Shown: positions 1-33,398 of the stretch, one piece after another | Layout of the letters: every line of letters begins with the position of its first letter | Position numbering within the stretch: the stretch's first letter is position 1 | UHGV virus genome: UHGV-0115916 | DNA: 33,398 nt | Strand: one strand, 5' to 3' | Origin: a virus | Notes under the pieces: model-generated | What the model saw: only the letters and a program-made list of their open reading frames with translations | Told to the model about the DNA's origin: nothing | Database searches by the model: none | Program-made: the position numbers and the translations under genes

Positions 1-49
1 TTAAGTATAGACACTACATGTTGCGTTCCGCTTGCTTAAAATCACATTT

Positions 50-769
<720 letters not shown>

Positions 770-811
770 CTACCGTACAAATTGTGTACGGGTATTTATG
801 GAATTATAGTG

Positions 812-1021
812 ATGACAGAATCACAATTTGAAACAAACTATCCACGAGATCAGTATAACTATGTACTAAAGAGTCGTCGTGAAAAAGGAAGTATGGGGCA
901 AACTGAAATCGAAGTTTTCGATATAGTATCAAAGCAGACTGGCGAAAAAATACTTACAGCTACTAGAACTGAACATACTAATTTACGTGGATTAGAAACT
1001 ACCGTTAGGTGGGAATGGTGA
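812..1021 (+). CDS. Hypothetical small protein (69 aa from ATG 812)
   Basis: The track ORF begins at a GTG (728) that would overlap the methyltransferase start; the first ATG is at 812. No recognisable motif; ends just before a hairpin terminator. May be spurious. Confidence 0.3.
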   Translation: MTESQFETNYPRDQYNYVLKSRREKGSMGQTEIEVFDIVSKQTGEKILTATRTEHTNLRGLETTVRWEW

Positions 1022-1023
1022 AT

Positions 1024-1054
1024 AAAAAAGCCCGTATTCGGCTACGGGCTTTTA
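1024..1054. terminator. Bidirectional intrinsic terminator hairpin
   Basis: A-run, 8-bp stem AGCCCGTA (1029-1036) / TACGGGCT (1043-1050), 6-nt loop, then T-run; lies between convergent ORFs. Confidence 0.6.
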
Positions 1055-1055
1055 T

Positions 1056-1796
1056 TCATTTATTTGATTCGAAGATATCGAAAATTGATGAATCATTGAT
1101 ATTTAAATTCTCAAACTCATTGTGTAAATCTTCTTTTAGCCTGATGATTTCACTAGAAAGGTCATAAGCTATAGATACATGTGGATTGTCAGTCAAATTC
1201 CATGTTAAATCCTCAAACTCTTTAACTTCATTGTCATTTATAGTAATACCCCAATAACCCATTATTATAGTTAGAAGGGTGATAAGTTCTGTTTGTTTAG
1301 AATTAATTTGTTCAAACTGCTTTAAGATTTTTGAAAAACTATCTTTATTATGAGGTTTAACACTCCATCCCAAAATTTTCAATTTACTATATTCGCTAAT
1401 CAAATCTCTATAGTTTTTTGAAGATAACCCTATTACACTATCAAAAGATTTAATAAGACCATGCATAACTTTAACTTGTGTAAAACGCACCGACTTTGTA
1501 TCGATTAAACAACATAACCATCTATTAAATGTATTTTCTAATATTGTAATTGTGAATTGCTTTTGTGTATTAGGTAAATGTGTAGATAAAATATTTGAAG
1601 AATGTTCAATAGCTAATTCTTGAGTAGCATCTCTTTTCCAGTTTTTAGCAATCAAAAAACCTTTATATGCAACAAAAGCCATAAAAATATTTGCTATTGA
1701 TGAAAGCCAGTCGGCAAGACTTCCAATATCAGAATGGGTTCCATATAAAATTAAAACTGATATAAAACCTAAAATCACATAAGGAATCTTTTTCAT
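1056..1796 (-). CDS. Signal-anchored membrane protein, paralogue of the 26826..27536 product
   Basis: 246 aa; N-terminal hydrophobic helix (ILGFISVLILYG), then DIGSLADWLSS motif and a second hydrophobic stretch, matching DLGSLADWISS in the 26826..27536 protein; C-terminal region diverged. Confidence 0.6.
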   Translation of the reverse strand: MKKIPYVILGFISVLILYGTHSDIGSLADWLSSIANIFMAFVAYKGFLIAKNWKRDATQELAIEHSSNILSTHLPNTQKQFTITILENTFNRWLCCLIDTKSVRFTQVKVMHGLIKSFDSVIGLSSKNYRDLISEYSKLKILGWSVKPHNKDSFSKILKQFEQINSKQTELITLLTIIMGYWGITINDNEVKEFEDLTWNLTDNPHVSIAYDLSSEIIRLKEDLHNEFENLNINDSSIFDIFESNK

Positions 1797-1856
1797 GAAT
1801 CCATCTCATAGTAAAAAAAACAATGTTAAATCACAATCTGCGACTATACAACAAAA

Positions 1857-2150
1857 TTAGCTTCCACCGACCATAATCAAAAGCACCTGTAAAAGTTGCC
1901 CTAGCGGTACTTGGATTACTGCGATACCGAACGCATCCAGTACAGGTACTATAATCCAGTTATAGAGAATGATTAGTGTCAGTACAAAACCTAGTGCATT
2001 ACGCCAGTGAAATGATGCTCTTTCAATCTCTTCTTTGTTTACTTCTATTTGCCCTTCGGCGTTAGTTTTCTGTGCTTCTTTTTCAACTGTTTTTTTCTTT
2101 ATGAAAAAATCCATACCAGATTTTATTAGTTCTACTAAGATACTAATCAC
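1857..2150 (-). CDS. Small membrane protein with two C-terminal hydrophobic helices (holin candidate)
   Basis: 97 aa; charged N-terminus, then LGFVLTLIILYNWIIVPVL and LGQLLQVLLIMVGG hydrophobic segments; sits in the lysis-proximal part of the late region. Confidence 0.4.
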   Translation of the reverse strand: MISILVELIKSGMDFFIKKKTVEKEAQKTNAEGQIEVNKEEIERASFHWRNALGFVLTLIILYNWIIVPVLDAFGIAVIQVPLGQLLQVLLIMVGGS

Positions 2151-2467
2151 GGTTTTACTCCTACTACGTATTGATAGAATTTCTTACCCTTAACACTAAG
2201 CATATGGGAATCAAGTAGTACAACTTCAAAAGGAATACTGTTGTATACCCATTCTAATGTATCTCCATCATTCCACTGTGTTTGGCGATAGCTAAAGACA
2301 ATATTCATATACGTCTTAGTATCTGGTGCTAGGGTTTTAATCTTCTTTTTGATTTTTTTATTATCTAACTGGAATAGATCAAACTGATAGGAGTTACCAA
2401 AAGGTTGTACTCCATCTAATGTAATCTTATCCACTTCTTCCCCATAGTGATGTTCTTCTAAATTCAT
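2147..2467 (-). CDS. Hypothetical protein
   Basis: 106-aa ORF with 4-nt overlap to the downstream gene (translational coupling); no motif recognised. Confidence 0.5.
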   Translation of the reverse strand: MNLEEHHYGEEVDKITLDGVQPFGNSYQFDLFQLDNKKIKKKIKTLAPDTKTYMNIVFSYRQTQWNDGDTLEWVYNSIPFEVVLLDSHMLSVKGKKFYQYVVGVKP

Positions 2468-2470
2468 AAC

Positions 2471-3973
<1,503 letters not shown>

Positions 3974-4006
3974 GAAAAGGGGCATTTTAAGCCCCTTTAT
4001 TTTTTT
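3974..4006 (+). terminator. Intrinsic terminator after the endolysin gene
   Basis: 8-bp stem AAAGGGGC (3976-3983) / GCCCCTTT (3991-3998), 7-nt loop, then ATTTTTTTC; overlaps the 3' end of the convergent ORF 3987..4262. Confidence 0.55.
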
Positions 4007-4262
4007 CAAGAATCGCTAATACGCGTTCTAATTTCACATCAACAATATGAATTTTAGAGCTTAGATCTTTAAGGCTACTCTCTAAATCATCTTGCCCTTT
4101 CTCCAGTCTCGCTACATCAGTTTTAACGTGTGTTAAATCTGATTCTAATTTAGCTAAACGAGAAGAAAGATCTTCTACATCGGCGGTTTTATCACGGAAT
4201 ATACTCCATAAAAAACCACCTGCGGCAATTACCACCGCTGCGATACTCTCCCATCCTGTCAT
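3987..4262 (-). CDS. Type-II membrane protein with coiled-coil domain (i-spanin-like or lysis accessory protein)
   Basis: 91 aa; N-terminal hydrophobic helix IAAVVIAAGGFLWSIF followed by heptad-like charged repeats (LAKLESDLTHVKTDVARLEKGQDDLESSLKDL); no o-spanin partner identified. Confidence 0.45.
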   Translation of the reverse strand: MTGWESIAAVVIAAGGFLWSIFRDKTADVEDLSSRLAKLESDLTHVKTDVARLEKGQDDLESSLKDLSSKIHIVDVKLERVLAILEKNKGA

Positions 4263-4311
4263 TTATTATCCTTAATATAGTTATTGTAGTTACTATTATT
4301 TATTTTAGTTA

Positions 4312-4959
4312 CTAATAACCAGTAAATGAGGCTAACGCTATTTGTACTTGTGCTGAACCCATAGCCTGTGTATATGACATTTGATATCTATTTACATATT
4401 GAAGAGTGAAAGAAGTAGAGCTATTACGCTTAATCAAAATTCCAGAATAACCCGTTACCGTACCATCATCAGACACGTTACCCACACATTGAGAAATGCA
4501 AATCCACGGATCAGCAAATGGTGATGTAACTGTAAGGGCTGTGCCTAAGTCGTGCCCTGCTGGAATAGTAAAGAAACCGCGTACACGTGGCATAGTACCA
4601 GCACTTGCCGCTGACCAGATAAGAGTACCAGCACTATTACGTACATCGAGATACCCAGAAGTTAAGGCCGCTGTATTGTTGGATAGCATAAAACGCCCTG
4701 TACCCGCTTCATAGAGCTGTGCACCGGGAAAGCAGTACCTACCATTACTTTGTAGTTGAAACCAGCGTAGGCCGTTTGCAGTGAAGAAATTAGCCCCTAA
4801 AAACCCTAGTGTAGAGCCATTACCAAAAGATGAGTTAATTAGATAGTACCCTGTATCGCTTAGAGTACCCATAGCTTTTACTTGAGATGATACCGTAGCT
4901 CTATTATCTGAATCGATTGTTAATTTACCTGCATCATTATAACATTGAAAACCTGACAT
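4312..4959 (-). CDS. Tail fibre-associated protein (possible receptor-binding or fibre assembly protein)
   Basis: 215 aa, Gly/Ser/Thr-rich; N-terminus MSGFQCYNDAGKLTIDSD is homologous to the N-terminus of the adjacent 4968..5261 product; lies downstream of the J-like gene. Confidence 0.5.
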   Translation of the reverse strand: MSGFQCYNDAGKLTIDSDNRATVSSQVKAMGTLSDTGYYLINSSFGNGSTLGFLGANFFTANGLRWFQLQSNGRYCFPGAQLYEAGTGRFMLSNNTAALTSGYLDVRNSAGTLIWSAASAGTMPRVRGFFTIPAGHDLGTALTVTSPFADPWICISQCVGNVSDDGTVTGYSGILIKRNSSTSFTLQYVNRYQMSYTQAMGSAQVQIALASFTGY

Positions 4960-4967
4960 ATATTCCT

Positions 4968-5261
4968 TTACTCAAAAGCATACAATTCAAACGATAGAGT
5001 ACGTGCGGATATACCACCTGTGGGGGTATAGCGTACTGAAAAGCTATTAGTTTGAGGTACACAATAAAACTCACTAAAATTATTTGTTACTGGGATAATT
5101 AGCCAACCTGTAGGACGTACACCCGTAAAATTAACTGTCCATACGTTTGTAGTACCTGCTGCAATTGCTAATGAAGCCGTACCCATAAAACGCATATTGT
5201 AATCACCTAGATCTACTACAAGCCTACCGGATGCATCCCAGCATTGTAGACCTTGTGCCAT
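4968..5261 (-). CDS. Tail fibre-associated small protein (paralogous N-terminus to the 4312..4959 product)
   Basis: 97 aa; N-terminus MAQGLQCWDASGRLVVDLGD parallels MSGFQCYNDAGKLTIDSD. Confidence 0.5.
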   Translation of the reverse strand: MAQGLQCWDASGRLVVDLGDYNMRFMGTASLAIAAGTTNVWTVNFTGVRPTGWLIIPVTNNFSEFYCVPQTNSFSVRYTPTGGISARTLSFELYAFE

Positions 5262-5434
5262 TATTCACCACCCTGTGTATTATCGTTCTGTACTAATAGT
5301 TTGGGTAGGTCATCCCATGAATGATTACCAGACTTAAGAATTAAAAACCCTTCGGCCTCTGCCATTTCTACATCGTCTGCTGTGAGCATTAAGCCCATAA
5401 TCTGACCTTCTGAATTATAGATAAAATTGTACAT
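5261..5434 (-). CDS. Hypothetical small protein (57 aa; not in the ORF track)
   Basis: ATG at 5434 preceded by AGGAGA RBS; TAATG stop/start overlap with the 4968..5261 gene; translated by hand as MYNFIYNSEGQIMGLMLTADDVEMAEAEGFLILKSGNHSWDDLPKLLVQNDNTQGGE. Confidence 0.35.
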   Translation of the reverse strand: MYNFIYNSEGQIMGLMLTADDVEMAEAEGFLILKSGNHSWDDLPKLLVQNDNTQGGE

Positions 5435-5487
5435 TTAAATATCTCCTAAAATAAAATGGGGAAGGTTAATCTCCTCCCCATTATTTA

Positions 5488-9178
<3,691 letters not shown>

Positions 9179-9802
9179 CTACTTCATTTTCCATTCTTGG
9201 TTTGCTTGGTTTACCTGTCCTAGTAAACTCATAAATTCATCTCCCGGATAATAAGACTGATAGACACTATTACTTGCAATAGTACGTGTCTGTACGTCTA
9301 ACTTCTGGAATATACTGTTTATATTTACTGTAAGTTCGGTTGTTTTATTATTGGGATCTGCTACTGCTTGGCAATAGTCAATATACCCGCTAAACATTAA
9401 CATTTGATAAATCGGTGTGGTTGTATAGGGATCAAGGATAACCATAATGATATTTACTTTAGCCTTGAATAGACCACCCGATAGAGCTAACATCTGTACA
9501 CTATTATCAATATTACTTACTTTGAAGTTGATAGAGTTATTGCTAATTCCCTTTTCTTCATTAAATGCTGGTAGTGAGTCCTGAATAATATCAGGGAATG
9601 ATTGATAGACTACGCTATTAAGTTCTAAGTTTTTAAATGCATCAGTCCAGTGAATACCATTTTGATTACGGGGGAATACATCAAAACACGTTACATGCTG
9701 CCCTAAACTCATTACTTCTTGAATGGTTAATTCTGTCCTATTACCACCTCTTGTAAGATTCCAGTACTTAAGTAGATTTGGATTAGTTAGTAAATCATCC
9801 AT
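9179..9802 (-). CDS. Minor tail protein (gpL position)
   Basis: 207 aa; gene order tape measure - minor tail proteins - J-like as in lambda-type tails. Confidence 0.5.
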   Translation of the reverse strand: MDDLLTNPNLLKYWNLTRGGNRTELTIQEVMSLGQHVTCFDVFPRNQNGIHWTDAFKNLELNSVVYQSFPDIIQDSLPAFNEEKGISNNSINFKVSNIDNSVQMLALSGGLFKAKVNIIMVILDPYTTTPIYQMLMFSGYIDYCQAVADPNNKTTELTVNINSIFQKLDVQTRTIASNSVYQSYYPGDEFMSLLGQVNQANQEWKMK

Positions 9803-9803
9803 A

Positions 9804-10355
9804 TTATAGATTCTCCGTTGCCTTTAGTTTTAGTGTTACTACATTCGTGATAGGCGTCTTATATTCGTTATCTGCATCTAATACGGCGGTAAGTTGAATA
9901 TTATTGTACTTAATGATTTCCCCTGCCTGTACGCTGGAACGTAGAGCCGGGAATACAGTAATAGAAGTATTAGTACGGTCGATAATGCGATAGATTTTAG
10001 TATGATTGGTGAATTGAACCATATCACCCACACCTAGTAACTGTGAGTTAGTTGTGATTTGGATTGATCCCGCTGCTACTGCGTTTGTACTGGATACTGC
10101 ACCAGTTTGTGTACCTGTGTATTTTGATAGGTGTCCTAAGTCCATAGGGAAAGGCTTACCTAGTGAATATGTAGAAATGAAATTATCCACTTGGCGACGG
10201 TCTTTAATGTTATATGTTAGTGTAAATTCAACTTCATAGTATTGAATACCCGTTGCACGTTGTAACTTTTGCCCCGTCCATGATTGGTGTTCATACATTG
10301 GCTGTACGCTATTTAAAGTAACACCAGATACTTTAATTGCATTTGTAAAATTCAT
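9804..10355 (-). CDS. Minor / distal tail protein (gpM position)
   Basis: 183 aa; first gene after the tape measure gene. Confidence 0.5.
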   Translation of the reverse strand: MNFTNAIKVSGVTLNSVQPMYEHQSWTGQKLQRATGIQYYEVEFTLTYNIKDRRQVDNFISTYSLGKPFPMDLGHLSKYTGTQTGAVSSTNAVAAGSIQITTNSQLLGVGDMVQFTNHTKIYRIIDRTNTSITVFPALRSSVQAGEIIKYNNIQLTAVLDADNEYKTPITNVVTLKLKATENL

Positions 10356-10393
10356 ATATATTTCCTCTTGGGTTGTATGATGTATTTATATAA

Positions 10394-10418
10394 GAAAAGG
10401 GGCATAACGCCCCCTTTC
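10394..10418 (-). terminator. Hairpin (attenuator-like) between the tape measure and distal tail genes
   Basis: 10-bp stem 10394-10403 / 10409-10418 with a 5-nt loop; the single A-C mismatch on the plus strand becomes a G-U pair in the minus-strand RNA; followed on the minus strand by a U/A-rich tract. Confidence 0.35.
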
Positions 10419-10420
10419 AA

Positions 10421-12604
10421 TTATGAGTTTCTTCTCTGAGAATCACGTACAGCCTGTACAACACTGTTTTGATATTTCTTTAGATTAGCCTGAAATTGTT
10501 TATCATCGCTCATGCCGTAGTTATACATAGGGGCATTTACGATAATATCGCCACCACCAGTACCGTTACCGTTGCTATCTTGATTATCTAAGAATTGAGT
10601 TAGTTTCTTATTAGCCTCTGGTTGTACTACACGTTCACCCGCTTTAAGTACAAATGACTTATCATTATAGCTTGCAGGAAGGTTATCTACGCCGCCGTGG
10701 AATTGACCGCTATTAGATGCACCTTTTGCTGTACTGATAATACTCATACCCATACCTGCAATCTGTGCATATGCCGCTAGGTTCTGTGGGAAACCTAAAG
10801 ATAGTGCACTTGCTAACGCCTCTTGAATCTTCATAATGGTCATAGAGATGGTAATACCCTTCTGTACTGCATAGAACGCCTGAGCCGCCCCGGATGACTC
10901 ACCAAAAGCCGCCGCCATACCATCACCGATCTGTGTCATTGCAGATTCAGAAGTAGATAGAATATTCATGTACTCTTGATTCTGAATCTGTAGTGCTTTA
11001 GTTGCGTACTGTGCTGTAATTGCCGCCTTACGCTTTTCAAAAGATTCTTTATCCTGAATTAGCAATTCATTCTGTTTTAGAATTGCATCTCTTTCTTCTT
11101 GCATACGTTCCATATCGTAAGAAGTGGTATCAAGTCCTAAAGATTGATCAAGTTGATTTCCTAAGTAATTAGACTGTTGTTTATTTAGATCACCGTTCGC
11201 AAGTAAAGCATTTTGATCTAGTGTCTGTTGGTTAGGGTTACTATAACCAATCATCTGATTGATCATATTAAGTCTACCCGCCGCCCCTGCTGTTAGTTGG
11301 TCGTTTAGTAATTCCTGTAGTTTTACATCAGATAAGCCTAATGTTTTTGCACTCTTCTTAATTACGTTTACGATTTCGTTTTGCTGGCGTTTGAATTCTG
11401 CTAACTGACGTTCATTAGTACCTTCAGTCTGATCTACAAGTACCTTATCTAATGCGGCCTGTGCTGCAATGCGTTGTTGTGCTGCTTTAGCCTGTTCGCT
11501 GGCTGCTGCTTTAGCCGCTGCCGCTGCTGCCTTAGCTGCTTTCTCTGCGGCCTTTTTAGGATCTTCTAATGGTGTCCATGCTGCGTTACCACGTGGGTTA
11601 GTTACTGTGGCTTTACCAGTTGGTAAATTACTATTCAGTACAGGCATGTTATTTTTATTCTTTTCGGCGTTAGCTTGATCAATTAATGCAAGTGCATCAT
11701 CACCTAAGCCAAAACCTAAGCCCATTGATTTTAGAAGTTTACTAAAGCTGGCTGCTCGGTTCATTTGAGTTTCCCAAAATCCCTTTGCTGTATCACCTTC
11801 TTTCATTGCTGCAATGAATTCATTAGTAGCAGATACAATAGGGTTTAATGTTTCAATCAAATATTCCTGGCCTGTATCCAGTAGAGTACGTAGATTATTA
11901 TCGAATTCTTCATAGGCTTTAGCTTGATCTTCACTAACTGCTACAGTTTGTTTTTTAATATTCGCCATTGCTTCAGAGTAACTATTAAATTCACTGAGTA
12001 CTCCAGTTAGACGGGAACCATTACTAGCTACTGCTTCCATTGCATAGGTTATTTCTGCTTGTGTTTTTCCTGCATCTCTCATTTTATAATAGAGATCTAC
12101 CATTGCTTCAATACCGCCATTGGCTTTACCTACATATTTTGTAAAGTCATTAACGTTTAAACCCATCTCTTTTACGACGGTAATAAACTCACCTGTACCC
12201 GCTGCGTACCCCTCACCCATTTTATCGGATGTATCTTGCGAAATATCCGCTAGACCTTCTGCATCTATACCAGTTTGTCTAAATGCCTTTTGTAGTTTCT
12301 GTAGGTCGGTTACTGATATACCAGATCGTGTAGAAAGTTGATTTAATTCACGTACTAACCCGTTAACCTTAAGTACAAGTGCACCTACTGCCGTTCCTGC
12401 ACCTAGTGCTACTGCGGAAATACCACCGATACCCGTTGAAAGTTTCCCGAATACTTGAGAAGTATTAGATGCAAAACCACCTAATGATCCCCCGGCTTTT
12501 TTACCGAATGCATCTACTCTTTGTTCTGCCTGTTGTAGTGCTTTAGATAGTCCTGTACTGTCACCATCTATTTCTACTTTAATTTTTTCGTTCTTCCTTG
12601 CCAT
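10421..12604 (-). CDS. Tail tape measure protein
   Basis: 727 aa, largely helical/Ala-Lys-Gln-rich with AAEKAAKAAAAAAKAAASEQAKAAQQRIAAQAA; immediately downstream of the G/GT chaperone genes; TAATG overlap with the upstream ORF. Confidence 0.8.
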   Translation of the reverse strand: MARKNEKIKVEIDGDSTGLSKALQQAEQRVDAFGKKAGGSLGGFASNTSQVFGKLSTGIGGISAVALGAGTAVGALVLKVNGLVRELNQLSTRSGISVTDLQKLQKAFRQTGIDAEGLADISQDTSDKMGEGYAAGTGEFITVVKEMGLNVNDFTKYVGKANGGIEAMVDLYYKMRDAGKTQAEITYAMEAVASNGSRLTGVLSEFNSYSEAMANIKKQTVAVSEDQAKAYEEFDNNLRTLLDTGQEYLIETLNPIVSATNEFIAAMKEGDTAKGFWETQMNRAASFSKLLKSMGLGFGLGDDALALIDQANAEKNKNNMPVLNSNLPTGKATVTNPRGNAAWTPLEDPKKAAEKAAKAAAAAAKAAASEQAKAAQQRIAAQAALDKVLVDQTEGTNERQLAEFKRQQNEIVNVIKKSAKTLGLSDVKLQELLNDQLTAGAAGRLNMINQMIGYSNPNQQTLDQNALLANGDLNKQQSNYLGNQLDQSLGLDTTSYDMERMQEERDAILKQNELLIQDKESFEKRKAAITAQYATKALQIQNQEYMNILSTSESAMTQIGDGMAAAFGESSGAAQAFYAVQKGITISMTIMKIQEALASALSLGFPQNLAAYAQIAGMGMSIISTAKGASNSGQFHGGVDNLPASYNDKSFVLKAGERVVQPEANKKLTQFLDNQDSNGNGTGGGDIIVNAPMYNYGMSDDKQFQANLKKYQNSVVQAVRDSQRRNS

Positions 12605-12939
12605 TACTTTTTACCCTTTTTAATAGCCATGTTTTTAATCATCTCCCCAATAGAATTAATCTCCTGAGCTTGATTATTAATTTTTTGTTGTTCCCTTTTT
12701 AATCTACGCTCTTTTGTAGTTAGAGAATCATCGAGCATATCCATGAAATCAAAATCACTGTACTTAAGGGTTTTCTTATAATTGGCTGGTAAGTTTGGAT
12801 TGTACATAGCCATTAGATAACAAGTATGAGTATGATAAAGCATATCCATTTTTTCTTGCTTACTACTCATACAAGATTTATAAACTTCTAATGCTTGGAA
12901 TAAATCAGGATCTATATTCTCCATTTCGTCAATACTCAT
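12604..12939 (-). CDS. Tail assembly chaperone T segment (expressed as G-T fusion by -1 frameshift)
   Basis: 111-aa ORF in the -1 frame relative to G; the frame is open by hand translation from the slippery site through this ORF (…KKIIEDHELRTYLDLICTRGMSIDEMEN…). Confidence 0.6.
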   Translation of the reverse strand: MSIDEMENIDPDLFQALEVYKSCMSSKQEKMDMLYHTHTCYLMAMYNPNLPANYKKTLKYSDFDFMDMLDDSLTTKERRLKREQQKINNQAQEINSIGEMIKNMAIKKGKK

Positions 12940-12989
12940 ACCCCTAGTACAGATAAGATCTAGATATGTGCGTAGTTCGTGATCCTCAA

Positions 12990-13289
12990 TTATTTTTTTT
13001 CGATTTCGTCCACTACATCAGATTCTTTATATAGATCCATAATAGCCATATATATTTTTGCTACTACTTCAGAATCGAGTACATTTAGGTTTACACGACC
13101 TTCAATATCTTCAGTACTGAAAATTGGATCACCGATTTCATCACAAGTACATACGGATACGCATTCCATAGGATCGGTTAGTTTAGAAATATCTTTTGCA
13201 CGTGCACGGTGAATATATAGATCAATACCTTCAATACTATAAGTGTGTTTCTTTGGTGCTAGTTTGTTTAATACATCCTGTAGGTTCAT
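12990..13289 (-). CDS. Tail assembly chaperone G
   Basis: 99-aa acidic protein between the major tail protein and tape measure genes; ends in the slippery A-run. Confidence 0.65.
   Translation of the reverse strand: MNLQDVLNKLAPKKHTYSIEGIDLYIHRARAKDISKLTDPMECVSVCTCDEIGDPIFSTEDIEGRVNLNVLDSEVVAKIYMAIMDLYKESDVVDEIEKK
12993..12999 (-). other. Putative -1 programmed ribosomal frameshift slippery heptamer A_AAA_AAA
   Basis: Eight consecutive A on the minus strand (12993-13000) read GAA AAA AAA TAA in the G frame; a -1 slip enters the open T frame. Confidence 0.55.
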
Positions 13290-13300
13290 TATAATTTCCT

Positions 13301-13335
13301 TTTATTATTGTAAAAAAATAGGGCGATAGAAAATA
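13301..13335 (-). terminator. Intrinsic terminator / attenuator after the major tail protein gene
   Basis: 10-bp stem 13310-13319 / 13326-13335 with a 6-nt loop; the one plus-strand mismatch is a G-U pair in the minus-strand RNA; followed on the minus strand by AUUUUUUUA. Confidence 0.55.
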
Positions 13336-13351
13336 CTATCACCCTTATTTA

Positions 13352-13810
13352 TTATTCTTTTGGTAGTAAACCAGATTCGATAGCTGCACCATCAACCGCT
13401 AGATTAAACGATTTGGTAACTACTGCGTCTTTATCACCAGCGATAGTTGTAGAACTAACGAAACATGTATAGACAACATAGCAGCCTGTAGTTTCAGTAG
13501 CGTCTGTGTAGTAACTTAGACGAATCTGACAACGCTTCTGCTCATCTGCTAGTGTTTCTAGCAATTGGTGTGTCTCGTTATCTGGAAGATAGTTAACTTG
13601 TAGTTCAATATCTGGAATTGATTTAGTACCTAATAGTTTACGGTTATAAGCACTATTGAATGTGACTACATCGATTACAACTGATTCAAAACCTGAAGTA
13701 GTGAAAGAGGCAACTTCTGGTACTTCTTTAAAGTCAGTAGCTAGGGTAGTACCCGCACTTGTACCTACTTCAACTTTTAAATTAGCACCTGAAAAGATAT
13801 CCATTGGCAT
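13352..13810 (-). CDS. Major tail (tube) protein
   Basis: 152 aa; directly upstream of G/GT and the tape measure; homologous to the N-terminal domain of the 13877..16903 product. Confidence 0.7.
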   Translation of the reverse strand: MPMDIFSGANLKVEVGTSAGTTLATDFKEVPEVASFTTSGFESVVIDVVTFNSAYNRKLLGTKSIPDIELQVNYLPDNETHQLLETLADEQKRCQIRLSYYTDATETTGCYVVYTCFVSSTTIAGDKDAVVTKSFNLAVDGAAIESGLLPKE

Positions 13811-13876
13811 TTTTATATTTCCTTATATAAGTTTATTTCTAGTAGGGCAAGAATCCTTTCTTACCCTACGTTGTAT

Positions 13877-16800
13877 TTATTTATTCATTAGTTGTTGTAC
13901 TAATGCTTTTAGTTCATCAATTTGTGATTGTTGATAATCATTATCTTTCTTCAATGATTGAACCGATCCCATTAAATCCATAACAATTGGGTTAACATCG
14001 ATAGACGGTCTATCGCGTGTTAGTTGTTCTACTATGTTTCCTTCTTCATCAAGTACTTCATCATAGATTTCTGGATTGTGTTTCACATACTGAGGTGTGT
14101 TTATTTCTGACTCTTCGGCAATAATCCCAAAACGCTGGCGTTTTTGTTCATCATCTTTATAGACAAAATTAACCATTTTTTGAGATAAAATTCTTTCTAA
14201 CGCTTCGTCGGTTTTTGCTTCTACAATATCTTCTTTATAGTCTCTACCGGATGTACCTTGTAAAGCCAATGCACCACCACCTAGCGGTAGTGAGATCCAA
14301 TATTGTGGGCTTCCTGCTGCTGTGTAGGTCTGGAATCCGTAGTTGCCTACAGTTTCTGAAAAACCAGCACGGATACGTACAACACCATTTGATGCAAGAT
14401 TACATGTATAAGAGGCTGAACCGTTGGAACGTAGCATAATTGCATCAGTACCAGCACTTGAACCACCACACGTAACACGGTTGCTAGTTACATCGAATGT
14501 ACCAGCACATGTAGTATTACCTAATGCAGTAATAACACCGCCGAAATTCATGGTATTAGTAGTACGTGAATAGTTGAATAGAGCTACACCACCTGTATTA
14601 TCACGGTTTAAACGGAATGATCCACCATCTGCTACAAATAGATATGTACTATCTGAGGAATCCGATTCTACAAATGATAAACATGGGTTTGTACTGGTAA
14701 TAGTTAATGGGTTTGACGCTGCGTTAGAGAATTTAGCAGTACCATTATTAGTTACGTTGATACCCGGCGTTGTAATTAGACTACTGAAATAAGAGCCACC
14801 ATTACTAAAGGTCATTAAGCCCTGTCCAACGGTTGCGGAACCTTCACCAACATAGATACGTGCATCATAATCGTTTCCAGTACCGCTACTGTGAAAATCA
14901 ATAAATGATCCCGCCTTTGTTGTTGTACTGCCTAATTCAAAACCTACTGTACTTGTATTTAATGTACCAACCTGTAAGCCACCAGTTTTAATAGTTTGTG
15001 ACCCGTTCCATTGGTTACCACCATCTAGCGTTGGGATAGTTACACCCAATTGATCATTCGTTAGGTATTCTTTCCATGCAGTCCACCCCGCCGTACCAGC
15101 TAATACACGTCTCCATTTACGATTACTTGCGTAGGATGTATATTCTTGTACACAAGCCTGTGCGGTTCCTGCACCAGTTGGATATACGTATAAACCGCCA
15201 GCCTCGGCAATTGGGTATTTGTTAGCAGGGGTTGCACTTGCGTTTAGTGTTTGGTAATAGAATCCAGATTGAGCCGCACCCAATGTATCTAGGTTAACAC
15301 TAGCGGCTAGTGCCGTCTGACTACGGTACATTGCCTGTAAATTATTACGGGCTGCATCTACACTATTTGCACCAGTACCGCCCTCTGTAATTGCAAGTTT
15401 ATTCGTTAGTGTTAGTACACCATTGAAATGTAAACTTGCAGCCATAATATTCATTGAACCACTACCAGCCGCCGTAGTAGAACCGCCTGTAGATTGAATA
15501 CGAGAATCATAATCTACGGTACTACCGGAACTGTGAAAATCAATATAAGATGTACTAGCCGCTACTGTAGAGCCAATTTCAATACCGCCACCTGTGGAAG
15601 AATTAGCCGCAAATCTATTTTGATTGCCGTTAAATTGTTGGTTACCAGACCATGTATTTTCTGTACTTAATAGTGGGATTGTTGCACCAGAAGTACCAGT
15701 ATTAATTACTGCTGAAGTACCTAAGCCTAAGTTTGTACGTGCGTTAGCTACGTTAGTTAAATCAGATAGGTTACTTGCCTTAATAAGATACTTACCATCC
15801 ATTGCAGTACTTGTAACGATACCTAAGTTTACTTGTGCCTGTGCAACGGTACTAGCACCTGTGCCACCGTTCGCCACTGGTACGATATCGAAAGTACCCG
15901 CCGCTTTAACGCCTAAGTTTGTACGTGCTTCTGCTGCCGTCTTAGCACCAGTACCGCCATTTGCTACCGTTAGAGCTTGACCTAAAGTTAATGATCCTGC
16001 ACTTGCTACGCCTAAAGTAGAAGTAGTGGTTTTAATACTTTCACCAGTGATTGCACCAGTTGCCTCTACATCTGCACCCGTAATTTTATTTGCAGAAATT
16101 AAGCTATTGACTTTGACATTACCGGAAAATGTTTTATTCCCTGCAATAGTCTGATCACCAGTTAGAGCTACATACTTTGTATCACCTAGATTAGTTGTTA
16201 AAATACGTTGCCATGCGGTAGTCTGGTTTTTTGCATAGATTGCAAGTGAACCTGTTTTAGTCATTGCGATAGAACTAAAAGTAGTACCATCAATTAGACC
16301 TACACCCATCATATCAGCACTGGCTGGATTACCCACTTGTGACGCTGGGATCTTGATAAAGCTGTTACCTAGTGGGCGTTCTGGTTGATACTGTGGTACA
16401 TCACCACCATTACTACCTACACCATAGGAACCTTCTACTAATGCTGCACTTGCTAACGCCGTACCATCACGTGTAATAACGTCTGTAGGTACAAAAGAAT
16501 AGGTTTTCATTACTACGGTATCTTTATCACCAGATACGTTAGCTGATTGGATTTGACCATTAACCATTGAATAATTGATTAAACCATCTTCAATATTGTA
16601 GCGTAGTGTTAATTGAAATTCTTTTTGACTCTCGGTTGCAGCATCTAAGAAAGCATGTGTTTCATCATCTGGAATATAGTTAACAGTAATATCAATATTA
16701 TCTACGTTTTGTTCTGCTGCTAGTTTAGATGAGTACTCACTATCGTATGTTTCAAGTGTTTGTATCTCACTTTCGATTCCAAATGACGGCATCGCTGCCA

Positions 16801-16903
16801 ATTCGTTTATTTCTTCGTTGCCTGCATTATCGGGAATACGGTTAGCAGTATCATTATTATAGAATAACTTAAAGTTATTACCTGTAAAAATATCATTACT
16901 CAT
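13877..16903 (-). CDS. Tail fibre protein with N-terminal tail-tube-like domain and C-terminal intramolecular-chaperone-like domain
   Basis: 1008 aa; N-terminal ~150 aa aligns with the 152-aa major tail protein (DIFTG/DIFSG, VNYIPDDETH/VNYLPDNETH, GDKDTVVMK/GDKDAVVTK); repeated NGGTGA...NLG fibre repeats in the middle; C-terminus (GRDYKEDI ... RFGIIAEE ... IDELKALVQQL) resembles peptidase-S74-type autoprocessing chaperone domains. Confidence 0.7.
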   Translation of the reverse strand: MSNDIFTGNNFKLFYNNDTANRIPDNAGNEEINELAAMPSFGIESEIQTLETYDSEYSSKLAAEQNVDNIDITVNYIPDDETHAFLDAATESQKEFQLTLRYNIEDGLINYSMVNGQIQSANVSGDKDTVVMKTYSFVPTDVITRDGTALASAALVEGSYGVGSNGGDVPQYQPERPLGNSFIKIPASQVGNPASADMMGVGLIDGTTFSSIAMTKTGSLAIYAKNQTTAWQRILTTNLGDTKYVALTGDQTIAGNKTFSGNVKVNSLISANKITGADVEATGAITGESIKTTTSTLGVASAGSLTLGQALTVANGGTGAKTAAEARTNLGVKAAGTFDIVPVANGGTGASTVAQAQVNLGIVTSTAMDGKYLIKASNLSDLTNVANARTNLGLGTSAVINTGTSGATIPLLSTENTWSGNQQFNGNQNRFAANSSTGGGIEIGSTVAASTSYIDFHSSGSTVDYDSRIQSTGGSTTAAGSGSMNIMAASLHFNGVLTLTNKLAITEGGTGANSVDAARNNLQAMYRSQTALAASVNLDTLGAAQSGFYYQTLNASATPANKYPIAEAGGLYVYPTGAGTAQACVQEYTSYASNRKWRRVLAGTAGWTAWKEYLTNDQLGVTIPTLDGGNQWNGSQTIKTGGLQVGTLNTSTVGFELGSTTTKAGSFIDFHSSGTGNDYDARIYVGEGSATVGQGLMTFSNGGSYFSSLITTPGINVTNNGTAKFSNAASNPLTITSTNPCLSFVESDSSDSTYLFVADGGSFRLNRDNTGGVALFNYSRTTNTMNFGGVITALGNTTCAGTFDVTSNRVTCGGSSAGTDAIMLRSNGSASYTCNLASNGVVRIRAGFSETVGNYGFQTYTAAGSPQYWISLPLGGGALALQGTSGRDYKEDIVEAKTDEALERILSQKMVNFVYKDDEQKRQRFGIIAEESEINTPQYVKHNPEIYDEVLDEEGNIVEQLTRDRPSIDVNPIVMDLMGSVQSLKKDNDYQQSQIDELKALVQQLMNK

Positions 16904-16917
16904 TTCTCTATATTTCC

Positions 16918-17322
16918 TTATTGTTTTTGAGTTGCTACAATATTTATAGAGAATGATAAAGATTGATAACCAGTAGTCGGATCTGTAACTACTTCCCCAT
17001 TGTCGAATGCATATGATAATAGTGTTACTGCATTATCTTTAAATTCTTTAATTGTATTTGTTTTGAAATAATCCATAATTTCCCCGAAAATATCGGCGGG
17101 AAGTTTTACTGATGGTTCGGGTACTAACAGGAATTGAAAATCAAATGTTCCCGTTTGTCTTTGAGTACCGAAATTTGTTAGGTTATAACTCTGGTTTACA
17201 CTAACTAGAATGAATAGATCCTTACCTGCCTGAATATTCATAGCCTTTCGGATTGGTTGAATATTATTCAAACTCGTAATTATCGTGGTTTGTACGTCTT
17301 TTAACAGTGCCATAATTACCAC
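16918..17322 (-). CDS. Head-tail connector / neck protein (tail terminator or completion candidate)
   Basis: 134-aa ORF between the capsid and tail genes; function assigned by position only. Confidence 0.4.
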   Translation of the reverse strand: MVIMALLKDVQTTIITSLNNIQPIRKAMNIQAGKDLFILVSVNQSYNLTNFGTQRQTGTFDFQFLLVPEPSVKLPADIFGEIMDYFKTNTIKEFKDNAVTLLSYAFDNGEVVTDPTTGYQSLSFSINIVATQKQ

Positions 17323-17636
17323 CCATAGTTATTAATGGATGTTAGGCGTATATAGATTTCACTGATACCGCTTAAATCATCGTATACATTACTTACTGTA
17401 TAACTAACACCGCCGATACCTAGAATAGTACCTGCTGTAATATTATGCGTTTTAATATCTGCTGACTTTGCAGAAATAAACGTTTCTACACTTTCTACTA
17501 ATCCTTCAGTACCGCTATCTAACACAACGGGGCGTACATCTACTATACCCGTAAATGACGCCCCGTTAATTGTGATAGGTTCACCAAAGGCATTTAAGAA
17601 AGTAGAATCAATTTGATTACTTGTAAAATGCCTCAT
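17316..17636 (-). CDS. Head-tail joining / head completion protein candidate
   Basis: 106-aa ORF directly downstream of the capsid gene; function assigned by position only. Confidence 0.4.
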   Translation of the reverse strand: MRHFTSNQIDSTFLNAFGEPITINGASFTGIVDVRPVVLDSGTEGLVESVETFISAKSADIKTHNITAGTILGIGGVSYTVSNVYDDLSGISEIYIRLTSINNYGW

Positions 17637-17645
17637 GGGTAATCC

Positions 17646-19496
17646 TTATGCTTGTAGTTTAATTTGTACGAATGCTTCCTCGTGACCGATTGCAGTGTCG
17701 AGATATTGGAAACTACGAATAGCGATAGTTTGAGCCGCACGATAAGTAGTATCGTCAAAATCTAGTTCTTGGCCTTCATTCCAGTTAGCGAAAATTAGCT
17801 CTGAGAAGTCACCGATTAGAATGGTATCTTGTGCAACGAAAGTAGATTCAATTACACGTACTTCATCGTTTAGCCACATGTCATAGCGATGACCTGCTAC
17901 CATTGCTACGGCTGCGGTATTGCTGAGAACTGCGGTTTGACGTAGTTTTGCTAGCATTGCTGGATGCACGATAGCTACACAACGATTAACATCAACGTTT
18001 GCTACACCTAGTGCCTCAATTGCTTTTTGTACGTCTGCTTCGGTTACTGTACCCGCTGCTGCTGTTTCTTGTACTGGTACTGCTAGTGCAATTTTATCAA
18101 ATACTGCTTTTTCTAGACCGTTAGAGCAATGGCGTAGTAGTTCATCAGTTACATAACGTTCAGTTGCTGCATTGCTTAGTAGCATTGCTTTAGTAACTTT
18201 AATACCTGCTGCAAACATAGTAGGCTTTAGAGTGATCTTGTCGAAAGATTCAAAACCATCTACTACGGATTCATCTTCACCGTAGAATTTCGCTACAGGG
18301 TTCATACCTTTAGCACGTGGGATAGAGAAATTACCACGACCTGCTAGGCCACCAAATACAGTAACAGGTAGTTGACCTAGTACAGTACGTGCTAGTAGTT
18401 CACGTAGATAAGAGTCGGCTAGTTGTTCTTTAACTAGACCTGCTGCGGTAACAGTAGAGGTAGTATCTGAAGTAGAACGTACCATTGCATTTAGATCAGC
18501 ACTATAACCACGTGAACCTTTATCAAAAGTTGCTAGTTGGTTATCTTCACCTTTAAGACTACGTAGACCTTCAGCGATTAGAGATTTATTTTCCATTTGT
18601 TTGATATCCTTATCAATTGATTTATCTTTATTTAGTAGTGAGCGTTTAAATTCATCTACGCTTACACCGTTTTTAATTGCTTCTTCGGTACTAATCCCTA
18701 GTACGTTAGAAATAGATTGAAGTTCGCGTACACGCTTATCTTCTACATCTTTATTTAGTTTTTCTTGAATATTGATTTCAGTAGTTGCAATAGAACGTTC
18801 TTCTACTAGTTCCACTTCTTGAAGTGGTTCGGATACTTCTTCTTTTACTTCTTCTTCTTTCACATCTTCAGCGACTACTACAACTTCTTCAGTAACTTCT
18901 AATTCTGGTTGTACTTCTACTTCCTGAATTTCTTCTACGGCTTCTACTTGTGGTAATTCTTGTTTTTGTTCTTCCATGATTGGTTGATCCTCTAAAGTGA
19001 TTTCTTCATTTCTATTTAGTGATCTTCCAATTCCTACTGTATTGTCTGCGGGGGTACTTACTGAACTTAATTCATATGGTTCCCATCGAGTTACATATAA
19101 ATTATCACCTTCAAAGTAATAATCTTTAATGTTGTAACCTACTGATACTTTCGGGCGAATGCCTTCTAAGATCATACCGAAAATAGTTGTAGCACTTCCT
19201 AAAGCACTAAAGCGTACTGTTGCACGACATACTTTATCCATATCTACGCGGGCGTTTTCTACTATTCCAACTTGACGCATTGCATCATGTTCTACTAGAA
19301 CTGGTGCACCATCATTAAGACGGTTTAAATCTACGTTCTCTGGATTGCATAGAAGGATCTCATTAAATAGAGATCCGTTGATTTCGCGAGTTACTGGAAT
19401 TTCTGAGGCAAAAGATAATTCGACGGTACGATCATTTTCATCAATAGCATTACTGATCTGTGTTAGATTGATCGCCCTCTTCTGGTTCAATTCCAT
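17646..19496 (-). CDS. Prohead protease - major capsid protein fusion (HK97 family)
   Basis: 616 aa; N-terminal ~150 aa matches the HK97-type prohead protease pattern (GAPVLVEHD..., KVSVGY, ELSSVSTPADN); acidic Glu/Val-rich linker (aa ~170-230); C-terminal ~300 aa consistent with an HK97-fold capsid protein; 47-nt overlap with the portal ORF makes the start uncertain. Confidence 0.7.
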   Translation of the reverse strand: MELNQKRAINLTQISNAIDENDRTVELSFASEIPVTREINGSLFNEILLCNPENVDLNRLNDGAPVLVEHDAMRQVGIVENARVDMDKVCRATVRFSALGSATTIFGMILEGIRPKVSVGYNIKDYYFEGDNLYVTRWEPYELSSVSTPADNTVGIGRSLNRNEEITLEDQPIMEEQKQELPQVEAVEEIQEVEVQPELEVTEEVVVVAEDVKEEEVKEEVSEPLQEVELVEERSIATTEINIQEKLNKDVEDKRVRELQSISNVLGISTEEAIKNGVSVDEFKRSLLNKDKSIDKDIKQMENKSLIAEGLRSLKGEDNQLATFDKGSRGYSADLNAMVRSTSDTTSTVTAAGLVKEQLADSYLRELLARTVLGQLPVTVFGGLAGRGNFSIPRAKGMNPVAKFYGEDESVVDGFESFDKITLKPTMFAAGIKVTKAMLLSNAATERYVTDELLRHCSNGLEKAVFDKIALAVPVQETAAAGTVTEADVQKAIEALGVANVDVNRCVAIVHPAMLAKLRQTAVLSNTAAVAMVAGHRYDMWLNDEVRVIESTFVAQDTILIGDFSELIFANWNEGQELDFDDTTYRAAQTIAIRSFQYLDTAIGHEEAFVQIKLQA

Positions 19497-20943
19497 TTTC
19501 CATTTTTTCCTTTTGTATTTCTTCCATGACTACCGCCGGGTCATAACCCATTTCACTAATAACCATTGCTTTACTCTTAAGTCCTGAATCAATTGCAAGT
19601 ACCTCAGTTTGAAGGTCTTTATATGGATCAAGTGAGATTTGGCGAGTTGGTACATATTGGGCATGAGTTAGATTATTGAAGTCACTAAAACTTAAATTGC
19701 TTAATGCACTATTATTTATCATTGCTGCTTTCAACCACGTAACATAAAGAGGCTTAAGTACAGAAACGATTAACGCATTAGTACGAGTTTTAAATGTTGA
19801 TTGTTGTAGTTTGTCCGTTAGTTTTGCTGCACTAAATGAAGCATTACTAGTATCAGAGGTTAGGGATTGTTTTGTAATATCAAGCCCCATTGCAATCATC
19901 ATTAATTGGTTATCTACGAATTCACTAATACCATCTGTAGTTTGTGTAGGGTTAACAGTTTTAATATCCTGTCCTGCCTGTAGTTCTACGATAGCTGCCG
20001 GATTTAGATAATCTTGTTCATAGTAAGAAACATCATCACCTTTTAGTAATTCGATTTCATCACTATCTGGATTAGTAATAAATGCCATTGCTGAAGCTGC
20101 TACTTTACGAGAAGTAATAGCCGCAACCATGAATTCTTCTAATTCTTTTAATTTATCAGTACCTGCATGTACATCTGGAATACCGCGTTGCTGTGTTGGG
20201 TAGTCCTGCTGGAATAGGTGTAGAATCTCTTCTGCTGGTACTCGTTCACGTTCACCTAAAAGGTAGTTGTACATGATAGGGTTATAGCGAGTAATCCAAT
20301 ATGCAACCGGGCGATTAGTATCAATATCAAATTCAATACCATTACTGATATAGTTACCTGAAGGTAGAATCTGGTTTTCATATGTACTAATTCGCATTGA
20401 GTCGATGATCTCTACCTGTGGCATACCATCACGCGTTTGGTGAATGCGGATAAAGCAATCTCCATCGATACTACGAGTACGTTCTACAAGGCGTTGGAAT
20501 GTACTGATATCAAGCGTACCGCAACGGGAAAAGGCTTTAGGATCTTCGGCCCATGCATAAAAAGCATCTTCTAACTGTTTATTCACCTGTTGGTTTACTT
20601 TGTCATCCTGTGAACTATGCGAACAAGGGCGAATATATAGACCATCTGCACCAGTAACACCCGCTGAGTTAGTCGCAACGTACTTTTTAACGATACCGTT
20701 TTTAATAGATAGTTCACGGCTTGCCGCTACCATCACTGGTAAAGTACGATTAATAATTGCGTTAATGTTCCCGGCTTGATTTCCTGCGGTGAATCCGAAT
20801 GAAATAACAGGACTACTTGAACCTAGATTTAGGGAAGTCATAGCACGTTTCATTGGGTTGTTTTTCATTAATGCAGTTTTATGTATTTGTACTTTTGGTT
20901 TTTCTGGTTCCTGTACTTTTTTATTTTTATTCCATCCGAACAT
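19450..20943 (-). CDS. Portal protein (lambda gpB-like family)
   Basis: 497 aa between the terminase and capsid genes; acidic C-terminus; size and position typical of portal proteins. Confidence 0.8.
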   Translation of the reverse strand: MFGWNKNKKVQEPEKPKVQIHKTALMKNNPMKRAMTSLNLGSSSPVISFGFTAGNQAGNINAIINRTLPVMVAASRELSIKNGIVKKYVATNSAGVTGADGLYIRPCSHSSQDDKVNQQVNKQLEDAFYAWAEDPKAFSRCGTLDISTFQRLVERTRSIDGDCFIRIHQTRDGMPQVEIIDSMRISTYENQILPSGNYISNGIEFDIDTNRPVAYWITRYNPIMYNYLLGERERVPAEEILHLFQQDYPTQQRGIPDVHAGTDKLKELEEFMVAAITSRKVAASAMAFITNPDSDEIELLKGDDVSYYEQDYLNPAAIVELQAGQDIKTVNPTQTTDGISEFVDNQLMMIAMGLDITKQSLTSDTSNASFSAAKLTDKLQQSTFKTRTNALIVSVLKPLYVTWLKAAMINNSALSNLSFSDFNNLTHAQYVPTRQISLDPYKDLQTEVLAIDSGLKSKAMVISEMGYDPAVVMEEIQKEKMENGIEPEEGDQSNTDQ

Positions 20944-21470
20944 TAACGCCCCCTATGAAATGTTGTAATAGATTTAATAGGGCTACCTGCGTTTAGTCCT
21001 TTCATATCTGAAATTAAATCGTTTGCCCTTTTAACATAGGTAGAACGTAGGCGTAGAAGTACTTCGCTTGATTCATAAGTTAGGGCTTTATTTTGTATTG
21101 ATTGACTTAGTACACCACCACCTTTAATACGGTCTAGTGTAATTTGGTCAATATCTTTTATGATCTGAATTAGATCATTATATTCTGAGGCTTTACTAGT
21201 TGGATCAGTTACTTCAAATTGTTGTACACCGTATGCTTTAGGACTATCAATAATTGCAGTCCAGATACCCACGCCCCACGTATTAGTATCAATATCAGGG
21301 AATGGGTAAACATAGGAAGTTTTAACACCGTTAGGATCTATCAAATCGATATTAGTTCCTTCTGGATAGTTGAAAGTAATTGTTTCACCTTTGATAATAT
21401 CGCCTTTTAAATCAACTTTGCGAACAATTGCCATTTGTTTTATTTCCTTATTTAAAGAATCCTCCACCAC
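20943..21470 (-). CDS. Hypothetical protein in the lambda gpW position (possible head-tail joining protein)
   Basis: 175-aa ORF between the large terminase and portal genes; no motif recognised. Confidence 0.4.
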   Translation of the reverse strand: MVEDSLNKEIKQMAIVRKVDLKGDIIKGETITFNYPEGTNIDLIDPNGVKTSYVYPFPDIDTNTWGVGIWTAIIDSPKAYGVQQFEVTDPTSKASEYNDLIQIIKDIDQITLDRIKGGGVLSQSIQNKALTYESSEVLLRLRSTYVKRANDLISDMKGLNAGSPIKSITTFHRGR

Positions 21471-23376
21471 GTCTAGACGGACGTACTACACGACCTGTTT
21501 TTACTGGTGCTGGTTCTTCTTTATTTACTTCTTTATTTAGTCCTTTCTCTTTTTGTTTGGCGTTGAATTCGCGTAGTTTGCGGAATGGCTGATTACCTAA
21601 TTTAGATAGATACCAGTGGAAACATATTAAAGCGTAGTTAAGACAATCAAGCGTTTCATTCCTTGCTGAACTAATTTTCTTAACCCATACCCACGCCCCA
21701 GCTTTAATAACTCTCTTCTCACTTGATACCTGAATAAAGTAATCATCTGGTACTGAATGGCTGAAGTGTATTTGTACTTCACTACTATTACCACTATCCG
21801 ATACTGCACGGTTTAATAGTTGTCTAATATTACTTTTCCCTAAGTTTACGTTTAGGTTTATTAGACTATGACCACCAGCCGTAGAGCCTTTAAAGAGTGG
21901 GTTAGTATTTGAAGTACCGCCCTTGATTGGTTTAAAGATTGTCGATGCACTACAATAGCGATATACCGTACTGGTTGCGTTACCGTTCGAACTATCTACA
22001 AAACCTGCAAGTACTTTAAGTGGTTTACCGGATACGGTTTTAAAGTTAGTTTGTGAAAATGCTGTTAGCTTATTCCATGCGGGAGCCTCTATTTTAGTAC
22101 AGTCAATGCTATGAATACTGCGATGATCGAGTACATAAAGATTCTTTTCACTTATTCCTAACGTTGTTACTTCAAGGCGGTCTAACTGTTGGTCTACACC
22201 TAGTACGATTCCTTGACAGTCATCCGGCACGGTATCTATATCTATTGAACTATCACGTAGGTTTTCAAGTAATACTAAATCATGATCGGTATTCTCTTTA
22301 TCAATATAAGGAAGTCCTAAGACGTTATTGTAGAATGAGGCTAGATCAAATGTATAATGTGCTTCGGCAAAATCCTGTACTATTGATTTGATCGAGTTAA
22401 TCGGGGAGTATAAACGGCTAATATGATACCCCATGATATCCGTTACTTCTGGTACTGTAGCTATCCATTCACCCTTACGTATCATTCTTACACGTTCGGC
22501 TTCTGTGATTACATTATTACACTTAGGACATTGTAGTTTTGCTGTCTCTGCATCTGGAATGCGACGACGACCACCATCAATAATTTTCCAGTCGAATTTA
22601 ACATTTTCAAATACTAATTCATGTGCATGATCACAATGTGGGCAAGGTACGTAGAACTTCTGTTTATTACTTTGCTCGTACTGCTGAGTGATTAAATCAT
22701 TCTCATCAAGTGGTGTAGAACAAACCATAATAAGAGGGTTGCTAAAAGCCTTTGTACGCTGTTCTGCTAGCTTTAGTGGGTTCCCTTCATCACCATCTGC
22801 ATCTACGTTAGATATTTCGTCAAGAAAGATACGGGGGGCTGTCAAGCCTCGCAAATTCGCACTACTACCCAATGTTAGGAAGTACGTAAAAGTACCGTCT
22901 AAGTTTTGTTGTGTCTTATCATTATTAGTATAGTTTTTATCATTCTTATTACTGACTAGATTTTTAAGTACTGCACATGCTTCGATTACTGATTGCCATT
23001 TACCAGTACGAAACTTACTAGTAGTGCTGGCTGTTGCACCTGCGAAAATTAGATTGCTTGGATCATTTGCGAGGAAGTAGTACATACTATTCTGTAAAAC
23101 TGTTGTTTTGAGAAGTTGTGCACTGCTCATCAAAACTATTTTTCTAATTCTTGGATTAGTAATGTCATTTATGGGCTTGTGCTGAAAGGAAAATAACTTT
23201 ACGCGTTGTCCTTGTAGTTCCCCATCCGGGAATACTAAATTATTCTCTACCCATTCCGCTGGTAGTTGTCGCTTCGGAGGTAGGATCGACTTCGCCGCCC
23301 TCGTTAGTACCTTCATCATCTTCTGGTAGTTGTTCATCCGTGTATGTTCCTTCATATTCATAGCTACCAATTTCAT
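21448..23376 (-). CDS. Terminase large subunit (lambda gpA-like)
   Basis: 642 aa; VPCPHCDHAHELVF ... CPKCNN zinc-ribbon-like segment and DCLNYALICFHWYLSKL parallel lambda gpA (VACPHCGEEQYLKF; EALDCFVYALAAL); true start probably an internal Met (about 23316-23361) because the track ORF overlaps the small subunit gene by 137 nt. Confidence 0.85.
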   Translation of the reverse strand: MKLVAMNMKEHTRMNNYQKMMKVLTRAAKSILPPKRQLPAEWVENNLVFPDGELQGQRVKLFSFQHKPINDITNPRIRKIVLMSSAQLLKTTVLQNSMYYFLANDPSNLIFAGATASTTSKFRTGKWQSVIEACAVLKNLVSNKNDKNYTNNDKTQQNLDGTFTYFLTLGSSANLRGLTAPRIFLDEISNVDADGDEGNPLKLAEQRTKAFSNPLIMVCSTPLDENDLITQQYEQSNKQKFYVPCPHCDHAHELVFENVKFDWKIIDGGRRRIPDAETAKLQCPKCNNVITEAERVRMIRKGEWIATVPEVTDIMGYHISRLYSPINSIKSIVQDFAEAHYTFDLASFYNNVLGLPYIDKENTDHDLVLLENLRDSSIDIDTVPDDCQGIVLGVDQQLDRLEVTTLGISEKNLYVLDHRSIHSIDCTKIEAPAWNKLTAFSQTNFKTVSGKPLKVLAGFVDSSNGNATSTVYRYCSASTIFKPIKGGTSNTNPLFKGSTAGGHSLINLNVNLGKSNIRQLLNRAVSDSGNSSEVQIHFSHSVPDDYFIQVSSEKRVIKAGAWVWVKKISSARNETLDCLNYALICFHWYLSKLGNQPFRKLREFNAKQKEKGLNKEVNKEEPAPVKTGRVVRPSRRGGGFFK

Positions 23377-23812
23377 TTAATTGATCATCTATTTTTTCCT
23401 GTAGTTTGATTTTTAATTCTAATGCGTCTGCTGATTCGAATAATTCAACATAACTTGACGCGGGAATACTTCTTAATACTTGGCGTAGTTGGTAGAAGTA
23501 TTGGGATAAAGTTTGCTGTACTACTGCTACTGGTATTAGCTCGCCGGATTGCTGACGTAATTCCATTTCTTTAATATCAGCTTCTGCTTCTAACTTACGT
23601 AGTGTTGCTTTTTGTATTTGGCCTTTTGTATCACCGCTTCTTAGTGGTTCGATTACGTTTGCAAGTAACCAATCGTCAACTAATTTCTTAGGCCAGGTGA
23701 TATCTAAACCTTTACCAGACCATATACGGCTAACAGTAGAATGCTCTACGCCGAAACGATCCGCGATTTCTTGCCACGTGTAGCGGGTTCCATCGTCTTT
23801 AATTTTTGCCAT
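23240..23812 (-). CDS. Terminase small subunit (Nu1-like, N-terminal HTH)
   Basis: Start reassigned to ATG 23812 (MAKIKDDG...) with AAGGA RBS; YTWQEIADRFGVEHSTVSRIWSGKG helix-turn-helix; acidic C-terminal tail; directly upstream of the large subunit. Confidence 0.75.
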   Translation of the reverse strand: MAKIKDDGTRYTWQEIADRFGVEHSTVSRIWSGKGLDITWPKKLVDDWLLANVIEPLRSGDTKGQIQKATLRKLEAEADIKEMELRQQSGELIPVAVVQQTLSQYFYQLRQVLRSIPASSYVELFESADALELKIKLQEKIDDQLNEIGSYEYEGTYTDEQLPEDDEGTNEGGEVDPTSEATTTSGMGRE

Positions 23813-23891
23813 TTTGTTTAGTCCTTGTTTAGTACAATAAACCTGTACTTTCCTTTTATTTCGTTTTGTTTGTTTTCGATTAGAAATCCCA

Positions 23892-23949
23892 CGAATTTTA
23901 AATACAATTCGCGGCGAAAACTCGATTTTTTTGTTCTCAATTAGAGAAC
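23892..23949. promoter_or_regulatory. Palindromic elements upstream of the terminase small subunit gene (candidate late operator / packaging-site region)
   Basis: CGAATT-N8-AATTCG (23892-23911) and perfect 17-bp palindrome GTTCTCAATTAGAGAAC (23933-23949) in the 229-bp intergenic region. Confidence 0.3.
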
Positions 23950-24041
23950 CTAAAGTTAAAACTTCACTCACGATTTTAATTTTTGATTTGTAATAATATT
24001 TATATTATCATTGTATTATAAAGTAACAACAAGGACATGTA

Positions 24042-24980
24042 ATGAAACACATAATCCAAACCAGAAGTGTTTTTAAGGATATCGAAGACTCTTTATTTAG
24101 TGAGTTGCATTCAGCTAAGACAAGTATCAAAATCTGTGTTGCATGGATAAACTTTGAGCTTTTTGAAAATATATTATTATCTAAGGCTAAAGAAGGTGTT
24201 GAAGTTGAGATATTAGTTAATAATGATTATATCAATACAAAATTTCTTGATAAAATATCTGATAATATAAAACCATTAATTAATCTAATTAAAAACCCTA
24301 TTAGTAACCACTTAATGCATCATAAATTTTGTATCATTGATGATGAAGTTTTGATTACTGGCAGTTATAATTGGTCAAAAAGAGCACCATATCATTATGA
24401 AAATATAATAATCATCCGTAATGATTTCAATCTAATAATGCAATTTAAACATGAGTTTGCAGATTTAAAATACATGGGTGCAATGCCAAGTACAGAATTT
24501 AATGCATTTAAAGTAACCAAAAATCTCAATAGATTTGTTGTTGGCACATATAGTTCATCTGTGGGGATATATGAAACCGTCACATTGCAGTTATGGGAAA
24601 TTGATATTAACAACTTAACTTTTGAACGACATGGCGAAATGGATATCCCTTTCTTCAATTATTTATTAGATATTAATACTGATGATCATTATCTTATTGA
24701 TGAAAAAGAAAGGTACATCGATCTATATGATCAAGAGCGTAGACAGATGGAGACTATCCAAAGTCATTTTAGAAGATTAAATTGTTCAATTCATGCTTAT
24801 GGAACAGCAATAATAGCGAACGAGAGCGAATACCTTGAAGGTTATGAAGAGCCTATTCGTGTAATTCACTTCAATTGGATAGATATGCGATTAAGCAAAG
24901 TATTACCCTCTTCTTTGCCCGCAACTATGGAACTTGAAGGATTATGGCACGAAATATATGCTCCAAATGGATATATTTAA
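24042..24980 (+). CDS. Phospholipase-D-family (single HKD motif) nuclease with uncharacterised C-terminal domain
   Basis: 312 aa; exact H-x-K-x4-D-x6-G-S-x-N motif at aa 93-110 (HHKFCIIDDEVLITGSYN); AAGGA RBS 6 nt before the ATG; AT-rich gene. Confidence 0.8.
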   Translation: MKHIIQTRSVFKDIEDSLFSELHSAKTSIKICVAWINFELFENILLSKAKEGVEVEILVNNDYINTKFLDKISDNIKPLINLIKNPISNHLMHHKFCIIDDEVLITGSYNWSKRAPYHYENIIIIRNDFNLIMQFKHEFADLKYMGAMPSTEFNAFKVTKNLNRFVVGTYSSSVGIYETVTLQLWEIDINNLTFERHGEMDIPFFNYLLDINTDDHYLIDEKERYIDLYDQERRQMETIQSHFRRLNCSIHAYGTAIIANESEYLEGYEEPIRVIHFNWIDMRLSKVLPSSLPATMELEGLWHEIYAPNGYI

Positions 24981-25012
24981 ATAATATTCTATAATTAATG
25001 AGGAACGGTATT

Positions 25013-25372
25013 ATGTCTAATTATCCTATACCACTTAGCCTTGAATTTAATAGTCAAGATACTGCTAATATCATTTGTAGTTATCTAGAAAAAAATCATC
25101 AAGATTCTATTTTAAAAACCATATTAAATATAGATTTGTCTTTTATTGATTATCGTGCACAATCTTCTAATTACTTTATAATTAATGACGTTGAATATAT
25201 TGGAGATAATAATTATATTTTATATTATAAAATAAACTACTACATTTATAATCTCTGTAAAGATATGGATATTGATGATGACTACGAGACTTCGATAAAT
25301 TTTACATTGAATAATGGATTTTTAGTATTTGATATAATTGATTGTGAAAGAAATATATCAGATGAAATATAG
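25013..25372 (+). CDS. Hypothetical acidic small protein, partner of the PLD-family nuclease
   Basis: 120 aa from ATG 25013 (GAGGA RBS 8 nt upstream; the track start 24998 lacks an RBS); Asp/Glu-rich (DMDIDDDYE, DIIDCERNISDEI); 32 nt downstream of the nuclease gene. Confidence 0.5.
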   Translation: MSNYPIPLSLEFNSQDTANIICSYLEKNHQDSILKTILNIDLSFIDYRAQSSNYFIINDVEYIGDNNYILYYKINYYIYNLCKDMDIDDDYETSINFTLNNGFLVFDIIDCERNISDEI

Positions 25373-25436
25373 CCATATTTAATTATCACTTAAGGATTTC
25401 AACATCAGGATTTAAATTTTAATTATATATAATAGT

Positions 25437-25468
25437 AAAAGCCTAATACTCATCAGTAATAGGCTTTT
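25437..25468. terminator. Bidirectional terminator hairpin between convergent accessory operons
   Basis: 9-bp stem AAAAGCCTA (25437-25445) / TAGGCTTTT (25460-25468) with a 14-nt loop; A/T-rich flanks. Confidence 0.5.
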
Positions 25469-25475
25469 ACCTAAA

Positions 25476-25895
25476 TTATAATTGATTCAATCGATAGATA
25501 TTAGATGTACTTGAGCCATCGCTATACACCTCTGATATAGTCAGTTTGTTTCCATCCACTTTGTATTTTACTACACTATCAGCCGGATCATTTCTCCAAC
25601 GACCTGAGCTATCTGGATTGTTTGATGCCCACATAACTTGATCATCAATCAGTTTGCACTTGATAGCCCATCTTGTGCTGTCATCTTTACGTATGTAATG
25701 GACATAGGCTACATCAGATTGAATCTTATCAAGCTTCATTATTTTATGATCTCGCCCAAACATAGATGCAGCCGCCGCTTTGCAGATCTGACCAACATTA
25801 GCTTCCGCTGCGTAGAGTGAAGAACTGAACAATAATGGCACAATCACTAATAACTTTATCATCGCATATCGTCTCGTAGTAAAAATTAATTTCAC
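25476..25895 (-). CDS. Exported (signal-peptide) protein of unknown function
   Basis: 139 aa; GTG start at 25895 with AAGGA RBS; N-terminus MKLIFTTRRYAMIKLLVIVPLLFSSSLYA-AEA is a classical signal peptide; 1-nt gap to the upstream HNH gene. Confidence 0.6.
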   Translation of the reverse strand: MKLIFTTRRYAMIKLLVIVPLLFSSSLYAAEANVGQICKAAAASMFGRDHKIMKLDKIQSDVAYVHYIRKDDSTRWAIKCKLIDDQVMWASNNPDSSGRWRNDPADSVVKYKVDGNKLTISEVYSDGSSTSNIYRLNQL

Positions 25896-25896
25896 C

Positions 25897-26622
25897 TTAT
25901 TTCCTTAATAACTTTTTTAATTCCTCAACTGTCTTCATTTCTTTTCCAATATGAATCATTGCATGACAGTTTGCACATAAAGGTATAAGATCTTCAATTG
26001 GGTCAATCTTATAGCGTTTACCAATAGTATGTAGTGGCACTATATGATGAACATGAATATAATTTTTTCCGTGACTTCCATACACTTCTTCAAAATTAAA
26101 ACCACAGACACCACAACTCAAACCATGTTTATCGATACATTCTTTTCTAGCCTTTGGATCTCTCTCATAGTACGTAGCAATCCTTTGATGCTTTTCACCT
26201 TCATAGTATTCACTTTCTATTTCAGGTGTGAATGAATAGTAATCTTCATCGGTGGCATACCAATCTCCATCTTTTTTAGTAAGATATTTTCGTACTATTT
26301 TCTTTTCAAAATGTTTAATCCTAGCAGCACCATTTTCAGTTGTTTTCTCATGCCTAGTCTGGCTAAAGGTGAAAAGACTATACCCTTCATGTAAAATTTT
26401 ATCTATGTGTTCGATAGATTGTGTATAACCATTTTTTTTGTGTCCATTTACATTTTCACGCCAACTGCTAGCCAAGATTAAAACTTTCTTACCATCATCT
26501 GATCTAAGATCTTCCCAAGCTCCAAAAATTATTTTTTTGTTGATCTCATCAATAAATGACCAACTCCAGTTATCATTTTTACATGTAGCACCCAAAGAAC
26601 GCATGAACTCTGTTCGGGACAT
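25897..26622 (-). CDS. HNH nuclease (restriction / McrA-like) with N-terminal domain of unknown function
   Basis: 241 aa; C-terminal HNH motif CGVCGFNFEEVYGSHGKNYIHVHHIVPLHTIG ... LIPLCANCHAMIH; AAGGA RBS; N-terminal ~150 aa Trp-rich domain not identified. Confidence 0.75.
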   Translation of the reverse strand: MSRTEFMRSLGATCKNDNWSWSFIDEINKKIIFGAWEDLRSDDGKKVLILASSWRENVNGHKKNGYTQSIEHIDKILHEGYSLFTFSQTRHEKTTENGAARIKHFEKKIVRKYLTKKDGDWYATDEDYYSFTPEIESEYYEGEKHQRIATYYERDPKARKECIDKHGLSCGVCGFNFEEVYGSHGKNYIHVHHIVPLHTIGKRYKIDPIEDLIPLCANCHAMIHIGKEMKTVEELKKLLRK

Positions 26623-26659
26623 TTTTCATCCTTAAAATATGTGACCTACATCACATGAA

Positions 26660-26742
26660 ACTATCGACTGTAGGAGGTTTCTATCCTTCGTAAAGCTAAC
26701 AAACCTACCCAAAGTAGATAGAAACCTCCTACAATCGATAGT
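26660..26742. repeat. 26-bp near-perfect inverted repeat between divergent operons (candidate operator or RNA structure)
   Basis: Left arm ACTATCGACTGTAGGAGGTTTCTATC (26660-26685), right arm GATAGAAACCTCCTACAATCGATAGT (26717-26742); 25 of 26 positions complementary; 31-bp spacer. Confidence 0.7.
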
Positions 26743-26802
26743 GTATGTGTGTTCCTTTTGATGGTAAAGTATTAATATAGTGTTACCTAGACTGGGTGTA
26801 CA

Positions 26803-26808
26803 TATAAT
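26803..26808 (+). promoter_or_regulatory. Candidate -10 element (TATAAT) for the membrane-protein operon
   Basis: Perfect TATAAT 18 nt upstream of ATG 26826; no convincing -35 found, and the region is so AT-rich that this is weak evidence. Confidence 0.25.
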
Positions 26809-26825
26809 CAATATTTGGGTTTGAT

Positions 26826-27536
26826 ATGCTTAATCTCACTAAATGTAATTTACTTTTGATCGGCACTGTAATAACTCTATTACTGATAGCTATTCTTGTA
26901 GGTATAAAAATACTATTCTCCGATTCTAATCCAGATCTAGGCAGCTTAGCAGATTGGATCAGTTCTGTATCCGCAATAGGGACTCTTGGTGTTGCCTGGT
27001 TAGCTTATAGTAAAGCTGATGACTACATTGACAAAAAAGCTTCGGAAAGAGGAATTGATATCCTTGTCAATATGGTAACTGAATCATTCGTTGCTTATTT
27101 CAACTCACTAAATGAAACTAATTTCCATGCTTCAAAACTTGAAAATAAAATGATATTGATTGGCTTGGTTGATGAAAAAGTAGATTGCAATATTGAACTA
27201 CAATCATTAAGAGAAAAAATCATAACTCTCTTCGAAAATAGTCATCAAATAGACAAAGATTTTATAAAAATGAAAATAATGAAAATATCAAAACCCAGTG
27301 ATATTTTCTACGATCCAGTAACTAGCGATGATACATTGCAAGCGTTAAAATTAGCATTTCATAAACTGAACACTGAAATTTGTGAGAATGAAAATCAATA
27401 CAACATTAATAATGATTTACTTAGCGAAAATATCAACTTTATTAAAAACACTACCGAAAAGTTAGCCCATGATATTCGCAAACAGTTCTTTACCTCGCCG
27501 AATACTTATAAAGATTATTTTGGAAATCTGTCTTAA
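26826..27536 (+). CDS. Signal-anchored membrane protein (paralogue of the 1056..1796 product)
   Basis: 236 aa; N-terminal helix LLLIGTVITLLLIAILVGIKILF, DLGSLADWISS motif, second hydrophobic stretch, then a ~170-aa soluble domain. Confidence 0.6.
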   Translation: MLNLTKCNLLLIGTVITLLLIAILVGIKILFSDSNPDLGSLADWISSVSAIGTLGVAWLAYSKADDYIDKKASERGIDILVNMVTESFVAYFNSLNETNFHASKLENKMILIGLVDEKVDCNIELQSLREKIITLFENSHQIDKDFIKMKIMKISKPSDIFYDPVTSDDTLQALKLAFHKLNTEICENENQYNINNDLLSENINFIKNTTEKLAHDIRKQFFTSPNTYKDYFGNLS

Positions 27537-27581
27537 ATTATACGCTATCAAATATTCCATCAACATAAACAAGGAAAGTAG

Positions 27582-28280
27582 ATGACTACTCTCACTAGAA
27601 CTTATAATTTACCAAATGAGCTAGTTGAACATTTTTCAAATAACATTGTCTATTTCGAAAAACTTTTGTCTAAGGATTTTTCTGACTTAAATGTTAATGT
27701 AGCACCAGAAGACATTAAGAAAATAGAAAAATCTTTCGAAGTATCACATAGAATACGTGATTTCGAAATCAATCTGTATTGGCAAAGACTGAACTTCCTT
27801 TGGGCCATTACAGCATTGCTATTTGCTGGATGGGGAACATTGATCTTTAAAATCATCGAATTCAATGGAGGGGAAGCACCTTATATTATATTTGCCGCCT
27901 TATCATTTCTCTCACTTATAGGTGGGATTGTAACTATATTCACAAGCTTTATCATTGAGGCAGGTAAGCATTGGCAAAAGGTTTGGGAGTTTCATGTTCA
28001 CGCTCTTGAACCTTTTGTATCAGGTCATTTATATGCAATTCAGTTTTCTTATAAAAATAAAAAAAAGGCATCTATAAGTAGAAGCGTAGAAACTTTCAAT
28101 TATGCTTTGCTGTTTCTTTGGGCATGTTCAGCAGTATTCGCCGCAATCATCCCTTCACAAATAGGGAACGGTCTTGCAGGCATTATCCAATTAGTTATTT
28201 CTCTTCTTATAGTTGGTGCTTTTGTTTATATACGCAACTCTGTTACTAAAAAGGAGTCTATTAAAATTCAGCTTGATTAA
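27582..28280 (+). CDS. Integral membrane protein with about four predicted helices
   Basis: 232 aa; ~70-aa soluble N-terminus, then hydrophobic segments (LNFLWAITALLFAGWGTLIF; YIIFAALSFLSLIGGIVTIFTSFII; ALLFLWACSAVFAAIIP; LAGIIQLVISLLIVGAFVYI); AAGGAAAG RBS; 45 nt downstream of the 26826..27536 gene. Confidence 0.6.
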   Translation: MTTLTRTYNLPNELVEHFSNNIVYFEKLLSKDFSDLNVNVAPEDIKKIEKSFEVSHRIRDFEINLYWQRLNFLWAITALLFAGWGTLIFKIIEFNGGEAPYIIFAALSFLSLIGGIVTIFTSFIIEAGKHWQKVWEFHVHALEPFVSGHLYAIQFSYKNKKKASISRSVETFNYALLFLWACSAVFAAIIPSQIGNGLAGIIQLVISLLIVGAFVYIRNSVTKKESIKIQLD

Positions 28281-28300
28281 TGTAGCATAAGGCATCTACT

Positions 28301-28510
28301 TTAAGCAGCCCCATAATGGGGCTTTCTTTTTTTAGCATTTACTTTTTGAATGCTCATAAGAATCTCACGTACCTTTGCTTCATTATCACCTGCATCATAT
28401 AGTACCCCATCTTTCCAGTACTGACCCAGTAGTTCTACTTTTGGTAAGCCCGGCATTGCCCTTACTCCATCTTCGTGATCAATATGTAATTCAAGTGATC
28501 CAATAATCAT
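28301..28510 (-). CDS. Hypothetical small protein
   Basis: 69-aa ORF; start overlaps the upstream ORF by 4 nt (ATGA-type coupling); 3' end overlaps the terminator hairpin. Confidence 0.4.
   Translation of the reverse strand: MIIGSLELHIDHEDGVRAMPGLPKVELLGQYWKDGVLYDAGDNEAKVREILMSIQKVNAKKRKPHYGAA
28307..28333 (+). terminator. Intrinsic terminator of the plus-strand membrane-protein operon
   Basis: 7-bp stem AGCCCCA (28307-28313) / TGGGGCT (28317-28323), 3-nt loop, then TTCTTTTTTTT. Confidence 0.65.
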
Positions 28511-28707
28511 TGCACGAAAGTTGTTAGGGTTAATTGAAAGTATTCTGCATCGTCTGGTTGTAGTTCAGCGTAATATTCTGGTGTGCTATCAAATGTAATT
28601 TCATTATTGATCATTACGCCCTGTGTATTTACTGCATATCTACGTTGTTTCATTCGGTCAAATAATAGTATTCCTTTCACGCGGTGATATGTTGTTAGTT
28701 CCCTCAT
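28507..28707 (-). CDS. Hypothetical small protein
   Basis: 66-aa ORF with 4-nt overlaps at both ends. Confidence 0.4.
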   Translation of the reverse strand: MRELTTYHRVKGILLFDRMKQRRYAVNTQGVMINNEITFDSTPEYYAELQPDDAEYFQLTLTTFVQ

Positions 28708-28967
28708 TTGGTTAGTCCTTGGTAGTAAGCCTTAGTAGCTCTGATATTGAATTCTTTGTTTAGGTGTGTATATGATGGCATATGCCCGTTATCCGTCATG
28801 TATCGCTCTATGTAGGCCGTAAGTAGTTCTAACTTGGTTGGGCTTACATCTGGTGTATCACTCAATAGAGAGCGTTTAGGGGCGTTATAGAGGCCATCAC
28901 TTCGACCGCCTTGATTCTTGATATTGTGGCGTAGTGTATTCCACTTACCGGGCTTTTGTTTTGGCAT
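28704..28967 (-). CDS. Hypothetical small basic protein (87 aa from ATG 28967)
   Basis: Start reassigned from the track GTG (29033) to ATG 28967, which has an AGGAG RBS; the discarded N-terminal extension lies in a GC-rich repeat block. Confidence 0.45.
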   Translation of the reverse strand: MPKQKPGKWNTLRHNIKNQGGRSDGLYNAPKRSLLSDTPDVSPTKLELLTAYIERYMTDNGHMPSYTHLNKEFNIRATKAYYQGLTK

Positions 28968-29000
28968 AGTATTGTACTCCTGTACTGGTTGATTAATTGG

Positions 29001-29045
29001 GGCGGCGACTCGTTCACACCTGCGGCGGTTCACTGCGTGGCGACT
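29001..29045. repeat. GC-rich block with short direct repeats
   Basis: GGCGACT occurs at 29004 and 29039 and GTTCAC at 29012 and 29028, inside an otherwise AT-rich region. Confidence 0.5.
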
Positions 29046-29109
29046 TCAAGAGACTTTGAATAACTGACTTTCAGTAGTATCTCTTGAGTACTTACACCTA
29101 CTGGAGTGA

Positions 29110-29164
29110 GCGAAAGCGAGAAAAGCACGCTTGCGGGTTTTCGATGCGATAGCGAGAAAAACGC
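29110..29164. repeat. Imperfect ~19-bp direct repeat pair (iteron-like)
   Basis: GCGAAAGCGAGAAAAGCACGC (29110-29130) and GCGATAGCGAGAAAAACGC (29146-29164); AGCGAGAAAA core at 29115 and 29151 (36-bp period). Confidence 0.6.
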
Positions 29165-29191
29165 AATGTGATACCCTTATGTGTTTTTTAT

Positions 29192-29249
29192 AGGGATAAT
29201 AGATAAGACGCTTTAGCGGATTAGCTATTATCCCTCTGAATAATAGATA
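29192..29249. repeat. 11-bp perfect inverted repeat plus 10-bp direct repeat
   Basis: AGGGATAATAG (29192-29202) and its complement CTATTATCCCT (29225-29235); ATAATAGATA at 29196 and 29240. Confidence 0.6.
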
Positions 29250-29272
29250 TGGCGTATTTTATATCTGTTTTT

Positions 29273-29432
29273 CATCTTTCCATTAGAAAGTAGGATAATT
29301 ATAATAGGTTGGAAAGATGCCATTTTGCCCCCCATTTTAACGGTAGAATGCGGGTTTCAGGGGTGTTGTTGGCCATATTTTCACACCATCTTTCCATCAA
29401 AGGGATTCCCACGCTAAACAGTTGGAAAGATG
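29273..29432. repeat. Four copies of an 11-bp motif (TTGGAAAGATG) in alternating orientation
   Basis: CATCTTTCCAT at 29273-29283 and 29387-29397 (latter written with one flanking base as 29387-29398); TTGGAAAGATG at 29309-29319 and 29422-29432; forms two inverted pairs with 35-36 bp offsets. Confidence 0.7.
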
Positions 29433-29434
29433 AT

Positions 29435-29911
29435 TTATAGTGAATTTATGTATACCTTGATACTTCCTAAGCTAGTTCCATCCCTCATCATCTGGTGTAC
29501 TTTCTTTTTTTCGTGCTGTGTTAGCTGTCGTGCATCACCCTTTAGTGCATACTTGATCATTACGCCGTGATTGTATGCCTCTAATAGTTCGTGTGCGGCC
29601 TTTACTGCAATGTTTCTATAATTATATAGCATTGACTTGTTTAGCGGCTTCTCGTTCCATTTCATGCGATTCTGGCGGCGAGTATTCACGGTATGTTGTA
29701 CTTCCTCTATTCCAATCATAGGACACTCTAAAACCAGCTTTAGGATCTCTAACCTACTAACCTTAGTACGGCTAGTGGTTCCTTCAAACTCTTTAGTAAT
29801 GACTTCATCAATAATATCTATTGCTTCTGGTGTAAACTGATTCAAAAACTTATAACCTGATAAAACGTTGTGTAAGTCTGTATTGTCGTATAATTTCTTT
29901 TTTCCTGCCAT
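29435..29911 (-). CDS. Hypothetical protein, possible DNA-binding regulator
   Basis: Start reassigned to ATG 29911 (MAGKKKLYDN...) because the track start codon at 29974 lies inside the stem of a strong hairpin; basic protein with no confident motif. Confidence 0.45.
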   Translation of the reverse strand: MAGKKKLYDNTDLHNVLSGYKFLNQFTPEAIDIIDEVITKEFEGTTSRTKVSRLEILKLVLECPMIGIEEVQHTVNTRRQNRMKWNEKPLNKSMLYNYRNIAVKAAHELLEAYNHGVMIKYALKGDARQLTQHEKKKVHQMMRDGTSLGSIKVYINSL

Positions 29912-29948
29912 AATAAATACCTTTATAAAATGTGTTATGTTCCTTAAT

Positions 29949-29986
29949 GGCGTTATGGTGTTTTCTCCCACCATAACGCCTTTTTA
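29949..29986 (+). terminator. Strong hairpin (12-bp stem) with trailing T-run
   Basis: GGCGTTATGGTG (29949-29960), 8-nt loop, CACCATAACGCC (29969-29980), then TTTTTATT on the plus strand; lies between the homing endonuclease stop and the 29911 start. Confidence 0.45.
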
Positions 29987-30472
29987 TTAGTTGTCTTTTG
30001 CAACCTTTGTATATGTCTGTCTATGTGTACTTCTATTGTACTTTTCATTCATGAATAGCGTGATATTGATACATGACATTCCACCAGTGTATAACGCCTT
30101 TACTTCATCTTTTTGTACTGGTGTTAGACGTGGTTCATTTTGTTTCTTACGTACTGCCTTACATGAATTTTCACTATATGTAATCCACTGCAAATTAGAA
30201 ATATTGTTGTCTCGTTTATCACTATTGATATTATCTACAACTAATCTTTTATTTGTTTGGGGTTTACTTAGAAATGTTTCTGCTACGAGTCTGTGTGTCT
30301 CTATCGGATATGATTTAGATTTCCCATCCTCATAAACAGTTAAAGTAACTTTATAGTACCCATTACTTTTACTATAACTCTGTGTTAGATAATTACCCGT
30401 TTTAGTATTGCGTACTTCTCCGTTACTACTTACTTCATAATTTACATATTGTGTTTGTTTCCATAATGTCAT
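29987..30472 (-). CDS. HNH homing endonuclease-like protein (NUMOD4 + HNH_3-type)
   Basis: 161 aa; YEVSSNGEVRN...NGYY.V.L...GKSKSY.IHRLVAETFL (NUMOD4-like) followed by VVDNINSDKRDNNISNLQWITYSEN (HNH_3-like). Confidence 0.75.
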   Translation of the reverse strand: MTLWKQTQYVNYEVSSNGEVRNTKTGNYLTQSYSKSNGYYKVTLTVYEDGKSKSYPIETHRLVAETFLSKPQTNKRLVVDNINSDKRDNNISNLQWITYSENSCKAVRKKQNEPRLTPVQKDEVKALYTGGMSCINITLFMNEKYNRSTHRQTYTKVAKDN

Positions 30473-30550
30473 TTTCTCTTCCTTGGACTATGGGGTACTG
30501 TGCAATCCTTGCAAGTACATGAGTAATACTTTTTACGATAGTATCAAACG

Positions 30551-30772
30551 TTATTGATTTTCGATTAGTAGTTTGAAAGTTGGAAAATTCATCCTTTCAA
30601 ATAGTTCTGTATGTAGTTTACGTGTTGTGTGGTAATACTTCATATCTTTATAGAAATCAGAATGGATTACCGTATTACAGTACGTTTTACCATTTGGTTT
30701 AGATACATCTGCAATTAGTACATTGTCGGTATCGGTACGTACATTGTTAAAATGGAATTCGCCAAAGTTCAT
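30551..30772 (-). CDS. Hypothetical small protein (possible toxin-like partner of the RHH protein)
   Basis: 73 aa; start codon overlaps the stop of the upstream RHH gene (TAATG); no motif recognised. Confidence 0.45.
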   Translation of the reverse strand: MNFGEFHFNNVRTDTDNVLIADVSKPNGKTYCNTVIHSDFYKDMKYYHTTRKLHTELFERMNFPTFKLLIENQ

Positions 30773-30927
30773 TACTTCTTTCCTCCTAAGATTACTTGTT
30801 GATTGAGTAGATATTGTAAAGCGGTACTCATTGATTTTGCTTTCCCTTCATCAATGATACTTTGTAGTACATTGTGTTGATGTTCGTTTAGACGTGCTGA
30901 TACTTTGTATTCTTTATTTTCTTTCAT
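30772..30927 (-). CDS. Ribbon-helix-helix (Arc/CopG-like) DNA-binding protein (51 aa; not in the ORF track)
   Basis: Hand-translated MKENKEYKVSARLNEHQHNVLQSIIDEGKAKSMSTALQYLLNQQVILGGKK; beta-strand-like KVSARL followed by two helices; AAAGGAAAA RBS before ATG 30927. Confidence 0.5.
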   Translation of the reverse strand: MKENKEYKVSARLNEHQHNVLQSIIDEGKAKSMSTALQYLLNQQVILGGKK

Positions 30928-30974
30928 TGATTTTCCTTTTGTCTGCAAATCCTTAAAAATTTCATGTAAAAATC

Positions 30975-30994
30975 ACCCCGTAGGGATACGGGGT
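30975..30994 (-). terminator. Hairpin upstream of the RHH gene (possible terminator of upstream minus-strand transcription)
   Basis: 8-bp stem ACCCCGTA (30975-30982) / TACGGGGT (30987-30994) with GGGA loop; followed on the minus strand by a GAUUUUUA tract. Confidence 0.35.
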
Positions 30995-31125
30995 AATAAC
31001 AAAATCTAAGGAGGAGGGATTTTAATATTCACACTTATTTATGAGATGAGAGCGGTCGCCCCCTTCATATACTATTATTATATCACATTTTGCCCATTTC
31101 GTCCCAGAAATCGACAAAATCAATT

Positions 31126-31290
31126 TTAAGTGGCTGATTTATATGTATTTATTACAGAAGTCGCGATTATCGCCATAATGCATAAGAAGAGATATACTAA
31201 AAATGCAATGTATAGATAAACTATCCACCCGGTGATCATAAACACCATACCTACCACTAATACAAAAGCACTGACTAACCAATCTAACAT
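31126..31290 (-). CDS. Small hydrophobic membrane protein (54 aa; not in the ORF track)
   Basis: Hand-translated MLDWLVSAFVLVVGMVFMITGWIVYLYIAFLVYLFLCIMAIIATSVINTYKSAT; AAGGGGA RBS before ATG 31290; two predicted helices. Confidence 0.3.
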   Translation of the reverse strand: MLDWLVSAFVLVVGMVFMITGWIVYLYIAFLVYLFLCIMAIIATSVINTYKSAT

Positions 31291-31334
31291 AGTTTCCCCT
31301 TATAATTATTATGTACAATTATTTATCAATAAGA

Positions 31335-31375
31335 CGAAAAAAAGCCCCGTAATGCGACATCAATCGATACGGGGC
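31335..31375 (-). terminator. Intrinsic terminator downstream of the integrase gene
   Basis: 8-bp stem GCCCCGTA (31344-31351) / TACGGGGC (31368-31375); on the minus strand the stem is followed by UUUUUUU (complement of 31337-31343). Confidence 0.55.
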
Positions 31376-31449
31376 ATAACAACTACTACTATATTATTTT
31401 TTGTTTACGGTATTTCTAATCTACTTTCTAGGCCAAAATAAATGCCCGT

Positions 31450-33348
31450 CTAGATCTGGTCTATCCGATAACGCTCTATGAACTCTTTACGTGTTAAACC
31501 AGTCGATTCTAATGCAGTGGCTATATCCTTTGGAACTCGACCATTCAAGGCAATACTATATGTATTGCCTTCATACACAATGTCTACTCGATCATACTTT
31601 CCGGTATTAGGCCAGAATGAAGCCCCACTTATTTCACTATAACCAACCACTTCTAACATCTCATTAGCAGTATTGAACAGATCTAAATAACTTTGTTCAA
31701 TTTTATCAAGTTGTTCCACTGCTTTATTAAATAATGGCAGATTGCTAGTGGTAAGAAATCCTTCATCTCTGATACTTACATTATCAACAGAAGAAAATTC
31801 AACTTTAAACGCCCAATGTGGTTTTCTATCAGTTCCACCAAAAACTAACCATTCATCTTTAAAATGATACTTTATTTTTATCGTTATACACCCATCAGTT
31901 TTATCAACTATAACACTTTCAATAATAGAACTAATTACTTTCCTTATTTTATTTCTATCCGTATCCTGCATATTTGTAAAAACCGCCCACTGAATAAGAA
32001 TCATAAATTCATTTATATCGACTTCTAGAGATCCTTTACCTTTCAGTGAATATAAGCGTTCTTTTAACTTATCAACTTCCAGAACAGTCTTTTTACGTTC
32101 CATATCAAACGCATTTAGTTGAACTGCTAACGCACTAACATTAGGAGCAATTGCTATTGCTTGAGCCATGTTTGTTATGCGAGATTCCAGATCAGTTATC
32201 AACGTTTCTTTTCTACTGAGGTCTTCTTCTATCACAGTTGTGTCAATACCATCTTTTAGTCTCTTATTCATGTAACCGATCAGTAGTGAAATGATCGTAC
32301 AGTGTTCAACTAATTGTGCTGATATAGACCAGCCAGAACAGTTTTTTTGTAAGTGAACCCCATTAGTACAAATATAGCGAGCACTGCCATGATTCATGAA
32401 AGAATGCATAGTTCCTCCACACTTGCTACACCGTAACACCTGCAACCCTGATAACAATTTAATTTCTTCTACTTTGTCTTTCTTAGCCTTGAAGTTGTTT
32501 TGCTGCTTACGTTCAGCCAAGGTTAAATACTCTGCTTCATCTTTGCATAACCATGGATAGTAGTTATCAAGTTTGTAAGTAGCACCACCAGCATTGATAG
32601 TCCTTTCACCAATCAACGCCCGATTATCACGCATCTTTTTCAATACCTGATAATCCCATTCTTTACCCTTTAAACCATTAGGATATTTTTTATCGAGATG
32701 ACGCTTTACTGTATAGATGCCATTCCCATCTAAAAACATGTCTATAGCTTCGCGAGCGATACTCCAGTAAACGGGATGTTCTTTTACTGCTTCATATTGC
32801 GAACCTGAATCATCTATCCAAAATGGATGGCGACCAACTGACTTAATGTTTACTGGCAACCCTGCTTTATGACGTTCGACCAAGGCAACAACATTGCCTA
32901 TGGTCCTGTTAGATTTCGTTTCTGATTCTTCATTGCCACGGATAAACATCAGAATAGAAATCATCAGATCAGTAGGGTTTTGTCTGATGGATTCTCTGTT
33001 ATAGACCTTCCGATCCATTCCTGTGACAATCGTTAGCCCTAAACCAATCAATTCAAGGAATAAACGAAGTGCTTCATCCACCTGATCGCGTGATAGTCGG
33101 TCGAGGTTTTCACAGTAAAGCCAAGAGTCAGACGGTATAGCATTATTTTTTACGGCGTCTATGAAGTCACCCAACTTACCCGCCCTATTTTTTCCCCTGT
33201 AAGCACTCGTGCCAGGTTCCAAAATTTCAACCATTTCAAGCCCCGCTTCTTCAGCATAGGCTTTCGCTGCCGCTACCTGCCTGTTCTTGGTTGTTCCTTT
33301 TTCTTGGCGATCACTTGACCACCTGATATAGCTATAAAGTTGCGGCAT
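31450..33348 (-). CDS. Large serine recombinase (phage integrase)
   Basis: 632 aa; N-terminal resolvase-type catalytic domain (YIRWSSDRQ with the serine nucleophile; ...RLSRD...), recombinase domain, Cys-rich zinc-ribbon segment (CSKCGG...C...C) and long C-terminal coiled-coil-like region. Confidence 0.85.
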   Translation of the reverse strand: MPQLYSYIRWSSDRQEKGTTKNRQVAAAKAYAEEAGLEMVEILEPGTSAYRGKNRAGKLGDFIDAVKNNAIPSDSWLYCENLDRLSRDQVDEALRLFLELIGLGLTIVTGMDRKVYNRESIRQNPTDLMISILMFIRGNEESETKSNRTIGNVVALVERHKAGLPVNIKSVGRHPFWIDDSGSQYEAVKEHPVYWSIAREAIDMFLDGNGIYTVKRHLDKKYPNGLKGKEWDYQVLKKMRDNRALIGERTINAGGATYKLDNYYPWLCKDEAEYLTLAERKQQNNFKAKKDKVEEIKLLSGLQVLRCSKCGGTMHSFMNHGSARYICTNGVHLQKNCSGWSISAQLVEHCTIISLLIGYMNKRLKDGIDTTVIEEDLSRKETLITDLESRITNMAQAIAIAPNVSALAVQLNAFDMERKKTVLEVDKLKERLYSLKGKGSLEVDINEFMILIQWAVFTNMQDTDRNKIRKVISSIIESVIVDKTDGCITIKIKYHFKDEWLVFGGTDRKPHWAFKVEFSSVDNVSIRDEGFLTTSNLPLFNKAVEQLDKIEQSYLDLFNTANEMLEVVGYSEISGASFWPNTGKYDRVDIVYEGNTYSIALNGRVPKDIATALESTGLTRKEFIERYRIDQI

Positions 33349-33398
33349 CTATATAATCCCCGGCATTGTGAGCAACTGATTGTACAAAAAAATGTCTA

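What the first reader, a model, noticed from the sequence alone, without database searches (positions are those of the whole stretch)
1056..1796. Diverged paralogue of the accessory membrane protein at the opposite end of the late region
The 246-aa product shares the N-terminal architecture and the D(I/L)GSLADW(L/I)SS motif with the 26826..27536 protein about 25 kb away, but the C-terminal domains differ and this copy has no 4-helix partner gene. Two diverged copies in one phage suggests a modular family with variable specificity domains, or duplication and divergence under selection.
Basis: seen in the sequence. Interest (0 to 1): 0.45.

Follow-up and report, generated by a model that had tools for sequence, protein, structure and literature searches.

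The report
Hypervariable prophage membrane protein family
The gene at 1056..1796 (minus strand) and the gene 25 kb away are true but very distant relatives in an undescribed family of prophage and plasmid inner-membrane proteins, which have a conserved membrane anchor, a fast-changing cytoplasmic helical domain, and probably a role in phage-versus-phage conflict or control of membrane-hole formation.

Summary
The 246-aa product of 1056..1796 (minus strand) shares TM1, the motif D(I/L)GSLADW(L/I)SS and TM2 with the 26826..27536 product. The N-terminal local score is 72, against 26±5 in 5000 shuffles. The motif marks a real family with no match in Pfam, PHROGs, NCBIfam or PADLOC. An exhaustive search found 193 representative proteins, nearly all about 200-280 aa, all named ones from Enterobacterales. 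A leave-out profile shows the two C-termini are homologous, though pairwise similarity is undetectable.

The two copies are not an in-phage duplication. Each has about 70-100 closer relatives elsewhere. The A type lies directly after the 3TM holin-like gene, as last late gene, in 11 related loci (9 distinct variants). Between near-identical phages it drops to 73% DNA identity where flanks are 96-100%. The B type sits in a cargo hotspot next to the small terminase gene. There it often forms tandem arrays (up to 4 copies). In 9 of 37 locus groups it is adjacent or fused to an 8xMP/RipA-like 4TM protein.

Function is untested. My best guess (about 0.4) is a membrane-anchored phage-exclusion or abortive-infection protein with a variable sensing domain. 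The main rival is an antiholin-like lysis regulator.

The parts
1056..1796 (-). Gene A: 246-aa family member of the A-type (holin-adjacent) subfamily; the stop codon is 1056..1058
   Evidence: Translation. A family HMM built without the A and B subfamilies gives 99.8 bits, matching A 7-246.
1740..1787 (-). A TM1 (residues I4-G19), preceded by the basic N-terminus MKK
   Evidence: Kyte-Doolittle 19-residue window peak of 1.58. The N-terminus has net charge +2, so it is predicted to face the cytoplasm.
1698..1730 (-). A family motif DIGSLADWLSS (residues D23-S33), in an acidic loop predicted to be periplasmic
   Evidence: Family column frequencies over 127 full-length members: G 86%, S 72%, D 98%, W 83%, S 83%.
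1647..1709 (-). A TM2 (W30-A50), a weakly hydrophobic helix with a small or polar residue every 3-4 positions, followed by KNWKR
   Evidence: Family columns S46, T/N50, T/M53, A57 (99%), A60 (84%), A64 (91%) and W67 (94%) lie on one helix face. Hydropathy 1.59.
1059..1646 (-). A C-terminal domain (K51-K246), all-helical and predicted to be cytoplasmic; diverged homologue of the family C-terminal domain
   Evidence: On its own this region scores 36.4 bits against the leave-out HMM. It is hydrophobic at 21 of 25 conserved core columns and carries the conserved near-C-terminal F. All-helix secondary structure, though the model is low confidence.
1026..1053 (.). Bidirectional intrinsic terminator starting 2 nt after A's stop codon; shared with the convergent small gene 728..1021
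   Evidence: Stem AAAAGCCCGTA/TACGGGCTTTT followed by a T run on both strands.
1857..2150 (-). Context: 97-aa holin-like protein directly upstream of A (60-nt gap, no terminator). It is not a family member.
   Evidence: Pfam GTA_holin_3TM E 4.8e-5 (24.3 bits, cutoff 24.8) and PHROG 3427 holin. hhalign against the family gives probability 7%. Adjacency to an A-type gene is conserved in 11 loci.
26826..27536 (+). Gene B: 236-aa family member of the main (hotspot) group
   Evidence: 123 bits against the leave-out HMM, matching B 3-232. The AF2 model (pLDDT 64) shows two N-terminal helices and a helical bundle.
26934..26966 (+). B family motif DLGSLADWISS (D37-S47)
27582..28280 (+). 8xMP/RipA-family 4TM membrane protein; partner of B, with a 45-nt gap
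   Evidence: Pfam PF24838 E 1.3e-16. Four hydrophobic segments. Adjacent to a family member in both gene orders in other loci, and fused to one in P0080.
28307..28323 (+). Intrinsic terminator closing the B-8xMP unit
   Evidence: AGCCCCATAATGGGGCT followed by TTCTTTTTTT.

Best explanation
SHOWN. Gene A (1056..1796, minus strand) and gene B (26826..27536) are full-length but very distant homologues (about 20% identity). They belong to an undescribed family carried on Enterobacterales prophages and plasmids. The architecture is:
- a basic N-terminus;
- TM1, which some members lack;
- an acidic loop with the motif [ED]-x-G-S-x-[STA]-D-W-x-S;
- a weakly hydrophobic TM2 with small or polar residues on one face (S, T/N, T/M, A, A, A, W);
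- a basic juxtamembrane stretch;
- a C-terminal all-helical domain of about 170 aa, predicted as an up-down four-helix bundle, with no invariant polar residues.

The two copies belong to different subfamilies and occupy different conserved slots. A is the last late gene, directly after the holin-like gene. B lies in the cargo hotspot next to the small terminase gene, beside an 8xMP/RipA-like membrane protein.

INFERRED (probability about 0.4). These are phage-conflict proteins of the superinfection-exclusion or abortive-infection type. The cytoplasmic bundle would be the variable recognition part. The conserved hairpin would act in the inner membrane in one of two ways. It could self-associate through the small-residue face of TM2. 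Or it could dock onto a small multi-pass pore-forming protein: 8xMP for B-type copies, possibly the adjacent holin for A. Either route would permeabilise or block the membrane when a cue is present. Arrays and multiple copies would widen the range of cues recognised.
For: Family and homology:
- An exhaustive profile search found 193 representatives at E<=1e-3 and 45 at E<=1e-10. Of the 150 listed, 148 are 58-279 aa with the same layout.
- The leave-out profile matches both proteins over their full length, and both C-termini on their own.
- Motif and TM2 column frequencies. A is hydrophobic at 21 and B at 22 of 25 conserved C-terminal core columns, and both share the terminal F.
- Predicted topology is N-in, C-in, from the charge distribution.

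Conflict-type behaviour:
- Mean pairwise identity is 12% in the C-terminal domain and 39% in motif plus TM2.
- L064 and L069 are 96-100% identical in DNA across the tail and lysis genes, but only 73% in the clean window inside the A-type gene (the last window runs into the end of L069 and is not usable). L065 and L066 are 92.7% identical up to the holin gene and 74.3% in the A-type gene.
- Holin identity of 96-99% goes with A-type protein identity of 63-66%.
- Tandem arrays reach 4 copies, and 14 of 37 locus groups have 2 or more copies.
- Members sit in a cargo hotspot with PLD and HNH nucleases, DUF2971, DUF3800, Tlde1 and LprI. They also occur on Salmonella and Providencia plasmids.
- GC is low at both genes: 28-31% at A and 29-32% at B, against a typical 35-42% across the phage's structural genes.
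- A related E. coli prophage lacks both genes.

Link to a pore-forming partner:
- 8xMP is adjacent within 2 kb, on the same strand and in either order, or fused, in 9 of 37 locus groups.
- The Serratia plymuthica protein P0080 is an 8xMP-family fusion whose predicted topologies are compatible.
Against: - There is no experimental evidence.
- No member matches any PADLOC v2 defence model consistently.
- The hotspot also holds non-defence cargo (EAL, LprI, Tlde1), so guilt by association is weak.
- A has no detectable promoter of its own in the 60-nt gap after the holin gene. It is probably expressed only late in lytic growth, which is unusual for a prophage defence gene.
- A's strict position after the holin gene in 11 loci fits a lysis function at least as well.
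- Most family members have neither 8xMP nor a holin next to them, so the pore-former docking idea cannot be general.
- The structure model of A is unusable (pLDDT 38) and that of B is only moderate (pLDDT 64).
Confidence: 0.4

Rival explanations
1. A is an antiholin-like lysis-timing regulator. It is co-transcribed with the 3TM holin-like gene. Its hairpin would pair with holin TM helices, and its cytoplasmic bundle would set or delay triggering. B would play the same role for 8xMP. The family would then be partners of small pore-forming membrane proteins rather than defence proteins.
For: - An A-type gene lies 17-130 nt downstream of the holin-like gene, on the same strand, as the last gene of the block. 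This holds in 11 loci with 9 distinct variants, including a Leclercia remnant.
- There is no terminator or promoter-like site between the holin gene and A, and a terminator follows A directly.
- TM2 is weakly hydrophobic and rich in Ala/Gly/Ser/Thr.
- There is a precedent. In Vibrio phage ICP1 the PF11351-type holin TeaA has an adjacent TM-containing antiholin, ArrA, which is non-essential (PMC7182436).
- Antiholins are dispensable, which fits A's absence from some relatives.
- The B-8xMP adjacency and fusion show the same 'family member plus multi-pass membrane protein' pairing.
Against: - The A-type gene diverges far faster than the holin it would bind: 63-66% against 96-99% identity.
- A-subfamily members also occur away from any holin. 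One follows a P2-like integrase (L010) and one sits among early genes (L059).
- Most family members are in a non-lysis hotspot, in arrays, or on plasmids.
- There is no sequence similarity to ArrA (0.5 bits).
- At 246 aa with a 195-aa cytoplasmic domain, A is larger than the antiholins I recall from the literature (about 100-150 aa; from memory, not checked here).
Confidence: 0.25
2. One reading: a modular family in which a common N-terminal anchor is joined to unrelated, swapped C-terminal specificity domains.
For: - Pairwise, the C-termini of A and B show no similarity (z = 0).
- Many family hits align only over profile positions 1-85.
- Between near-identical phages the divergence boundary lies inside the A-type gene, with the 5' part conserved and the 3' part diverged.
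Against: - A profile that excludes both subfamilies matches both C-termini colinearly and significantly.
- The hydrophobic core pattern and the terminal F are shared.
- Family members have similar lengths and are all-helical.
- No other Pfam domain appears in 106 members.
Confidence: 0.08
3. Lysogenic-conversion or envelope-physiology function unrelated to phage conflict. An example would be modulation of lipid A or envelope synthesis together with the RipA-like 8xMP protein.
For: - The partner family carries the name of Francisella RipA, a membrane protein genetically linked to LpxA (PMC4322802 and PMC12444477).
- The hotspot also carries EAL and LprI genes, which act on host physiology.
Against: - RipA's own mechanism is unresolved.
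- Only 9 of 37 locus groups have 8xMP.
- Hypervariability and arrays are not expected for a housekeeping-type modulator.
Confidence: 0.1
4. Recent duplication of one gene within this phage followed by divergence, or a chance resemblance of two signal anchors.
For: Two copies in one 33-kb prophage share an 11-residue motif.
Against: - Each copy has about 70-100 closer relatives in other genomes.
- Each copy sits in a slot where its own subfamily is found in related prophages.
- Chance is excluded by the shuffle test (z = 9.2) and by the family-wide motif.
Confidence: 0.02

Closest known systems
ICP1 TeaA/ArrA holin-antiholin pair (Hays & Seed 2020, PMC7182436)
   Same: A PF11351 (GTA_holin_3TM)-type holin has a TM-containing, non-essential accessory gene next to it. 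In the window a PF11351-like 97-aa gene is followed by A.
   Different: ArrA is a 151-aa multi-TM protein with no large soluble domain and no similarity to the family (0.5 bits). The gene order is reversed. The window's holin-like protein scores just below the Pfam cutoff (24.3 against 24.8 bits).
8xMP / RipA family (Pfam PF24838; UniRef name 'RipA family octameric membrane protein')
   Same: It is the recurrent neighbour and fusion partner of the family. It is also a small inner-membrane protein.
   Different: It is a different family: four TM segments with an N-terminal soluble part. hhalign of the family against 8xMP gives probability 1.3%. A and B have no PF24838 hit.
Lambda RexA/RexB and similar prophage abortive-infection pairs (cytoplasmic sensor plus multi-pass membrane channel); from general knowledge
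   Same: A prophage-encoded pair of a 4TM membrane protein and a second protein of about 240-280 aa. The proposed logic is that a sensor opens a membrane channel.
   Different: No sequence relation: no Pfam family at E<=0.1. Here the 'sensor' is itself membrane-anchored and often occurs without the 4TM protein. Function is untested.
SLATT-type and other 2TM membrane effectors of conflict systems (CBASS and related); from general knowledge
   Same: A short TM hairpin predicted to act in the membrane, found on mobile elements and defence islands.
   Different: Only sub-threshold hits: NCBIfam SLATT_1 E 0.17 for B, and Pfam SLATT_5 E 0.025 for the 8xMP protein. There are no nucleotide-signalling partner genes nearby.
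Class II holins and pinholins (2 TM, N-in/C-in, one weakly hydrophobic TM); from general knowledge
   Same: The predicted hairpin topology and a Gly/Ala/Ser/Thr-rich TM2. A lies in the lysis block.
   Different: A and B are about three times longer, with a folded cytoplasmic domain of 170-195 aa. Most members are not in lysis cassettes. There are no holin-family hits.

Membership tests
The undescribed family defined here (2TM hairpin with a GSxxDWxS motif, plus a helical C-terminal domain) | Loop motif [ED]-x-G-S-x-[STA]-D-W-x-S immediately before TM2 | tested here: met
   A has DIGSLADWLS and B has DLGSLADWIS. Family frequencies are D 98%, G 86%, W 83% and S 83%.
The undescribed family defined here (2TM hairpin with a GSxxDWxS motif, plus a helical C-terminal domain) | TM2 with a small-residue face (A57, A60, A64) ending in W67, followed by basic residues | tested here: met
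   A has A43, G46, A50 and W53, then KNWKR. B has A, A, A and Y, then DKK.
The undescribed family defined here (2TM hairpin with a GSxxDWxS motif, plus a helical C-terminal domain) | Homologous all-helical C-terminal domain of about 170 aa | tested here: met
   Leave-out HMM on the C-termini alone: A 36.4 bits, B 24.3 bits; shuffle maxima 10.6 and 5.7 bits. Core hydrophobic columns 21/25 and 22/25.
8xMP / RipA (PF24838) | Match to the PF24838 profile with four TM segments | tested here: not met
   No Pfam hit for A or B at E<=0.1. hhalign of the family against 8xMP gives probability 1.3%. A and B have at most 2 TM segments.
Antiholin ArrA (ICP1) | Sequence similarity to ArrA | tested here: not met
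   Family HMMs score ICP1 ORF138 at 0.5-0.8 bits. tblastn of A against 50,697 phage records finds nothing.
Antiholin (functional class) | Delays or blocks holin triggering; deletion gives early lysis | not testable with these tools
   Only context is available: conserved adjacency to the holin-like gene in 11 loci.
Holin (class II / pinholin) | Small size (about 65-100 aa), 2 TM, short charged C-terminal tail, located in a lysis cassette | tested here: not met
   A is 246 aa and B is 236 aa, each with a long helical C-terminal domain. There are no holin families in Pfam or PHROGs. Most members lie outside lysis cassettes.
i-spanin | N-in single TM with a periplasmic coiled-coil domain, paired with an o-spanin lipoprotein gene | tested here: not met
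   The two hydrophobic segments and the charge distribution predict a cytoplasmic C-terminus. There is no embedded or adjacent lipoprotein ORF next to A. The topology is a prediction only.
SLATT domain | Match to the SLATT profiles above their cutoffs | tested here: not met
   Best hit is NCBIfam SLATT_1 at E 0.17 (11.8 bits, cutoff 41) for B. A has no hit.
Known anti-phage defence systems (PADLOC-DB v2.0.0) | Match to any component model | tested here: not met
   No hits for A, B or the 8xMP protein. Among 106 family members there are only 4 scattered single hits. The library dates from 2023.

The most novel reading that the evidence does not exclude
The family is the variable recognition arm of a new kind of membrane-based phage immunity. 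Hypervariable four-helix-bundle proteins, anchored by a conserved hairpin, would each recognise a different phage cue. They would then gate a ring-forming membrane protein: the octameric 8xMP/RipA-like protein when it is present, and the phage's own holin in the case of A. Tandem arrays and the two-slot arrangement would form a small repertoire of receptors. The conserved 5' hairpin-coding segment would serve as the recombination handle for exchanging specificities between prophages.
Probability: 0.2. Interest if true: 0.75.

Novelty: new variant of a known kind. Interest (0 to 1): 0.5.

Why it matters
- It defines a protein family of at least about 190 clusters at 50% identity that no domain, phage or defence library contains. 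The family has a sharp signature motif and a clear architecture.
- It gives the first functional handle on the poorly understood 8xMP/RipA membrane family, through a conserved neighbour and a natural fusion.
- It identifies two conserved variable slots in a little-studied Enterobacterales prophage lineage that integrates with a large serine recombinase, in this window's lineage between rimO and bssR (a related prophage sits in yegD).
- If the proteins are exclusion or abortive-infection factors, the very local divergence between near-identical phages offers natural specificity variants for mapping what they recognise.
- If they are holin regulators, they would be a new antiholin class for PF11351-type holins.

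Tried and rejected
- Megablast of the window and tblastn of A and of a central family member (P0031) against 50,697 phage records found nothing.
- The word-indexed search with an N-terminal profile returned only a truncated B. It was useless for reaching the wider family.
- AlphaFold2 of A with a 3-sequence alignment failed (pLDDT 38). Only the B model was searched.
- Literature searches for '8xMP', 'octameric membrane protein' and PF24838 found nothing relevant. 'RipA' searches led only to Francisella RipA-LpxA genetics.
- My first hhalign of the family against 8xMP was invalid, because the 8xMP alignment contained the fusion protein. Repeated after trimming, it showed no relation.
- The holin-like protein is related neither to 8xMP (probability 0.8%) nor to the family (7%).
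- ArrA homology was rejected.
- In-phage duplication was rejected.
- The i-spanin reading was rejected on predicted topology.
- P0154 is a 983-aa LRR-Roc protein. It is a false positive through its LGSLPDWL repeats, so motif-only matches are not specific.
- GTDB species representatives yielded only 5 loci.
Full report
1. THE OBSERVATION

The ORF at 1056..1796 is real, but it lies on the minus strand; the plus-strand reading is full of stops. It encodes 246 aa beginning MKKIPYVILGFISVLILYGTHSDIGSLADWLSSIANIFMAFVAYKGFLIAKNWKRD. I call this protein A. The 26826..27536 (+) product is 236 aa and I call it B. It has a longer first hydrophobic segment followed by SNPDLGSLADWISSVSAIGTLGVAWLAY.

BLASTP aligns only A 11-71 with B 24-85 (29% identity, E 5e-6). 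Profiles of the two small subfamilies align over 49 columns (hhalign probability 85%). A composition-preserving shuffle test gives an N-terminal local score of 72. The 5000 shuffles had mean 26.1, sd 5.0 and maximum 51. The C-terminal parts score exactly at the shuffle mean. B is the only one of 177 window ORFs that A hits. The shared motif is therefore not chance and not a generic signal anchor.

2. THE SETTING

The window is almost a whole prophage. The close relative of A (P0001) lies on a contig where the same gene order runs into bssR, yliI, gstB and dacC. The relatives of B lie on E. coli contigs where a 632-aa serine recombinase abuts rimO. No sequenced phage in the 50,697-record collection resembles it. 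Only 3 of 5,426 complete E. coli genomes match the late region, two of them as related prophages at about 76% identity and the third only over the holin-like gene. No complete E. coli genome carries A or the B/8xMP pair at megablast sensitivity.

A is the last gene of the late strand. It lies 60 nt after a 97-aa holin-like gene at 1857..2150. That gene hits Pfam GTA_holin_3TM at 24.3 bits (cutoff 24.8) and a PHROG holin family. A strong bidirectional terminator at 1026..1053 begins 2 nt after A's stop codon.

B lies in a low-GC (24-32%) island on the opposite strand, between the small terminase gene (TerS, 23240..23971) and the early genes. The island also holds a PLD-family nuclease and an HNH / type IV restriction-like gene. 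B is followed after 45 nt by a 232-aa protein of Pfam family 8xMP (PF24838, E 1.3e-16) and then a terminator.

3. A REAL, UNDESCRIBED FAMILY

Close homologues are very rare: two for A and three for B in 5.8 billion clustered proteins. Neither protein matches Pfam, PHROGs, NCBIfam, PADLOC or any PDB sequence.

An exhaustive HMMER search of 1.84 billion representatives, using a profile of both subfamilies, found 193 proteins at E<=1e-3 and 45 at E<=1e-10. Of the 150 listed, 148 are 58-279 aa and show the same layout. The two exceptions are informative:
- P0154 is an LRR-Roc protein that matches through LGSLPDWL repeats. It is a false positive.
- P0080 is a fusion protein, discussed in section 6.

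Across 127 full-length members the signature is [ED]-x-G(86%)-S(72%)-x-[STA]-D(98%)-W(83%)-x-S(83%). It is followed by a helix in which S46, T/N50, T/M53, A57 (99%), A60 (84%), A64 (91%) and W67 (94%) recur every 3-4 residues, so they lie on one face. Basic residues come next.

Charges predict an N-in, C-in hairpin with the acidic motif loop outside. TM2 is only marginally hydrophobic. Twelve of 154 members start at the motif and lack TM1, including an annotated Providencia plasmid gene.

Scans of 106 members against Pfam, PHROGs and PADLOC gave nothing consistent. All named members are 'hypothetical protein' from Enterobacterales: Enterobacter, Escherichia, Citrobacter, Serratia, Leclercia and Pectobacterium. 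Further members come from Kosakonia and Erwinia genomes and from Salmonella and Providencia plasmids.

4. ARE THE C-TERMINI DIFFERENT DOMAINS? NO.

I built a profile from 116 members that excluded the A and B subfamilies. Its matches were:
- A over residues 7-246, 99.8 bits.
- B over residues 3-232, 123 bits.
- The isolated C-terminus of A (53-246), colinear, 36.4 bits, E 2.5e-13; the best of 200 shuffles reached 10.6 bits.
- The isolated C-terminus of B (65-236), colinear, 24.3 bits, E 1e-9; the best shuffle reached 5.7 bits.

No polar residue is conserved in the C-terminal domain, so an enzyme is unlikely. The domain is one fold that has diverged very far. Mean pairwise identity is 12% there, against 39% for motif plus TM2 and 26% for TM1.

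5. NOT A DUPLICATION IN THIS PHAGE

B ranks 71st of 124 among A's family hits, and A ranks 99th of 117 among B's. Each copy sits where its own subfamily sits in related prophages.

The A subfamily has a signature of its own: AKNWKR[DE]ATQELAI, LSW-VK, EIIRLKEDL and SIFD-FE. It was found in eight further IMG/VR prophages. In all eight the A-type gene lies directly after the holin-like gene. It ends the same block: tail tip, a 91-aa TM/coiled-coil protein, an inverted lysozyme gene, a GIY-YIG gene, a 192-aa protein, holin, then the A-type gene. The same holds for the 55% homologue (L001) and for a Leclercia remnant (L057/L058). This gives 11 loci and 9 variants at the 90% level, with gaps of 17-130 nt.

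Three of these contigs are the same contigs that carry a main-type copy in the TerS-proximal island: L024+L064, L020+L067 and L023+L069. The 'two diverged copies at opposite ends' arrangement is therefore a recurrent feature of the lineage.

The slot is not obligatory. One related E. coli prophage ends at the holin gene and also lacks the island. A Serratia relative has an unrelated 230-aa protein in the slot. A-subfamily genes also occur away from holins, one after a P2-like integrase and one among early genes.

6. CONTEXT OF THE MAIN GROUP

I dereplicated the loci fetched up to (genome, viral and metagenome scans, encoding-contig look-ups and two plasmid records) into 37 groups:
- 22 groups show this lineage's small terminase gene within 6 kb. 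These members sit in the same hotspot.
- 14 groups have 2-4 family copies, usually in tandem.
- 9 groups have an 8xMP gene within 2 kb on the same strand, either before or after the family gene, often 0-50 nt away, or fused to it.

P0080 of Serratia plymuthica is named 'RipA family octameric membrane protein' by UniRef. It is 8xMP (residues 18-179) joined to a family member (242-460), and two more family copies follow it. The fusion is topologically consistent: 8xMP ends in the cytoplasm and the family protein starts there. The two families are not related to each other (hhalign probability 1.3% after the fusion was removed).

Other cargo in the same hotspot includes EAL, DUF2971, DUF3800, LprI, Tlde1 with a small membrane partner, and HNH. 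It is a general cargo slot, not purely a defence island.

7. LOCAL HYPER-DIVERGENCE

Among the post-holin pairs, holins that are 96-99% identical go with A-type proteins that are only 63-66% identical.

At the DNA level, L064 and L069 are 96-100% identical in most 400-nt windows across 7.5 kb of tail and lysis genes (a few windows are 89-93%). Identity falls to 91% at the holin/A-type junction and to 73% inside the A-type gene. The last window is affected by the contig end. L065 and L066 are 92.7% identical up to the end of the holin gene and 74.3% in the A-type gene.

The boundary lies inside the gene: the hairpin-coding 5' part is conserved and the rest is diverged. It also suggests that the conserved 5' segment acts as a recombination handle.

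8. WHAT IT MOST LIKELY DOES

Nothing here is tested experimentally. The points that favour a phage-conflict role (superinfection exclusion or abortive infection) are:
- hypervariability restricted to one domain;
- arrays and multiple slots;
- restriction to prophages and plasmids;
- patchy presence among close relatives;
- a link to a ring-forming membrane protein that scores weakly against SLATT_5 (E 0.025, below the cutoff).

In this model the cytoplasmic bundle recognises a cue. The hairpin then acts in the membrane through its small-residue face, either alone or with 8xMP. I put this at about 0.4.

The main rival (about 0.25) is an antiholin-like regulator. It rests on the strict holin adjacency, the lack of any promoter-like site between the holin gene and A, and the precedent of ICP1. 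In ICP1 the PF11351-type holin TeaA has an adjacent membrane antiholin, ArrA (PMC7182436). ArrA is not homologous to the family. This rival does not explain the hotspot copies, the arrays, the plasmid copies or the fast divergence next to a nearly invariant holin.

The two ideas can be merged if A uses the holin as B may use 8xMP. That remains speculation.

9. NOVELTY AND VERDICT

The sequence observation is correct. It is wrong on two points, because the C-termini are homologous and the copies are not a local duplication.

The family itself appears to be undescribed. It is a reasonable candidate for experimental work on prophage-encoded membrane immunity, on lysis control, and on the function of 8xMP/RipA proteins. 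Interest 0.5.

Noticed in passing
window 3521..3973 (+): The lysozyme gene (Pfam Phage_lysozyme) is inverted relative to the whole late strand. The inversion is shared by L002, L009 and L062-L069, but in L001 the gene is co-oriented with its neighbours.
   Followed up: partly
window 3046..3483 (-): A GIY-YIG / SegE-like homing-endonuclease gene sits inside the lysis block. It is conserved (48-59% identity) at the same place in eight related prophages, so it behaves like a resident gene rather than a recent invader.
   Followed up: partly
window 24042..28280: A low-GC (24-32%) cargo island lies on the strand opposite to both the late and early genes. It holds a PLD-family nuclease (24042..24980), a 124-aa ORF, a signal-peptide protein (25476..25895, -), an HNH / mREase_IV-like gene (25897..26622, -), B and 8xMP. 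Relatives carry EAL, DUF2971, DUF3800, LprI, or Tlde1 plus a membrane partner in the same slot.
   Followed up: partly
L012 6001..8825 (Serratia plymuthica CP068771.1): A natural fusion of an 8xMP protein with a family member (461 aa). It is followed by a copy lacking TM1 (169 aa), an Hha gene and a truncated copy (140 aa).
   Followed up: yes
L030 4870..7803; L034 3220..7740; L033 4685..6669: Tandem arrays of 3-4 diverged family copies in the hotspot next to the small terminase gene of related prophages.
   Followed up: partly
L065 8864..9601 (-); L066-L068; L047 903..1586: An extra family copy (228-246 aa) lies convergent to the A-type gene just beyond it. The prophage end is therefore a second family hotspot. 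Sequence beyond it is unrelated between otherwise 95-100% identical phages.
   Followed up: partly
window 728..1021 (+): A small convergent gene (core sequence MTESQFETNYPRDQYNYV...) is conserved in 5 loci. It shares the bidirectional terminator 1026..1053 with A. Its function is unknown.
   Followed up: no
window 50..763 (-): A DNA methyltransferase (PHROG 3820, E 5e-106; PADLOC mad2 hit) lies at the extreme prophage end beyond A. It is followed, in the close relative L002, by a DUF2188 gene and then bssR.
   Followed up: no
window 3987..4262 (-) and L070 9753..10097 (ICP1 ORF139): A 91-aa protein with an N-terminal TM and a coiled coil lies next to the lysozyme gene. It has the same build as ICP1 ORF139, the third TM protein beside TeaA/ArrA. 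It might be a spanin-like or holin-associated component. No spanin was otherwise identified in the window.
   Followed up: no
P0154 (representative library): A 983-aa LRR-Roc-COR protein scores E 3e-5 against the family profile purely through its LGSLPDWLQKL leucine-rich repeats. This is a warning that the motif alone is not diagnostic.
   Followed up: yes

Follow-up and report, generated by a model that had tools for sequence, protein, structure and literature searches.

A conserved hairpin followed by a promoter-like motif between the tape measure and distal tail genes of a chromosomal virion-encoding element

The spacer between the tape measure protein (TMP) and distal tail protein (DTP) genes of UHGV virus genome UHGV-0115916 encodes an RNA hairpin that is real, exceeds chance expectation and is conserved, and is followed directly by the promoter-like octamer TATAAATA. 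The hairpin, at the end of the TMP gene, probably serves as a terminator or attenuator of the intrinsic type, with the adjacent TATAAATA presumed to restart transcription for the DTP and tail-tip genes through a factor that reads it. On comparative sequence grounds, the spacer is best read as a putative terminator-promoter junction rather than an attenuator inside one continuous operon.

The element and its tail genes

The window, here the whole 33,398-nt stretch of DNA analysed, is 36.8% GC with most genes on the minus strand. The plus-strand genes are a lysozyme gene and the cargo genes 24042..25372 and 26826..28280. The genes to which the text refers most often are as follows.

31450..33348: large serine recombinase, recognised in PHROG/Pfam scans
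10421..12604, minus strand: TMP, 727 aa, matching phrog_13674 'tail length tape measure protein' (E = 2e-77)
9804..10355, minus strand: DTP, 183 aa, matching phrog_1302 (E = 2.8e-17), with a weak match to the Pfam DTP-pb9 B domain

The recombinase is followed in map order by small genes without assigned function and two HNH genes, then by the cargo (a PLD-like nuclease and an 8xMP membrane protein), TerS, TerL, portal and a protease-capsid fusion. Next come a 1008-aa tail-tube-like/fibre fusion, the tail tube, chaperone, TMP, DTP, further tail proteins and a J-like fibre, and the map ends with the opposite-strand lysozyme, a GIY-YIG nuclease, a holin-like gene and a DNA methyltransferase. The matches to phrog_13674 and phrog_1302 are in accord with the tape measure/distal tail context given in the preliminary description of the hairpin. 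DTP is the first gene of the tail-tip block and is followed by a tail protein (9179..9802), DUF6950 (8783..9178) and the J-like fibre (5488..8790). A full head, tail and lysis gene set is present in the element. No replication module, repressor, Q-like antiterminator or sigma factor was recognised in the window by PHROG/Pfam scans of its 39 ORFs.

Two features of the gene content were noted separately. The N-terminus of the 1008-aa protein (13877..16903, minus strand) matches major tail (tube) profiles (phrog_158) and the rest matches tail fibre profiles, with a C-terminal Peptidase_S74 chaperone domain, an unusual tube-fibre fusion encoded directly upstream of an ordinary 152-aa tail tube gene. 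The opposite-strand cargo (24042..25372 and 26826..28280, plus strand), which includes PLD-like nuclease-domain and 8xMP-family membrane proteins, possibly serves defence or exclusion.

Pseudocitrobacter faecalis DSM 27453 (NZ_QNRL01000002) has a near-identical element in its chromosome, with the DTP gene and its flanks at 99% identity; the source names of DTP homologs include E. coli, Enterobacter, Raoultella and Klebsiella. The E. coli relative shares ~75% nucleotide identity with the window and is integrated in yegD. Megablast of the region against cultured phages gave no match, and no close cultured relative was identified. The window is one of a family of ~30-kb, low-GC (37-38%) virion-encoding elements in Enterobacteriaceae chromosomes, in which cassettes of a putative terminator plus TATAAATA recur among the structural and lysis genes. 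Neither in it nor in the E. coli relative was a gp55-type late sigma detected or a replication module recognised.

Structure and conservation of the hairpin

The hairpin and the nearest translation signal are located as follows.

10394..10418, minus strand: RNA hairpin GAAAGGGGGC-GUUAU-GCCCCUUUUC, 10 bp including G10414·U10398, with a 5-nt loop
10364..10367, minus strand: Shine-Dalgarno sequence GAGG of the DTP gene, 8 nt before the ATG and outside the hairpin

The minus-strand DNA of the hairpin reads, 5' to 3', GAAAGGGGGC GTTAT GCCCCTTTTC, with the 5' arm at 10418..10409, the loop at 10408..10404 and the 3' arm at 10403..10394. The stem starts 2 nt past the TAA stop codon of TMP (10423..10421) and ends 38 nt ahead of the ATG of DTP (10355). 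Nine Watson-Crick pairs and G10414·U10398 make up the ten pairs. The GC core GGGGGC/GCCCC(U) pairs 10414..10409 with 10403..10398, and the outer four pairs (10418..10415 with 10397..10394) are one G-C and three A-U, setting an A-tract against a U-tract. Seven pairs contain G or C (six G-C/C-G and the one G·U), and the stem has a predicted stability of -16 to -17 kcal/mol. RNAfold placed the hairpin in both the MFE and the centroid structure of the sense RNA (centroid -17.2 kcal/mol), confirming with the sequence itself the 10-bp stem and 5-nt loop first described. The earlier observation that one position pairs as G-U in the minus-strand RNA only was also correct, the plus strand having an A·C mismatch at the position of G10414·U10398 and folding only as an interrupted 4+5 bp version. 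The sense-strand bias claimed for the site agrees with a 34-nt scan, in which the minus strand gave -17.2 kcal/mol at the hairpin vs -13.6 kcal/mol for the plus strand.

Among the minus-strand 34-nt folds of the whole 33.4-kb window, the hairpin ranks fourth in stability. Sites at or below -17 kcal/mol number four on the real minus strand vs none in eight dinucleotide shuffles, and those at or below -15 kcal/mol number 11 vs a shuffle mean of 0.6. When the TMP-DTP spacer alone was shuffled, 5 of 1000 sequences folded as well as the real one. A scan of the whole window with Rfam 15 found no family at the gathering score, and a tRNA/tmRNA scan of the window found none. Sequestration of the DTP ribosome-binding site by the hairpin was dropped as a function since the Shine-Dalgarno sequence, which has AGG or GAGG at the same place in relatives, lies 27 nt past the stem; action on the plus strand was dropped since no plus-strand gene ends here.

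The top minus-strand hairpins of the window are intergenic and lie mostly right after stop codons, following the integrase, 1008-aa fibre, TMP, ORF 1056..1796, tail tube and J-like genes. The other top gene-end hairpins are likewise stabler on the sense strand. The hairpin at 13345..13320 (minus strand), after the tail tube gene, is a classic sense-biased terminator followed by T7. That at 13874..13841 (minus strand), after the fibre fusion gene, is sense-biased with 12 bp including one U·G and is without a T tail (score 0.98); AATAAATAC lies ahead of it and spans the stop codon of the fibre fusion gene. The stablest local hairpin of the window (29980..29947, minus strand), with a perfect stem of 12 bp and -23 kcal/mol, occupies the short interval between an HNH gene (29987..30472) and ORF 29435..29974, overlapping the start of the ORF.

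Conservation was evaluated with TMP-DTP junctions from IMG/VR relatives with DTP at 36-99% amino acid identity, which gave 20 distinct spacers including that of Escherichia phage DCP80; a metagenome-contig scan with the DTP alignment confirmed nothing. A hairpin is located 0-20 nt past the TMP stop codon in 19 of the 20 spacers and is lost in the remaining one (L015). Eight different 5-bp cores were found, GGGGC in 13 lineages and otherwise GGGGG, CCCGG, GAGGC, CCCGA, GCCAC, GTAAT and ATTCA. MAFFT with RNAalifold, applied to 18 spacers, misaligned the divergent stems and returned a meaningless 4-pair consensus, and was replaced by a count in Python in which pairs were registered outward from the loop. 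By this count the five inner pairs are 100% standard, vs a mean of 69% and a maximum of 91% when the 3' arms were shuffled among lineages (2000 shuffles), and each stem position shows 3-5 pair types. Eight lineages have sense-strand G·U pairs, and averaged over the lineages the sense hairpin is stabler than its antisense counterpart. The 99%-identical copy has two differences in the stem, one changing the G·U to G-C and the other removing a basal A-U pair.

The general frequency of short palindromes, and nothing else, speaks for a chance inverted repeat without function; this reading is refuted by the failure of any shuffled site to be as stable and by the retention of the hairpin with compensatory changes in 19 of 20 distinct relatives. 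That the repeat acts at the level of DNA is very improbable, whether as a palindrome bound by a protein, as a site of recombination or cruciform formation, or as a small mobile repeat. A similar palindrome, AAAGGGGC...GCCCCTTT, is present at 3976..3998 as such an element might predict, but this copy is a gene-end terminator between convergent genes. Furthermore, across relatives the pairing is conserved and the arm sequences are not, the G·U wobble favours the sense RNA over the opposite strand in many lineages, and the position is tied to the stop codon.

The U-rich tail and the promoter-like motif

The sequence following the GC core contains two overlapping features.

10388..10398, minus strand: U-rich tail UUUUCUUAUAU, counted from where the GC core ends
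10383..10390, minus strand: promoter-like motif TATAAATA, identical to the T4 late-promoter consensus and followed by C at 10382

The U/A-rich tract reported after the stem is present, reading UUAUAUAAAUA past the full stem and UUUUCUUAUAU past the GC core. The first five bases of UUUUCUUAUAU are the 3' end of the stem and the last three overlap TATAAATA. With a d'Aubenton-Carafa type score, the tail read from the GC core reached 4.05 (P = 0.006), vs an average of 1.1 for AT-rich random background tails, whose 95th percentile is 2.75. Six of the first 8 tail bases past the GC core are U. Past the full 10-bp stem the tail is only UUAUAUAA and scored 2.44. The label 'weak' had been attached to the proposed attenuator because the U-tract was counted only past the full 10-bp stem. 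Since the outer pairs are pairing of the A-tract with the U-tract and the tail from the GC core scores 4.05, the overall shape appears to be that of a canonical terminator with an interrupted U-run; the proposal of a terminator, attenuator or stability element is retained without the word 'weak'.

The site resembles intrinsic terminators in its GC-rich stem-loop, which falls within the ~5-15 bp stem and 3-8 nt loop of the class, in its 5-nt loop, U-rich 3' tail and upstream A-tract pairable with the U-tract, in its sense-oriented position just past a stop codon and in its better pairing on the sense strand. It differs in that the U-tract (UUUUCUUAUAU) is interrupted and runs into the conserved promoter-like motif. 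Only four U are consecutive, all pairable with the A-tract, and a consensus terminator scan made no minus-strand call at the site and a weak plus-strand call only. The U-runs of several relatives are far better than the interrupted one of the window. Most relatives have 6-8 consecutive T after the stem, T makes up 5-8 of the 8 bases past the core in every lineage except L007/L008 and DCP80, and the tail exceeds the background 95th percentile (2.75) in 15 of the 20 lineages. Taken together, the sequences suggest a Rho-independent-type terminator or attenuator of ordinary kind, at which transcripts would end with a 3' hairpin that also protects the upstream mRNA.

In L007/L008, L017, L023 and DCP80 the hairpin has a poor T tail. 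In DCP80 the TMP stop codon is followed by GGGGC-UUCG-GCCCC without a T-run or motif. For these lineages a pure stability hairpin appears to fit better because the T tail is poor. Extended to the window, this reading would make the hairpin only a stabiliser or processing barrier at an mRNA 3' end, with transcription running through and the hairpin blocking 3'-exonucleases after endonucleolytic cleavage and so setting the amounts of TMP vs tail-tip mRNA. It is judged rather unlikely, although the C(UUCG)G-type hairpin of DCP80 at the homologous position, the low T-tail scores of the lineages just named, the window hairpin 13874..13841 that is without a T tail (0.98) and the interrupted U-tract of the window itself all favour it. 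A T-rich tail above the 95th percentile, kept in 15 of 20 lineages with 6-8 consecutive T in several, is needless for pure stability, and the two functions are not exclusive, a terminator leaving the same protective 3' hairpin. Intercistronic stability hairpins of the C(UUCG)G type are common between T4 genes. The window hairpin is like these in its gene-end position and in the GGGGC-UUCG-GCCCC found at the homologous site of DCP80, and unlike them in having a GUUAU loop and a U-rich tail, and therefore has the anatomy of a terminator and not that of a bare stable tetraloop hairpin.

Besides the tail, the A/U-rich tract contains the conserved promoter-like TATAAATA(C), placed 3 nt past the stem and 27 nt ahead of the DTP ATG. 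ATAAATA, kept in 18 of 19 motif-bearing TMP-DTP spacers, is located 20-35 nt upstream of the start codon; T, C or A precedes it, and C usually follows. TATAAATA(C) is the only spacer element surviving where all else has diverged, and the most conserved non-coding one. Alignment of the spacers on the motif revealed no conserved -35 element, and upstream of the motif (PWM, 8 positions) only the T-rich terminator tail was found, with no conserved motif and the hairpin further upstream. Thus, of the attenuator previously proposed between the TMP and tail genes, the terminator part is supported, whereas a lone attenuator in a continuous operon is replaced by the putative terminator-promoter junction. 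In the ~130-nt spacers of L016 and L018 an extra hairpin of ~20 pairs around a small internal loop lies between the TMP stop codon and the terminator, and a second hairpin pairs the 3' part of the motif with the DTP Shine-Dalgarno region.

Elsewhere in the window, (T/C/A)ATAAATA lies 25-37 nt upstream of 7 of the 39 gene starts, those of terS, the 1008-aa gene, DTP, ORF 3987..4262, GIY-YIG, lysozyme and methyltransferase. Shuffled upstream regions gave a mean of 0.88 genes with the motif, and 0 of 5000 shuffles reached 7. Exact TATAAATA is not enriched in the whole window (4 found vs 7.4 expected), and the argument therefore rests on position and conservation. A variant, GATAAATA, follows the integrase terminator and its T-run in the window. 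The methyltransferase gene is preceded by CATAAATAC, with a small hairpin (798..765) between motif and ATG. The spacer 3484..3522, between the divergent lysozyme (3521..3973, plus strand) and GIY-YIG (3046..3483, minus strand) genes, has CATATAAATACC on the plus strand and CCATAAATAATCC on the minus strand, each ~30 nt before its own gene.

The lysozyme leaders are an independent test of the motif. The lysozyme gene is head-to-head with its opposite-strand neighbour in the window and most relatives, and therefore needs its own promoter. ATAAATA was found in 43 of 43 distinct lysozyme-gene leaders from relatives at 50-96% amino acid identity (loci L042-L092), 20-36 nt ahead of the ATG. In many of these leaders the motif is the 5' arm of a hairpin sequestering the Shine-Dalgarno sequence, and in L086-L092 a terminator hairpin and T-run precede the motif.

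From its position and conservation, we infer that the motif is a promoter. A sigma70 promoter scan called no -35/-10 pair on the minus strand of the spacer. In our own reading a sigma70 promoter fits the spacer poorly: with the first base free and no conserved -35, no register of the invariant bases supplies both A at -11 and T at -7. The MotA box of T4 middle promoters was rejected as well, with 3 matches vs 1.2 expected and none upstream of a correctly oriented gene. A perfect extended -10 sigma70-type promoter, TGTGATATAAT, is present at 31087..31077 (minus strand) upstream of a 51-aa ORF (30927..30772, minus strand) whose product has the look of a small DNA-binding (ribbon-helix-helix-like) protein; it may be the element's own early or regulatory promoter, and a stable hairpin (31004..30971) lies between it and the ORF.

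In lambdoid late operons, RNA polymerase modified by Q passes through internal terminators. The window is comparable in having a terminator-like hairpin inside a virion gene block that needs full expression, and differs in that no Q-like antiterminator was found in it and a promoter-like motif follows the hairpin. The conservation of this motif after the hairpin suggests re-initiation and not antitermination.

A late promoter of T4 is the 8-bp TATAAATA at -10, lacks a -35 element and is recognised by gp55 together with gp33 and the gp45 clamp (PMC2988020, PMC3014915). The consensus is perfect at 32 of 50 T4 late sites, and the commonest variant, in 9 of 50, has A at the first position, -13 (PMC2988020). 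In T4 gene e the late promoters lie within the 5' strand of a structure that sequesters the ribosome-binding site, with the result that only late-initiated transcripts are translated (PMC3014915). The window is like T4, in which late promoters tend to stand right before late genes such as gene e, in having the exact TATAAATA octamer at 10390..10383 without a conserved -35, and its family in having an invariant ATAAATA with a variable first base 20-37 nt before gene starts. The lysozyme leaders of the family resemble gene e in placing the motif in the 5' arm of a Shine-Dalgarno-sequestering hairpin, and the homologous module of DCP80 carries cassettes of hairpin, T-run and TATAAATA. Unlike T4, the window is a ~30-kb integrated siphovirus-like Enterobacteriaceae element with a serine recombinase and no detectable gp55, gp33 or gp45. 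Searches by tblastn with the DCP80 sequences revealed no homolog of these three proteins in the window or the E. coli relative, with nothing below E = 0.02; the same held for RpbA in both. PHROG/Pfam scans of the 39 window ORFs gave no match of the gp55, gp33 or gp45 kind, and the small upstream genes of the E. coli relative had no PHROG annotation. A T4-type promoter in the strict sense is accompanied in the same genome by a gp55-type sigma with gp33 and gp45, a set not found here, and strict membership is not claimed because no homolog of the three was detected. Any factor reading the motif would need to be supplied by a co-infecting phage, unless it is a protein that escaped recognition.

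Recurrence of the terminator-plus-motif cassette in the TMP-DTP spacer, in the L086-L092 lysozyme leaders and after the integrase gene is also what would be expected if the hairpin were a full-strength terminator serving mainly as an insulator in the integrated silent state, stopping stray host-driven or upstream transcription and having little role in late transcription. The lysozyme-leader hairpins that sequester the Shine-Dalgarno sequence with a 5' arm overlapping the motif add to this, following the logic by which T4 gene e silences read-through (PMC3014915). Such a role is considered improbable as the main one; it differs from the terminator-promoter reading in emphasis, namely in when the terminator matters, and not in mechanism, and sequence alone cannot separate the two.

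Predicted transcription units and possible helper dependence

In the mechanism proposed for the terminator-promoter junction, the inverted repeat would be transcribed in the minus-strand (sense) late mRNA and fold as a terminator stem-loop. Part of the RNA polymerase arriving from the tail-tube, chaperone and TMP genes would be released after pausing on the U-tract; the interruption of this tract makes release probably incomplete. A transcript so released would retain the 3' hairpin as a shield against 3'-exonucleases. TATAAATA(C), most likely a -10-only promoter of T4-late type, would restart transcription for the tail-tip genes. By this arrangement the compact terminator-promoter cassette would uncouple expression of DTP and the tail-tip genes from upstream read-through, and the tail-tip genes would be silent unless a factor reading the motif were present.

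The minus-strand units predicted from these assignments begin with the motif at 23997, which would serve the packaging and head genes, and the motif at 16941, which would serve the fibre fusion gene. The tail tube gene would be followed by the strong terminator 13345..13320, with read-through into the chaperone and TMP genes as far as the 10418..10394 hairpin. The motif at 10383 would start a unit running from DTP through the J-like gene and ending at the terminator 5482..5455.

Among cultured phages, Escherichia phage DCP80 (PQ671644.1), filed under Tevenvirinae (Gaprivervirus), gave the best match to TMP as well as to the capsid protein. Its record is scrambled, with three copies of rIIA and duplicated exonuclease, primase, ndd and spackle genes. 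The first ~25 kb is a siphovirus-like virion module homologous to the window, in which four cassettes of GGGnCC-TTCG-GGnCCC, T-run and TATAAATA precede genes. The record looks mis-assembled, being either an assembly chimera or the result of DNA of a related element in a T-even lysate. No relevant account of DCP80, or of satellites using T4 late promoters, was found in the literature searched.

It is conceivable, and offered tentatively, that the elements are helper-dependent, their late genes, DTP among them, being activated when a T4-like or other gp55-encoding lytic phage infects and brings in its late-transcription machinery, and otherwise silenced by the gene-end terminators. Hints in this direction are the scrambled T-even record of DCP80, whose homologous 25-kb module repeats these cassettes, the T4 gene e-like layout of the lysozyme leaders, and the methyltransferase gene of the window (50..763, minus strand), which shares 68-70% nucleotide identity with that of RB49-type (Krischvirus) T-even phages. 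Reading of the motif by an unrecognised element-encoded factor is equally plausible.

Taken alone, the hairpin is a commonplace terminator or stability element at a gene end, of use chiefly in drawing transcription units correctly. The unusual part is a conserved cassette of terminator plus T4-type promoter, as predicted, in a chromosomal element without detectable gp55; no paper describing such cassettes in elements of this kind was found in the literature searched. The cassette suggests that the tail genes are not one continuous operon, and the late genes bear a T4-type promoter signature with no matching sigma factor detected in the element. If the elements are helper-dependent, they would combine a satellite-like lifestyle with a full virion gene set. 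Reading of the motif by an unknown factor encoded in the element would point to a new late-transcription regulator; if the machinery of a co-infecting phage reads it, the elements would form a new class of mobile elements in Enterobacteriaceae that depend on a phage.

Follow-up and report, generated by a model that had tools for sequence, protein, structure and literature searches.

Probable programmed -1 frameshifting in a putative G/GT-type tail assembly chaperone pair of a Pseudocitrobacter faecalis prophage with a slippery A-run at the G stop codon

The virus genome UHGV-0115916 was analysed over a stretch of 33,398 nt (hereafter the window). Between its genes for the tail tube protein and the tape measure protein (TMP), two open reading frames designated G and T were found. 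The features of this region are as follows.

13352..13810, minus strand: tail tube (major tail) protein gene, 152 aa, directly 5' of G
13320..13345, minus strand: terminator-like hairpin separating G from the tube gene (10 bp, five of them G-C), with a T7 run directly after it
12990..13289, minus strand: G ORF, 99 aa, 11.2 kDa, putative zero-frame tail assembly chaperone with weak matches to chaperone families
12993..12999, minus strand: slippery heptamer A_AAA_AAA in X_XXY_YYZ phase, inside the A8 run 12993..13000, as read in the sequence
12990..12992, minus strand: G stop codon UAA, abutting the heptamer directly, as read in the sequence
12604..12993, minus strand: T segment, 129 codons plus stop, in the -1 frame relative to G, from open-frame translation
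12940..12993, minus strand: linker, the first 18 codons of the -1 frame (IIEDHELRTYLDLICTRG), coding only after a frameshift
10421..12604, minus strand: tape measure protein gene, 727 aa, assigned to phrog_13674

The minus-strand order of tube (13810..13352), G (13289..12990), T (12993..12604), and TMP (12604..10421), which was likewise found in the relatives, corresponds to the G/GT layout of tube, G, T, and tape measure. The tube protein matched phrog_158 (major tail protein, E 5.6e-20) and Pfam Phage_tail_3 with 27.5 bits, exceeding the cut-off of 24.2 bits, and the TMP matched phrog_13674 (tail length tape measure protein, E 2e-77). The ATG of the TMP gene overlaps the T stop (TAATG), and G is preceded by the Shine-Dalgarno (SD) sequence AAGGA, 8 nt 5' of its ATG. 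These genes are part of a complete structural module on the minus strand comprising terminase, portal, protease-capsid, tube-fibre, tube, G, T, TMP, distal tail protein, and J-like fibre, in which a sheath gene is absent; the G/T pair sits in a siphovirus-type prophage of Pseudocitrobacter faecalis. The hairpin at 13320..13345 was the sole terminator-like site within 12300..14000, and counterpart hairpins with T-runs were readable in the relatives L003–L005. This hairpin probably attenuates transcription into G, T, and TMP.

At the protein level, G of the window revealed a weak match to phrog_344 (tail assembly chaperone, E 2.2e-4), a family matched by G of nine out of ten relatives (best E 9.9e-9). 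In Pfam, PF16459 (Phage_TAC_13) was hit with 17.1 bits (E 0.0074), i.e., below the gathering cut-off of 28.8 bits; nine of the ten relatives matched it below threshold as well (E up to 0.1, best 9.5e-5), and it was the sole family matched by most relatives. These profile matches suggest that G is distantly related to Phage_TAC_13 without being a member of it. For T, no PHROGs or Pfam family was found when 18 members were searched, and no sequence similarity of G or T to lambda G or T was detectable.

An earlier sequence-only reading had described G as ending with GAA AAA AAA TAA on the minus strand at 12990–13001, and re-reading showed these coordinates to be right: the G base is located at 13001, the A-run at 13000..12993, and TAA at 12992..12990, giving a protein C-terminus of ...DEIEKK*. 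The slippery heptamer proposed at the G stop is present, while the run consists of 8 A's rather than 7. The +1 frame is closed after one codon at this site. With a GC content of 36.8%, the window contains 17 A-runs of at least 7 over the two strands, and four other in-phase A_AAA_AAG heptamers are found inside its ORFs; since such motifs are that frequent, the heptamer by itself is weak proof of recoding. An in-phase X_XXY_YYZ heptamer in the 3' overlap zone of the 0 and -1 frames was carried by three of 40 ORFs of at least 90 aa, and only at G is it followed by a long -1 ORF (129 codons versus 2–3 in the other two). The other in-phase slippery heptamers of the window were also considered as further frameshift sites and were rejected, their -1 ORFs all being no longer than 15 codons.

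Translation of the -1 frame from 12993 resulted in IIEDHELRTYLDLICTRG-MSIDEM..., with 129 open codons, and confirmed the earlier proposal that this frame stays open through the 50-nt gap (12989..12940) into the 111-aa ORF, ending at 12604. The -1 frame opens just 8 codons before the G stop. The predicted GT junction reads ...IEKK-IIEDHELR, the junction region spanning IEKKIIEDHELR, and the computed fusion has 228 aa and 26.5 kDa, which corrects the previous estimate of about 24 kDa. The amino acid sequence of the linker is conserved, and substitutions in it (20, 12, and 53 by codon position) fell chiefly on the third position of the -1 frame. Across the family, synonymous codon changes were highest in the -1 frame (383 versus 201 and 128 in the others). 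Judged by these substitutions, the supposed gap is evolving like a protein-coding stretch read in the -1 frame.

Conservation was assessed in a set of 20 distinct loci with G identities of 29–100%. The string GAA AAA AA[A/G] TAA is kept in phase in all 20 of them, with the heptamer ending in AAA at 15 loci and in AAG at five, and both heptamer and stop are invariant while the flanking bases vary. The five AAG relatives carry AAAAAAAG, i.e., an A-run of only 7, and a run of at least 9 A's occurs at none of the 20 loci; the G base before the run is invariant throughout and caps it at 8. A -1 ORF of 127–135 codons was found at every locus, with the +1 frame reaching 24 codons at most. At nine loci, a TGA in the -1 frame is located immediately 5' of the A-run, so that the heptamer is the sole place where a shift could occur there. 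Synonymous choice is constrained at the invariant AAA of this string (20 of 20 loci, compared with 68% elsewhere). T codon 2 includes the third base of the G stop, and Arg at this position is encoded by AGR in 12 of 12 cases, compared with 25% AGR elsewhere in G/T. As read from the alignment, the stop codon adjoining the heptamer is itself under selection, and purifying selection was seen in both the G and the T frame. An exhaustive phmmer search led to 14 representatives, and the full-length G homologues found among 1.84 billion representatives all end with EKK. When the GT fusion or a profile of 10 sequences was used in a word-indexed protein search, P0001 was the only protein retrieved.

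Apart from heptamer and stop, we looked for stimulatory signals. Downstream RNA structure is absent in the window, where the 83 nt after the heptamer folded worse than 200 of 200 shuffles (z = +2.08), and values in the clade of the window ranged from z -0.6 to +0.9. A 10-bp downstream stem seen only in L007/L012, L014, and L015 was tried as a family feature and discarded, as 44% of cells were paired family-wide, equal to shuffles; one compensatory pair was found within this stem in L007, L014, and L015. Upstream, no conserved SD-like element was recognised by eye, GGA being present in only about half of the loci. Stimulators of the dnaX or IS3 type, i.e., a stem-loop or pseudoknot 5–9 nt 3' of the heptamer and an SD-like element about 10 nt 5' of it, were thus not found. 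Since the window revealed no stimulatory structure, frameshift efficiency may be low.

The G/GT frameshift of tailed phages put forward in the sequence-only reading is supported by the gene order, the weak but consistent chaperone similarity of G, the heptamer kept at 20 loci, the -1 ORF, the lack of conservation of ATG 12939, and the coding signature of the linker. Based on these features, we assign a probability of roughly 0.8 to the reading that G and T form a tail assembly chaperone pair, in which a programmed -1 ribosomal frameshift would yield GT. The majority of ribosomes would stop at UAA to give G (99 aa), while a minority would slip by one nucleotide in the -1 direction on A_AAA_AAA, with tRNA-Lys re-pairing from AAA to AAA, and would then read AUA AUU GAG... 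to produce GT (228 aa). The slip could take place during a pause at UAA, with a single peptidyl-tRNA-Lys moving in the P site before a release factor has entered the A site; alternatively, two-tRNA slippage during translocation would result in an identical peptide. By analogy with lambda, the G part may bind the tape measure protein and the T part may recruit the tube protein, and neither G nor GT would end up in the virion.

Since the in-phase heptamer and the abutting UAA were the only conserved recoding signals, a pause at the stop codon is the likeliest stimulator, and UAA, to judge from its conservation, probably acts as a pause element favouring the slip. A more far-reaching and rather doubtful idea is that the signal is reduced to the Lys-Lys heptamer plus UAA, free of RNA structure, and that the stop forms an obligatory part of it, the -1 slip of the P-site peptidyl-tRNA-Lys competing kinetically with release factors at UAA. 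If true, termination kinetics would govern the G:GT ratio and, through it, tail assembly, both of which may then change with release-factor activity or growth state; a phage structural gene would here carry a natural 'shifty stop' of the -1 type. In E. coli reporters, A_AAA_AAA (7 A's) led to a shift of 10% (PMC3711429). It is reported to be less shifty than A_AAA_AAG in E. coli (PMC5009743, which also reviews the biology of lambda G/GT and how shifty A_AAA_AAR is in E. coli), and vacant-A-site one-tRNA slippage requires no downstream structure (PMC6771820).

Polymerase slippage would give a product identical to the ribosomal one: an A added on the A8/T8 tract would create an A9 mRNA with G and T in one frame. 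An uninterrupted A8 is present in the window and at 14 other loci, runs of more than 7 A's have been tied to programmed transcriptional realignment (PMC3711429), and AAAAAAA is under-represented in all frames of enterobacterial genes, which has been attributed partly to slippage (PMC4066793). As A8 lies at the lower edge of polymerase-slippage lengths (PMC3711429), some GT mRNA could arise in this way, and the caveat of transcriptional slippage raised before was fair for the run of the window. However, efficient slippage of bacterial polymerases involves at least 9 A's or T's (PMC5009743), a length reached neither by the window (A8) nor by any other locus, with the invariant G limiting the run, and the five relatives with 7 A's keep the same architecture. 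In addition, conservation extends to the heptamer phase and to the stop next to it, neither of which is relevant to a polymerase, and no upstream hairpin in the nascent RNA was predicted (z = -0.42). With five A_AAA_AAG loci and none of at least 9 A's, it is thus the in-phase ribosomal heptamer and not the run length that is conserved, so that the family evidence points to the ribosome. We therefore regard it as unlikely that GT is mainly produced by transcriptional slippage, which on A8 would be a minor contributor at most.

Considerably less probable still is a reading without any recoding, in which T would be an independent protein of 106 to 111 aa started at one of two ATGs (12939 or 12924), with the heptamer at the G stop owed to chance in a genome rich in A and T. 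Gene callers and RefSeq do give two separate hypothetical proteins in relatives, an SD-like AGGGG lies near both ATGs, and A_AAA_AAR is found in phase four more times in the window. A conserved Met, 13 codons into the linker, is also found in most relatives outside the clade of the window, though no recognisable SD was read for it by eye. Nevertheless, ATG 12939..12937 is replaced by ATT in L009, L010, and L016, the distances of AGGGG to ATG 12939 (0–1 nt) and to ATG 12924 (14 nt) are both off the usual SD spacing, and protein-level conservation, with the third-position bias of the -1 frame, covers the 12–18 codons 5' of any candidate start. An incidental heptamer is also at odds with its invariance, together with the stop, in 20 loci despite variable flanks, and with the synonymous constraint at AAA and AGR. 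Translation of the downstream ORF from its own ATG, which had been named as one case that would speak against a frameshift, thus found little support, as this ATG is not conserved, its SD is mis-spaced, and the linker upstream is coding; on these sequence comparisons, ATG 12939..12937 is an internal Met and T is not independent. Least credible of all is a split caused by homopolymer sequencing error or by frameshift decay of a former single GT gene. Though homopolymer runs are error-prone and the reading frame of G is visibly broken at other places in the database homologues P0006 and P0012, A8 or A7G followed by TAA was found in 20 independent assemblies from isolates as well as metagenomes, the A7G variant is not explicable as a run-length error, and both frames are under purifying selection.

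The prophage family was found in Pseudocitrobacter, Pseudescherichia, two of 5,426 complete E. coli genomes, and several metagenomes. Comparison of the G/T region (blastn, tblastn) and of a distant G homologue with 50,697 phage records resulted in no match, and hence in no annotated cultured relative among them. Escherichia phage DCP80 and Serratia phage BUCT805, two cultured phages related at the level of the TMP, do not share the slip-site design. G and T of the family are annotated as two unrelated hypothetical proteins, without a frameshift. The putative G/GT of this prophage is an unannotated case of a well-known trick of tailed phages and largely ordinary, the invariant design with the slip site at the stop being mildly notable. 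Recognising it lets two orphan genes be named and shows where the tail-length module begins; its mechanistic value is modest. The family offers a natural series of A_AAA_AAA versus A_AAA_AAG sites, with or without a downstream stem and with UAA always abutting. Such a series would lend itself to asking how strongly a stop codon can promote -1 slippage by itself, and to telling slippage of the ribosome from that of the polymerase where A-runs are short.

In phage lambda, the slip heptamer is located a few codons 5' of the G stop, while it touches the stop in every member of the family described here. The heptamers also differ (A_AAA_AAA/G here, G_GGA_AAG in lambda), and G is shorter here with 99 aa. 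Like lambda gpG/gpGT (Levin, Hendrix and Casjens 1993; Xu, Hendrix and Duda 2004, 2013, 2014; reviewed in PMC5009743), the locus shows two ORFs between the major tail gene and the tape measure gene, the second of them predicted to be entered by a -1 shift on X_XXY_YYZ at the 3' end of the first. As for lambda, a strong RNA stimulator would be unneeded and G is expected to outnumber GT. A spiral fold of tail assembly chaperones has been described for HK97 and lactococcal phages. The HK97-type chaperone cluster likewise comes from an enterobacterial prophage and was annotated as a pair of separate genes (PMC3711429), though the protein family here is a different one. For that cluster, a -1 frameshift of 6–7% was measured in E. 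coli reporters (Antonov et al. 2013, PMC3711429), and by analogy we expect this order of magnitude for G/GT here.

A further parallel is E. coli dnaX (tau/gamma), where a Lys-Lys heptamer is also read by a single enterobacterial tRNA-Lys (mnm5s2U34) (PMC5009743, PMC6771820). Five relatives carry exactly the A_AAA_AAG of dnaX, and a stop directly after the heptamer agrees with the one-tRNA 'vacant A site' route described for dnaX (PMC6771820). While dnaX uses an SD-like element 5' of the heptamer and a strong stem-loop 3' of it, neither is conserved here, and the shifted frame, which in dnaX ends almost immediately, extends over 129 codons. The frameshift efficiency of dnaX is high, about 50% or more. 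Thermus thermophilus dnaX and IS elements with A9/T9 slippage also have a homopolymeric A-run at the frame junction and the same type of fusion (PMC5009743), while the run here comprises 8 A's (7 in five relatives) and stays below the documented 9; the conserved phase and stop point to the ribosome, in contrast to those systems. Finally, the site resembles the 'shifty stop' of Weiss et al. 1987 (cited in PMC5009743), in which an A-site stop beside a slippery P-site codon provides time for re-pairing. While the best-known natural examples, prfB and antizyme, shift by +1, the shift predicted here is -1, a putative part of the stop being deduced from its conservation only.

On the minus strand of the window, the junction of G and T reads GAC GAA ATC GAA AAA AAA TAA TTG AGG ATC and contains the following elements:

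13289..12990, minus strand: G ORF, putative tail assembly chaperone, 99 aa, 11.2 kDa, C-terminus DEIEKK
13000..12993, minus strand: run of eight A's, with a G at 13001 directly before it
12999..12993, minus strand: in-phase heptamer A_AAA_AAA, as read from the sequence
12992..12990, minus strand: G stop codon TAA, adjoining the heptamer

Translation from 12993, one base back from the G stop, gives IIEDHELRTYLDLICTRGMSIDEM... and continues for 129 open codons up to a stop at 12606..12604, crossing the supposed gap of 50 nt and entering the 111-aa ORF. This -1 frame opens 8 codons before the G stop (TGA TGT AGT GGA CGA AAT CGA AAA AAA); the +1 frame is shut after one codon. A -1 shift would join G to T, the -1-frame segment 12993..12604, in a predicted fusion (GT) of 228 aa and a computed 26.5 kDa, and the T stop overlaps with the start of the tape measure protein (TMP) gene as TAATG. 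Coordinates and sequence agree with the sequence-only reading on a 99-aa G ending in GAA AAA AAA TAA with the heptamer at its stop, and the translated codons bear out the open frame that it had followed across the gap, its estimate of c. 24 kDa for the fusion being slightly low.

The comparative data carry the most weight for this site. Scans of viral and genome collections and look-ups of phmmer hits resulted in 20 distinct loci with G identities from 100% down to 29%. In all 20, G ends in GAA AAA AA(A/G) TAA, the -1 ORF spans 127–135 codons, and the +1 frame at most 24 codons; the heptamer is A_AAA_AAA in 15 loci and A_AAA_AAG in five (L013, L017, L020, L022, and L030). In nine loci, the codon preceding GAA ends in T, which places a -1-frame TGA right before the A-run, so that the heptamer itself is the only possible shift point. 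Base conservation is at least 90% over GAAAAAAA(A/G)TAA and much lower in the flanks on both sides, and EKK is the C-terminus of every full-length G homologue found in 1.84 billion representative proteins. Counted over loci that are not phylogenetically independent, the penultimate Lys codon is AAA in 20/20 loci compared to 68% elsewhere in G/T, and Arg at T codon 2, which begins on the final base of the stop, is AGA or AGG in 12/12 cases compared to an AGR share of 25% among Arg codons elsewhere in G/T. This constrained codon choice shows that the stop lying directly 3' of the heptamer is maintained. Two database homologues of G (P0006 and P0012) possess normal N-terminal halves followed by unrelated, frame-disrupted sequence, probably representing assembly errors or decaying prophage copies.

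By itself, the heptamer is weak evidence in this window (G+C content of 36.8%), since A-runs of at least seven bases occur 17 times over both strands and A_AAA_AAG is found in phase inside ORFs in four further cases. In a scan of 40 ORFs with a length of 90 aa or more, three carried an in-phase X_XXY_YYZ within the 3' 0/-1 overlap zone, and G alone revealed a long -1 ORF behind it (129 codons vs 2 and 3); the remaining in-phase heptamers of the window lead into -1 ORFs of at most 15 codons. In-phase A_AAA_AAA is unique to the G site in about 30 kb of ORFs, and the other A-preceded Lys-Lys pairs are encoded by A_AAG_AAA in 10 of 16 cases. An HNH endonuclease ORF (25897-26622, minus strand, phrog_8048) also harbors A_AAA_AAG in phase, 12 nt 5' of the stop, with a -1 frame reaching only 2 codons past the stop (6 from the heptamer); this shifty sequence has no alternative product and is probably incidental.

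Regarding protein families, G matched PHROG 344 "tail assembly chaperone" (E 2.2e-4) and, with 17.1 bits, stayed under the curated 28.8-bit cut-off of Pfam Phage_TAC_13, so that it is not a member of the latter. Of 10 relatives, 9 also matched these two families, at best with E 9.9e-9 (PHROG 344) and 9.5e-5 (Phage_TAC_13); beyond the two, no family recurred consistently among the ten. We read G, from its sequence, as a distant relative of known chaperones outside the Pfam family. For T, no family was detected in PHROGs or Pfam, searched with the single protein or with 18 members. The genes surrounding G and T form a complete structural module:

23376..21448, minus strand: large terminase
20943..19450, minus strand: portal
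19496..17646, minus strand: protease/major-head type protein, 616 aa (phrog_617 and phrog_4523)
between the head gene and the 1008-aa gene, minus strand: small head-tail proteins
16903..13877, minus strand: 1008-aa protein, N-terminal tube domain and fibre-like C-terminal part
13810..13352, minus strand: tail tube protein, 152 aa (phrog_158, E 5.6e-20)
13345..13320, T-run to c. 13311, minus strand: terminator-like hairpin of 10 bp, then a T7 run
12604..10421, minus strand: TMP, 727 aa (phrog_13674, E 2e-77)
after TMP in module order, minus strand: distal tail protein, tail protein, and J-like central fibre

In module order, G and T are placed between the 152-aa tube gene and TMP, which is exactly the position of lambda G/T. 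No sheath gene was found in this minus-strand module, indicating a non-contractile tail. The hairpin between the tube gene and G is the sole terminator-like site in 12300..14000, and similar hairpins with T-runs occur at the equivalent place in three relatives (L003-L005); it probably attenuates transcription, so that more tube protein is made than G, T, and TMP. The head gene shares 47 nt with the portal gene's 3' end, matches both phrog_617 ("major head protein") and phrog_4523 ("major head and protease protein"), and seems to encode a protease-capsid fusion. The tube domain of the 1008-aa ORF (phrog_158, E 2.9e-25) and the 152-aa tube protein are paralogues; behind this domain, the ORF has fibre-like repeats and, C-terminally, an intramolecular-chaperone domain (Peptidase_S74), and the product looks like a tube subunit with a side fibre attached; large Peptidase_S74 genes upstream of the tube gene were also identified in L020, L022, L025, L026, and L029.

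The window is 100% identical to a Pseudocitrobacter faecalis DSM 27453 contig (NZ_QNRL01000002.1; L006, 190926-197608) and therefore a prophage. The G family is small, comprising 14 representatives at E ≤ 1e-3 among the 1.84 billion proteins, no G/GT-like sequence was matched in 50,697 cultured-phage records, and relatives were found in 2 of 5,426 complete E. coli genomes and in a Pseudescherichia MAG. Relatives have a G+C content of 38–41%, the window 36.8% though inside the P. faecalis chromosome contig. The lineage looks like one of rare, low-GC, uncultured temperate phages of Enterobacteriaceae.

We consider it probable (roughly 0.8) that -1 recoding at the G stop site, predominantly ribosomal, gives rise to GT. 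Independent translation of T from its own ATG, the alternative raised in the sequence-only reading, is not borne out, because the ATG is unconserved, its AGGGG is mis-spaced, and the linker codes in the -1 frame. Within the window's clade, ATG 12939 is replaced by ATT in L009, L010, and L016, the 18 linker codons are near-identical as protein, and pairwise differences in the linker distribute as 20, 12, and 53 over the -1-frame codon positions. Over all 20 loci, synonymous codon changes in the linker number 383 in the -1 frame vs 201 and 128 in the others, and conservation of the aligned T sequences sets in at the first residues. The AGGGG lies 0–1 nt from ATG 12939 and 14 nt from the next ATG (12924), both unfavourable spacings. 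The gap is best read as coding sequence and ATG 12939 as no start codon. In L019 (E. coli NZ_CM151386.1, 4001-4683), the RefSeq/PGAP annotation has no programmed frameshift: the homologues of G and T are each a separate "hypothetical protein", T beginning at a downstream ATG, and the tape-measure region is split into CDSs of 130 and 589 aa.

The same protein would result from polymerase slippage on the A8 run, which at eight bases is at the edge of the association "An, n > 7" for transcriptional realignment (PMC3711429). However, five relatives have only seven A's, yet a perfect A_AAA_AAG heptamer, none reaches the nine A's of efficient bacterial RNA polymerase slippage (PMC5009743), no upstream hairpin is predicted, and the conserved heptamer phase and adjacent stop are irrelevant to a polymerase. 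The run lengths, phase, and stop thus favour the ribosome; the slippage considered possible on this homopolymer is improbable as the main route and may contribute a minor share at the borderline A8 of the window. Ribosomal frameshifting of the conserved G/GT type is supported by gene context, conservation in 20 loci, and the coding linker.

In the window, the 83 nt 3' of the heptamer fold worse than 200/200 shuffles (z = +2.08), and downstream folds in the rest of its clade are unremarkable (z -0.6 to +0.9). A 10-bp stem with a loop of c. 36 nt, beginning 5 nt after the heptamer, occurs in L007/L012 (3303-3358; z -2.15), L014 (3302-3358; z -1.27), and L015 (3302-3358; z -2.45); one C-G pair is exchanged for U-A through two synonymous, compensatory substitutions, and the stem is possibly a lineage-specific stimulator. 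As a family feature it was rejected, being paired in 44% of cells (17 members), no better than shuffles. An SD-like element upstream of the heptamer is not conserved across the loci, leaving the heptamer and UAA as the only conserved recoding signals. Slippage of a single tRNA while the A site is vacant can dispense with downstream structure (PMC6771820), and we infer a pause at UAA as the driver: peptidyl-tRNA-Lys would leave AAA (or AAG) and pair with AAA in the -1 frame, and AUA (or GUA) would be decoded next. In E. coli cassettes, frameshifting was 10% on A_AAA_AAA (seven A's) and 6–7% in an HK97-type chaperone cluster (PMC3711429). A_AAA_AAG is shiftier than A_AAA_AAA, and the lambda G:GT ratio is c. 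30:1 (PMC5009743); these literature values bracket the likely efficiency for GT.

Known here from its sequence, the G/T pair agrees with lambda G/GT in every sequence-level criterion testable in the window, and by analogy the arrangement is expected to work like it. The stimulators of dnaX/IS3-type sites are absent from this site, and its run is shorter than those of known transcriptional-slippage sites. Slip sites close to the G stop are the rule. Annotated actinophage chaperone frameshifts lie on average 26 nt from the stop (PMC10885494) compared to a distance of 0 in all members here, so that a stop-touching heptamer in every member is a mild peculiarity. Altogether, G/T of the window is a previously unannotated G/GT-type pair of a well-known kind, of value for annotation and as a neat set of natural variants on which -1 slippage next to a stop could be tested.

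Follow-up and report, generated by a model that had tools for sequence, protein, structure and literature searches.

A conserved terminator-like hairpin, probably leaky, between the tail-tube and tail-chaperone genes of an Enterobacteriaceae prophage family

Terminator-like hairpins located right after a tail-tube gene have been predicted before. In the Bacillus phage SPP1, a predicted Rho-independent terminator (positions 11,255-11,304) separates the tube gene 17.1/17.1* from the chaperone gene 17.5 (PMC6316719). The element described here, a hairpin that we call H1, occupies the same place in a virus genome of 33,398 nucleotides (UHGV-0115916; this whole stretch is referred to below as the window). 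The order of tube, terminator, frameshifted chaperone and tape measure is the same as well, as is the combination of a stem-loop and a U-run within a late operon, and both systems have two forms of the tube protein, one plain and one C-terminally extended. However, SPP1 grows on a Gram-positive host and shows no sequence relationship to our locus, it makes its second tube form through a +1 frameshift where our locus has a separate upstream gene fused to a fibre, and its element is likewise only predicted. Another phage has a predicted, cluster-conserved terminator directly after its major tail subunit gene, which resembles H1 in combining a 12-bp stem with a short T-run; in that case, however, the host polymerase is a different one and the U-tract is much weaker (TTTCT).

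Three further systems can be compared with H1. In phage LUZ7, more than 60% of the termination sites mapped by ONT-cappable-seq have an average efficiency below 50%, while the T7 terminator T-phi, after the major capsid gene 10, is cited as an inefficient terminator that balances expression (PMC9163698). Here too a leaky terminator after an abundant structural gene would lower the dose of what lies downstream, but the T7 and LUZ7 cases are measured and T7 uses its own polymerase, whereas H1 is predicted from sequence and its use by the host polymerase is assumed. The lambda terminator tR2 underwent nearly complete repression in E. coli when placed near a stop codon (8-9 bp in the shortest constructs) and reached an efficiency of about 0.9 only beyond 30 bp, the terminating ribosome occluding the hairpin (PMC4824070). 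H1 resembles tR2 as an enterobacterial terminator within about 30 nt of a stop codon (6 nt in the window, 5-22 nt in its relatives); the distance was set artificially for tR2, whereas that of H1 is natural and its translation coupling in a late operon is presumed. Finally, the Clostridium cip-cel operon is governed by selective RNA processing and stabilisation (PMC4423207, PMC8219983), with stem-loops flanking the cistron needed in the largest amount, much as hairpins flank the tube cistron here. In cip-cel, however, the loops act without termination and the processing site has been mapped, while our hairpins were found by reading and folding the sequence.

H1 lies on the minus strand (13345-13320) and was delineated by direct reading, by a pattern scan and with RNAfold. 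Its sense RNA forms a 10-bp stem with a 6-nt loop: the 5′ arm (13345-13336, AGGGUGAUAG) and the 3′ arm (13329-13320, CUAUCGCCCU) enclose the loop UAUUUU (13335-13330) and are held together by nine Watson-Crick pairs, with five G-C pairs in the stem, and by one wobble, U13341·G13324. The U-tract (13319-13312) starts with A13319 and continues with seven U (U13318-U13312), U accounting for 8 of the 10 nt past the last G-C pair. On the other side of the stem, positions 13354-13346 hold the stop codon of the tube gene (UAA, 13354-13352), a second in-frame UAA (13351-13349) and an A-rich tract, AAUAAAU, directly next to the 5′ arm; stop codon and stem are separated by 6 nt, and the stem is on the same strand as the tube gene. 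The sense RNA is predicted to fold with -16.2 kcal/mol (z -6.0), and none of 200 shuffles was as stable. For the plus-strand RNA, in which a C·A mismatch opens a 1x1 internal loop, the corresponding values are -12.6 kcal/mol and z -4.1. An earlier note on this DNA had described just such a structure, with a 10-bp stem containing a G-U wobble and then UUUUUUU in the sense RNA, and an A-C mismatch on the plus strand. That description was correct, and only the boundaries need moving: the interval it gave, 13301-13335, covers the loop, the 3′ arm, the U-run and some spacer, and leaves the 5′ arm (13336-13345) outside.

Intrinsic terminators have a G+C-rich stem of about 5-14 bp closed by a loop of 3-8 nt, and a U-rich stretch of about 7-9 nt directly 3′ of the stem on the transcribed strand. 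Both features are present in H1, which has every sequence-level attribute expected of a Rho-independent (intrinsic) terminator and appears to be an ordinary one, that is, one more case of a known type.

The genes around H1 support this orientation. All genes of the tail module are on the minus strand. The gene that ends just before H1 (13352-13810, 152 aa) encodes a short tail-tube (major tail) protein, which matches phrog_158 (E 5.6e-20) and the Pfam family Phage_tail_3 (27.5 bits, against a cut-off of 24.2). The next gene (12990-13289, 99 aa) has a weak match to phrog_344 and was assigned as a G-like tail assembly chaperone from its position and frameshift site; its Shine-Dalgarno (SD) motif AGGA (13300-13297) lies 19 nt 3′ of the H1 stem. 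A slippery heptamer, A_AAA_AAA (minus strand, 12999-12993), abuts the stop codon of the G-like gene (gene end ...GAA AAA AAA UAA). From the heptamer the -1 frame is stop-free, through an ATG at 12939 (54 nt beyond 12993), as far as 12604, and includes a 111-aa ORF (minus strand, 12604-12939) as the putative GT-type fusion partner. By sequence, the G-like gene and the -1 ORF form the classical lambda-type G/GT tail-chaperone arrangement. The tape measure protein gene follows (minus strand, 10421-12604, 727 aa; phrog_13674, E 2e-77), and after it come genes for a Dit-like protein, other tip proteins and a J-like protein of 1100 aa, all recognized by PHROG and Pfam matches. Because of the identities of the tube, G/GT and tape measure genes, the tail gene order can be called lambda-like, with tube, G, GT and tape measure corresponding to V-G-T-H of lambda; the terminase is of the lambda gpA type (Pfam). 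The identities previously proposed for the major tail protein, the chaperone and the tape measure are thus borne out by PHROG and Pfam matches and by the frameshift site.

The gene upstream of the short tube gene (minus strand, 13877-16903) encodes 1008 aa and had been called simply a fibre. Its N-terminal part of about 155 aa is 30% identical to the short tube protein over 152 aa (BLASTP, E 1e-20), and the protein matches first phrog_158, then fibre PHROGs and finally, at the C-terminus, Peptidase_S74, an intramolecular chaperone. The N-terminus is, as judged from these matches, a tail-tube domain and a paralogue of the short tube protein, and the remainder is fibre, so that the former name fits the larger part of the protein but misses its fusion to a tube domain. 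None of the relatives described below lacks either gene, the tube-fibre fusion or the short one. That two tube paralogues are conserved together, and that one of the two carries a fibre, was less expected than the terminator.

Could H1 be a functionless chance palindrome? AT-rich spacers with short G+C islands can fold, and a scan of positions 1-17000 with loose criteria returned 16 terminator-like sites against 8.6 ± 3.2 in shuffled sequences, about twice the expectation. With strict criteria (at least 9 pairs, at least 5 G-C, at most 2 G·U, a loop of 3-8 nt and at least 6 T in 8), both strands of the whole window contained three sites, H1 among them, compared with none in 100 dinucleotide-preserving shuffles. 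Rfam returned no match to the element at gathering thresholds, and only chance-level matches at E ≤ 1. A nucleotide search of a phage collection gave a match confined to the C-terminus of the fibre; consequently, relatives were sought with the tube protein as query.

This search yielded 21 IMG/VR loci and 8 GTDB genomes, the latter all from Enterobacteriaceae (Pseudocitrobacter, Enterobacter, Phytobacter, Pluralibacter, Serratia, Buttiauxella, Scandinavium and Mangrovibacter). Matches to the tube protein were also found in 18 of 5426 complete E. coli genomes, from which 8 loci were inspected, and in one record that bears the label phage DCP80, with 37% identity to our tube protein. Synteny is kept across all these relatives. 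In 24 of the 29 IMG/VR and GTDB loci, as well as in 8 of the 8 E. coli prophages inspected, the tube-chaperone spacer contains a G+C-rich hairpin followed by a U-rich tail, although the tail of the E. coli subgroup is weak (GUUUCACUAU). DCP80 has GGGACC-UUCG-GGUCCC and six U in the same place. For nearly every distinct spacer, the hairpin score was reached by only 0-4% of shuffles of that same spacer. Together with the strict scan, and with a position kept down to 37% protein identity in DCP80, this makes a chance palindrome very unlikely, close to negligible.

The position of the hairpin is kept, but its sequence is not. About 14 different stems occur at this spacer among the relatives, including GGGAAGG/CCUUCCC, AAGGGGG/CCCCCUU, GGGGGA/UCCCCC, GGUAAGGA/UCCUUACC, GGUGAUGGCA/UGUCGUCACC, GAGUGUUAGC/GUUAGCACUC and a bulged GAGUG-A-UGGA. 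RNAalifold found no consensus structure on MAFFT alignments of the spacers (18 sequences in one alignment, 20 in another), because the stems differ in length and sequence and their arms are mis-registered. Covariation was therefore assessed from per-sequence folds, with a strand-symmetric hairpin score and shuffles, and by hand comparison. Double changes that preserve pairing were observed at stem position 3 (G-C in the window, A-U in loci L018 and L030) and at stem position 2 (G-C in the window, A-U in L006). The distance from the stop codon to the stem ranges from 5 to 22 nt, and in most relatives the motif AUAAAU stands directly 5′ of the stem, even where the stop codon is as much as 22 nt away.

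Since the position is kept while the stem sequence turns over, we consider the element to be under selection, apparently as an intrinsic terminator of the sense strand. The anatomy, the gene identities and the positional conservation all agree with what had originally been proposed, namely a terminator-like element acting in the sense-strand RNA and separating the tube gene from those for the chaperone and tape measure. On the other hand, in five relatives from two lineages (L012, L013, L015, L026 and L029) the spacer is missing altogether and the chaperone gene abuts or overlaps the tube gene, and for this reason the element must be regarded as dispensable. Such a pattern, common, selected and dispensable, is more in keeping with a tuning device than with an essential signal. 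The family also shows how such a terminator varies in nature at a single homologous site: some copies are perfect, some have a wobble, a bulge or a weak tail, and some loci have none.

A different reading of the same spacer would be that H1 terminates antisense transcription, alone or in both directions, or that it is a DNA-level feature, such as a site of recombination or a boundary between modules. Past the stem, the plus strand reads UAUUUAUUAUU, a stretch likewise rich in U, and promoter-like hits for that strand occur at 13268-13295 and 13327-13355; moreover, wholesale differences between the stems of relatives would be expected if modules were exchanged at this junction. However, no credible plus-strand gene is found nearby, and the promoter-like hits are fewer than in shuffled sequences (44 versus 62 ± 8). 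In nearly all variants the uninterrupted U-run is on the sense side, and where a stem is imperfect, the sense RNA mostly has G·U, which would not be expected for a DNA feature. We hold this reading to be highly improbable.

The G·U pairs deserve a closer look, as the earlier note took the wobble, which pairs in the sense RNA only, as a signature of function. In the nearest relative (L001, identical to L022, from Pseudocitrobacter faecalis DSM 27453; 96% nucleotide identity over the region), an A replaces G13324 of the window and the stem is perfectly Watson-Crick. This transition is the sole difference in the 62-nt spacer, and pairing is kept across it in the sense RNA only. Comparison of the same two sequences at the hairpin after the tape measure gene (H3, below) reveals two changes, both compatible with the sense helix; at the hairpin before the tube gene (H2, below) there is one change, which leaves a U·U mismatch in L001.

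Across the stems of the relatives, as located by a strand-blind stem finder, interior G·U pairs outnumber A·C by 15 to 5 (binomial p = 0.04, a value that ignores shared descent). When obviously inherited cases are merged, the ratio becomes about 13:5 (p about 0.1), and it can be placed anywhere from about 13:5 to about 13:1, since four of the five A·C cases are A-tract/U-tract extensions or come from one mis-registered stem. The excess of G·U is suggestive only. Folding of whole spacers showed the sense strand to be more stable in 16 of 24 distinct tube-chaperone sequences (p = 0.018), favored the antisense strand on average for the fibre-tube spacer (+1.2 kcal/mol) and favored neither strand after the tape measure gene, these energies being confounded by A-rich sense flanks, which become U-rich flanks in the antisense RNA and add G·U pairs there. 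By whole-spacer folding energy, the "sense-only" signature does not generalize.

The wobble argument thus points in the right direction, as the 15:5 ratio indicates, but it is weaker than had been claimed, given the perfect stem of the nearest relative. In H1 the wobble looks like a tolerated polymorphism, the outcome of a single transition and no design feature. The orientation of the element is far more firmly shown by the U-run and the gene order, and positional conservation with turnover of the stem is much stronger evidence of function than the wobble.

H1 has companions. The hairpin H3, after the tape measure gene (minus strand, 10418-10394; RNAfold), has a 10-bp stem and the loop GUUAU. 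The wobble previously reported for it was confirmed as G10414·U10398; its U-run partly overlaps the 3′ arm (GCCCCUUUUCUUAU), and a G+C-rich hairpin occurs at this place in relatives as well. H2, which separates the tube-fibre fusion from the short tube gene (minus strand, 13869-13842), is a 12-bp stem with the loop AGGA and a predicted stability of -18.1 kcal/mol (z -6.7, RNAfold). H4, a fourth sense-strand hairpin (5482-5455), follows the J-like tail-tip gene and has 10 bp, a loop of 8 nt, exactly one G·U and the tail UUAUUUUAGG. The stem that had been noticed at about 13844-13867 and likened to H1 corresponds to H2. It does contain a wobble (U13863·G13848), but it is not the same kind of element, as no U-tract follows it in the window (tail UAGAAAUAAA) or in most relatives.

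This distinction could be quantified by counting U in the 10 nt past the last G-C pair, over the distinct sequences of each spacer. For the H1 type, in the tube-to-chaperone spacer, the mean was 7.0 U, with at least 6 U in 20 of 25 distinct sequences; for the H3 type, after the tape measure gene, it was 6.1 (at least 6 U in 13 of 18); and for the H2 type, in the fibre-to-tube spacer, only 4.1, with at least 6 U in 7 of 30, namely L002 and the E. coli subgroup. By this count H1 and H3 resemble terminators in sequence, and H2, set apart from both by the missing U-tract, is judged not to be a terminator. Because a U-rich tail is specific to the H1 type and, to a lesser degree, to the H3 type, selection seems to act on the U-run too, beyond the hairpin itself.

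The presence of H2 brings up an alternative in which H1 would act after transcription. According to this alternative, H1 and H2 are decay barriers that delimit a stabilized tube mRNA segment, blocking 3′ exonucleases and 5′-end-dependent decay as in selective RNA processing and stabilisation, while the polymerase is resistant to termination or the terminator is inefficient. Stable hairpins do occur on either side of the tube cistron in nearly all relatives. With H1 behind the tube gene and H2 in front, the stable 3′ stem-loop that marks selective RNA processing is present, and as H2 has no U-tract, at least one of the two hairpins cannot work by termination. In known operons, stoichiometry is set by stem-loops that close selected cistrons on the 3′ side (PMC4423207, PMC8219983). 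A termination-resistant polymerase would also suit a promoter-like site and a leader hairpin found before the small terminase gene, an arrangement compatible with antitermination. Still, the U-rich tail is specific to the H1 type (7.0 U versus 4.1 for H2) and an exonuclease block needs none, and no antiterminator was recognized. Overall we regard a purely post-transcriptional role as unlikely. Protection from decay does not exclude termination, as a terminated transcript would also end in a protective hairpin.

We consider it likely, rather, that H1 is a Rho-independent terminator on the late minus-strand transcript, partial in its effect, which raises the dose of the tube protein over that of the downstream proteins; termination itself, its partial extent and its effect on stoichiometry are what we infer from the arrangement described above. 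When RNA polymerase reaches the U-run (13318-13312), the 10-bp hairpin would form in the RNA being made and part of the transcripts would be released just past the tube cistron, while the others would extend into G/GT, the tape measure and the tip genes. Tube mRNA would thereby outnumber that for the chaperone and the tape measure. The tube protein is needed in roughly 150-200 copies, the chaperone and the tape measure in a few. Released transcripts would end in the hairpin and should thereby be protected from 3′ exonucleases, and the U·G wobble would simply be tolerated in the RNA.

Two observations suggest that termination is partial and that H1 is probably leaky. First, a sigma-70-like consensus scan, which is blind to activator-dependent promoters, found no minus-strand promoter-like site between 13320 and 12990, so that the downstream genes, which lie on the same strand and are presumably essential, would need read-through. 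Second, only 6 nt lie between the stop codon and the stem, close enough for a ribosome to repress a terminator; the foot of the 5′ arm would be covered by a ribosome halted at the stop codon, which would help leakiness.

Lambda late transcription is antiterminated by Q, and antitermination of this type, if present here, would cause intrinsic terminators within the operon to be ignored. The leader of the small terminase gene contains a promoter-like site (24043-24015) and then a hairpin (23914-23889), and this pair would fit such a scheme; among the small genes, no Q-like antiterminator or late activator was recognized. If the leaky-terminator reading holds, the locus becomes a further example of a late operon giving very unequal doses from one transcript, here through leaky termination shortly after a stop codon. 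It would be of use for annotation and for the choice of parts in synthetic biology, and would change no concept.

H2 requires a separate account. Of 30 distinct H2-type sequences, 21 have GGA in the loop (18 of them as AGGA), compared with 1 of 25 tube-chaperone spacers and 0 of 18 spacers after the tape measure gene, and the GGA loop is kept despite varied stems (GGGUAAGAA, GGUAAA, GGGGGAA, GUGGGUAG, GCGGUAC, GGGUGAC and others). CsrA typically recognizes GGA-containing hairpin loops (PMC13443453). In the window, the AGGA loop of H2 occupies 13857-13854, and the GGA of the tube-gene SD (13822-13820) lies 34 nt downstream. CsrA-type site pairs tolerate a second GGA a few tens of nucleotides away, at the SD, and H2 fits this pattern, with one GGA in the loop of a short hairpin and another in the SD 34 nt away. 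It could therefore be a CsrA-type site or a ribosome-standby site; an SD-like loop engaging the 30S subunit would have the same appearance in sequence.

Combining the two hairpins, one may picture the tube cistron as a conserved, hairpin-bracketed cassette, in which a leaky, ribosome-sensitive H1 and an H2 serving as a CsrA/30S standby site would jointly set the ratio of fibre-tube to plain tube to chaperone and tape measure. We hold this to be distinctly unlikely. Its setting would be a low-GC Enterobacteriaceae prophage family with two tube paralogues and, if it were true, tail production could be tied to the physiological state of the host.

As for the origin of H2, a dispersed repeat was ruled out by a scan of the window for GGA-loop hairpins: their number equalled the shuffled expectation, and H2 was the sole strong one. 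A GGA-loop hairpin ahead of the tube gene is, in any case, less ordinary than H1.

The late genes of the window include two tail-tube paralogues in tandem on the minus strand, one fused to a fibre and the other plain. The fusion gene (13877-16903, 1008 aa) encodes an N-terminal tube domain of ~155 aa, a long fibre and a C-terminal S74 intramolecular chaperone; the plain tail-tube gene (13352-13810) encodes a protein of 152 aa, to which the first ~155 residues of the fusion protein are 30% identical. Both paralogues were found in all relatives examined. The fused tube domains of these relatives are about 32-70% identical to that of the window (the identical L001 and L022, the nearest relatives, excepted), while the plain tube protein is less divergent, with 74-98% identity among same-family loci. 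This arrangement suggests that the fibres are anchored directly in the tail tube.

Each of the two hairpins flanking the plain tube gene is adjoined on its 5' side by an A-rich (A)AUAAAU motif (13346-13351 and 13870-13880, minus strand), which in relatives stays beside the hairpin even when as many as 22 additional nt separate it from the stop codon. In the spacer on the upstream side, between the fibre and tube genes, the motif forms UAAAUAAAUA and thereby provides stop codons in all three frames.

The hairpin in this upstream spacer, H2 (13842-13869, minus strand), lacks a U-tract. Its loop carries a conserved GGA, mostly as AGGA, and despite variable stems a GGA was found in the corresponding loop of 21 out of 30 distinct relatives. 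A second GGA, the Shine-Dalgarno sequence of the short tube gene, lies 34 nt downstream of the first. We did not find this conserved GGA-loop arrangement in the other two spacers compared (tube-chaperone and after the tape measure gene) or elsewhere in the window. In its geometry, H2 resembles a CsrA binding-site pair, or else a standby site with a Shine-Dalgarno-like sequence displayed in a loop; both are candidates.

In contrast to the tube gene of this element, the gene for the abundant capsid protein has no terminator behind it. The major capsid gene (17646-19496, minus strand; 616 aa), which matches both capsid PHROGs and protease-capsid fusion PHROGs, is separated from the next gene by a gap of only 9 nt, and this spacer contains no hairpin. 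Directly 3' of the 1100-aa J-like tail-tip gene we noted a terminator-like hairpin (5455-5482, minus strand) of 10 bp, with UUAUUUUAGG as its tail and one G·U pair when folded as sense RNA. It brings to four the number of late-operon sense-strand hairpins that contain exactly one wobble.

A canonical -1 slippery heptamer, A_AAA_AAA (12993-12999, minus strand), abuts the stop codon of the 99-aa chaperone ORF, and the -1 frame beyond it is open into a 111-aa ORF (12604-12939); judged by sequence, the pair has the arrangement of a programmed frameshift of the lambda G/GT type. A sigma-70-like site (ATTACA-17-TATAAT, 24043-24015, minus strand) lies upstream of the small terminase gene, whose likely start is the ATG at 23811. 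The leader between them is some 200 nt long and contains, about 100 nt after the site, a 9-bp hairpin (23914-23889, minus strand). This putative promoter and leader hairpin are reminiscent of lambda PR'-tR'; no Q-like gene was identified among the small genes.

Within 24000-33398, PHROGs recognised no replication, repressor or antiterminator genes, and several ORFs of 100-240 aa had no family match. Recognisable products of this region include a large serine recombinase (31450-33348) as well as two HNH endonucleases (25897-26622, 29987-30472). On the opposite strand, adjoining the small terminase gene, lies a gene for a PLD-like nuclease (24042-24980). A DNA methyltransferase gene (50-763) occupies the other end of the window. 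Two minus-strand genes (29435-29974, 29987-30472) flank a perfect 12-bp palindromic hairpin with seven G-C pairs (29949-29980), which on the plus strand has UUUUUAUUAG directly behind it and which reaches into the beginning of the downstream gene. Between the convergent lysozyme-like gene (3521-3973, plus strand) and a minus-strand gene (3987-4262) lies a hairpin (3976-3998) that is terminator-like on both strands, AAAGGGGC...GCCCCUUU, with U-runs on either side.

Relatives of the element (L022-L029 among them) occur in Enterobacteriaceae chromosomes, including those of Pseudocitrobacter, Enterobacter, Serratia and E. coli, which have about 50-57% G+C. The element itself (1-33398) is nevertheless low in G+C, at about 37% (30-42% along its length). 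Among 5426 complete E. coli genomes it is rare, with 18 matches, and most of the IMG/VR viral contigs related to it measure 22-36 kb. The 141-kb record of 'Escherichia phage DCP80' (L038, PQ671644.1), classified among the T4-like Straboviridae, nevertheless carries a siphovirus-type module (2680-8658) of fibre-like gene, tube, chaperones and tape measure. UUCG-tetraloop hairpins lie 3' of its fibre-like, tube and tape-measure genes. This record may be chimeric or mis-assigned.

Follow-up and report, generated by a model that had tools for sequence, protein, structure and literature searches.

How lateral tail fibres are fixed to the tails of siphophages other than T5 is still poorly known. In T5, a duplicate of the tube protein, p140, forms one ring next to the distal tail protein (Dit), and the lateral fibres are anchored there through a collar (PMC10038345). 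In T5 and DT57C, the N-terminus of the fibre threads into this collar, which is dodecameric and Ig-like (PMC10713586). The structural paper on T5 holds that anchoring must differ in other siphophages, in lambdoid ones in particular (PMC10038345).

Dit and T4 gp54/gp48 also have the tube fold; each makes up a single specialised ring and can act as a platform for receptor-binding proteins. The tube domains of siphophages have their C-terminus facing outward, and the decorations of lambda gpV, T5 pb6 and SPP1 gp17.1* are carried there. These decorations (Ig-like in gpV, Ig in pb6 and FN3 in gp17.1*) and the extensions of lactococcal tube proteins are small monomeric domains, borne either by the major tube protein or by a product that its gene yields through frameshifting. 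Intramolecular chaperones of the Peptidase_S74 type form the C-terminus of K1F endosialidase, T5 pb1 and phi29 gp12, with a Ser/Lys(+5) pair after a Thr; in T5 pb1, the residues are T1263-S1264...K1269, and the S1264A exchange stops cleavage (PMC4690869).

Here we describe a gene from a stretch of 33,398 nucleotides (UHGV virus genome UHGV-0115916, analysed as a whole and referred to as the window) that belongs to a prophage of an enteric bacterium. T5 and DT57C use three proteins, the p140 ring, the p132/LtfC collar and the pb1/LtfA fibre, whereas in the window a tube paralogue and a fibre are joined in one chain (Table 1).

Table 1. Features of the fibre gene and its neighbours in the window
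Feature	Residues	Coordinates	Strand	Basis
Whole gene, 1008-aa fibre protein with tube-protein-like N-terminus	1-1008	13877..16903	-	ORF list
Tube-fold domain, paralogue of the tail tube protein	1-150	16454..16903	-	
Linker, consensus GSYGVGSNGxDVPQYxP...GN	151-177	16373..16453	-	mostly inside the most conserved anchor stretch
Small conserved five-strand beta domain, end of the anchor module	178-240	16184..16372	-	AF2
YVALTGDQTIAGNKTF motif, start of the variable fibre shaft	244-261	16121..16174	-	Pfam BppL_N, below cut-off
Three tandem GGTGA...NLG fibre repeats, the third without GGTG	309-397	15713..15979	-	motif positions
Fourth, isolated GGTGA...NLQ unit	501-524	15332..15403	-	motif positions
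Distal receptor-binding part	503-884	14252..15397	-	tblastn, PHROGs
Predicted self-cleavage site, T884-S885 scissile bond, K890 at +5		14234..14254	-	sequence QGT-SGRDYK
Peptidase_S74 intramolecular chaperone, with predicted removal once the trimer has folded	885-1008	13880..14251	-	PF13884, 8hqz_d
12-bp stem-loop without U tract in the 66-nt fibre/tube gene spacer		13842..13869	-	RNA fold
Neighbour gene, 152-aa major tail tube protein		13352..13810	-	Pfam Phage_tail_3, PHROG 158
Head-tail joining genes, upstream side of the fibre gene		17316-17636 and 16918-17322		
Dit-like gene, after the tape measure gene		9804-10355		PHROG 'distal tail protein'
gpJ-like central fibre		5488-8790		

A tube-protein paralogue at the N-terminus of a fibre

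Fibre residues 1-155 align with residues 1-149 of the neighbouring 152-aa protein at 30% identity and 53% positives (BLASTP, E = 1e-20), over the whole length of the tube protein and with two small gaps only. The likeness to this neighbour that a preliminary description of the DNA had claimed is thereby upheld, as all three motifs that it named lie inside the alignment. Judged by its matches to Pfam Phage_tail_3 (27.5 bits, cut-off 24.2) and to PHROG 158 'major tail protein' (E 5.6e-20), the neighbour is a genuine tail tube protein. The fibre protein itself also matches PHROG 158 (E 2.9e-25); its N-terminal domain reached no Pfam tube model at E<0.1, and NCBIfam gave no match for the protein.

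In structure models, which are monomers of moderate confidence (pLDDT 73-74), the N-terminal domain has the hallmarks of the tube fold, namely a beta-sandwich, one flanking helix and a long beta2-beta3 hairpin, with lambda gpV as the best fold match. Every secondary-structure element of the fold is kept without deletions, including the region of the inter-ring hairpin, and the core motifs common to this domain and the tube protein are conserved in both lineages. Dit-type proteins shorten the long hairpin, whereas the fibre domain retains it and has the major tube protein as its nearest relation; a Dit-like gene is present in the window besides. The divergence of the anchor tracks that of the cognate tube protein (r = 0.88). 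Because paralogues are no more similar within a genome (26.5% identity) than across genomes (26.4%), they go back to one old duplication that has been kept ever since. Residues 1-150 are thus an old paralogue of the neighbouring tube protein with a complete tube fold, long hairpin included. The fibre protein is not itself the major tube subunit, as a separate, better-conserved 152-aa tube gene follows in every locus.

The protein therefore combines features that are known from different systems. Like T5 p140, it is a tube-fold duplicate encoded beside the major tube protein, but p140 is undecorated and forms a collar-enclosed ring between the tube and Dit, whereas the window protein carries its own extension of about 850 aa. 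It shares with T5 pb1/LtfA a homologous distal receptor-binding region and the chaperone, but the N-terminal segment of pb1/LtfA enters the p132/LtfC collar, whereas the N-terminus here is tube-like and without similarity to pb1/LtfA. It resembles lambda gpV, T5 pb6, SPP1 gp17.1* and the lactococcal proteins in having a tube fold followed by an outward C-terminal adhesion module; unlike them, it is a separate, 70%-diverged paralogue with a fibre of trimeric type and a predicted self-cleaving chaperone. Finally, K1F endosialidase, T5 pb1 and phi29 gp12 have no tube-fold N-terminus, unlike the window fibre.

The fibre gene starts with ATG, with AAGGA 11 nt upstream, and lies between the head-tail joining genes and the tube gene, i.e. 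on the neck side of the latter. The ribosome-binding sites of the fibre and tube genes are near-identical. The stem-loop in the spacer between them has a fold energy of -19.4 kcal/mol (RNA fold, z -4.3), no terminator was seen in this spacer, and the two genes appear to be co-transcribed. Because of the near-identical ribosome-binding site and the apparent co-transcription, a low copy number of the fibre is not suggested. The upstream 134-aa protein was considered as a tail terminator, but this assignment found no support, with no sequence matches in the PDB and none in PHROG or NCBIfam. A lambda-type stf gene could not be recognised in the rest of the window, and no collar (p132/LtfC) was annotated among the Pfam and PHROG matches of the tail-module ORFs, several small ones of which lack an assigned function.

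A conserved anchor module and an exchangeable fibre

The family of this protein is large. A word-indexed protein search with residues 1-265 gave four matches and a genome search with a single-protein query only two genomes; the family emerged only with an exhaustive search of representatives, which yielded 139 at 50% clustering. About 100 of these are 700-1500 aa long, and the tube-like domain is always found at residues 1-160. At about 60 loci, the fibre gene or genes lie directly upstream of the tube gene of about 150 aa, with prophages of Pseudocitrobacter, Phytobacter and E. coli among the carriers of this order. The prophage of Pseudocitrobacter faecalis DSM 27453 shares 96% identity with the window, and E. 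coli WGI31CT has a prophage of this kind as well. Homologous fusions in relatives, a check that the preliminary description had proposed, are thus carried by more than 100 protein clusters. Among deposited phages, the architecture was found in one of 50,697 records, in which it is unannotated; DCP80 is a family member and the sole phage match that covers the fibre N-terminus, and megablast of the region against deposited phages returned nothing. A description of a tube-fibre fusion was not found in the literature, including the fibre-atlas and Klebsiella prophage papers. The proposed anchoring of a fibre by a tube paralogue fused to it is conserved but undescribed in the literature found.

In an alignment of 91 cluster representatives, identity to the window protein was 36-58% for blocks of the tube-like domain and 64-65% for blocks 161-180 and 181-200. 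Residues G161, G163, Q171, G179 and N180 of the linker region are invariant. The linker was modelled at low to moderate pLDDT (AF2), and the beta domain that follows has strands at residues 178-185, 198-205, 208-215, 222-226 and 232-234 with a pLDDT of about 80-89 (AF2). This beta domain has no Pfam match even at E 10. It was also considered as a 'pyocin knob' repeat of the distal part and rejected: BLASTP was non-significant, with only a YA.N..W.R.L motif in common, and Pfam gave nothing. Past residue 240, conservation falls sharply, and alignment gaps and divergence start. Residues 1-240 are thus the conserved module of a large family, beyond which the shaft and the receptor-binding end are freely exchanged, and the sequence comparison speaks for the tube-like domain being the part by which the fibre is conservedly anchored to the virion.

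The shaft begins with a motif that matches Pfam BppL_N (E 1.5e-4) and, weakly, the N-termini of the TP901-1 and p2 receptor-binding proteins. NGGTGA...NLG repeats with a period of 28 aa had been described in the fibre; the repeats were found again, while their spacing measures 30-32 aa. GGTG cores lie at residues 316, 346 and 508 and the NLG ends at residues 329, 359, 391 and 521, the last of which reads NLQ; there are therefore three tandem units and one isolated unit. Matches to the fibre of phage SU10 (7z47, E 3e-11) and to a 9zd7 chain deposited as 'short tail fiber gp92' indicate that GGTGA...NLG is a known fibre repeat and not a chance pattern. Self-BLAST detected no long internal duplications in the fibre. 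The isolated unit lies just past the first IDFHSSG..DYD.RI motif (IDFH at 454-457), where relatives split the fibre in two genes; in one of them (L002), a 462-aa protein ending in ...IDFHSSGNNIDYDSRIIA is followed by a 311-aa protein beginning with ...ANGGTGA. Some loci encode the fibre in two or three separate genes, and the tube-like domain then always belongs to the first piece.

The sequence matches of the distal part relate it to the lateral fibres found in E. coli siphophages, those of the T5 family included. Residues 503-1005 are 33% identical to ltfp of phage Bf23 (tblastn) and residues 770-999 are 48% identical to LtfA of Gostya9; CAjan, SLUR25 and Gostya9 LtfA are also matched (tblastn), as are PHROGs 6578, 1980 and 5481 'tail fiber'. 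This part is the most variable between close relatives, and a prophage cluster with 96% identity differs in residues 500-850. Across the family, C-termini are of several unrelated types. In the window protein, Pfam PF13884 Peptidase_S74 covers residues 887-933 of 1008 (E 7e-7, 29.9 bits, cut-off 22), and residues 866-998 match the C-terminus of 8hqz_d, deposited as 'L-shaped tail fiber assembly' (E 2.6e-44), so that the domain of peptidase-S74 type noted earlier is borne out. QGT-SGRDYK aligns with QGTSGIEYK of the 8hqz fibre, and T884-S885-G-R-D-Y-K890 has the T-S-x4-K arrangement. The C-terminus is thus identified by its sequence as an S74 intramolecular chaperone with a T-S...K cleavage motif, for which self-cleavage is predicted.

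How the fibre may be attached

We propose that the protein is a lateral (side) tail fibre attached by a duplicated copy of the tube protein, most likely in one dedicated ring that is probably located beside the distal tail protein, a reading to which we give about an even chance. The chaperone would drive trimer folding from the C-terminus and then cut itself off at T884/S885. Because of this trimer folding, the finished fibre would present three tube-like domains on linkers of about 27 residues, in effect a ready-made half ring. T5 has a double-fold tube protein in trimers, whereas the single-fold tube domain of the window is expected to form hexamers, and two trimeric fibres would complete one hexameric ring, which would surround the tape measure protein in one stack with the ordinary tube rings and let the fibres project from the tube wall. 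A dedicated ring rather than the whole tail, probably next to the distal tail protein as for T5 p140, is favoured by the precedent of that ring and because a trimeric fibre has to bring in three tube domains side by side. One chain would then do what the p140 ring, the collar and the fibre do in T5. Initial, reversible binding to surface polysaccharide would fall to the lateral fibres, and the gpJ-like central fibre would engage the final receptor.

To our knowledge, a hexameric ring built with two trimers has not yet been seen in any solved siphophage. Mixed 3+3 rings are known from phage Nocturne116 (PMC13595954). For the window fibre, an alternating 3+3 ring was judged unlikely on geometric inference only, because three alternate subunits could not meet on one outside trimer axis with 27-residue linkers. 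Whereas T5 p140 is encoded among the tip genes, the fibre gene is found towards the neck genes as seen from the tube gene, and its location therefore lends no positional support to a ring near the tip. Gene order was dropped as evidence for the ring position, since a tandem duplication explains it equally well.

More tentatively, fibre trimers may be preassembled half rings, two of which give a two-fold ring in a six-fold tube. Depending on affinity, they would seed tube growth on the tip complex or insert repeatedly along the tail, and in both cases the tail wall itself would be the receptor-binding organelle. If true, attachment by half rings would need no adaptor protein and would be a 6-to-2x3 symmetry solution that has not yet been seen.

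Entry of the protein into the tube, with lateral fibres decorating the shaft as a result, had been suggested in the preliminary description and is plausible, and the sequence evidence fits scattered fibres and one dedicated ring alike. We consider a bottle-brush tail unlikely, in which fibre and tube proteins would co-polymerise at many positions and which would take to an extreme the Ig, FN3 or sugar-binding extensions that other tube proteins carry. A full-length tube domain with its hairpin, a ribosome-binding site like that of the tube gene and the absence of an intergenic terminator would all suit such a tail. Decorated and plain subunits can reportedly mix in SPP1 (gp17.1*) and in lactococcal tubes with extensions, which also speaks for it. 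However, paralogues that have diverged by about 70% can hardly be expected to replace each other in the lattice, three neighbouring positions would have to be filled jointly by each trimeric fibre, and about 850 aa per subunit over 25-30 rings would be costly and crowded. Moreover, the sole solved tube paralogue of a siphophage, T5 p140, forms a single ring.

Improbable in our view is an adaptor role, in which the tube-like domain stays outside the tube and binds the tube exterior, the distal tail protein or the hub, or serves, for example, in assembly control. Mean pairwise identity is 45% for the tube-like domain and 63% for the tube protein, and this faster evolution of the former fits a domain that no longer polymerises but fits a single ring as well. 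An adaptor would also agree with the placement of the most conserved stretch, residues 161-200 (linker and start of the beta domain), outside the tube-like domain and with the scores of this domain below the thresholds of the Pfam tube families. Against it stand the retention of all tube-fold elements and the conservation of the tube-protein core motifs in both lineages. We know of no solved structure in which a tube-fold domain binds the tail from outside.

Slightly less probable again is a ring near the neck, in which the tube-like domains would sit as the final ring below the terminator and carry fibres of whisker or collar type near the head, for early surface scanning or tail orientation. 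The gene does occupy the usual site of neck-associated genes, between the head-tail joining genes and the tube gene, but the tandem duplication of the tube gene accounts for this position equally. The homologues of the distal part, receptor-binding lateral fibres from T5-like and other siphophages, work at the tip. Moreover, we roughly estimate the fibre at about 40 nm and the tail, with its 727-aa tape measure protein, at about 110 nm, so that a fibre fixed at the neck could not touch the cell together with the tip.

The preliminary description had named a frame or assembly artefact as grounds for refutation. That the fusion of a duplicated tube gene with a fibre gene stems from such an error, or from pseudogene decay, is itself refuted by the conservation of the fused frame, which more than 100 clusters from independent assemblies, about 60 loci and complete E. 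coli chromosomes keep. An artefact thus retains next to no probability, although isolated damaged copies exist, L022 with an IS insertion and L053 with a frameshift.

A possible third way to anchor lateral fibres

The tube-fibre family would represent a third anchoring solution, in which the fibre supplies its own tube subunit. Current annotations name the protein 'major tail protein' (PHROG) and 'S74 family peptidase' or 'tail fiber domain-containing protein' (PGAP), and both sets of names fail to convey its architecture. The family is widespread in prophages and metagenomes, with more than 100 clusters at 50% identity, and is nearly absent from cultured phages. Its anchor (residues 1-240) is cleanly set apart from the exchangeable distal part, a plug-in design that could be used to retarget such phages or tailocins.

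Domain architecture of the fibre protein

The fibre ORF, which begins with ATG and has AAGGA ahead of it, encodes 1008 aa (ORF listing of the window). Its residues 1-155 aligned with residues 1-149 of the adjacent 152-aa Phage_tail_3 tube protein at 30% identity and 53% positives with two small gaps (E = 1e-20, a value for a single pairwise comparison), which bears out the tail-tube paralogue that the preliminary description had placed at the N-terminus. In the predicted structure, residues 178-236 form a small five-strand beta domain (pLDDT 80-89). Copies of the GGTGA...NLG motif lie at 316-331, 346-361 and 508-523, with a degenerate copy ending at 391-393; the NGGTGA...NLG repeats proposed earlier are therefore present, but their tandem spacing by motif positions is 30-32 aa and not 28 aa. 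This repeat matches the fibre of phage SU10 (7z47, E 3e-11) and, judged by sequence, is a known fibre repeat. The motif IDFHSSG..DYD.RI is found twice, with IDFH at 454-457 and 668-671 (nt ~15533-15544 and ~14891-14902).

The predicted S74-type, chaperone-like C-terminus was also recovered: it exceeded the gathering score of Pfam Peptidase_S74 and aligned with the C-terminal end of the 8hqz chain, a T5-family lateral fibre (E 2.6e-44). T884-S885-GRDY-K890 has the same arrangement as T1263-S1264...K1269 of T5 pb1, in which self-cleavage is abolished by S1264A (PMC4690869). The analysis thus showed a layout of tube-fold paralogue, conserved linker and small domain, modular fibre and S74 chaperone.

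Genomic setting of the fibre gene

The morphogenesis module, assigned from the ORF listing with Pfam and PHROG matches, is complete, of the lambda-like siphophage type and entirely on the minus strand.

Features of the tail-fibre region and its surroundings
Feature	Coordinates (nt)	Strand	Remark
Serine recombinase	31450-33348
HNH endonuclease	25897-26622	-	beside terminase region
PLD-family nuclease	24042-24980	+	beside terminase region
gpA-type large terminase	21448-23376	-
Head-tail joining protein		-	175 aa
Portal	19450-20943	-
Capsid-family protein	17646-19496	-	616 aa; protease-capsid fusion in relatives
FII-like head-tail attachment protein	17316-17636	-
Protein without assignment	16918-17322	-	134 aa
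Fibre gene	13877..16903	-	1008 aa; between 134-aa protein gene and tube gene
Tail tube protein	13352-13810	-	152 aa; passes Pfam Phage_tail_3 cut-off
Terminator-like hairpin	13320-13345	-	strong, with U tract; directly after tube gene, ahead of chaperone genes
Two chaperone-sized genes		-	after tube gene
Tape measure protein		-	727 aa
Distal tail protein	9804-10355	-
Hub protein		-	after distal tail protein
DUF6950 protein		-	between hub and gpJ-like central fibre
gpJ-like central fibre	5488-8790	-	1100 aa
GIY-YIG SegE-like endonuclease	3046-3483	-	between lysis and tail genes

Because homologues of the 616-aa protein in relatives combine Peptidase_S78 with Phage_capsid, this protein, in which a highly acidic E/V-rich middle segment precedes a Phage_capsid match at residues 354-613, is probably a single fused chain of prohead protease, scaffold and the major capsid protein. 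The serine recombinase marks the element as temperate, and the window shares 96% identity with a Pseudocitrobacter faecalis DSM 27453 prophage. G+C is ~37% over the whole element (1-33398; 29-44% per 1-kb window); roughly 50-55% is expected for Pseudocitrobacter, E. coli and Phytobacter hosts. This temperate lineage, with relatives in E. coli and Phytobacter, is unusually AT-rich for Enterobacteriaceae. The GIY-YIG, HNH and PLD-family nucleases may represent homing endonucleases, or a gene for defence or anti-defence.

Conservation and history of the fusion

An exhaustive search with residues 1-160 yielded 139 representatives at 50% clustering, ~100 of which are 700-1500 aa long and all carry the tube-like domain at residues 1-160; free-standing tube proteins of ~150 aa gave much weaker scores only. 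An IMG/VR scan returned 69 loci. In ~60 loci a ~150-aa tube gene lies directly downstream of the gene with the tube-like domain. Homologous fusions in relatives, a check named beforehand, therefore exist (more than 100 protein clusters, ~60 loci), and the fusion is a conserved family rather than an accident. Some match was found in 24 of 5426 complete E. coli genomes; the layout of fibre gene plus tube gene also occurs in E. coli chromosomes, and the 1074-aa homologue of E. coli WGI31CT is labelled 'pyocin knob domain-containing S74 family peptidase'.

The architecture has a single carrier, unannotated, in 50,697 deposited phage records: E. coli phage DCP80 (locus L001, PQ671644.1), filed as a 141-kb Straboviridae (Gaprivervirus) genome. 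Positions 1734-16877 of this record hold head and tail genes of the lambda-like siphophage type. They encode a gpA-type terminase, a large protein of the capsid region, two fibres (a tube-domain fibre of 699 aa and a second one of 745 aa) and a tube protein of 164 aa; only the terminase is annotated as other than hypothetical. Chimeric assembly may explain the record. Two loci hold damaged members, through a frameshift within the tube-like domain (L053 6001-9745; 104 aa + 1150 aa) or an IS3-type insertion after 232 aa (L022 5998-7850). In P0125, a 1826-aa protein from the family search with an N-terminal signal-like sequence, nine separate stretches match the tube-like domain query; it may be a repeat protein of tube-fold-like units or a compositional artefact.

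Across 91 cluster representatives, identity to the window protein is high over residues 1-240 and then collapses, with a peak of 64-65% at residues 161-200, which cover the larger part of the linker and the first part of the small beta domain. Several unrelated types of distal end occur (S74 chaperone; ...RIHVWKVTQ followed by a separate assembly-protein gene; others), and some relatives divide the fibre into two or three genes, with breaks after IDFHSSG..DYD.RI or before a GGTGA unit. Because residues 1-240 are conserved and the distal ends are unrelated or split, the family bears the signature of a receptor-binding fibre that combines a fixed virion anchor with an exchangeable business end. 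The longer motif ELGS...IDFHSSG..DYD.RI recurs in the fibre and is the exact split point in relatives (L002 2400-2700); it may be a joint between fibres, of the kind found in DT57C with its branched LtfA/LtfB fibres.

In 49 non-redundant genomes, mean identity between tube-like domain and tube protein was 26.5% within and 26.4% between genomes, which points to a single ancient duplication without subsequent gene conversion. Mean pairwise identity was 45% for the anchor domain and 63% for the tube protein, and their distances were strongly correlated (r = 0.88); the anchor remains with its own tail as the distal fibre moves. Core positions kept in both lineages are I5, G8, Y57, VN74-75, PD78-79, H83, L86, Q97, GDK125-127 and V130.

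Proposed attachment to the tail and comparison with T5

Because the C-terminus of the tube domain faces outward and is the decoration site in lambda gpV, T5 pb6 and SPP1 gp17.1*, the fibre could project from a ring made of tube-like domains. By the established behaviour of S74 chaperones (PMC4690869), the chains would be trimerised through the C-terminal domain, folding would run from the C-terminus toward the N-terminus, and the chaperone would remove itself at T884/S885 to leave a mature chain of 884 aa. Each trimer would then present three tube-like domains, each on a 27-residue linker, filling three neighbouring ring positions and giving two fibres per hexameric ring. Neither a collar gene nor a lambda-type stf gene was recognisable among the window's ORFs with Pfam and PHROG, which leaves this protein as the sole lateral-fibre candidate of the phage.

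Among arrangements solved by experiment, that of T5 comes closest: its p140, which is a duplicate of the tube protein and has diverged from it, forms a single ring between tube and distal tail protein and bears the p132 collar as the mount for the L-shaped fibres (PMC10038345; DT57C: PMC10713586). By this analogy we favour one dedicated ring of tube-like domains, probably tip-proximal; with a roughly estimated fibre of ~40 nm and tail of ~110 nm, a fibre from the tip region could reach the cell surface alongside the gpJ-like central fibre. Alternatively, the protein may co-polymerise at scattered positions along the shaft, as the preliminary description pictured. The ribosome-binding sequence is almost identical in fibre and tube genes (TAAGGAAATATA), and so are the sequences just upstream of their starts (TAAGGAAATATAGAGAA-ATG for the fibre gene, 16904-16920, and TAAGGAAATATAAAA-ATG for the tube gene, 13811-13830, minus strand); duplication of the translation-initiation region together with the genes, or its maintenance in matched form, seems to account for this. 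The spacer between the two genes contains a stable stem-loop that lacks a U tract, and a terminator-like hairpin follows the tube gene only; the expression signals therefore do not decide copy number. The hairpin may act as a partial terminator boosting tube-protein output over the downstream tail genes. The tube-like domains may instead form a neck-proximal ring, and the neck-side position of the fibre gene relative to the tube gene is uninformative because tandem duplication accounts for it. Finally, the tube-like domain may be an adaptor outside the tube.

The functions that T5 divides among ring p140, collar p132 and L-shaped fibre look to be merged into one polypeptide in this family. According to the T5 authors, other siphophages, and lambdoid phages especially, must anchor their fibres differently (PMC10038345). 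Because a separate tube gene is present, the window protein is not a major tube protein, and because its N-terminus differs and no collar is recognisable, it is not a fibre of the T5 pb1/LtfA type; we therefore filed it apart from both, as a distinct lateral-fibre attachment variant. Literature searches and targeted look-ups found no description of a tube-fibre fusion, and database labels for the architecture are inconsistent. The components (tube fold, GGTGA repeats, T5-family distal fibre and S74 chaperone) are known; what appears to be new is their combination, in which a separate tube paralogue covalently bears a long trimeric-type fibre. For the specialist, both the fusion and the 6-versus-3 symmetry problem that it poses are notable, but given the precedent of T5 p140 they extend a known principle rather than establish a new one.

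Follow-up and report, generated by a model that had tools for sequence, protein, structure and literature searches.

The region under study lies in the viral genome UHGV-0115916, of which one stretch of 33,398 nucleotides (hereafter, the window) was analysed. A single gene of this stretch encodes a 616-residue product in which a protease, a linker, a scaffold-like segment and a capsid domain follow one another (Table 1). In DNA with a G+C content of 38%, an uninterrupted frame of 616 codons is far beyond chance. The product was matched from end to end by the profile PHROG 617, a phage 'major head protein' family (residues 4-613 on profile positions 8-622 of 626, E 7.3e-90). According to profile scans, its upstream neighbours are a gpA-type large terminase gene and a lambda-family portal gene.

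Table 1. Coordinates of the fusion gene, of its predicted parts and of candidate translation signals in the window
Feature	Position	Strand	Details	Source
Whole fusion gene	17646-19496	minus	616 aa, 68.2 kDa; ATG start; stop codon 17646-17648	ORF list
Prohead serine protease domain (predicted)	19023-19496	minus	aa 1-158, folded core aa 16-158; His70 codon 19287-19289, Ser118 codon 19143-19145	
Acidic Glu/Val-rich linker	18801-19022	minus	aa 159-232; predicted disordered, length-variable	
Helical middle segment, candidate scaffolding/delta-domain equivalent	18477-18800	minus	aa 233-340; ends at near-invariant Arg340	
HK97-fold major capsid domain	17649-18476	minus	aa 341-616	Pfam Phage_capsid, Foldseek
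Portal gene, lambda-family	19450-20943	minus	Phage_portal_2 (E 4e-62), TIGR01539	Pfam, TIGR01539, ORF list
Shine-Dalgarno-like motif AAGGAA for the fusion start	19507-19512	minus	inside portal gene; same distance in close loci	
Candidate internal start Met174	18975-18992	minus	GAGGA 18988-18992, 10 nt upstream of in-frame ATG 18975-18977	
Second candidate internal start Met301	18594-18611	minus	AAGGA 18607-18611, upstream of in-frame ATG 18594-18596	

HK97-type prohead protease motifs had been assigned to the N-terminal domain in an earlier, sequence-only reading of this DNA. These motifs were indeed found: His70 is located in LVEHDAMRQVG and Ser118 in KVSVGY, and a further motif reads YELSSVSTPAD. 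They are invariant in 137 relatives, which are diverse representatives less than 50% identical to each other, 540-700 residues long and aligned over their full length. In all 137 sequences, E46, H70, G77, S118, Y121, E142, S144 and R158 are unchanged, so that neither the catalytic His nor the catalytic Ser is missing on alignment. When the HK97 gp4 protease was aligned with MAFFT, its residues H65 and S114, which we take to be catalytic, fell on H70 and S118, with a spacing of 49 residues in gp4 against 48 here.

No match to Peptidase_S78 (PF04586) was obtained with the whole protein in the Pfam scan, nor with residues 1-174 alone even at E<=10, where only noise was returned; the linker and middle segment scanned at E<=10 also gave only noise and no protease family. 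The window protein thus stays below the Pfam threshold of this family, unlike several of its relatives. PF04586 was matched at E<=0.01 by 15 of 25 aligned relatives, and every relative scanned individually exceeded the cut-off of 21 bits (VP882 gp07, 23.5 bits; FoX2, 28.1 bits; Arya, 37.6 bits), HK97 gp4 scoring 105 bits. The N-terminal domains of VP882 gp07, FoX2 and Arya are 38-44% identical to that of the window protein, whose membership of Peptidase_S78 is transitive, via these relatives and via its fold. The fold search assigned the domain to the assemblin / T4 gp21 type, not to ClpP, and the fold matches in BFVD carry the name HK97-family prohead protease. Comparison of the family alignments with the single HK97 gp4 sequence by hhalign was not significant, only the E-S-V..PA motif being aligned, and a PDB sequence search with the whole protein gave chance ribosomal matches only (E about 0.9). 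Homology and fold model together predict that residues 16-158 are a prohead serine protease of the HK97 gp4 type (Peptidase_S78, assemblin fold).

The segment that follows had been described as strongly acidic and rich in Glu and Val, which its composition confirms: 36% of its residues are Asp or Glu and 19% Val, and with four Lys/Arg residues its net charge is -23. Its pLDDT is about 30, the indels among relatives fall within it, and the DNA that encodes it contains short GAA-type tandem repeats. Between this linker and the capsid domain, residues 233-340 form a helical, delta-domain-like segment that the earlier reading had missed. In the AF2 model, helices were found at residues 235-266, 271-275, 280-289, 292-299, 305-313 and 335-342. 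The match to the HK97 capsid model TIGR01554 begins at residue 262, on profile position 54; by analogy with the cleavage of HK97 gp5 at residue 103, this beginning would belong to the delta-domain part. R340 is kept in 99% of the 137 relatives.

The remainder of the protein, previously called HK97-fold-like, is matched by PF05065 (Phage_capsid) over residues 354-613 with 60.2 bits against a cut-off of 24.2, and TIGR01554 gave 49 bits for the capsid part against a cut-off of 27.5. The structural model of this domain is of moderate confidence only; submitted to Foldseek, it gave 383 PDB matches at E<=1e-3, headed by the capsids of R4C, phiXacJX1, D3 and HK97 (E 6e-14 to 1e-11, target-normalised TM 0.58-0.69). 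A comparison of the family alignment with HK97 gp5 by hhalign was weak (probability 33%). As for an HK97-style Lys-Asn crosslink, the position of K169 corresponds to Val411 in the weak gp5 alignment, which is too uncertain for any claim. The predicted cleavage that would yield the mature shell protein most likely takes place after Arg340 and would leave a product of about 29.9 kDa, this site being a guess from conservation and from the analogy with Lys103/Ser104 of HK97 gp5.

The start of the gene had been held uncertain on account of a 47-nt overlap with the portal ORF. The overlap is real, the shared stretch 19450-19496 being the last 47 nt of the portal gene. The doubt itself is not sustained: the first Met of the relatives falls on the ATG at 19496, the PHROG 617 match begins as early as residue 4, the AAGGAA motif is positionally kept in the close loci, and the overlap is conserved, the fusion gene starting within the 3' end of the portal gene in relatives too (overlaps of 8-53 nt). 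In the close family, the duplex between the Shine-Dalgarno (SD) motif of the fusion start and the anti-SD has an energy of -5.4 to -6.2 kcal/mol, the median for the other gene starts in the window being -5.6 kcal/mol; weaker values were obtained for L016 (-4.4 kcal/mol) and VP882 (-4.3 kcal/mol). On these comparisons, ATG 19496 is well supported as the start codon.

That protease, acidic linker and capsid are encoded as one 616-residue polypeptide is the core of the reading, which profile, alignment and fold evidence support. Neither a stop codon nor a frameshift separates protease and capsid in any of 13 related DNA loci (29-99% identity), in which the ORF is intact, or in the 137 full-length relatives. 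More than 5,000 protein clusters (5,308) match the window protein, and the best 150 of these 5,308 are nearly all full-length fusions of 570-680 residues. Genomes of E. coli, Citrobacter, Salmonella and Shigella contributed 120 clusters with the same frame, which also occurs in cultured phages. Furthermore, residues 15-310 align with PHROG 4523 ('major head and protease protein'; E 1e-42), and residues 18-290 with NCBIfam NF045541 ('prohead protease/major capsid protein fusion protein'; E 3e-36). The latter match reaches 125.1 bits, a score that misses the curated cut-off of 525 bits and denotes homology of the N-terminal half, outside this narrow 'exception' model. When genome contigs were scanned, one true locus was obtained, in Pseudocitrobacter faecalis DSM 27453 (99%). 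The 12 kb head/tail region had no megablast match among phages and plasmids, and in complete E. coli genomes it was found only in two chromosomal prophages, at about 78% identity.

The fusion of protease and capsid is an architecture that is already known and widespread, and the present gene is an ordinary example of it. Capsids fused with a protease occur in the Rhodobacter RcC phages (PMC8601537), and the Francisella phage KIRK has a 600-residue 'Peptidase_S78, Phage_capsid' protein adjoining a Phage_portal_2 portal (PMC7924643). In Gifsy-2, the genes of prohead protease and coat are fused too (Effantin et al. 2010, Virology 402:355, as cited in PMC12315714 and PMC8538268). Such fusions have also been described in the literature on actinobacteriophages.

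The head module had been read as lambda-like, with a Nu1/gpA terminase and a lambda-type portal, and the region as mosaic. The first description stands for the gpA-type terminase and the lambda-family portal but not for Nu1: the small terminase is identified only by a PHROG named 'terminase small subunit' and by a weak HTH match, and no Nu1 or terminase small-subunit Pfam family was listed at E<=0.01. The mosaic character did not survive comparison, since VP882, phiHAP-1, Arya, ep3 and FoX2 carry the same block in the same order as here: a small terminase is followed by the gpA-type large terminase, the W-like head-tail joining gene, the lambda-family portal and finally the S78-capsid fusion. 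As the first gene of the Persinger record is the portal, only this gene and the fusion are visible there. The terminase-portal-fusion block is an old, co-inherited module rather than one pieced together recently; a module boundary is visible where the head block gives way to the tail genes. Profile scans showed no gpD-like gene beside the capsid gene.

Among the closest known systems are fusion proteins annotated as 'major head proteins'. The comparison included those of VP882 (gp07, 632 residues; Vibrio), phiHAP-1 (Halomonas) and Arya (Enterobacter), and further fusion proteins of ep3 and ECO1230-10 (Escherichia), Persinger (Pseudomonas), FoX (Xanthomonas) and KIRK (Francisella; PMC7924643). 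The VP882-like fusions have in common with the window protein an S78 protease, a low-complexity linker, a helical segment and an HK97-fold capsid, within 600-685 residues. The alignment with VP882 gp07 covers 86% of the window protein, and identity between the N-domains is 41-46%. Overall identity to the VP882-like fusions is only about 28-30%, the capsid halves being far more diverged, and compared with them the linker is here exceptionally rich in Glu and Val. The tails of the VP882-like phages are contractile and come with baseplate genes; here, tail tube and tape measure are lambda-like. Rhodobacter phages, with distant hosts and highly diverged sequences, were also among the tblastn matches to the window protein.

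HK97 itself shares with the window the protease family, the catalytic His/Ser pair, the capsid fold and the portal-protease-capsid order. In HK97 a scaffold domain is fused to the capsid protein, and this N-terminal helical scaffold-like region of gp5, which resembles the region found here, is removed by the protease (PMC10275583). In contrast, protease and capsid are two genes in HK97, while they are joined here by a 74-residue acidic tether, and the terminase and portal of HK97 belong, by annotation, to different families.

The Gifsy-2 fusion protein reportedly contains a central, presumed scaffold segment and yields the mature capsid protein by processing, and its protease is said to be ClpP-like. 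The domain order is as here but the protease family is different, that of the window protein being assemblin-like, and neither ClpP nor S49 appeared in the Pfam scans. Since the protease folds differ (ClpP-like, as reported, against HK97 gp4/assemblin), the two fusions would have arisen independently. As here, one gene of Gifsy-2 encodes both the protease and the major capsid protein (PMC12315714). The other head genes of that phage are lambda-like. Gifsy-2 has in addition a trimeric decoration protein (PMC8538268), whereas here no gpD-like gene accompanies the capsid gene.

Taken together, we consider it very probable that a temperate enterobacterial phage has at positions 17646-19496 a tripartite capsid gene, whose single translation product comprises, in this order, an S78 protease, a flexible acidic tether, a scaffold-like helical segment and an HK97-fold capsid domain. 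By analogy with HK97, the C-terminal domains would build capsomers and then a procapsid around the lambda-family portal, with the N-terminal parts on the inner side of the shell, like the HK97 delta domain. HK97 gp4 has a C-terminal tail of about 65 residues past its catalytic core; this tail is absent from the fusion proteins, which in the alignment run on into the linker, and the covalent linkage may stand in for the targeting function of this tail in free gp4. After assembly, the His70/Ser118 protease would cut the precursor, likeliest just past Arg340, and would also degrade protease, linker and scaffold, so that the mature shell is built from a protein of about 30 kDa. The mature shell could then expand and be filled by the gpA-type terminase. 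If all subunits were full-length, a T=7 shell (assumed, about 415 copies) would enclose, at 38.3 kDa each, about 16 MDa of N-terminal material, and the procapsid interior would be crowded.

The long frame might instead be artificial, through misassembly or a frameshift, or two normally separate genes might have been joined recently by accident. This explanation has practically no probability and is already refuted by the comparative sequence data, as the same frame is kept in the 13 loci, in the 120 enterobacterial clusters, in cultured phages and in nearly all of the best 150 of the 5,308 clusters; the short representatives that would speak for it, P0152 (180 residues, protease only) and P0182 (309 residues, capsid only), could be either split versions or simply contig-end fragments. 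An inactive structural (scaffolding) relic in place of the protease would not be expected to keep His70, Ser118, E46, Y121, E142, S144 and R158 invariant in 137 relatives, and a scan of the genes between terminase and tail tube, these two included, gave no second protease candidate. The window protein does have no direct Pfam protease match, and the lambda-like neighbours might suggest a lambda-type enzyme, of the ClpP/S49 kind to which lambda gpC and the Gifsy-2 protease belong. The fold is nevertheless that of assemblin / T4 gp21 and not of ClpP, Peptidase_S78 is the family that the relatives match, and neither ClpP nor S49 was returned by any Pfam scan; relic and ClpP/S49-type protease alike are thus very unlikely.

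A further reading refines the tripartite capsid gene without excluding it. The gene may be nested, with a minor full-length form translated from ATG 19496 and a major, protease-less form initiated at Met174 and possibly also at Met301, so that the protease:capsid ratio would be set by translation. We regard this as a tentative possibility, somewhat less likely than not. From Met174, the predicted product would comprise linker, scaffold and capsid (48.8 kDa). Met174 is invariant in 120 of 120 close homologues while the surrounding residues vary, and in the VP882 family, about 28% identical to the window protein, 95 of 108 members carry, after the protease domain, a Met at an offset of 14-17. 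A Met 8-30 residues past this domain occurs in 69% of the 137 diverse relatives, against about 41% expected; conversely, about 30% of the diverse fusion proteins lack it. In 13 of 13 loci, Met174 is preceded at a distance of 5-13 nt by an SD-like motif, within five amino acid contexts (LED, LKD, NQE, SEG and RGA) and with energies of -4.3 to -7.1 kcal/mol, whereas the 164 internal ATGs of the window have a median of -0.45 kcal/mol and only 11% of them reach -5. Glu-coding, on the other hand, makes the region purine-rich and favours SD-like strings. The SD-forming Glu codon is GAG in all eight loci with Glu at this place, although GAG makes up only 7-12% of the Glu codons of those genes, and the adjoining codons show synonymous changes. 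In Arya, ep3 and Persinger, GAGGA is found 7-10 nt ahead of an in-frame ATG, after protease and linker; in FoX2 the SD is weak. Moreover, within the single gene a strong SD is found at two of 12 conserved Met columns (Met174 and Met301), close to the 11% background, and the lineages are not independent.

Met301 appears to be the weaker candidate: its SD energy is -5.5 to -6.2 kcal/mol in eight enterobacterial-family lineages, with use of a rare AAG Lys codon, and the motif is absent in VP882. A T4-type (L/I)-x-E cleavage motif ('IME') was also considered as the cause of the conservation of Met174 and was rejected, as its P3 residue is not conserved among relatives.

Nested protease-scaffold genes are represented by lambda C/Nu3, Mu I/Z and herpesvirus UL26/UL26.5. 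With initiation at Met174, the same logic would operate here, a long protease form being accompanied by a shorter, abundant one; in the lambda C/Nu3-type systems, however, the capsid protein has a gene of its own and the protease of lambda belongs to the S49 type, and internal initiation is here only predicted. It is conceivable, though somewhat doubtful on present comparisons, that protease-less subunits are supplied in bulk from an internal RBS/ATG at Met174, possibly with Met301, that the full-length form is minor, and that a sub-stoichiometric tethered protease is the mode of protease dosing and packaging in the S78-capsid fusion class.

For annotation, these results mean that the bare label 'phage major capsid protein' is incomplete for hundreds of enterobacterial prophage genes, which encode a maturation protease and a scaffold-like segment as well. 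For the evolution of the head, they show that packaging and portal genes of lambda type belong with an HK97-type protease-capsid fusion to one long-lived head module, combined with contractile and non-contractile tails alike. Should initiation at Met174 be true, it would explain how fused genes avoid one protease per subunit and would provide a simple rule for protease dosing across a very large group of phages. Such a nested gene would be the phage counterpart of lambda C/Nu3 and UL26/UL26.5, with the capsid protein itself as the carrier.

The sequence-only reading of one polypeptide carrying protease, linker and capsid was supported by profile, alignment and fold evidence. The features it described were all found in place, except for the 'Nu1' label, which could not be confirmed: the only matches of the 243-aa small terminase ORF were the PHROG family 'terminase small subunit' and, weakly, an HTH model. 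G+C is about 38% around the fusion ORF, and an open frame of 616 codons is therefore not due to chance. In all 13 related DNA loci (29-99% identity, VP882 included), the frame was unbroken. Pseudocitrobacter faecalis DSM 27453 carries a prophage that is 99% identical in the fusion gene; close homologues (73-99% identical) were present in E. coli, Citrobacter, Salmonella and Shigella genomes, where they are named 'phage major capsid protein' only. An exhaustive HMMER search gave 5,308 clusters at E<=1e-3, of which the best 150 were almost all 570-680 aa. The two objections foreseen for this reading did not materialize: no stop or frameshift separated protease and capsid in the 13 loci, and the catalytic His and Ser were both aligned and invariant in 137 relatives. 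Judged by sequence comparison, the fusion is real and conserved.

Features of the fusion gene and its surroundings (window coordinates; aa, residues of the fusion protein)
Feature	Position	Strand	Remarks
Fusion ORF	17646..19496	-	ATG start, 616 aa (ORF list)
Portal ORF, upstream	19450..20943	-	47-nt overlap with fusion ORF
Protease domain	aa 16-158		pLDDT 81-97 (predicted fold, high confidence)
Acidic linker	aa 159-232; 18801-19022	-	composition, predicted disorder
Helical middle segment	aa 233-340		predicted-structure helices
Capsid domain	aa 341-616		passes Pfam Phage_capsid and TIGR01554
Met301 candidate start	18594-18611	-	in-frame ATG and AAGGA, the latter using a rare AAG Lys codon
gpFII-like head-tail attachment protein ORF	17316-17636	-	next after capsid gene
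ORF following gpFII-like gene	16918-17322	-	faint Ig-like match only
Tail tube protein, 152 aa	13352-13810	-	

In Pfam scans, no protease family was matched by the protein itself. Peptidase_S78 was matched by 15 of 25 aligned relatives at E<=0.01, and its gathering threshold was passed by every individually scored relative, including VP882 gp07, Arya and FoX2. Foldseek comparison with predicted viral structures returned matches named 'HK97 family phage prohead protease' and 'COG3740 phage head maturation protease', together with fragments of 'major capsid protein'. When full-length relatives with pairwise identity below 50% were aligned (137 proteins), E46, H70, G77, S118, Y121, E142, S144 and R158 were invariant. 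Furthermore, MAFFT placed His70 and Ser118 on His65 and Ser114 of HK97 gp4, with nearly identical spacing, and 'ELSSVSTPAD' opposite 'EISVCTFPAN' of gp4.

The linker is rich in Asp and Glu (36%) and Val (19%), with a net charge of -23 and a pLDDT of about 30, and is thus predicted to be disordered. Most length variation among the relatives falls in this Glu/Val-rich linker, and the DNA encoding it contains short GAA-type tandem repeats. These indels and repeats suggest replication slippage with little constraint past length and charge. The close homologues listed (73-99% identical) span 585-621 aa, with indels concentrated in the linker.

The TIGR01554 match begins at aa 262, corresponding to profile position 54; since cleavage of HK97 gp5 occurs at residue 103, we read this part of the model as the delta domain. 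Arg340, which closes the helical segment, is kept in 99% of the 137 relatives, and the capsid domain can be superposed on capsids of the HK97 fold with E-values of 6e-14 to 1e-11. No gpD-like decoration gene was found directly after the capsid gene by Pfam and PHROG scans of 16918-17636 (minus strand).

A maturation pathway may be proposed. The capsid domains would assemble round the portal with their N-terminal parts inside, like the HK97 delta domain (PMC10275583). The covalent linkage would stand in for the C-terminal tail that free HK97 gp4 has, in the alignment, beyond its catalytic core. After assembly, we infer, the protease would cut close to Arg340/Ser341, a site similar to Lys103/Ser104 of HK97 gp5, and would degrade the internal material; the shell protein left would have a computed mass of about 29.9 kDa.

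The real start had been called uncertain. However, ATG 19496 aligned with the first Met of relatives, the PHROG 617 match starts at residue 4, and the close loci share AAGGAA at equal distance upstream, with an energy against the anti-Shine-Dalgarno (SD) sequence of -5.4 to -6.2 kcal/mol in the close family, typical for gene starts in the window. In addition, the overlap recurs: in VP882, Arya, ep3, Persinger, FoX2 and the E. coli prophage, the fusion gene begins 8-53 nt before the portal gene ends. Sequence analysis can make this start no more secure, and the doubt about it is not supported.

The region had also been regarded as mosaic. Next to the fusion gene lie genes for a lambda-family portal and a large terminase of gpA type. 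The same five-gene block (small terminase, gpA-type terminase, W-like gene encoding about 175 aa, lambda-family portal, S78-capsid fusion) is common to VP882, phiHAP-1, Arya, ep3 and FoX2; terminase, portal and fusion domains were Pfam-confirmed in VP882, Arya and FoX2, and the Persinger record, which begins at the portal gene, displays portal and fusion only. The mosaic reading is thus not supported, and the head block is an old module inherited together, not a recent patchwork. The true module boundary is the head/tail junction: VP882, Arya and the other phages sharing the block carry baseplate genes of contractile tails, whereas in the prophage of the window the tail tube is lambda-like and a tape-measure-like gene encodes 727 aa. 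A 1008-aa ORF (13877-16903, minus strand) resembles the neighbouring tail tube protein over its first ~150 aa (30% identity, E 1e-20) and T5/BF23 L-shaped tail fibres over the rest, with a C-terminal Peptidase_S74 intramolecular chaperone. None of the cultured phage records spans at least 80% of it, and its product could be a tube-anchored side fibre.

The 78% identical prophage of E. coli WGI31CT (L002, 118319-153930) adjoins a truncated yegD, with a serine recombinase gene beside it. G+C is 30-44% across the window, well below that of its enterobacterial hosts. No record in phage and plasmid collections was matched at the DNA level (megablast, 12 kb head/tail region).

Protease-capsid fusion as an architecture is already known, and the present gene adds one more example. 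PHROG 4523 is named 'major head and protease protein', and an NCBIfam model 'prohead protease/major capsid protein fusion protein' exists, the protein scoring far under its narrow cut-off. A passage of PMC12315714, citing Effantin et al. 2010, describes fused prohead protease and coat genes in Gifsy-2; one table for Francisella phage KIRK (PMC7924643) lists a 600-aa 'Peptidase_S78, Phage_capsid' protein adjoining a Phage_portal_2 portal. In one cluster representative, P0252 (1103 aa), a lambda-family portal domain (aa 22-358), the protease region (aa 505-692) and a Phage_capsid domain (aa 830-1095) are combined in a single predicted protein; either the triple fusion is real, or a frameshift artefact has joined the overlapping portal and fusion genes. 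P0258, P0264, P0145 and P0190 are longer at the N-terminus by 130-230 residues. The protease-only P0152 (180 aa) and capsid-only P0182 (309 aa) may come from truly split genes or from gene calls cut short at the ends of contigs.

Met174, 16 residues past the protease domain, is invariant in 120/120 close homologues although flanking residues vary, and a Met stands at equal offset in 95 of 108 VP882-family proteins. An SD-like motif lies 5-13 nt before this position in 13/13 loci, in five amino-acid contexts, with energies of -4.3 to -7.1 kcal/mol, against a median of -0.45 for 164 internal ATGs in the window, 11% of which reach -5. The Glu codon that forms the motif is GAG, which is rare in the gene (6 of 67 Glu codons) yet kept in every locus with Glu there while adjacent codons change synonymously; in Arya, ep3 and Persinger, GAGGA precedes by 7-10 nt an in-frame ATG past protease and linker. 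Against such a start, about 30% of diverse fusions have no Met at this type of position, the region is purine-rich by composition, a further conserved Met (Met301) has an SD-like motif too, and SD-bearing sites at 2 of 12 conserved Met columns in one gene are near the background rate. We tentatively regard internal initiation at Met174 as a real possibility that falls somewhat short of probable; its product would be a scaffold-capsid protein of 48.8 kDa lacking the protease. Such a start would parallel lambda C/Nu3, a nested internal-start gene pair with a long and a shorter product from one frame. The SD-like motif of Met301 occurs in 8 lineages of the enterobacterial family, the most distant at 51% identity, and is absent in VP882; from this candidate start, a capsid protein preceded by a 40-aa leader would be made, about 34 kDa in all. 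The fusion itself is confirmed and of low interest; the nested start, which is testable, may be the exception.

Follow-up and report, generated by a model that had tools for sequence, protein, structure and literature searches.

A three-cassette mobile island beside the small-terminase gene of an enterobacterial prophage lineage as a probable phage-exclusion locus

The P2-like old/tin locus and the P4 satellites represent a cos-proximal defence hotspot (Rousset et al. 2022, PMC9122126; Moura de Sousa et al. 2026, PMC13586616), and in the P2 hotspot Old and DUF4238 have been validated as acting against phages (PMC9122126). Here we analyse a 33,398-nt stretch of viral DNA (UHGV virus genome UHGV-0115916; the whole stretch is called the window) from an uncharacterised siphovirus-like prophage lineage of Enterobacteriaceae, which integrates via a serine recombinase. 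It harbors an accessory island resembling the P2/P4 hotspot in several respects: a fixed slot by the packaging genes of a temperate phage, rapid swaps of gene content among otherwise similar phages, Old-family and DUF4238 genes as occupants (in the slots of relatives), and near-identical cargo in dissimilar elements. However, this lineage is unrelated to P2, exhibiting a lambda-type GpA terminase, a serine integrase and siphovirus-like tail genes; its best TerL match among deposited phages is only 36%. Unlike the P2/P4 hotspot, the slot is placed relative to terS, the occupants in the window lie outside known systems, and the cargo is a three-cassette composite moving as a single block. Prophage defence hotspots being a known class, the island is of an expected kind, with some parts undescribed. 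We consider it probable that the island is a mobile, prophage-expressed phage-exclusion locus acting at three levels.

The mobile accessory island corresponds to positions 23846-28331 (about 4.5 kb). Its six genes encode two nucleases, two membrane proteins and two small proteins, and form three autonomous two-gene cassettes parted by hairpins, each with its own orientation and hairpin terminators. In this prophage lineage, the slot occupied by the island is hypervariable and flanked by the small-terminase gene on one side and the early genes on the other. DNA homology with 12 relatives and two E. coli prophages ends at 23812-23953 and is back at about 28150-28370. The backbone exhibits 70-80% nucleotide identity with relatives up to the left end, which falls at 23812-23815 in one group of relatives and at 23923-23953 in another; on the right side, homology to loci L011, L006 and L008 returns at 28153-28370. 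At least 10 different gene sets occupy the slot among relatives, and the island genes are missing from relatives with 85-88% identical TerL, E. coli prophages among them. No full-length homologues of the island genes were found in 50,697 deposited phage genomes; homologues are frequent in bacterial chromosomes. Locus L057 has distant backbone proteins (identity to the window: TerL 46%, portal 45%, capsid 40%, TerS 30%) and carries the same island. Its island homology extends from 23846 to 28331, with 84% nucleotide identity over 23846-26776 and 27602-28331, and protein identities of 79% (PLD nuclease), 75% (124-aa protein), 88% (secreted protein), 95% (HNH protein) and 87.5% (8xMP protein). 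In L011, the HNH cassette is 93.9% identical versus 75.6% for the backbone. The presence of the island in a phage with a distant backbone and the closer match of the HNH cassette than of the backbone in L011, together with the homology breaks, strongly support the lateral acquisition of 23846-28331. The block has moved in one piece between phages that are only distantly related.

The left border of the island lies in an AT-rich spacer (23813-24041, 26.6% GC) containing a hairpin (23889-23914, z -3.7) and a promoter-like site for the PLD cassette (23983-24011, plus strand); the promoter scan returned 48 sites versus 43 expected from shuffles, thus no enrichment. The right border is a GC-rich hairpin with a T-run (28307-28331, plus strand), the terminator of the membrane cassette, for which the terminator scan and folding delimit the hairpin at 28307-28323 (z -2.1).

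The phage's own genes are on the minus strand throughout, whereas four of the six island genes run the opposite way. The final backbone gene before the slot encodes the small terminase subunit (23240-23812, minus strand; probable start ATG 23812, the listed ORF extending to 23971). It matches phrog_57 (E-value = 4e-19), its 570-nt E. coli homologues bear the RefSeq name 'terminase small subunit', and it is kept in 15 of the 16 loci fetched by TerL, L013 being slightly under the 25% length cut. On the other side of the slot, the early-gene module (28301-31290) is backbone rather than cargo. It comprises small genes (28301-29033), a 179-aa protein (29435-29974), a homing-type endonuclease with NUMOD4 and HNH_3 domain matches (29987-30472), a probable ribbon-helix-helix protein of 58 aa (30772-30948), named after the RefSeq label of its E. 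coli homologue, and a 54-aa membrane peptide (31126-31290), all on the minus strand, with hairpins at 29949-29980 (z -8.3) and 30972-30997 (z -4.2). L036 and L037, both E. coli prophages, and also L032 have homologues arranged in this order (22-56% amino acid identity), which indicates that 28332-31449 is a divergent syntenic early module and not cargo. The prophage end is occupied by a large serine recombinase, the integrase (31450-33348, minus strand), with Resolvase, Recombinase and Zn_ribbon_recom domains and a match to phrog_95 (1.6e-45). In E. coli relatives, a 26%-identical serine recombinase adjoins a disrupted yegD gene.

The PLD cassette encodes a 312-aa PLD-superfamily nuclease (24042-24980, plus strand) and an acidic 124-aa protein (24998-25372, plus strand; pI 4.05, 22.9% GC), the two being putatively co-transcribed. 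The N-terminal domain of the nuclease (residues ~6-147) is Nuc/NucT/Zucchini-like, sharing the catalytic domain fold and the HKD residues, which are invariant, with the single-HKD nucleases Nuc of pKM101, NucT and Zucchini. As in BfiI and NgoAVII, the protein joins its PLD domain to a further one, here C-terminal, conserved and about 165 aa long; this domain has no match among solved structures and, unlike that of BfiI and NgoAVII, is not B3-like. The protein also differs from SauUSI in lacking a helicase, and there is no methylase. PLD homologues adjoin a SIR2_2 gene in Pseudomonas. The 124-aa gene accompanies the PLD gene in L001, L002 and L057, and is not beside PLD homologues in Klebsiella, Pseudomonas or Acinetobacter; the sole match of its product in the family search is a weak one to phrog_13663. 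Between the PLD and HNH cassettes, which converge, lies a bidirectional hairpin (25435-25470; -17.6/-21.8 kcal/mol and z -6.2/-6.3 for the two strands). The same hairpin marks the left breakpoint in the exchange of the HNH cassette with L011, whose homology starts at 25475.

The HNH cassette (minus strand) encodes a two-domain endonuclease of 241 aa (25897-26622). Its C-terminal McrA-type HNH domain is nearest in sequence to EcoKMcrA and ScoMcrA, and the order of a putative reader domain followed by HNH is that of EcoKMcrA (e14 prophage), TagI and ScoMcrA. Like mcrA, the gene is prophage-borne without an adjacent methyltransferase. Unlike these enzymes, its N-terminal domain matches none of the solved reader domains in sequence, and the protein belongs to a family of its own, whose members are about 245 aa long and share about 45% identity across phyla. 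The N-terminal domain, a predicted beta-barrel kept across phyla, exhibits a modest fold similarity to SRA domains and may be SRA-like. The HNH and Zn-finger residues are invariant, which, with the invariant HKD residues of the PLD protein, argues for the catalytic competence of both predicted nucleases. On sequence grounds, the 241-aa protein is a candidate type IV (modification-dependent) restriction enzyme. Its homologues adjoin genes for a Gabija-like AAA_15/OLD-TOPRIM protein, a UvrD-type helicase and GmrSD_N. The downstream gene (25476-25895; probable start ATG 25862) encodes a secreted protein of about 129-139 aa with a Sec signal (hydrophobic residues 10-30, then LYA|AE) and two cysteines. 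Its linkage with the HNH gene recurs in L011 (95%) and L057 (88%) and is not seen in the HNH loci of E. coli or Pseudomonas; family searches gave no match. The HNH and two-TM genes diverge from a spacer that contains a long conserved hairpin with 26-bp arms (26660-26742, minus strand; -50.3 kcal/mol, z -11.8), in which 10 of 34 pairs exhibit compensatory changes among four sequences. Its loop presents a near-invariant 14-mer, TGGGTAGGTTTGTT (26698-26711, minus strand), recurring in unrelated stems of L012, L015, L032, L049, L053 and L025. The hairpin corresponds to no family in Rfam.

Two-gene membrane exclusion systems expressed from prophages include lambda RexAB, mycobacteriophage Sbash gp30/31 and the lactococcal Sie2009-type proteins. 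The membrane cassette shares with them its nature as a prophage moron, the combination of a polytopic membrane protein and a partner with a variable cytoplasmic domain, the non-essential slot and the highly diverse alleles. It exhibits no sequence or profile similarity to them and differs in that both members are membrane-anchored, the putative effector being of the 8xMP/RipA family. The first gene (26826-27536, plus strand) encodes a 236-aa TM-helical protein with an N-terminal two-TM hairpin, the motif GSxxDWxSSxSxxGT...AYxKAPxW and a hypervariable cytoplasmic helical domain of about 170 aa. It has no match in Pfam, PADLOC, PHROG or NCBIfam; a search of 1.8 billion representatives returned 65 clusters, most of which match over the N-terminal ~90 residues only. 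Alignment with its L057 counterpart gives 53% identity over 74 residues and fails beyond them, with flanking genes at 87-95%; by this comparison, the C-terminus has been swapped inside an otherwise conserved island. The second gene (27582-28280, plus strand) encodes a 232-aa protein with four hydropathy segments, predicted as four TM helices, matching Pfam 8xMP (PF24838; 61.1 bits versus a cut-off of 30); source labels of homologues read 'RipA family octameric membrane protein'. The gene pair occurs in the window, L015, L032, L034, L049, L053 and L057. In the phage group the pairing is found in eight cassettes, seven of them distinct (L057 being the same island), in both gene orders and with duplicated copies in some. 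Three loci have a DUF2971+8xMP moron within a lambda-like tail operon, in one of which (L025) it lies about 3 kb downstream of an AbiJ-like gene. 8xMP is also solitary in plasmid leading regions, beside psiA, psiB, ssb and radC. Such leading regions are a setting tied to anti-defence and establishment genes.

The defence inference follows from the slot-mates Old and DUF4238, and from the occurrence of the cargo families in cellular defence islands. An Old-family ATPase-TOPRIM occupies the slot in L005 and L009 (PADLOC Old, 1.4e-74), and a DUF4238 protein that of L012 (1.6e-23). The proposal of the earlier note that this region is the most likely home of any uncharacterised exclusion or defence function gains from the defence genes in the same slot of relatives, but PADLOC found no complete known system among the window proteins, only nuclease-domain matches. 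It is plausible that the island protects the lysogen against other phages. Expressed from the prophage, it would exclude them at three levels. The McrA-type HNH enzyme would cut incoming modified DNA by type IV restriction, its N-terminal domain serving as a putative modified-base reader with no partner methyltransferase. The PLD protein would act as a homodimeric Nuc-like nuclease degrading foreign nucleic acid, its C-terminal domain being a targeting or regulatory module and the 124-aa partner possibly its inhibitor or modulator. The membrane pair would act as in RexAB or Sie systems: the variable cytoplasmic domain of the TM-helical protein may sense a phage component, and the four-TM 8xMP oligomer may be the membrane effector, through entry block or membrane collapse. 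The secreted protein possibly acts in the periplasm against entry. Against this reading, neither the 124-aa nor the secreted protein is kept as a partner beyond this phage group, 8xMP is solitary in plasmids, the promoter scan is at shuffle level, and synonymous-site composition is like that of the backbone.

Composition, with strand switches, hairpins and gene content, had been the ground on which the earlier note took the whole of 23813-31449 for laterally acquired cargo. Its spot counts are exact (11/60 G+C at 25081-25140, 32/60 at 15901-15960) and the region is AT-rich overall (33.5% GC versus 37.8% for the rest of the window), but low GC is limited to about 23.8-28.3 kb (31.3% for 23954-28150); 28301-31449 is average (36.5%, with 40.7% at 28301-29434). 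The cargo claim thus holds for 23846-28331, through comparison with relatives, whose gene sets at this place are not constant; the right-hand 40% (28332-31449) is the syntenic early module. The sliding window confirms the dip, the lowest-GC 4.2-kb window of the whole sequence starting at 23801 (31.1%; all windows, mean 36.9%, sd 2.0). However, the six hotspot genes and 20 structural genes do not differ in pooled GC3 (0.255 and 0.261, respectively; Mann-Whitney p = 0.74), so that composition is a weak signal and cannot alone show foreign origin. The AT-richness sits in spacers and codon positions 1 and 2 (GC1 0.398 versus 0.498, p = 0.0008), with FLIMYNK residues making up 47% of hotspot versus 36% of structural genes. 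The three strand switches are present (~25.4, ~26.7 and ~28.3 kb), as are the punctuating hairpins, much more stable than shuffles (z -2.1 to -8.3); nuclease and membrane genes are real, but the regulators reduce to one candidate, the 58-aa protein. A region with nothing special about it, its AT-richness reflecting the amino-acid make-up of membrane and small proteins and AT-rich spacers in an AT-rich phage, would suit the equal GC3, the location of the difference in GC1, GC2 and spacers, and the 36.8% GC of the whole prophage versus 57% in the short host flank of one E. coli relative. This explains the GC signal only; as a full account it is very improbable and is refuted by the homology breaks with their alternative gene contents and by the 84%-identical L057 block.

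The other alternatives concern function. The genes might serve the phage itself in counter-defence or establishment, the 124-aa protein being a DNA-mimic or anti-restriction protein, 8xMP and its partners aiding the incoming genome, and the nucleases hitting host or competitor DNA in lytic growth. The 8xMP homologues in plasmid leading regions, the strong acidity of the 124-aa protein and the position beside terS, which would be at a genome end if cos were there, fit such a role, which is nevertheless unlikely given the moron pattern (cassettes oriented independently of a one-direction backbone, mostly antisense to it, with their own terminators) and the defence genes in relatives' slots. In addition, McrA-type enzymes without a methylase protect the host in known cases, such as the e14 prophage gene mcrA. 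Quite unlikely, too, are selfish addiction modules, toxin-antitoxin-like pairs of nuclease and inhibitor or of membrane toxin and partner, kept by post-segregational killing, hitch-hiking in the slot and lacking any specific role against phages. Each of the three cassettes consists of two genes, setting a potentially toxic nuclease or membrane protein beside a small or variable partner, and they travel between unrelated elements; yet PLD and HNH homologues elsewhere stand alone, their small partners not conserved with them, and many such modules are abortive-infection systems, hence overlapping with the exclusion reading. Ordinary housekeeping, with HNH as a packaging nuclease, PLD in replication or recombination and the membrane proteins as lysis regulators, is the most improbable. 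An HNH gene beside terminase genes is a known packaging arrangement, as for HK97 gp74, and the island does lie between packaging and early modules. However, the genes are missing from close relatives, full-length homologues are absent from the 50,697 deposited phage genomes while common in bacterial chromosomes, the lysis cassette is elsewhere (1857-4262), and the HNH protein has an additional N-terminal domain conserved across phyla.

A second, divergent TM-helical paralogue of 246 aa (1056-1796, minus strand) lies outside the island, in a separate moron slot between a DNA methyltransferase gene and the lysis genes. It is just as AT-rich (27.9% GC), and has the motif GSLADW[IL]SS in common with the protein of 26826-27536 (BLASTP E-value = 5e-6).

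The window represents a prophage of about 33 kb (36.8% GC), with its backbone genes encoded nearly all on the minus strand. From the left end, this backbone comprises a DNA methyltransferase (50-763), a lysis cassette (1857-4262), the tail, head and portal genes, a large terminase TerL of the lambda (GpA) type (21448-23376) and the small terminase gene terS (23240-23812). A large serine recombinase (31450-33348) lies to the right of 23813-31449, the region that the earlier note had singled out as laterally acquired cargo. Proteins 98-100% identical to those of the window are found in a contig of Pseudocitrobacter faecalis DSM 27453 and in one IMG/VR contig. Megablast of 23000-33398 against deposited phages returned no match, and the best TerL protein match among 50,697 phage records is at 36%; the prophage lineage is therefore one without a cultured representative or reference. 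Its E. coli members (L036 and L037 among the related loci and genomes, which are designated by L numbers) are integrated at yegD, where the short host flank exhibits 57% GC against 39% for the prophage. Against about 50-57% GC in the hosts, the lineage itself stays at about 37-39%, and the serine recombinases of its different members are only 24-26% identical.

Sixteen related loci were fetched through TerL; protein look-ups and E. coli genomes supplied further relatives. Across the stretch from terS through the head module, proteins of close relatives are 60-90% identical. Nucleotide homology to every close relative passes through terS and ends at 23812-23815 or at 23923-23953; where it restarts, it does so at 28153-28370. 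Between the same core genes, at least ten different gene sets occupy this slot (23846-28331), which adjoins terS of the lambda-type (GpA) terminase. No convincing direct repeats flank the island. The occupants are hypothetical genes on the same strand (L003, L004, L036 and L037; L006-L008), an Old-family ATPase-TOPRIM gene (L005 and L009; Old match 1.4e-74), two separate genes for the two-TM protein described below as TM-helical, with a DUF4238 gene (1.6e-23) after one of the two, together with an LprI-domain secreted protein (L012), an HNH gene and a secreted-protein gene with another membrane cassette (L011), and varied combinations of TM-helical and 8xMP membrane protein genes (L015, L016, L032, L034, L049 and L053). 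The earlier note would have been refuted by one gene set shared among all relatives; this refutation fails, as the contents differ from phage to phage, and the cargo proposed in the note is confined to 23846-28331. The right-hand part of the proposed region does not belong to it: the genes at 28301-31290 (minus strand) have homologues in identical order in the E. coli prophages and L032, at 22-56% identity, and are divergent backbone rather than cargo. The related contig L016 (IMGVR_UViG_2225789004_000342) exhibits at 5954-9663 terS and the first 28 terL codons fused to the homologue of window 4312-4959, followed by lysis genes, at 90-95% identity; the head and tail genes are all absent. The arrangement reflects either deletion, yielding a defective or satellite-like derivative that retains the hotspot, or misassembly.

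The region had also been described by eye as much more AT-rich than the structural genes. The two spot counts offered (11/60 and 32/60 G+C) are exact, and 23813-31449 has 33.5% GC against 37.8% for the rest, but the low GC is not uniform: 28301-31449 reaches 36.5%. By segment, GC is 27.0% at 23972-25475, 32.5% at 26826-28300 and 40.7% at 28301-29434, and the lowest-GC 4.2-kb stretch of the whole sequence begins at 23801 (31.1%, about 2.9 sd under the mean). The three strand switches are present, as are several very stable hairpins. Codon positions give a divided answer. GC at third positions is the same in the six hotspot genes and in 20 structural genes (0.255 versus 0.261, p = 0.74), whereas first positions differ (0.398 versus 0.498, p = 0.0008), as does the share of FLIMYNK residues (47% versus 36%); the spacers have 23-27% GC. 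Since third positions are equal while first positions and FLIMYNK content differ, the AT-richness is real, but its source is the make-up of the proteins together with the spacers and no foreign codon usage. GC alone is thus no proof of lateral origin, the low value in the island stemming from amino acid make-up.

Evidence of lateral movement as a block comes from the distantly related genome L057. Its core proteins are distant from those of the window (46% identity for TerL, 45% for portal, 40% for capsid and 30% for TerS), yet it holds the same six island genes in the same order. The island proteins exhibit 79% (PLD), 75% (124-aa protein), 88% (secreted protein), 95% (HNH) and 87.5% (8xMP) identity, and the nucleotide sequences are 84% identical across 23846-26776 and 27602-28331. 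The shared block is bordered by the spacer directly upstream of terS and by the terminator hairpin past the 8xMP gene. As judged from these comparisons, the composite island of three cassettes is shown to have moved as one block between phages sharing about 45% core-protein identity. A smaller unit, the HNH cassette (25475-26791), reaches 93.9% identity in L011, whose backbone stands at 75.6%, with breakpoints at the hairpin 25435-25470 and just past the hairpin 26660-26742.

The first cassette (24042-25372, plus strand) encodes a PLD nuclease and a 124-aa protein. The 312-aa Nuc-like nuclease (24042-24980) exhibits an N-terminal PLD domain with the HxK(x)4D motif and the single-HKD fold, in which H93, K95 and D100 are invariant. 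Proteins of 305-325 aa across Proteobacteria form a family in which its C-terminal domain (about 165 residues) is conserved; this domain has no match to any solved structure. An enzyme of the BfiI/NgoAVII type, with a B3-like DNA-binding domain at the C-terminus and a partner methylase, was considered and rejected, as BfiI and NgoAVII align over the PLD domain only (135 and 131 residues, respectively) and the cassette has no methylase. Homologues of the nuclease lie in variable islands: beside a SIR2_2 gene in Pseudomonas, beside an IS element in Klebsiella and inside a mobile element in Acinetobacter. The downstream gene (24998-25372) encodes an acidic protein (pI 4.05) that accompanies the PLD gene within this phage group only; it is absent at PLD loci elsewhere and is not a conserved partner. 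Searches of phage genomes gave no match for the 8xMP, TM-helical and 124-aa proteins, and for the PLD and HNH proteins nothing beyond partial matches at the level of the nuclease domain.

The second cassette (25476-26622, minus strand) consists of the HNH gene (25897-26622) and a secreted-protein gene (25476-25895). The HNH domain of the 241-aa protein (PF01844, 3.6e-8) is nearest to those of EcoKMcrA (E-value = 4e-8) and ScoMcrA, and the catalytic and zinc residues H192, H193, N218, H220, C170, C173, C216 and C219 are intact and invariant. Conservation across phyla is strong in the N-terminal domain (about 125 aa), family members being about 45% identical over their full length; a role as reader of modified bases (SRA or similar) is suggestive only. 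The protein shares with type IV restriction endonucleases (McrA/TagI-like) an HNH (beta-beta-alpha-metal) domain with intact residues, and the unit holds no cognate methyltransferase, the sole methyltransferase gene (50-763) being 25 kb away. In Pseudomonas putida, homologues neighbour Gabija-like and GmrSD_N genes; in E. coli, the setting is a small integrative island. A terminase-associated packaging nuclease is rejected, the gene being missing from relatives with 85-88% identical TerL. The product of the downstream gene carries a Sec signal and two cysteines but matches no known domain; it is absent at HNH loci outside this phage group and is likewise no conserved partner. At 5005-5728 of the related locus L015, the HNH homologue is split across two reading frames (fragments of 45% and 63% identity), reflecting either a pseudogene or a sequencing error. 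Between the long hairpin and the ribosome-binding site, 18 nt ahead of the HNH start codon, is a perfect TGTGA-N6-TCACA palindrome with the CRP-type core consensus (26640-26655). L011 and L016 keep it in part, and in L057 it is degenerate.

The third cassette (26826-28280, plus strand) encodes two membrane proteins. Two TM segments bearing a conserved motif form the N-terminus of TM-helical (26826-27536, 236 aa), and a helical cytoplasmic domain follows. The protein has no match in Pfam, PADLOC, PHROGs or NCBIfam, and an exhaustive profile-free search recovered 65 clusters among 1.8 billion representatives, mostly matching over the first 90 residues or so alone. The 8xMP protein (27582-28280, 232 aa) exhibits four hydrophobic/TM segments and matches PF24838 over residues 51-187 (61.1 bits against a cut-off of 30). 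Database sources name its homologues "RipA family octameric membrane protein"; a literature search for the origin of the names "8xMP" and "RipA octameric" gave nothing relevant, the "RipA" matches being to RIPA buffer, as in the SNIPE paper, and no PDB sequence matched. The two genes occur together in the window and in L015, L032, L034, L049, L053 and L057, in both gene orders, with duplications: L034 carries three TM-helical copies, and L032 has TM-helical between two 8xMP genes. Other partners of TM-helical genes are DUF4238 or a 304-aa protein; a lambda-like tail operon contains 8xMP together with DUF2971, and plasmid leading regions contain 8xMP by itself. TM-helical of L057 is a different allele, with 53% identity over the first 74 residues and no alignable sequence thereafter, while the rest of the island is 84-95% identical. 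Local variability of this kind would be expected of a specificity determinant. A second, divergent TM-helical member of 246 aa (motif GSLADWLSS; BLASTP E-value = 5e-6) is encoded at 1056-1796 on the minus strand, in a slot between the methyltransferase and the holin; at 27.9% GC it is the other very AT-rich gene of the window. The prophage therefore has two paralogues at two sites of accessory (moron) cassettes.

The divergent spacer between HNH and TM-helical contains a hairpin at 26660-26742 with 26-bp arms (-50 kcal/mol, z = -11.8), the stem of which is preserved by compensatory changes (10 of 34 pairs, four sequences). Its loop carries the 14-mer TGGGTAGGTTTGTT (26698-26711, minus strand). 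Distant relatives have this 14-mer ahead of their TM-helical/8xMP cassettes, in hairpins whose stems are wholly different, and a lambda-like Enterobacter prophage (L025) has it ahead of an AbiJ-like gene. The sites are L011 4883-4896, L012 7311-7324, L015 4939-4952, L016 2907-2920, L032 3379-3392, L049 5663-5676, L053 3705-3718 and L025 3490-3503, with the hairpin of L057 at about 8610-8695. In all cases the hairpin precedes the first cassette gene (the AbiJ-like gene in L025) by 60-260 nt, in antisense orientation. A 16-mer scan of IMG/VR for the loop motif gave 18 matches, five of them in this phage group (three known, two new); the other 13 look like chance. An intrinsic terminator is rejected, as no T-run follows the stem on either strand, and so is a known RNA family, Rfam matches being only sub-threshold and miRNA-like. 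As to the strand, wobble pairs favour the minus strand 3:1 and the consensus energies are equal.

Beyond the slot, block transfer, domain content, intact catalytic residues and gene linkage demonstrated here, we infer that the island serves in defence. Its genes would be expressed in the prophage state and would provide exclusion in three layers, namely type IV restriction, the PLD nuclease and a membrane sensor/effector pair. This model is put forward because of the slot-mates Old and DUF4238, the defence-island neighbours of the cellular homologues, the moron-like architecture and the analogy with systems of the RexAB/Sie type. Old and DUF4238 have been validated as anti-phage genes in the P2 hotspot (PMC9122126). 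Recognised anti-phage genes among the slot occupants are those of relatives (L005, L009 and L012), the window itself exhibiting domain-level matches only, and PADLOC 2.0 did not recognise its slot occupants as systems. The membrane pair resembles RexAB/Sie-type exclusion systems in organisation only: sequence and profile comparisons gave no homology to RexA/RexB or known Sie proteins, and neither protein has a PADLOC, Pfam or PHROG match beyond 8xMP. The main rival reading assigns the island genes to counter-defence or establishment; it is prompted by the occurrence of 8xMP in the leading regions of plasmids and by the acidity of the small 124-aa protein. Within the defence model, we tentatively propose, with more doubt than confidence, that TM-helical and 8xMP may form an undescribed two-component, membrane-acting anti-phage system, a moron spread among prophages and plasmids. 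The hypervariable cytoplasmic domain would confer specificity and the 8xMP oligomer would act as effector, and the structured element heading the cassette, with its variable stem and invariant loop, would control expression or mobility.

Prophage hotspots are the most productive source of new anti-phage systems and have been charted mainly in P2/P4, with a few other groups. Among known hotspots, the present slot comes nearest to the cos-proximal one of P2-like phages and P4 satellites (PMC9122126), which likewise has a fixed position between core genes and swapped contents; rapid swapping and near-identical cargo across unlike elements have recently been documented in P2/P4 hotspots (PMC13586616). 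The slot is a member of the P2 old/tin hotspot kind and is unsurprising in kind, but the phage lineage is unrelated and uncharacterised. What it adds is a precisely bordered new hotspot in an AT-rich prophage lineage of uncultured enterobacterial phages, and its value is as a source of candidates for testing: the TM-helical/8xMP pair foremost, recurrent and with its hypervariable domain, and also a widespread, putatively SRA-like/HNH enzyme family and a PLD nuclease family with an uncharacterised second domain.

Some minor features of the backbone may be recorded. tRNA and Rfam scans of the window found nothing, and no replication gene is recognisable in it; the early regions of L006 and L013 encode large unannotated proteins (645 and 954 aa), possibly helicase/primase-like from sequence motifs. 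Homing-endonuclease-like proteins are encoded at two places on the minus strand: a SegE-type GIY-YIG protein inside the lysis cassette (3046-3483; PF19835, 3.8e-17), and a NUMOD4/HNH_3 protein in the early region (29987-30472), where relatives hold only distant homologues (25-35% identity). A 38-nt imperfect palindrome (29175-29252), 76% complementary with arms 2 nt apart, lies in the 401-nt spacer 29034-29434, the largest in the early region; it may be an operator or origin. Both L011 and L009 keep the adjacent stretch (29070-29200) at 80-86% identity despite differing neighbour genes.

Follow-up and report, generated by a model that had tools for sequence, protein, structure and literature searches.

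A single-HKD phospholipase D-family nuclease with a private C-terminal domain, a candidate single-gene defense protein carried beside the terminase genes of a prophage

Nuc-type enzymes of the phospholipase D (PLD) superfamily carry a single HKD motif per chain and form homodimers with a composite active site. The bacterial enzymes Nuc and NucT are exported, and the eukaryotic Zucchini is anchored in the mitochondrial membrane and cleaves single-stranded RNA. PLD nucleases also serve in immunity: that of Mokosh is a proven defense effector, and its active-site mutants lose defense. END nucleases combine a PLD nuclease with an inactivated EndoIII sensor in a single gene, with no methyltransferase, and were missed by both PADLOC and DefenseFinder when they were found (PMC12191111). 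Here we describe a 312-aa protein, referred to as PLD-CTD, that is encoded in the 33,398-nt virus genome UHGV-0115916 (the whole of this stretch is called the window). Pseudocitrobacter faecalis DSM 27453 carries a near-identical copy of the prophage in the window; we found no close DNA relatives among deposited phages or complete E. coli genomes, and a literature search returned no experiment or publication on the PLD-CTD family. We propose, giving it about an even chance, that PLD-CTD is an uncatalogued single-gene defense nuclease that protects the lysogen and has its own private regulatory or sensor domain.

In the ORF list, the PLD-CTD gene occupies 24042..24980 on the plus strand, stop codon included, and a Shine-Dalgarno-like AAGGA (24031..24035, plus strand) can be read in the sequence 6 nt before its start codon. 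It diverges from a putative small terminase subunit gene (terS; 23240..23971, minus strand; weak DUF1441 match), which is followed by a gpA-type large terminase gene (21448..23376; GpA_ATPase/GpA_nuclease) and then by portal and capsid genes. Downstream of the PLD stop codon, a gap of 32 nt with no hairpin leads to a small acidic ORF of 119 aa (25013..25372, plus strand). An alternative ATG at 24998 would give 124 aa, but we favored the start at 25013 because a GAGGA Shine-Dalgarno sequence (25000..25004, plus strand) is read 8 nt upstream of it. A hairpin at 25435..25470 has 16-nt arms that are 94% complementary and a 4-nt loop, and folds with a dG of -17.6 kcal/mol (z -5.8 vs. shuffles); it lies between convergent plus- and minus-strand units and is likely a bidirectional terminator, although a simple terminator scan did not call it. 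Beyond it, two genes (together 25476..26622, minus strand) encode a 139-aa protein whose N-terminus resembles a signal peptide and an HNH endonuclease of 241 aa, the latter matching PF01844 (E 3.6e-8) and, across the HNH region, PADLOC mREase_IV (E 1.6e-9). These are followed by a 236-aa protein with a hydrophobic, apparently two-TM N-terminus (26826..27536) and a 232-aa 8xMP protein annotated by PF24838 (together 26826..28280, plus strand). GC content falls to 30% in the PLD gene, 22% in the small ORF, and 27% across 23972-25475, compared to 36.8% for the whole window. The position and length of the PLD gene, the AT-rich setting next to the packaging genes, the acidic ORF 32 nt downstream with its own ribosome binding site, and the hairpin behind it had all been described in an earlier note on this DNA, and our analysis bears out each of them. 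Promoter-like sites occurred at the frequency of shuffled sequence (16 vs. 15.7 expected), so a promoter belonging to the PLD unit itself is not established. AT-rich repeats were present only at chance level, so that a mobile cassette with flanking repeats was rejected, and a search of the island for non-coding RNA found none.

Residues 1-147 (24042..24482, plus strand) form an N-terminal Nuc/Zucchini-type PLD nuclease domain. Its HKD catalytic motif, HHKFCIIDDEVLITGSYN (aa 93-110; 24318..24371, plus strand), gives the exact pattern H-x-K-x4-D-x6-GS-x-N that the earlier note had pointed out, and a six-frame scan of the whole window found no second copy. The six motif residues (H93, K95, D100, G107, S108, and N110), together with E120 and N121, do not vary among 51 full-length homologues; the HKD motif is thereby accompanied by the downstream conserved Glu that goes with it in the single-HKD nuclease clade, and the sequence match to Pfam PLDc_2 (aa 19-141, 72.1 bits, E 5e-20) lies well above the curated cut-off of 27. 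The AF2 model of the 312-aa protein is a confident two-domain model (pLDDT 93.4, pTM 0.89) with a PLD fold at its N-terminus, tightly packed against the C-terminal domain. Motif, score, and fold all place PLD-CTD in the PLD superfamily, within the single-HKD nuclease clade. Nuc, NucT, and Zucchini are its closest relatives by both fold and profile. The Nuc half of an earlier "Nuc/BfiI-type" assignment therefore stands, but the BfiI half does not, since the N-terminal domain is closer to Nuc and the C-terminal domain has no match. Because the catalytic residues are invariant across the family, the domain is judged catalytically complete and looks competent from its sequence. The dN/dS of the gene is 0.09-0.23 vs. 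the related loci L001 and L135. Since Nuc-type enzymes have one HKD per chain, PLD-CTD would be expected to form a homodimer.

The remainder of the protein (aa 148-312; 24483..24977, plus strand) is a family-specific acidic domain. It had gone unrecognized when first read, and its ~165 aa likewise gave us no match in Pfam, PADLOC, PHROG, or NCBIfam, nor did its model match any solved fold in a PDB comparison. When a profile of the domain was run against 1.84 billion representative proteins, 63 hits were obtained, and virtually all of these were proteins of ~300-325 aa in which the domain occupies ~150-310, or pieces of such proteins. We did not observe any stand-alone copies, as the short hits were fragments starting within the PLD domain. 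With the hits confined to one architecture, we conclude that the domain is private to PLD-CTD and is not a promiscuous sensor module. It is acidic family-wide, with a median pI of 5.2 and a net negative charge in 48 of 51 members. Mean pairwise identity is 27.5%, vs. 44% for the N-terminal domain, which is the better conserved half in 1275/1275 pairs. Among close relatives, dN/dS is 0.09-0.19 for the C-terminal and 0.20-0.23 for the N-terminal domain, indicating similar purifying selection on both halves; since the C-terminal domain is not the faster of the two, there is no sign of diversifying selection.

The secondary structure of the C-terminal domain consists of three strands, a long helix, and then a strand, helix, strand, and helix (b-b-b-a-b-a-b-a). 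This order is compatible, as modeled, with an RNase H-like layout, but we leave the resemblance unproven because no acidic catalytic set is conserved; conserved residues of catalytic type are in fact absent from the domain throughout the family. Most members from outside the Enterobacterales have a C...C ... W-x-C-x4/5-H pattern at the first strands that looks like a zinc site. These four zinc-type Cys/His ligands are ancestral, and the Enterobacterales prophage clade, to which the window belongs, has lost all of them in 15/15 members. We also considered whether the domain could be a degenerate second PLD domain forming an intramolecular pseudo-dimer. This was rejected, as two-domain PLDs align over just ~160 residues of the full model, the C-terminal model matches no PLD structure, and a BLASTP comparison between the two halves of the protein was null. 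The acidic charge, the lack of catalytic-type conservation, and the tight predicted packing on the nuclease suggest that the C-terminal domain is regulatory, sensing, or autoinhibitory rather than DNA-recognizing.

Homologues of PLD-CTD number 462 at E <= 0.001, the full-length ones being ~300-325 aa. The identical 312-aa protein is present on 75 contigs from E. coli, Shigella sonnei, several Citrobacter species, and Enterobacter kobei, and all of its records read "phospholipase D-like domain-containing protein" or hypothetical. Not one full-length homologue was found in 50,697 deposited phage genomes, an absence that fits prophage or island cargo better than a lytic-cycle or counter-defense gene. 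The terS-adjacent slot holds the PLD gene in six diverged prophage lineages, with terS homologues adjoining it in L006, L009/L027, L026, L028, and L135; across these lineages, PLD identity is 41-79% and terS identity 30-39%. Known or candidate defense genes lie within about three genes of PLD-CTD in 6 of ~15 independent contexts, as a raw count. In an Acinetobacter ICE-like region, the gene immediately downstream of PLD-CTD is a PD-T7-5 homologue (6.8e-124), and in Pseudomonas the gene immediately upstream of PLD-CTD encodes a SIR2 protein (PDC-S25/ThsA-like). The Photobacterium copy adjoins a type I R-M system and a gene for a PglW-like protein, the copy on an Aliarcobacter plasmid adjoins a PDC-M14A-like gene, and the Psychromonas copy has PDC-M60A nearby; the terS-adjacent slot of L026 also holds a Uzume homologue (UzuA, 5e-53). 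Siting near defense genes or in mobile-element hotspots, which served as our operational sign of defense, is therefore recurrent in this family. The homologues with such neighbors are distant ones. PADLOC, put forward in the earlier note as a check, gave only weak generic PLD matches to PLD-CTD itself, which none of its models otherwise covers. Prophage hotspots, plasmids, and islands are rich in defense genes regardless, so guilt by association is confounded. This confounding counts against a defense reading, as do the several neighbors that are unvalidated PDC candidates and the lack of any sign of diversifying selection on the C-terminal domain.

The small ORF downstream of the PLD gene is a real, conserved gene. 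Its product has a pI of 4.05 (20 D+E vs. 6 K+R) and belongs to a family of 20 clusters whose named members are all from Enterobacterales, measure 119-125 aa, and share the invariant core DLSFID.RA / YYIYNLCKDMDI; dN/dS is 0.12-0.18. No Pfam, PADLOC, NCBIfam, or PDB match was found, and a match to phrog_13663 was weak (E 6e-5). The two genes are linked only in the closest lineage, at PLD identity of at least 79% (the window, L001-3, L020-25, L055, and L135), and no PLD locus below 79% identity has the small ORF. It is lacking in 13 other contexts in which the PLD-CTD homologues share 33-54% identity, and several of these are clearly monocistronic: Pectobacterium prophages (same terS slot, next gene convergent), two metagenomic prophages (L026 and L028), the Enterobacter prophage L006, Klebsiella, Pseudomonas, Acinetobacter, the Aliarcobacter plasmid, Psychromonas, Photobacterium, and several MAGs. 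The PLD gene stands solitary between opposite-strand genes in L009/L027, L026, and L057.

Small ORFs without a PLD gene were found at L015-19 and L137-141, as homologues of 39-60% identity. These adjoin a serine recombinase gene in Enterobacter roggenkampii, lie upstream of a gene for a RelA/SpoT-domain protein in Proteus, and occur on metagenomic contigs; in E. cloacae the small ORF is directly downstream of the cI repressor gene, in the order cI, small ORF, two-TM protein, DUF2971, 8xMP. Three PLD-less contexts have a protein of the two-TM family 10 bp or one gene downstream of the small ORF, a family of which the 236-aa ORF of the window is also a member according to BLASTP links between loci, and DUF2971 and 8xMP genes are often near PLD-less small ORFs. 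The PLD-less loci have in common a conserved upstream region that the window does not have. Given that absence, the small ORF in the lineage of the window probably rides on the PLD transcript, that is, the two genes are probably co-transcribed there.

The earlier note had offered, as one of two readings of the two genes, a nuclease with a small acidic inhibitor, and the corresponding two-gene model holds that the 119-aa protein is a cognate inhibitor, antitoxin, or DNA mimic of the PLD nuclease that is released or degraded upon infection. The close spacing on the same strand with a strong ribosome binding site and no intervening hairpin, the strong acidity, the parallel divergence of the two proteins from L135 (79% aa identity for PLD, 77% for the small ORF), and the probable dependence on the PLD transcript in the absence of the family's own upstream region all speak for such a pairing, as does the occurrence of homologues elsewhere just upstream of possible effectors, namely the two-TM protein (10-bp gap) and the RelA/SpoT-domain protein. 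We nevertheless consider it unlikely. Each gene occurs without the other in several contexts; the 13 PLD-CTD contexts lacking the small ORF include monocistronic ones, the small-ORF family is narrower than the PLD-CTD family, and the recurrent neighbor of the small ORF is the two-TM protein, not PLD. We conclude that the pair is a lineage-specific juxtaposition in a mosaic accessory island and not a conserved two-component system, and that the small ORF most likely travels in the same hotspot as an independent passenger, co-inherited with PLD in this lineage only; a local inhibitor role is possible but not favored. The shared neighbors could instead indicate that PLD, the small ORF, the two-TM protein, and 8xMP make up one multi-gene membrane-associated system, divided here by the inverted HNH block. 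PLD occurs with 8xMP in the window, L135, L027, and L028 and with two-TM-family proteins in the window, L135, L027, and L006, and the small ORF, two-TM protein, and 8xMP are found together in L139. However, each pairwise link is broken somewhere (L139 itself has the membrane genes and small ORF without PLD), PLD-CTD sits beside other, unrelated genes in the non-Enterobacterales loci that we examined, and the loci differ in gene order and content in the manner of a mosaic hotspot, all of which makes such a system very unlikely.

Other explanations give the PLD protein a different task altogether. As a terminase-side resident and not defense cargo, it could benefit the phage in its own cycle, by degrading host nucleic acid or through a link to packaging. 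That PLD has been kept beside terS while terS diverged to 30-39% could mean a conserved phage function, and the shared slot in six prophage lineages, at 41-79% PLD identity, is compatible with long co-descent. We think this improbable, to about the same degree as the inhibitor model, given that the PLD gene runs opposite to the late operon at distinctly lower GC, is absent from deposited phage genomes, has distant homologues in non-phage settings (a plasmid, an ICE-like region, and defense islands), and is missing from the L139-141 prophages of the same group, which have the membrane-gene set. Still less probable is a counter-defense effector, a phosphodiesterase destroying a nucleic acid or nucleotide signal of host immunity, although PLD enzymes are versatile phosphodiesterases, PLD-CTD is phage-borne, and its acidic C-terminal domain could bind a host protein. 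We know of no anti-defense proteins of this type, and the anti-defense role raised when the locus was first read is not upheld by the lack of any full-length homologue in the 50,697 phage records, nor by the chromosomal, plasmid, and island homologues that adjoin defense genes, the usual sign of defense. Least probable of all is that PLD-CTD is not a nuclease but a lipid-directed PLD or a FAM83-like non-catalytic PLD-fold scaffold: the invariance of HKD, GSxN, and E120 argues against a pseudoenzyme, there is no evident membrane-targeting segment, and the nearest bacterial relatives, Nuc and NucT, are nucleases.

The reading of PLD-CTD as a single-gene defense nuclease rests on the terS slot, the defense neighbors, the absence from deposited phages, and the precedent of Mokosh and END. 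PLD-CTD would then be a self-contained accessory nuclease of a temperate phage. By analogy with Nuc, NucT, and Zucchini, it would homodimerize so that two HKD motifs build one active site, and would cleave phosphodiester bonds without metal through a phospho-histidine intermediate. The C-terminal domain may either sense a phage cue, which its acidic charge makes more likely to be protein than DNA, or be autoinhibitory and hold the nuclease away from host nucleic acid. Most likely, the AT-rich, oppositely oriented unit in the variable terminase-side slot would protect the lysogen against other phages. More tentatively, PLD-CTD may represent an undescribed family of single-gene immune nucleases in which a private, acidic, ancestrally zinc-binding alpha/beta domain senses a phage protein and gates a Zucchini/Nuc-like nuclease, with an Enterobacterales prophage clade that lacks the zinc site; we regard this fuller version as possible but doubtful. 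A bolder variant is that PLD-CTD may cut single-stranded RNA and not DNA, as Zucchini does.

If the defense reading is true, PLD-CTD adds a sensor or regulator fold without known relative to what we see as an emerging class of single-gene defense proteins, in which PLD nucleases carry interchangeable C-terminal sensors (BfiI, SauUSI, and END nucleases). An acidic C-terminal domain is unusual and suggests protein sensing or autoinhibition more than direct recognition of DNA, and the clades with and without the zinc site offer a natural structure-function contrast. Our comparison also corrects a tempting but unsupported inference of a nuclease and inhibitor from operon structure, and draws attention to the slot beside terS in this prophage group as a defense hotspot. 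With only 312 aa and the same sequence in prophages of E. coli, Shigella, and Citrobacter, the protein lends itself to testing, and we consider it a good, cheap experimental candidate that holds no conceptual surprise.

Among described proteins, Nuc (Salmonella plasmid pKM101, PDB 1BYR/1BYS) and NucT (Helicobacter pylori, 6EHI) are stand-alone enzymes of ~155-180 aa with ~25% identity to PLD-CTD, which differs in its extra 165-aa C-terminal domain and has no evident signal peptide. Zucchini/MitoPLD (PLD6; PDB 4GGJ, 4GEL) is likewise without a counterpart of that domain. The PLD components of Mokosh (MkoC/MkoB), DISARM (DrmC), and Dpd (DpdK), as well as SauUSI, match only the PLD core (aa 16-141), and nothing in them corresponds to the C-terminal domain; HMM matches to Mokosh, DISARM, and Dpd were partial, at 20-31 bits. 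PLD-CTD has no helicase domain or partner gene, and no helicase gene lies within +/-6 kb of it. We therefore rejected a Mokosh, DISARM, or Dpd component, there being no full-length HMM match and no partner helicase or system genes. PLD-CTD was catalogued in none of the libraries that we searched.

[quoted passage not shown] In agreement with the earlier note, no methyltransferase gene was found among the ORFs flanking PLD-CTD, either in the window or in near-identical loci, in a scan that lay outside the 5.5-21 kb structural-gene block. A BfiI-like type IIS R-M enzyme was rejected on this ground and because the N-terminal domain is closer to Nuc and the C-terminal domain has no match. END nucleases resemble PLD-CTD in having an N-terminal catalytic PLD domain, and their non-catalytic C-terminal domain sets specificity (PMC12191111). 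END nucleases join a BfiI-like N-terminal domain to a homologue of EndoIII/OGG1, whereas PLD-CTD pairs a Nuc-like N-terminal domain with an acidic mixed alpha/beta one; an END nuclease was ruled out, with no EndoIII/OGG1 among the PDB neighbors of the C-terminal domain and no such Pfam hit. We conclude that PLD-CTD would work like the known class of PLD nucleases with an accessory domain, and that its new part is the private C-terminal domain.

The C-terminal domain of the PLD protein differs between its Enterobacterales members and the rest of the family. In the alignment of full-length homologues, a Cys/His zinc-type ligand pattern lies at the start of this domain (window aa ~156-195, nt ~24507-24626), and almost every member from outside Enterobacterales retains it, while the 15-member prophage clade to which the window protein belongs has lost it entirely. 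Despite this loss of the ligands, the C-terminal fold in the prophage clade is predicted at pLDDT >90. Among the genome-contig hits (loci L061-L134), the closest relatives of the N-terminal PLD domain, at 36-44% identity, are mostly from Bacteroidota and comprise stand-alone forms of ~190 aa and forms of ~450-460 aa with other C-terminal regions; some related proteins contain a DnaJ domain. These sequences suggest that the PLD subfamily is itself modular. A few of the neighboring genes look defense-like: one in Pedobacter encodes a 1340-aa protein in which a SIR2-like motif is present, and one in Mangrovimonas is vWA-like.

Full-length homologues in Acinetobacter (L012, 7004-8065; L029, 6001-7098) are followed 44 bp downstream, on the same strand, by a strong homologue of PD-T7-5 (E 6.8e-124), within an ICE-like region that also carries a ParB gene and a gene for a 1276-aa helicase. 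The two genes could form a functional pair, or they could be single-gene systems lying side by side.

The whole window has a GC content of 36.8%, which is far lower than usual for Enterobacteriaceae chromosomes; despite this, the exact window PLD protein is on record in E. coli, Shigella, Citrobacter, and Pseudocitrobacter. Elsewhere the minus strand encodes a SegE-like GIY-YIG endonuclease (3046-3483), an HNH_3/NUMOD4 homing-endonuclease-like protein (29987-30472), and a 632-aa large serine recombinase (31450-33348), and neither repressor nor replication genes were recognized among the window ORFs scanned. Also on the minus strand are a gene for a 241-aa HNH endonuclease (25897-26622), whose C-terminal region is matched by the PADLOC type IV restriction model mREase_IV (E 1.6e-9), and, after it, a gene (25476-25895) whose 139-aa product has an N-terminus resembling a signal peptide. 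Because these two genes share the orientation of the terminase genes, the block could correspond to the HNH that accompanies the terminase in HK97-like phages, or it could be another defense gene.

In Enterobacter pseudoroggenkampii, the PLD gene is immediately preceded by a 136-aa gene (L006, 5534-5944). Its product is homologous (35% identity, E 3e-23) to that of a 143-aa gene (L015, 5371-5802) that immediately follows the small-ORF homologue in E. roggenkampii, and this family is a third small family shuffled in the same hotspot gene pool. In a Proteus prophage, the small-ORF homologue is followed after 260 bp by a gene (L019, 5621-6769) located between integrase and tail-fiber genes. It encodes a RelA/SpoT-domain protein of 382 aa that starts with a (Thr-Asp)n repeat in its N-terminal part (MSTDTDTDTDTD...) and whose size and position are reminiscent of fused toxSAS defense proteins.

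We also observed a recurrent prophage accessory set, in which the small acidic 119-aa gene occurs with genes for a two-TM-type protein (hydrophobic, apparently two-TM N-terminus and variable C-terminal part), a DUF2971 protein matching the PADLOC candidate PDC-S31, and 8xMP (PF24838). The set, or part of it, is found at 26826-28280 in the window, 5001-7938 in L139, 2423-4524 in L137, and 5001-6601 in L015. It may constitute an independent membrane module expressed in lysogeny. In E. cloacae it immediately follows the cI repressor gene on the same strand, a position resembling that of rexAB in lambda.
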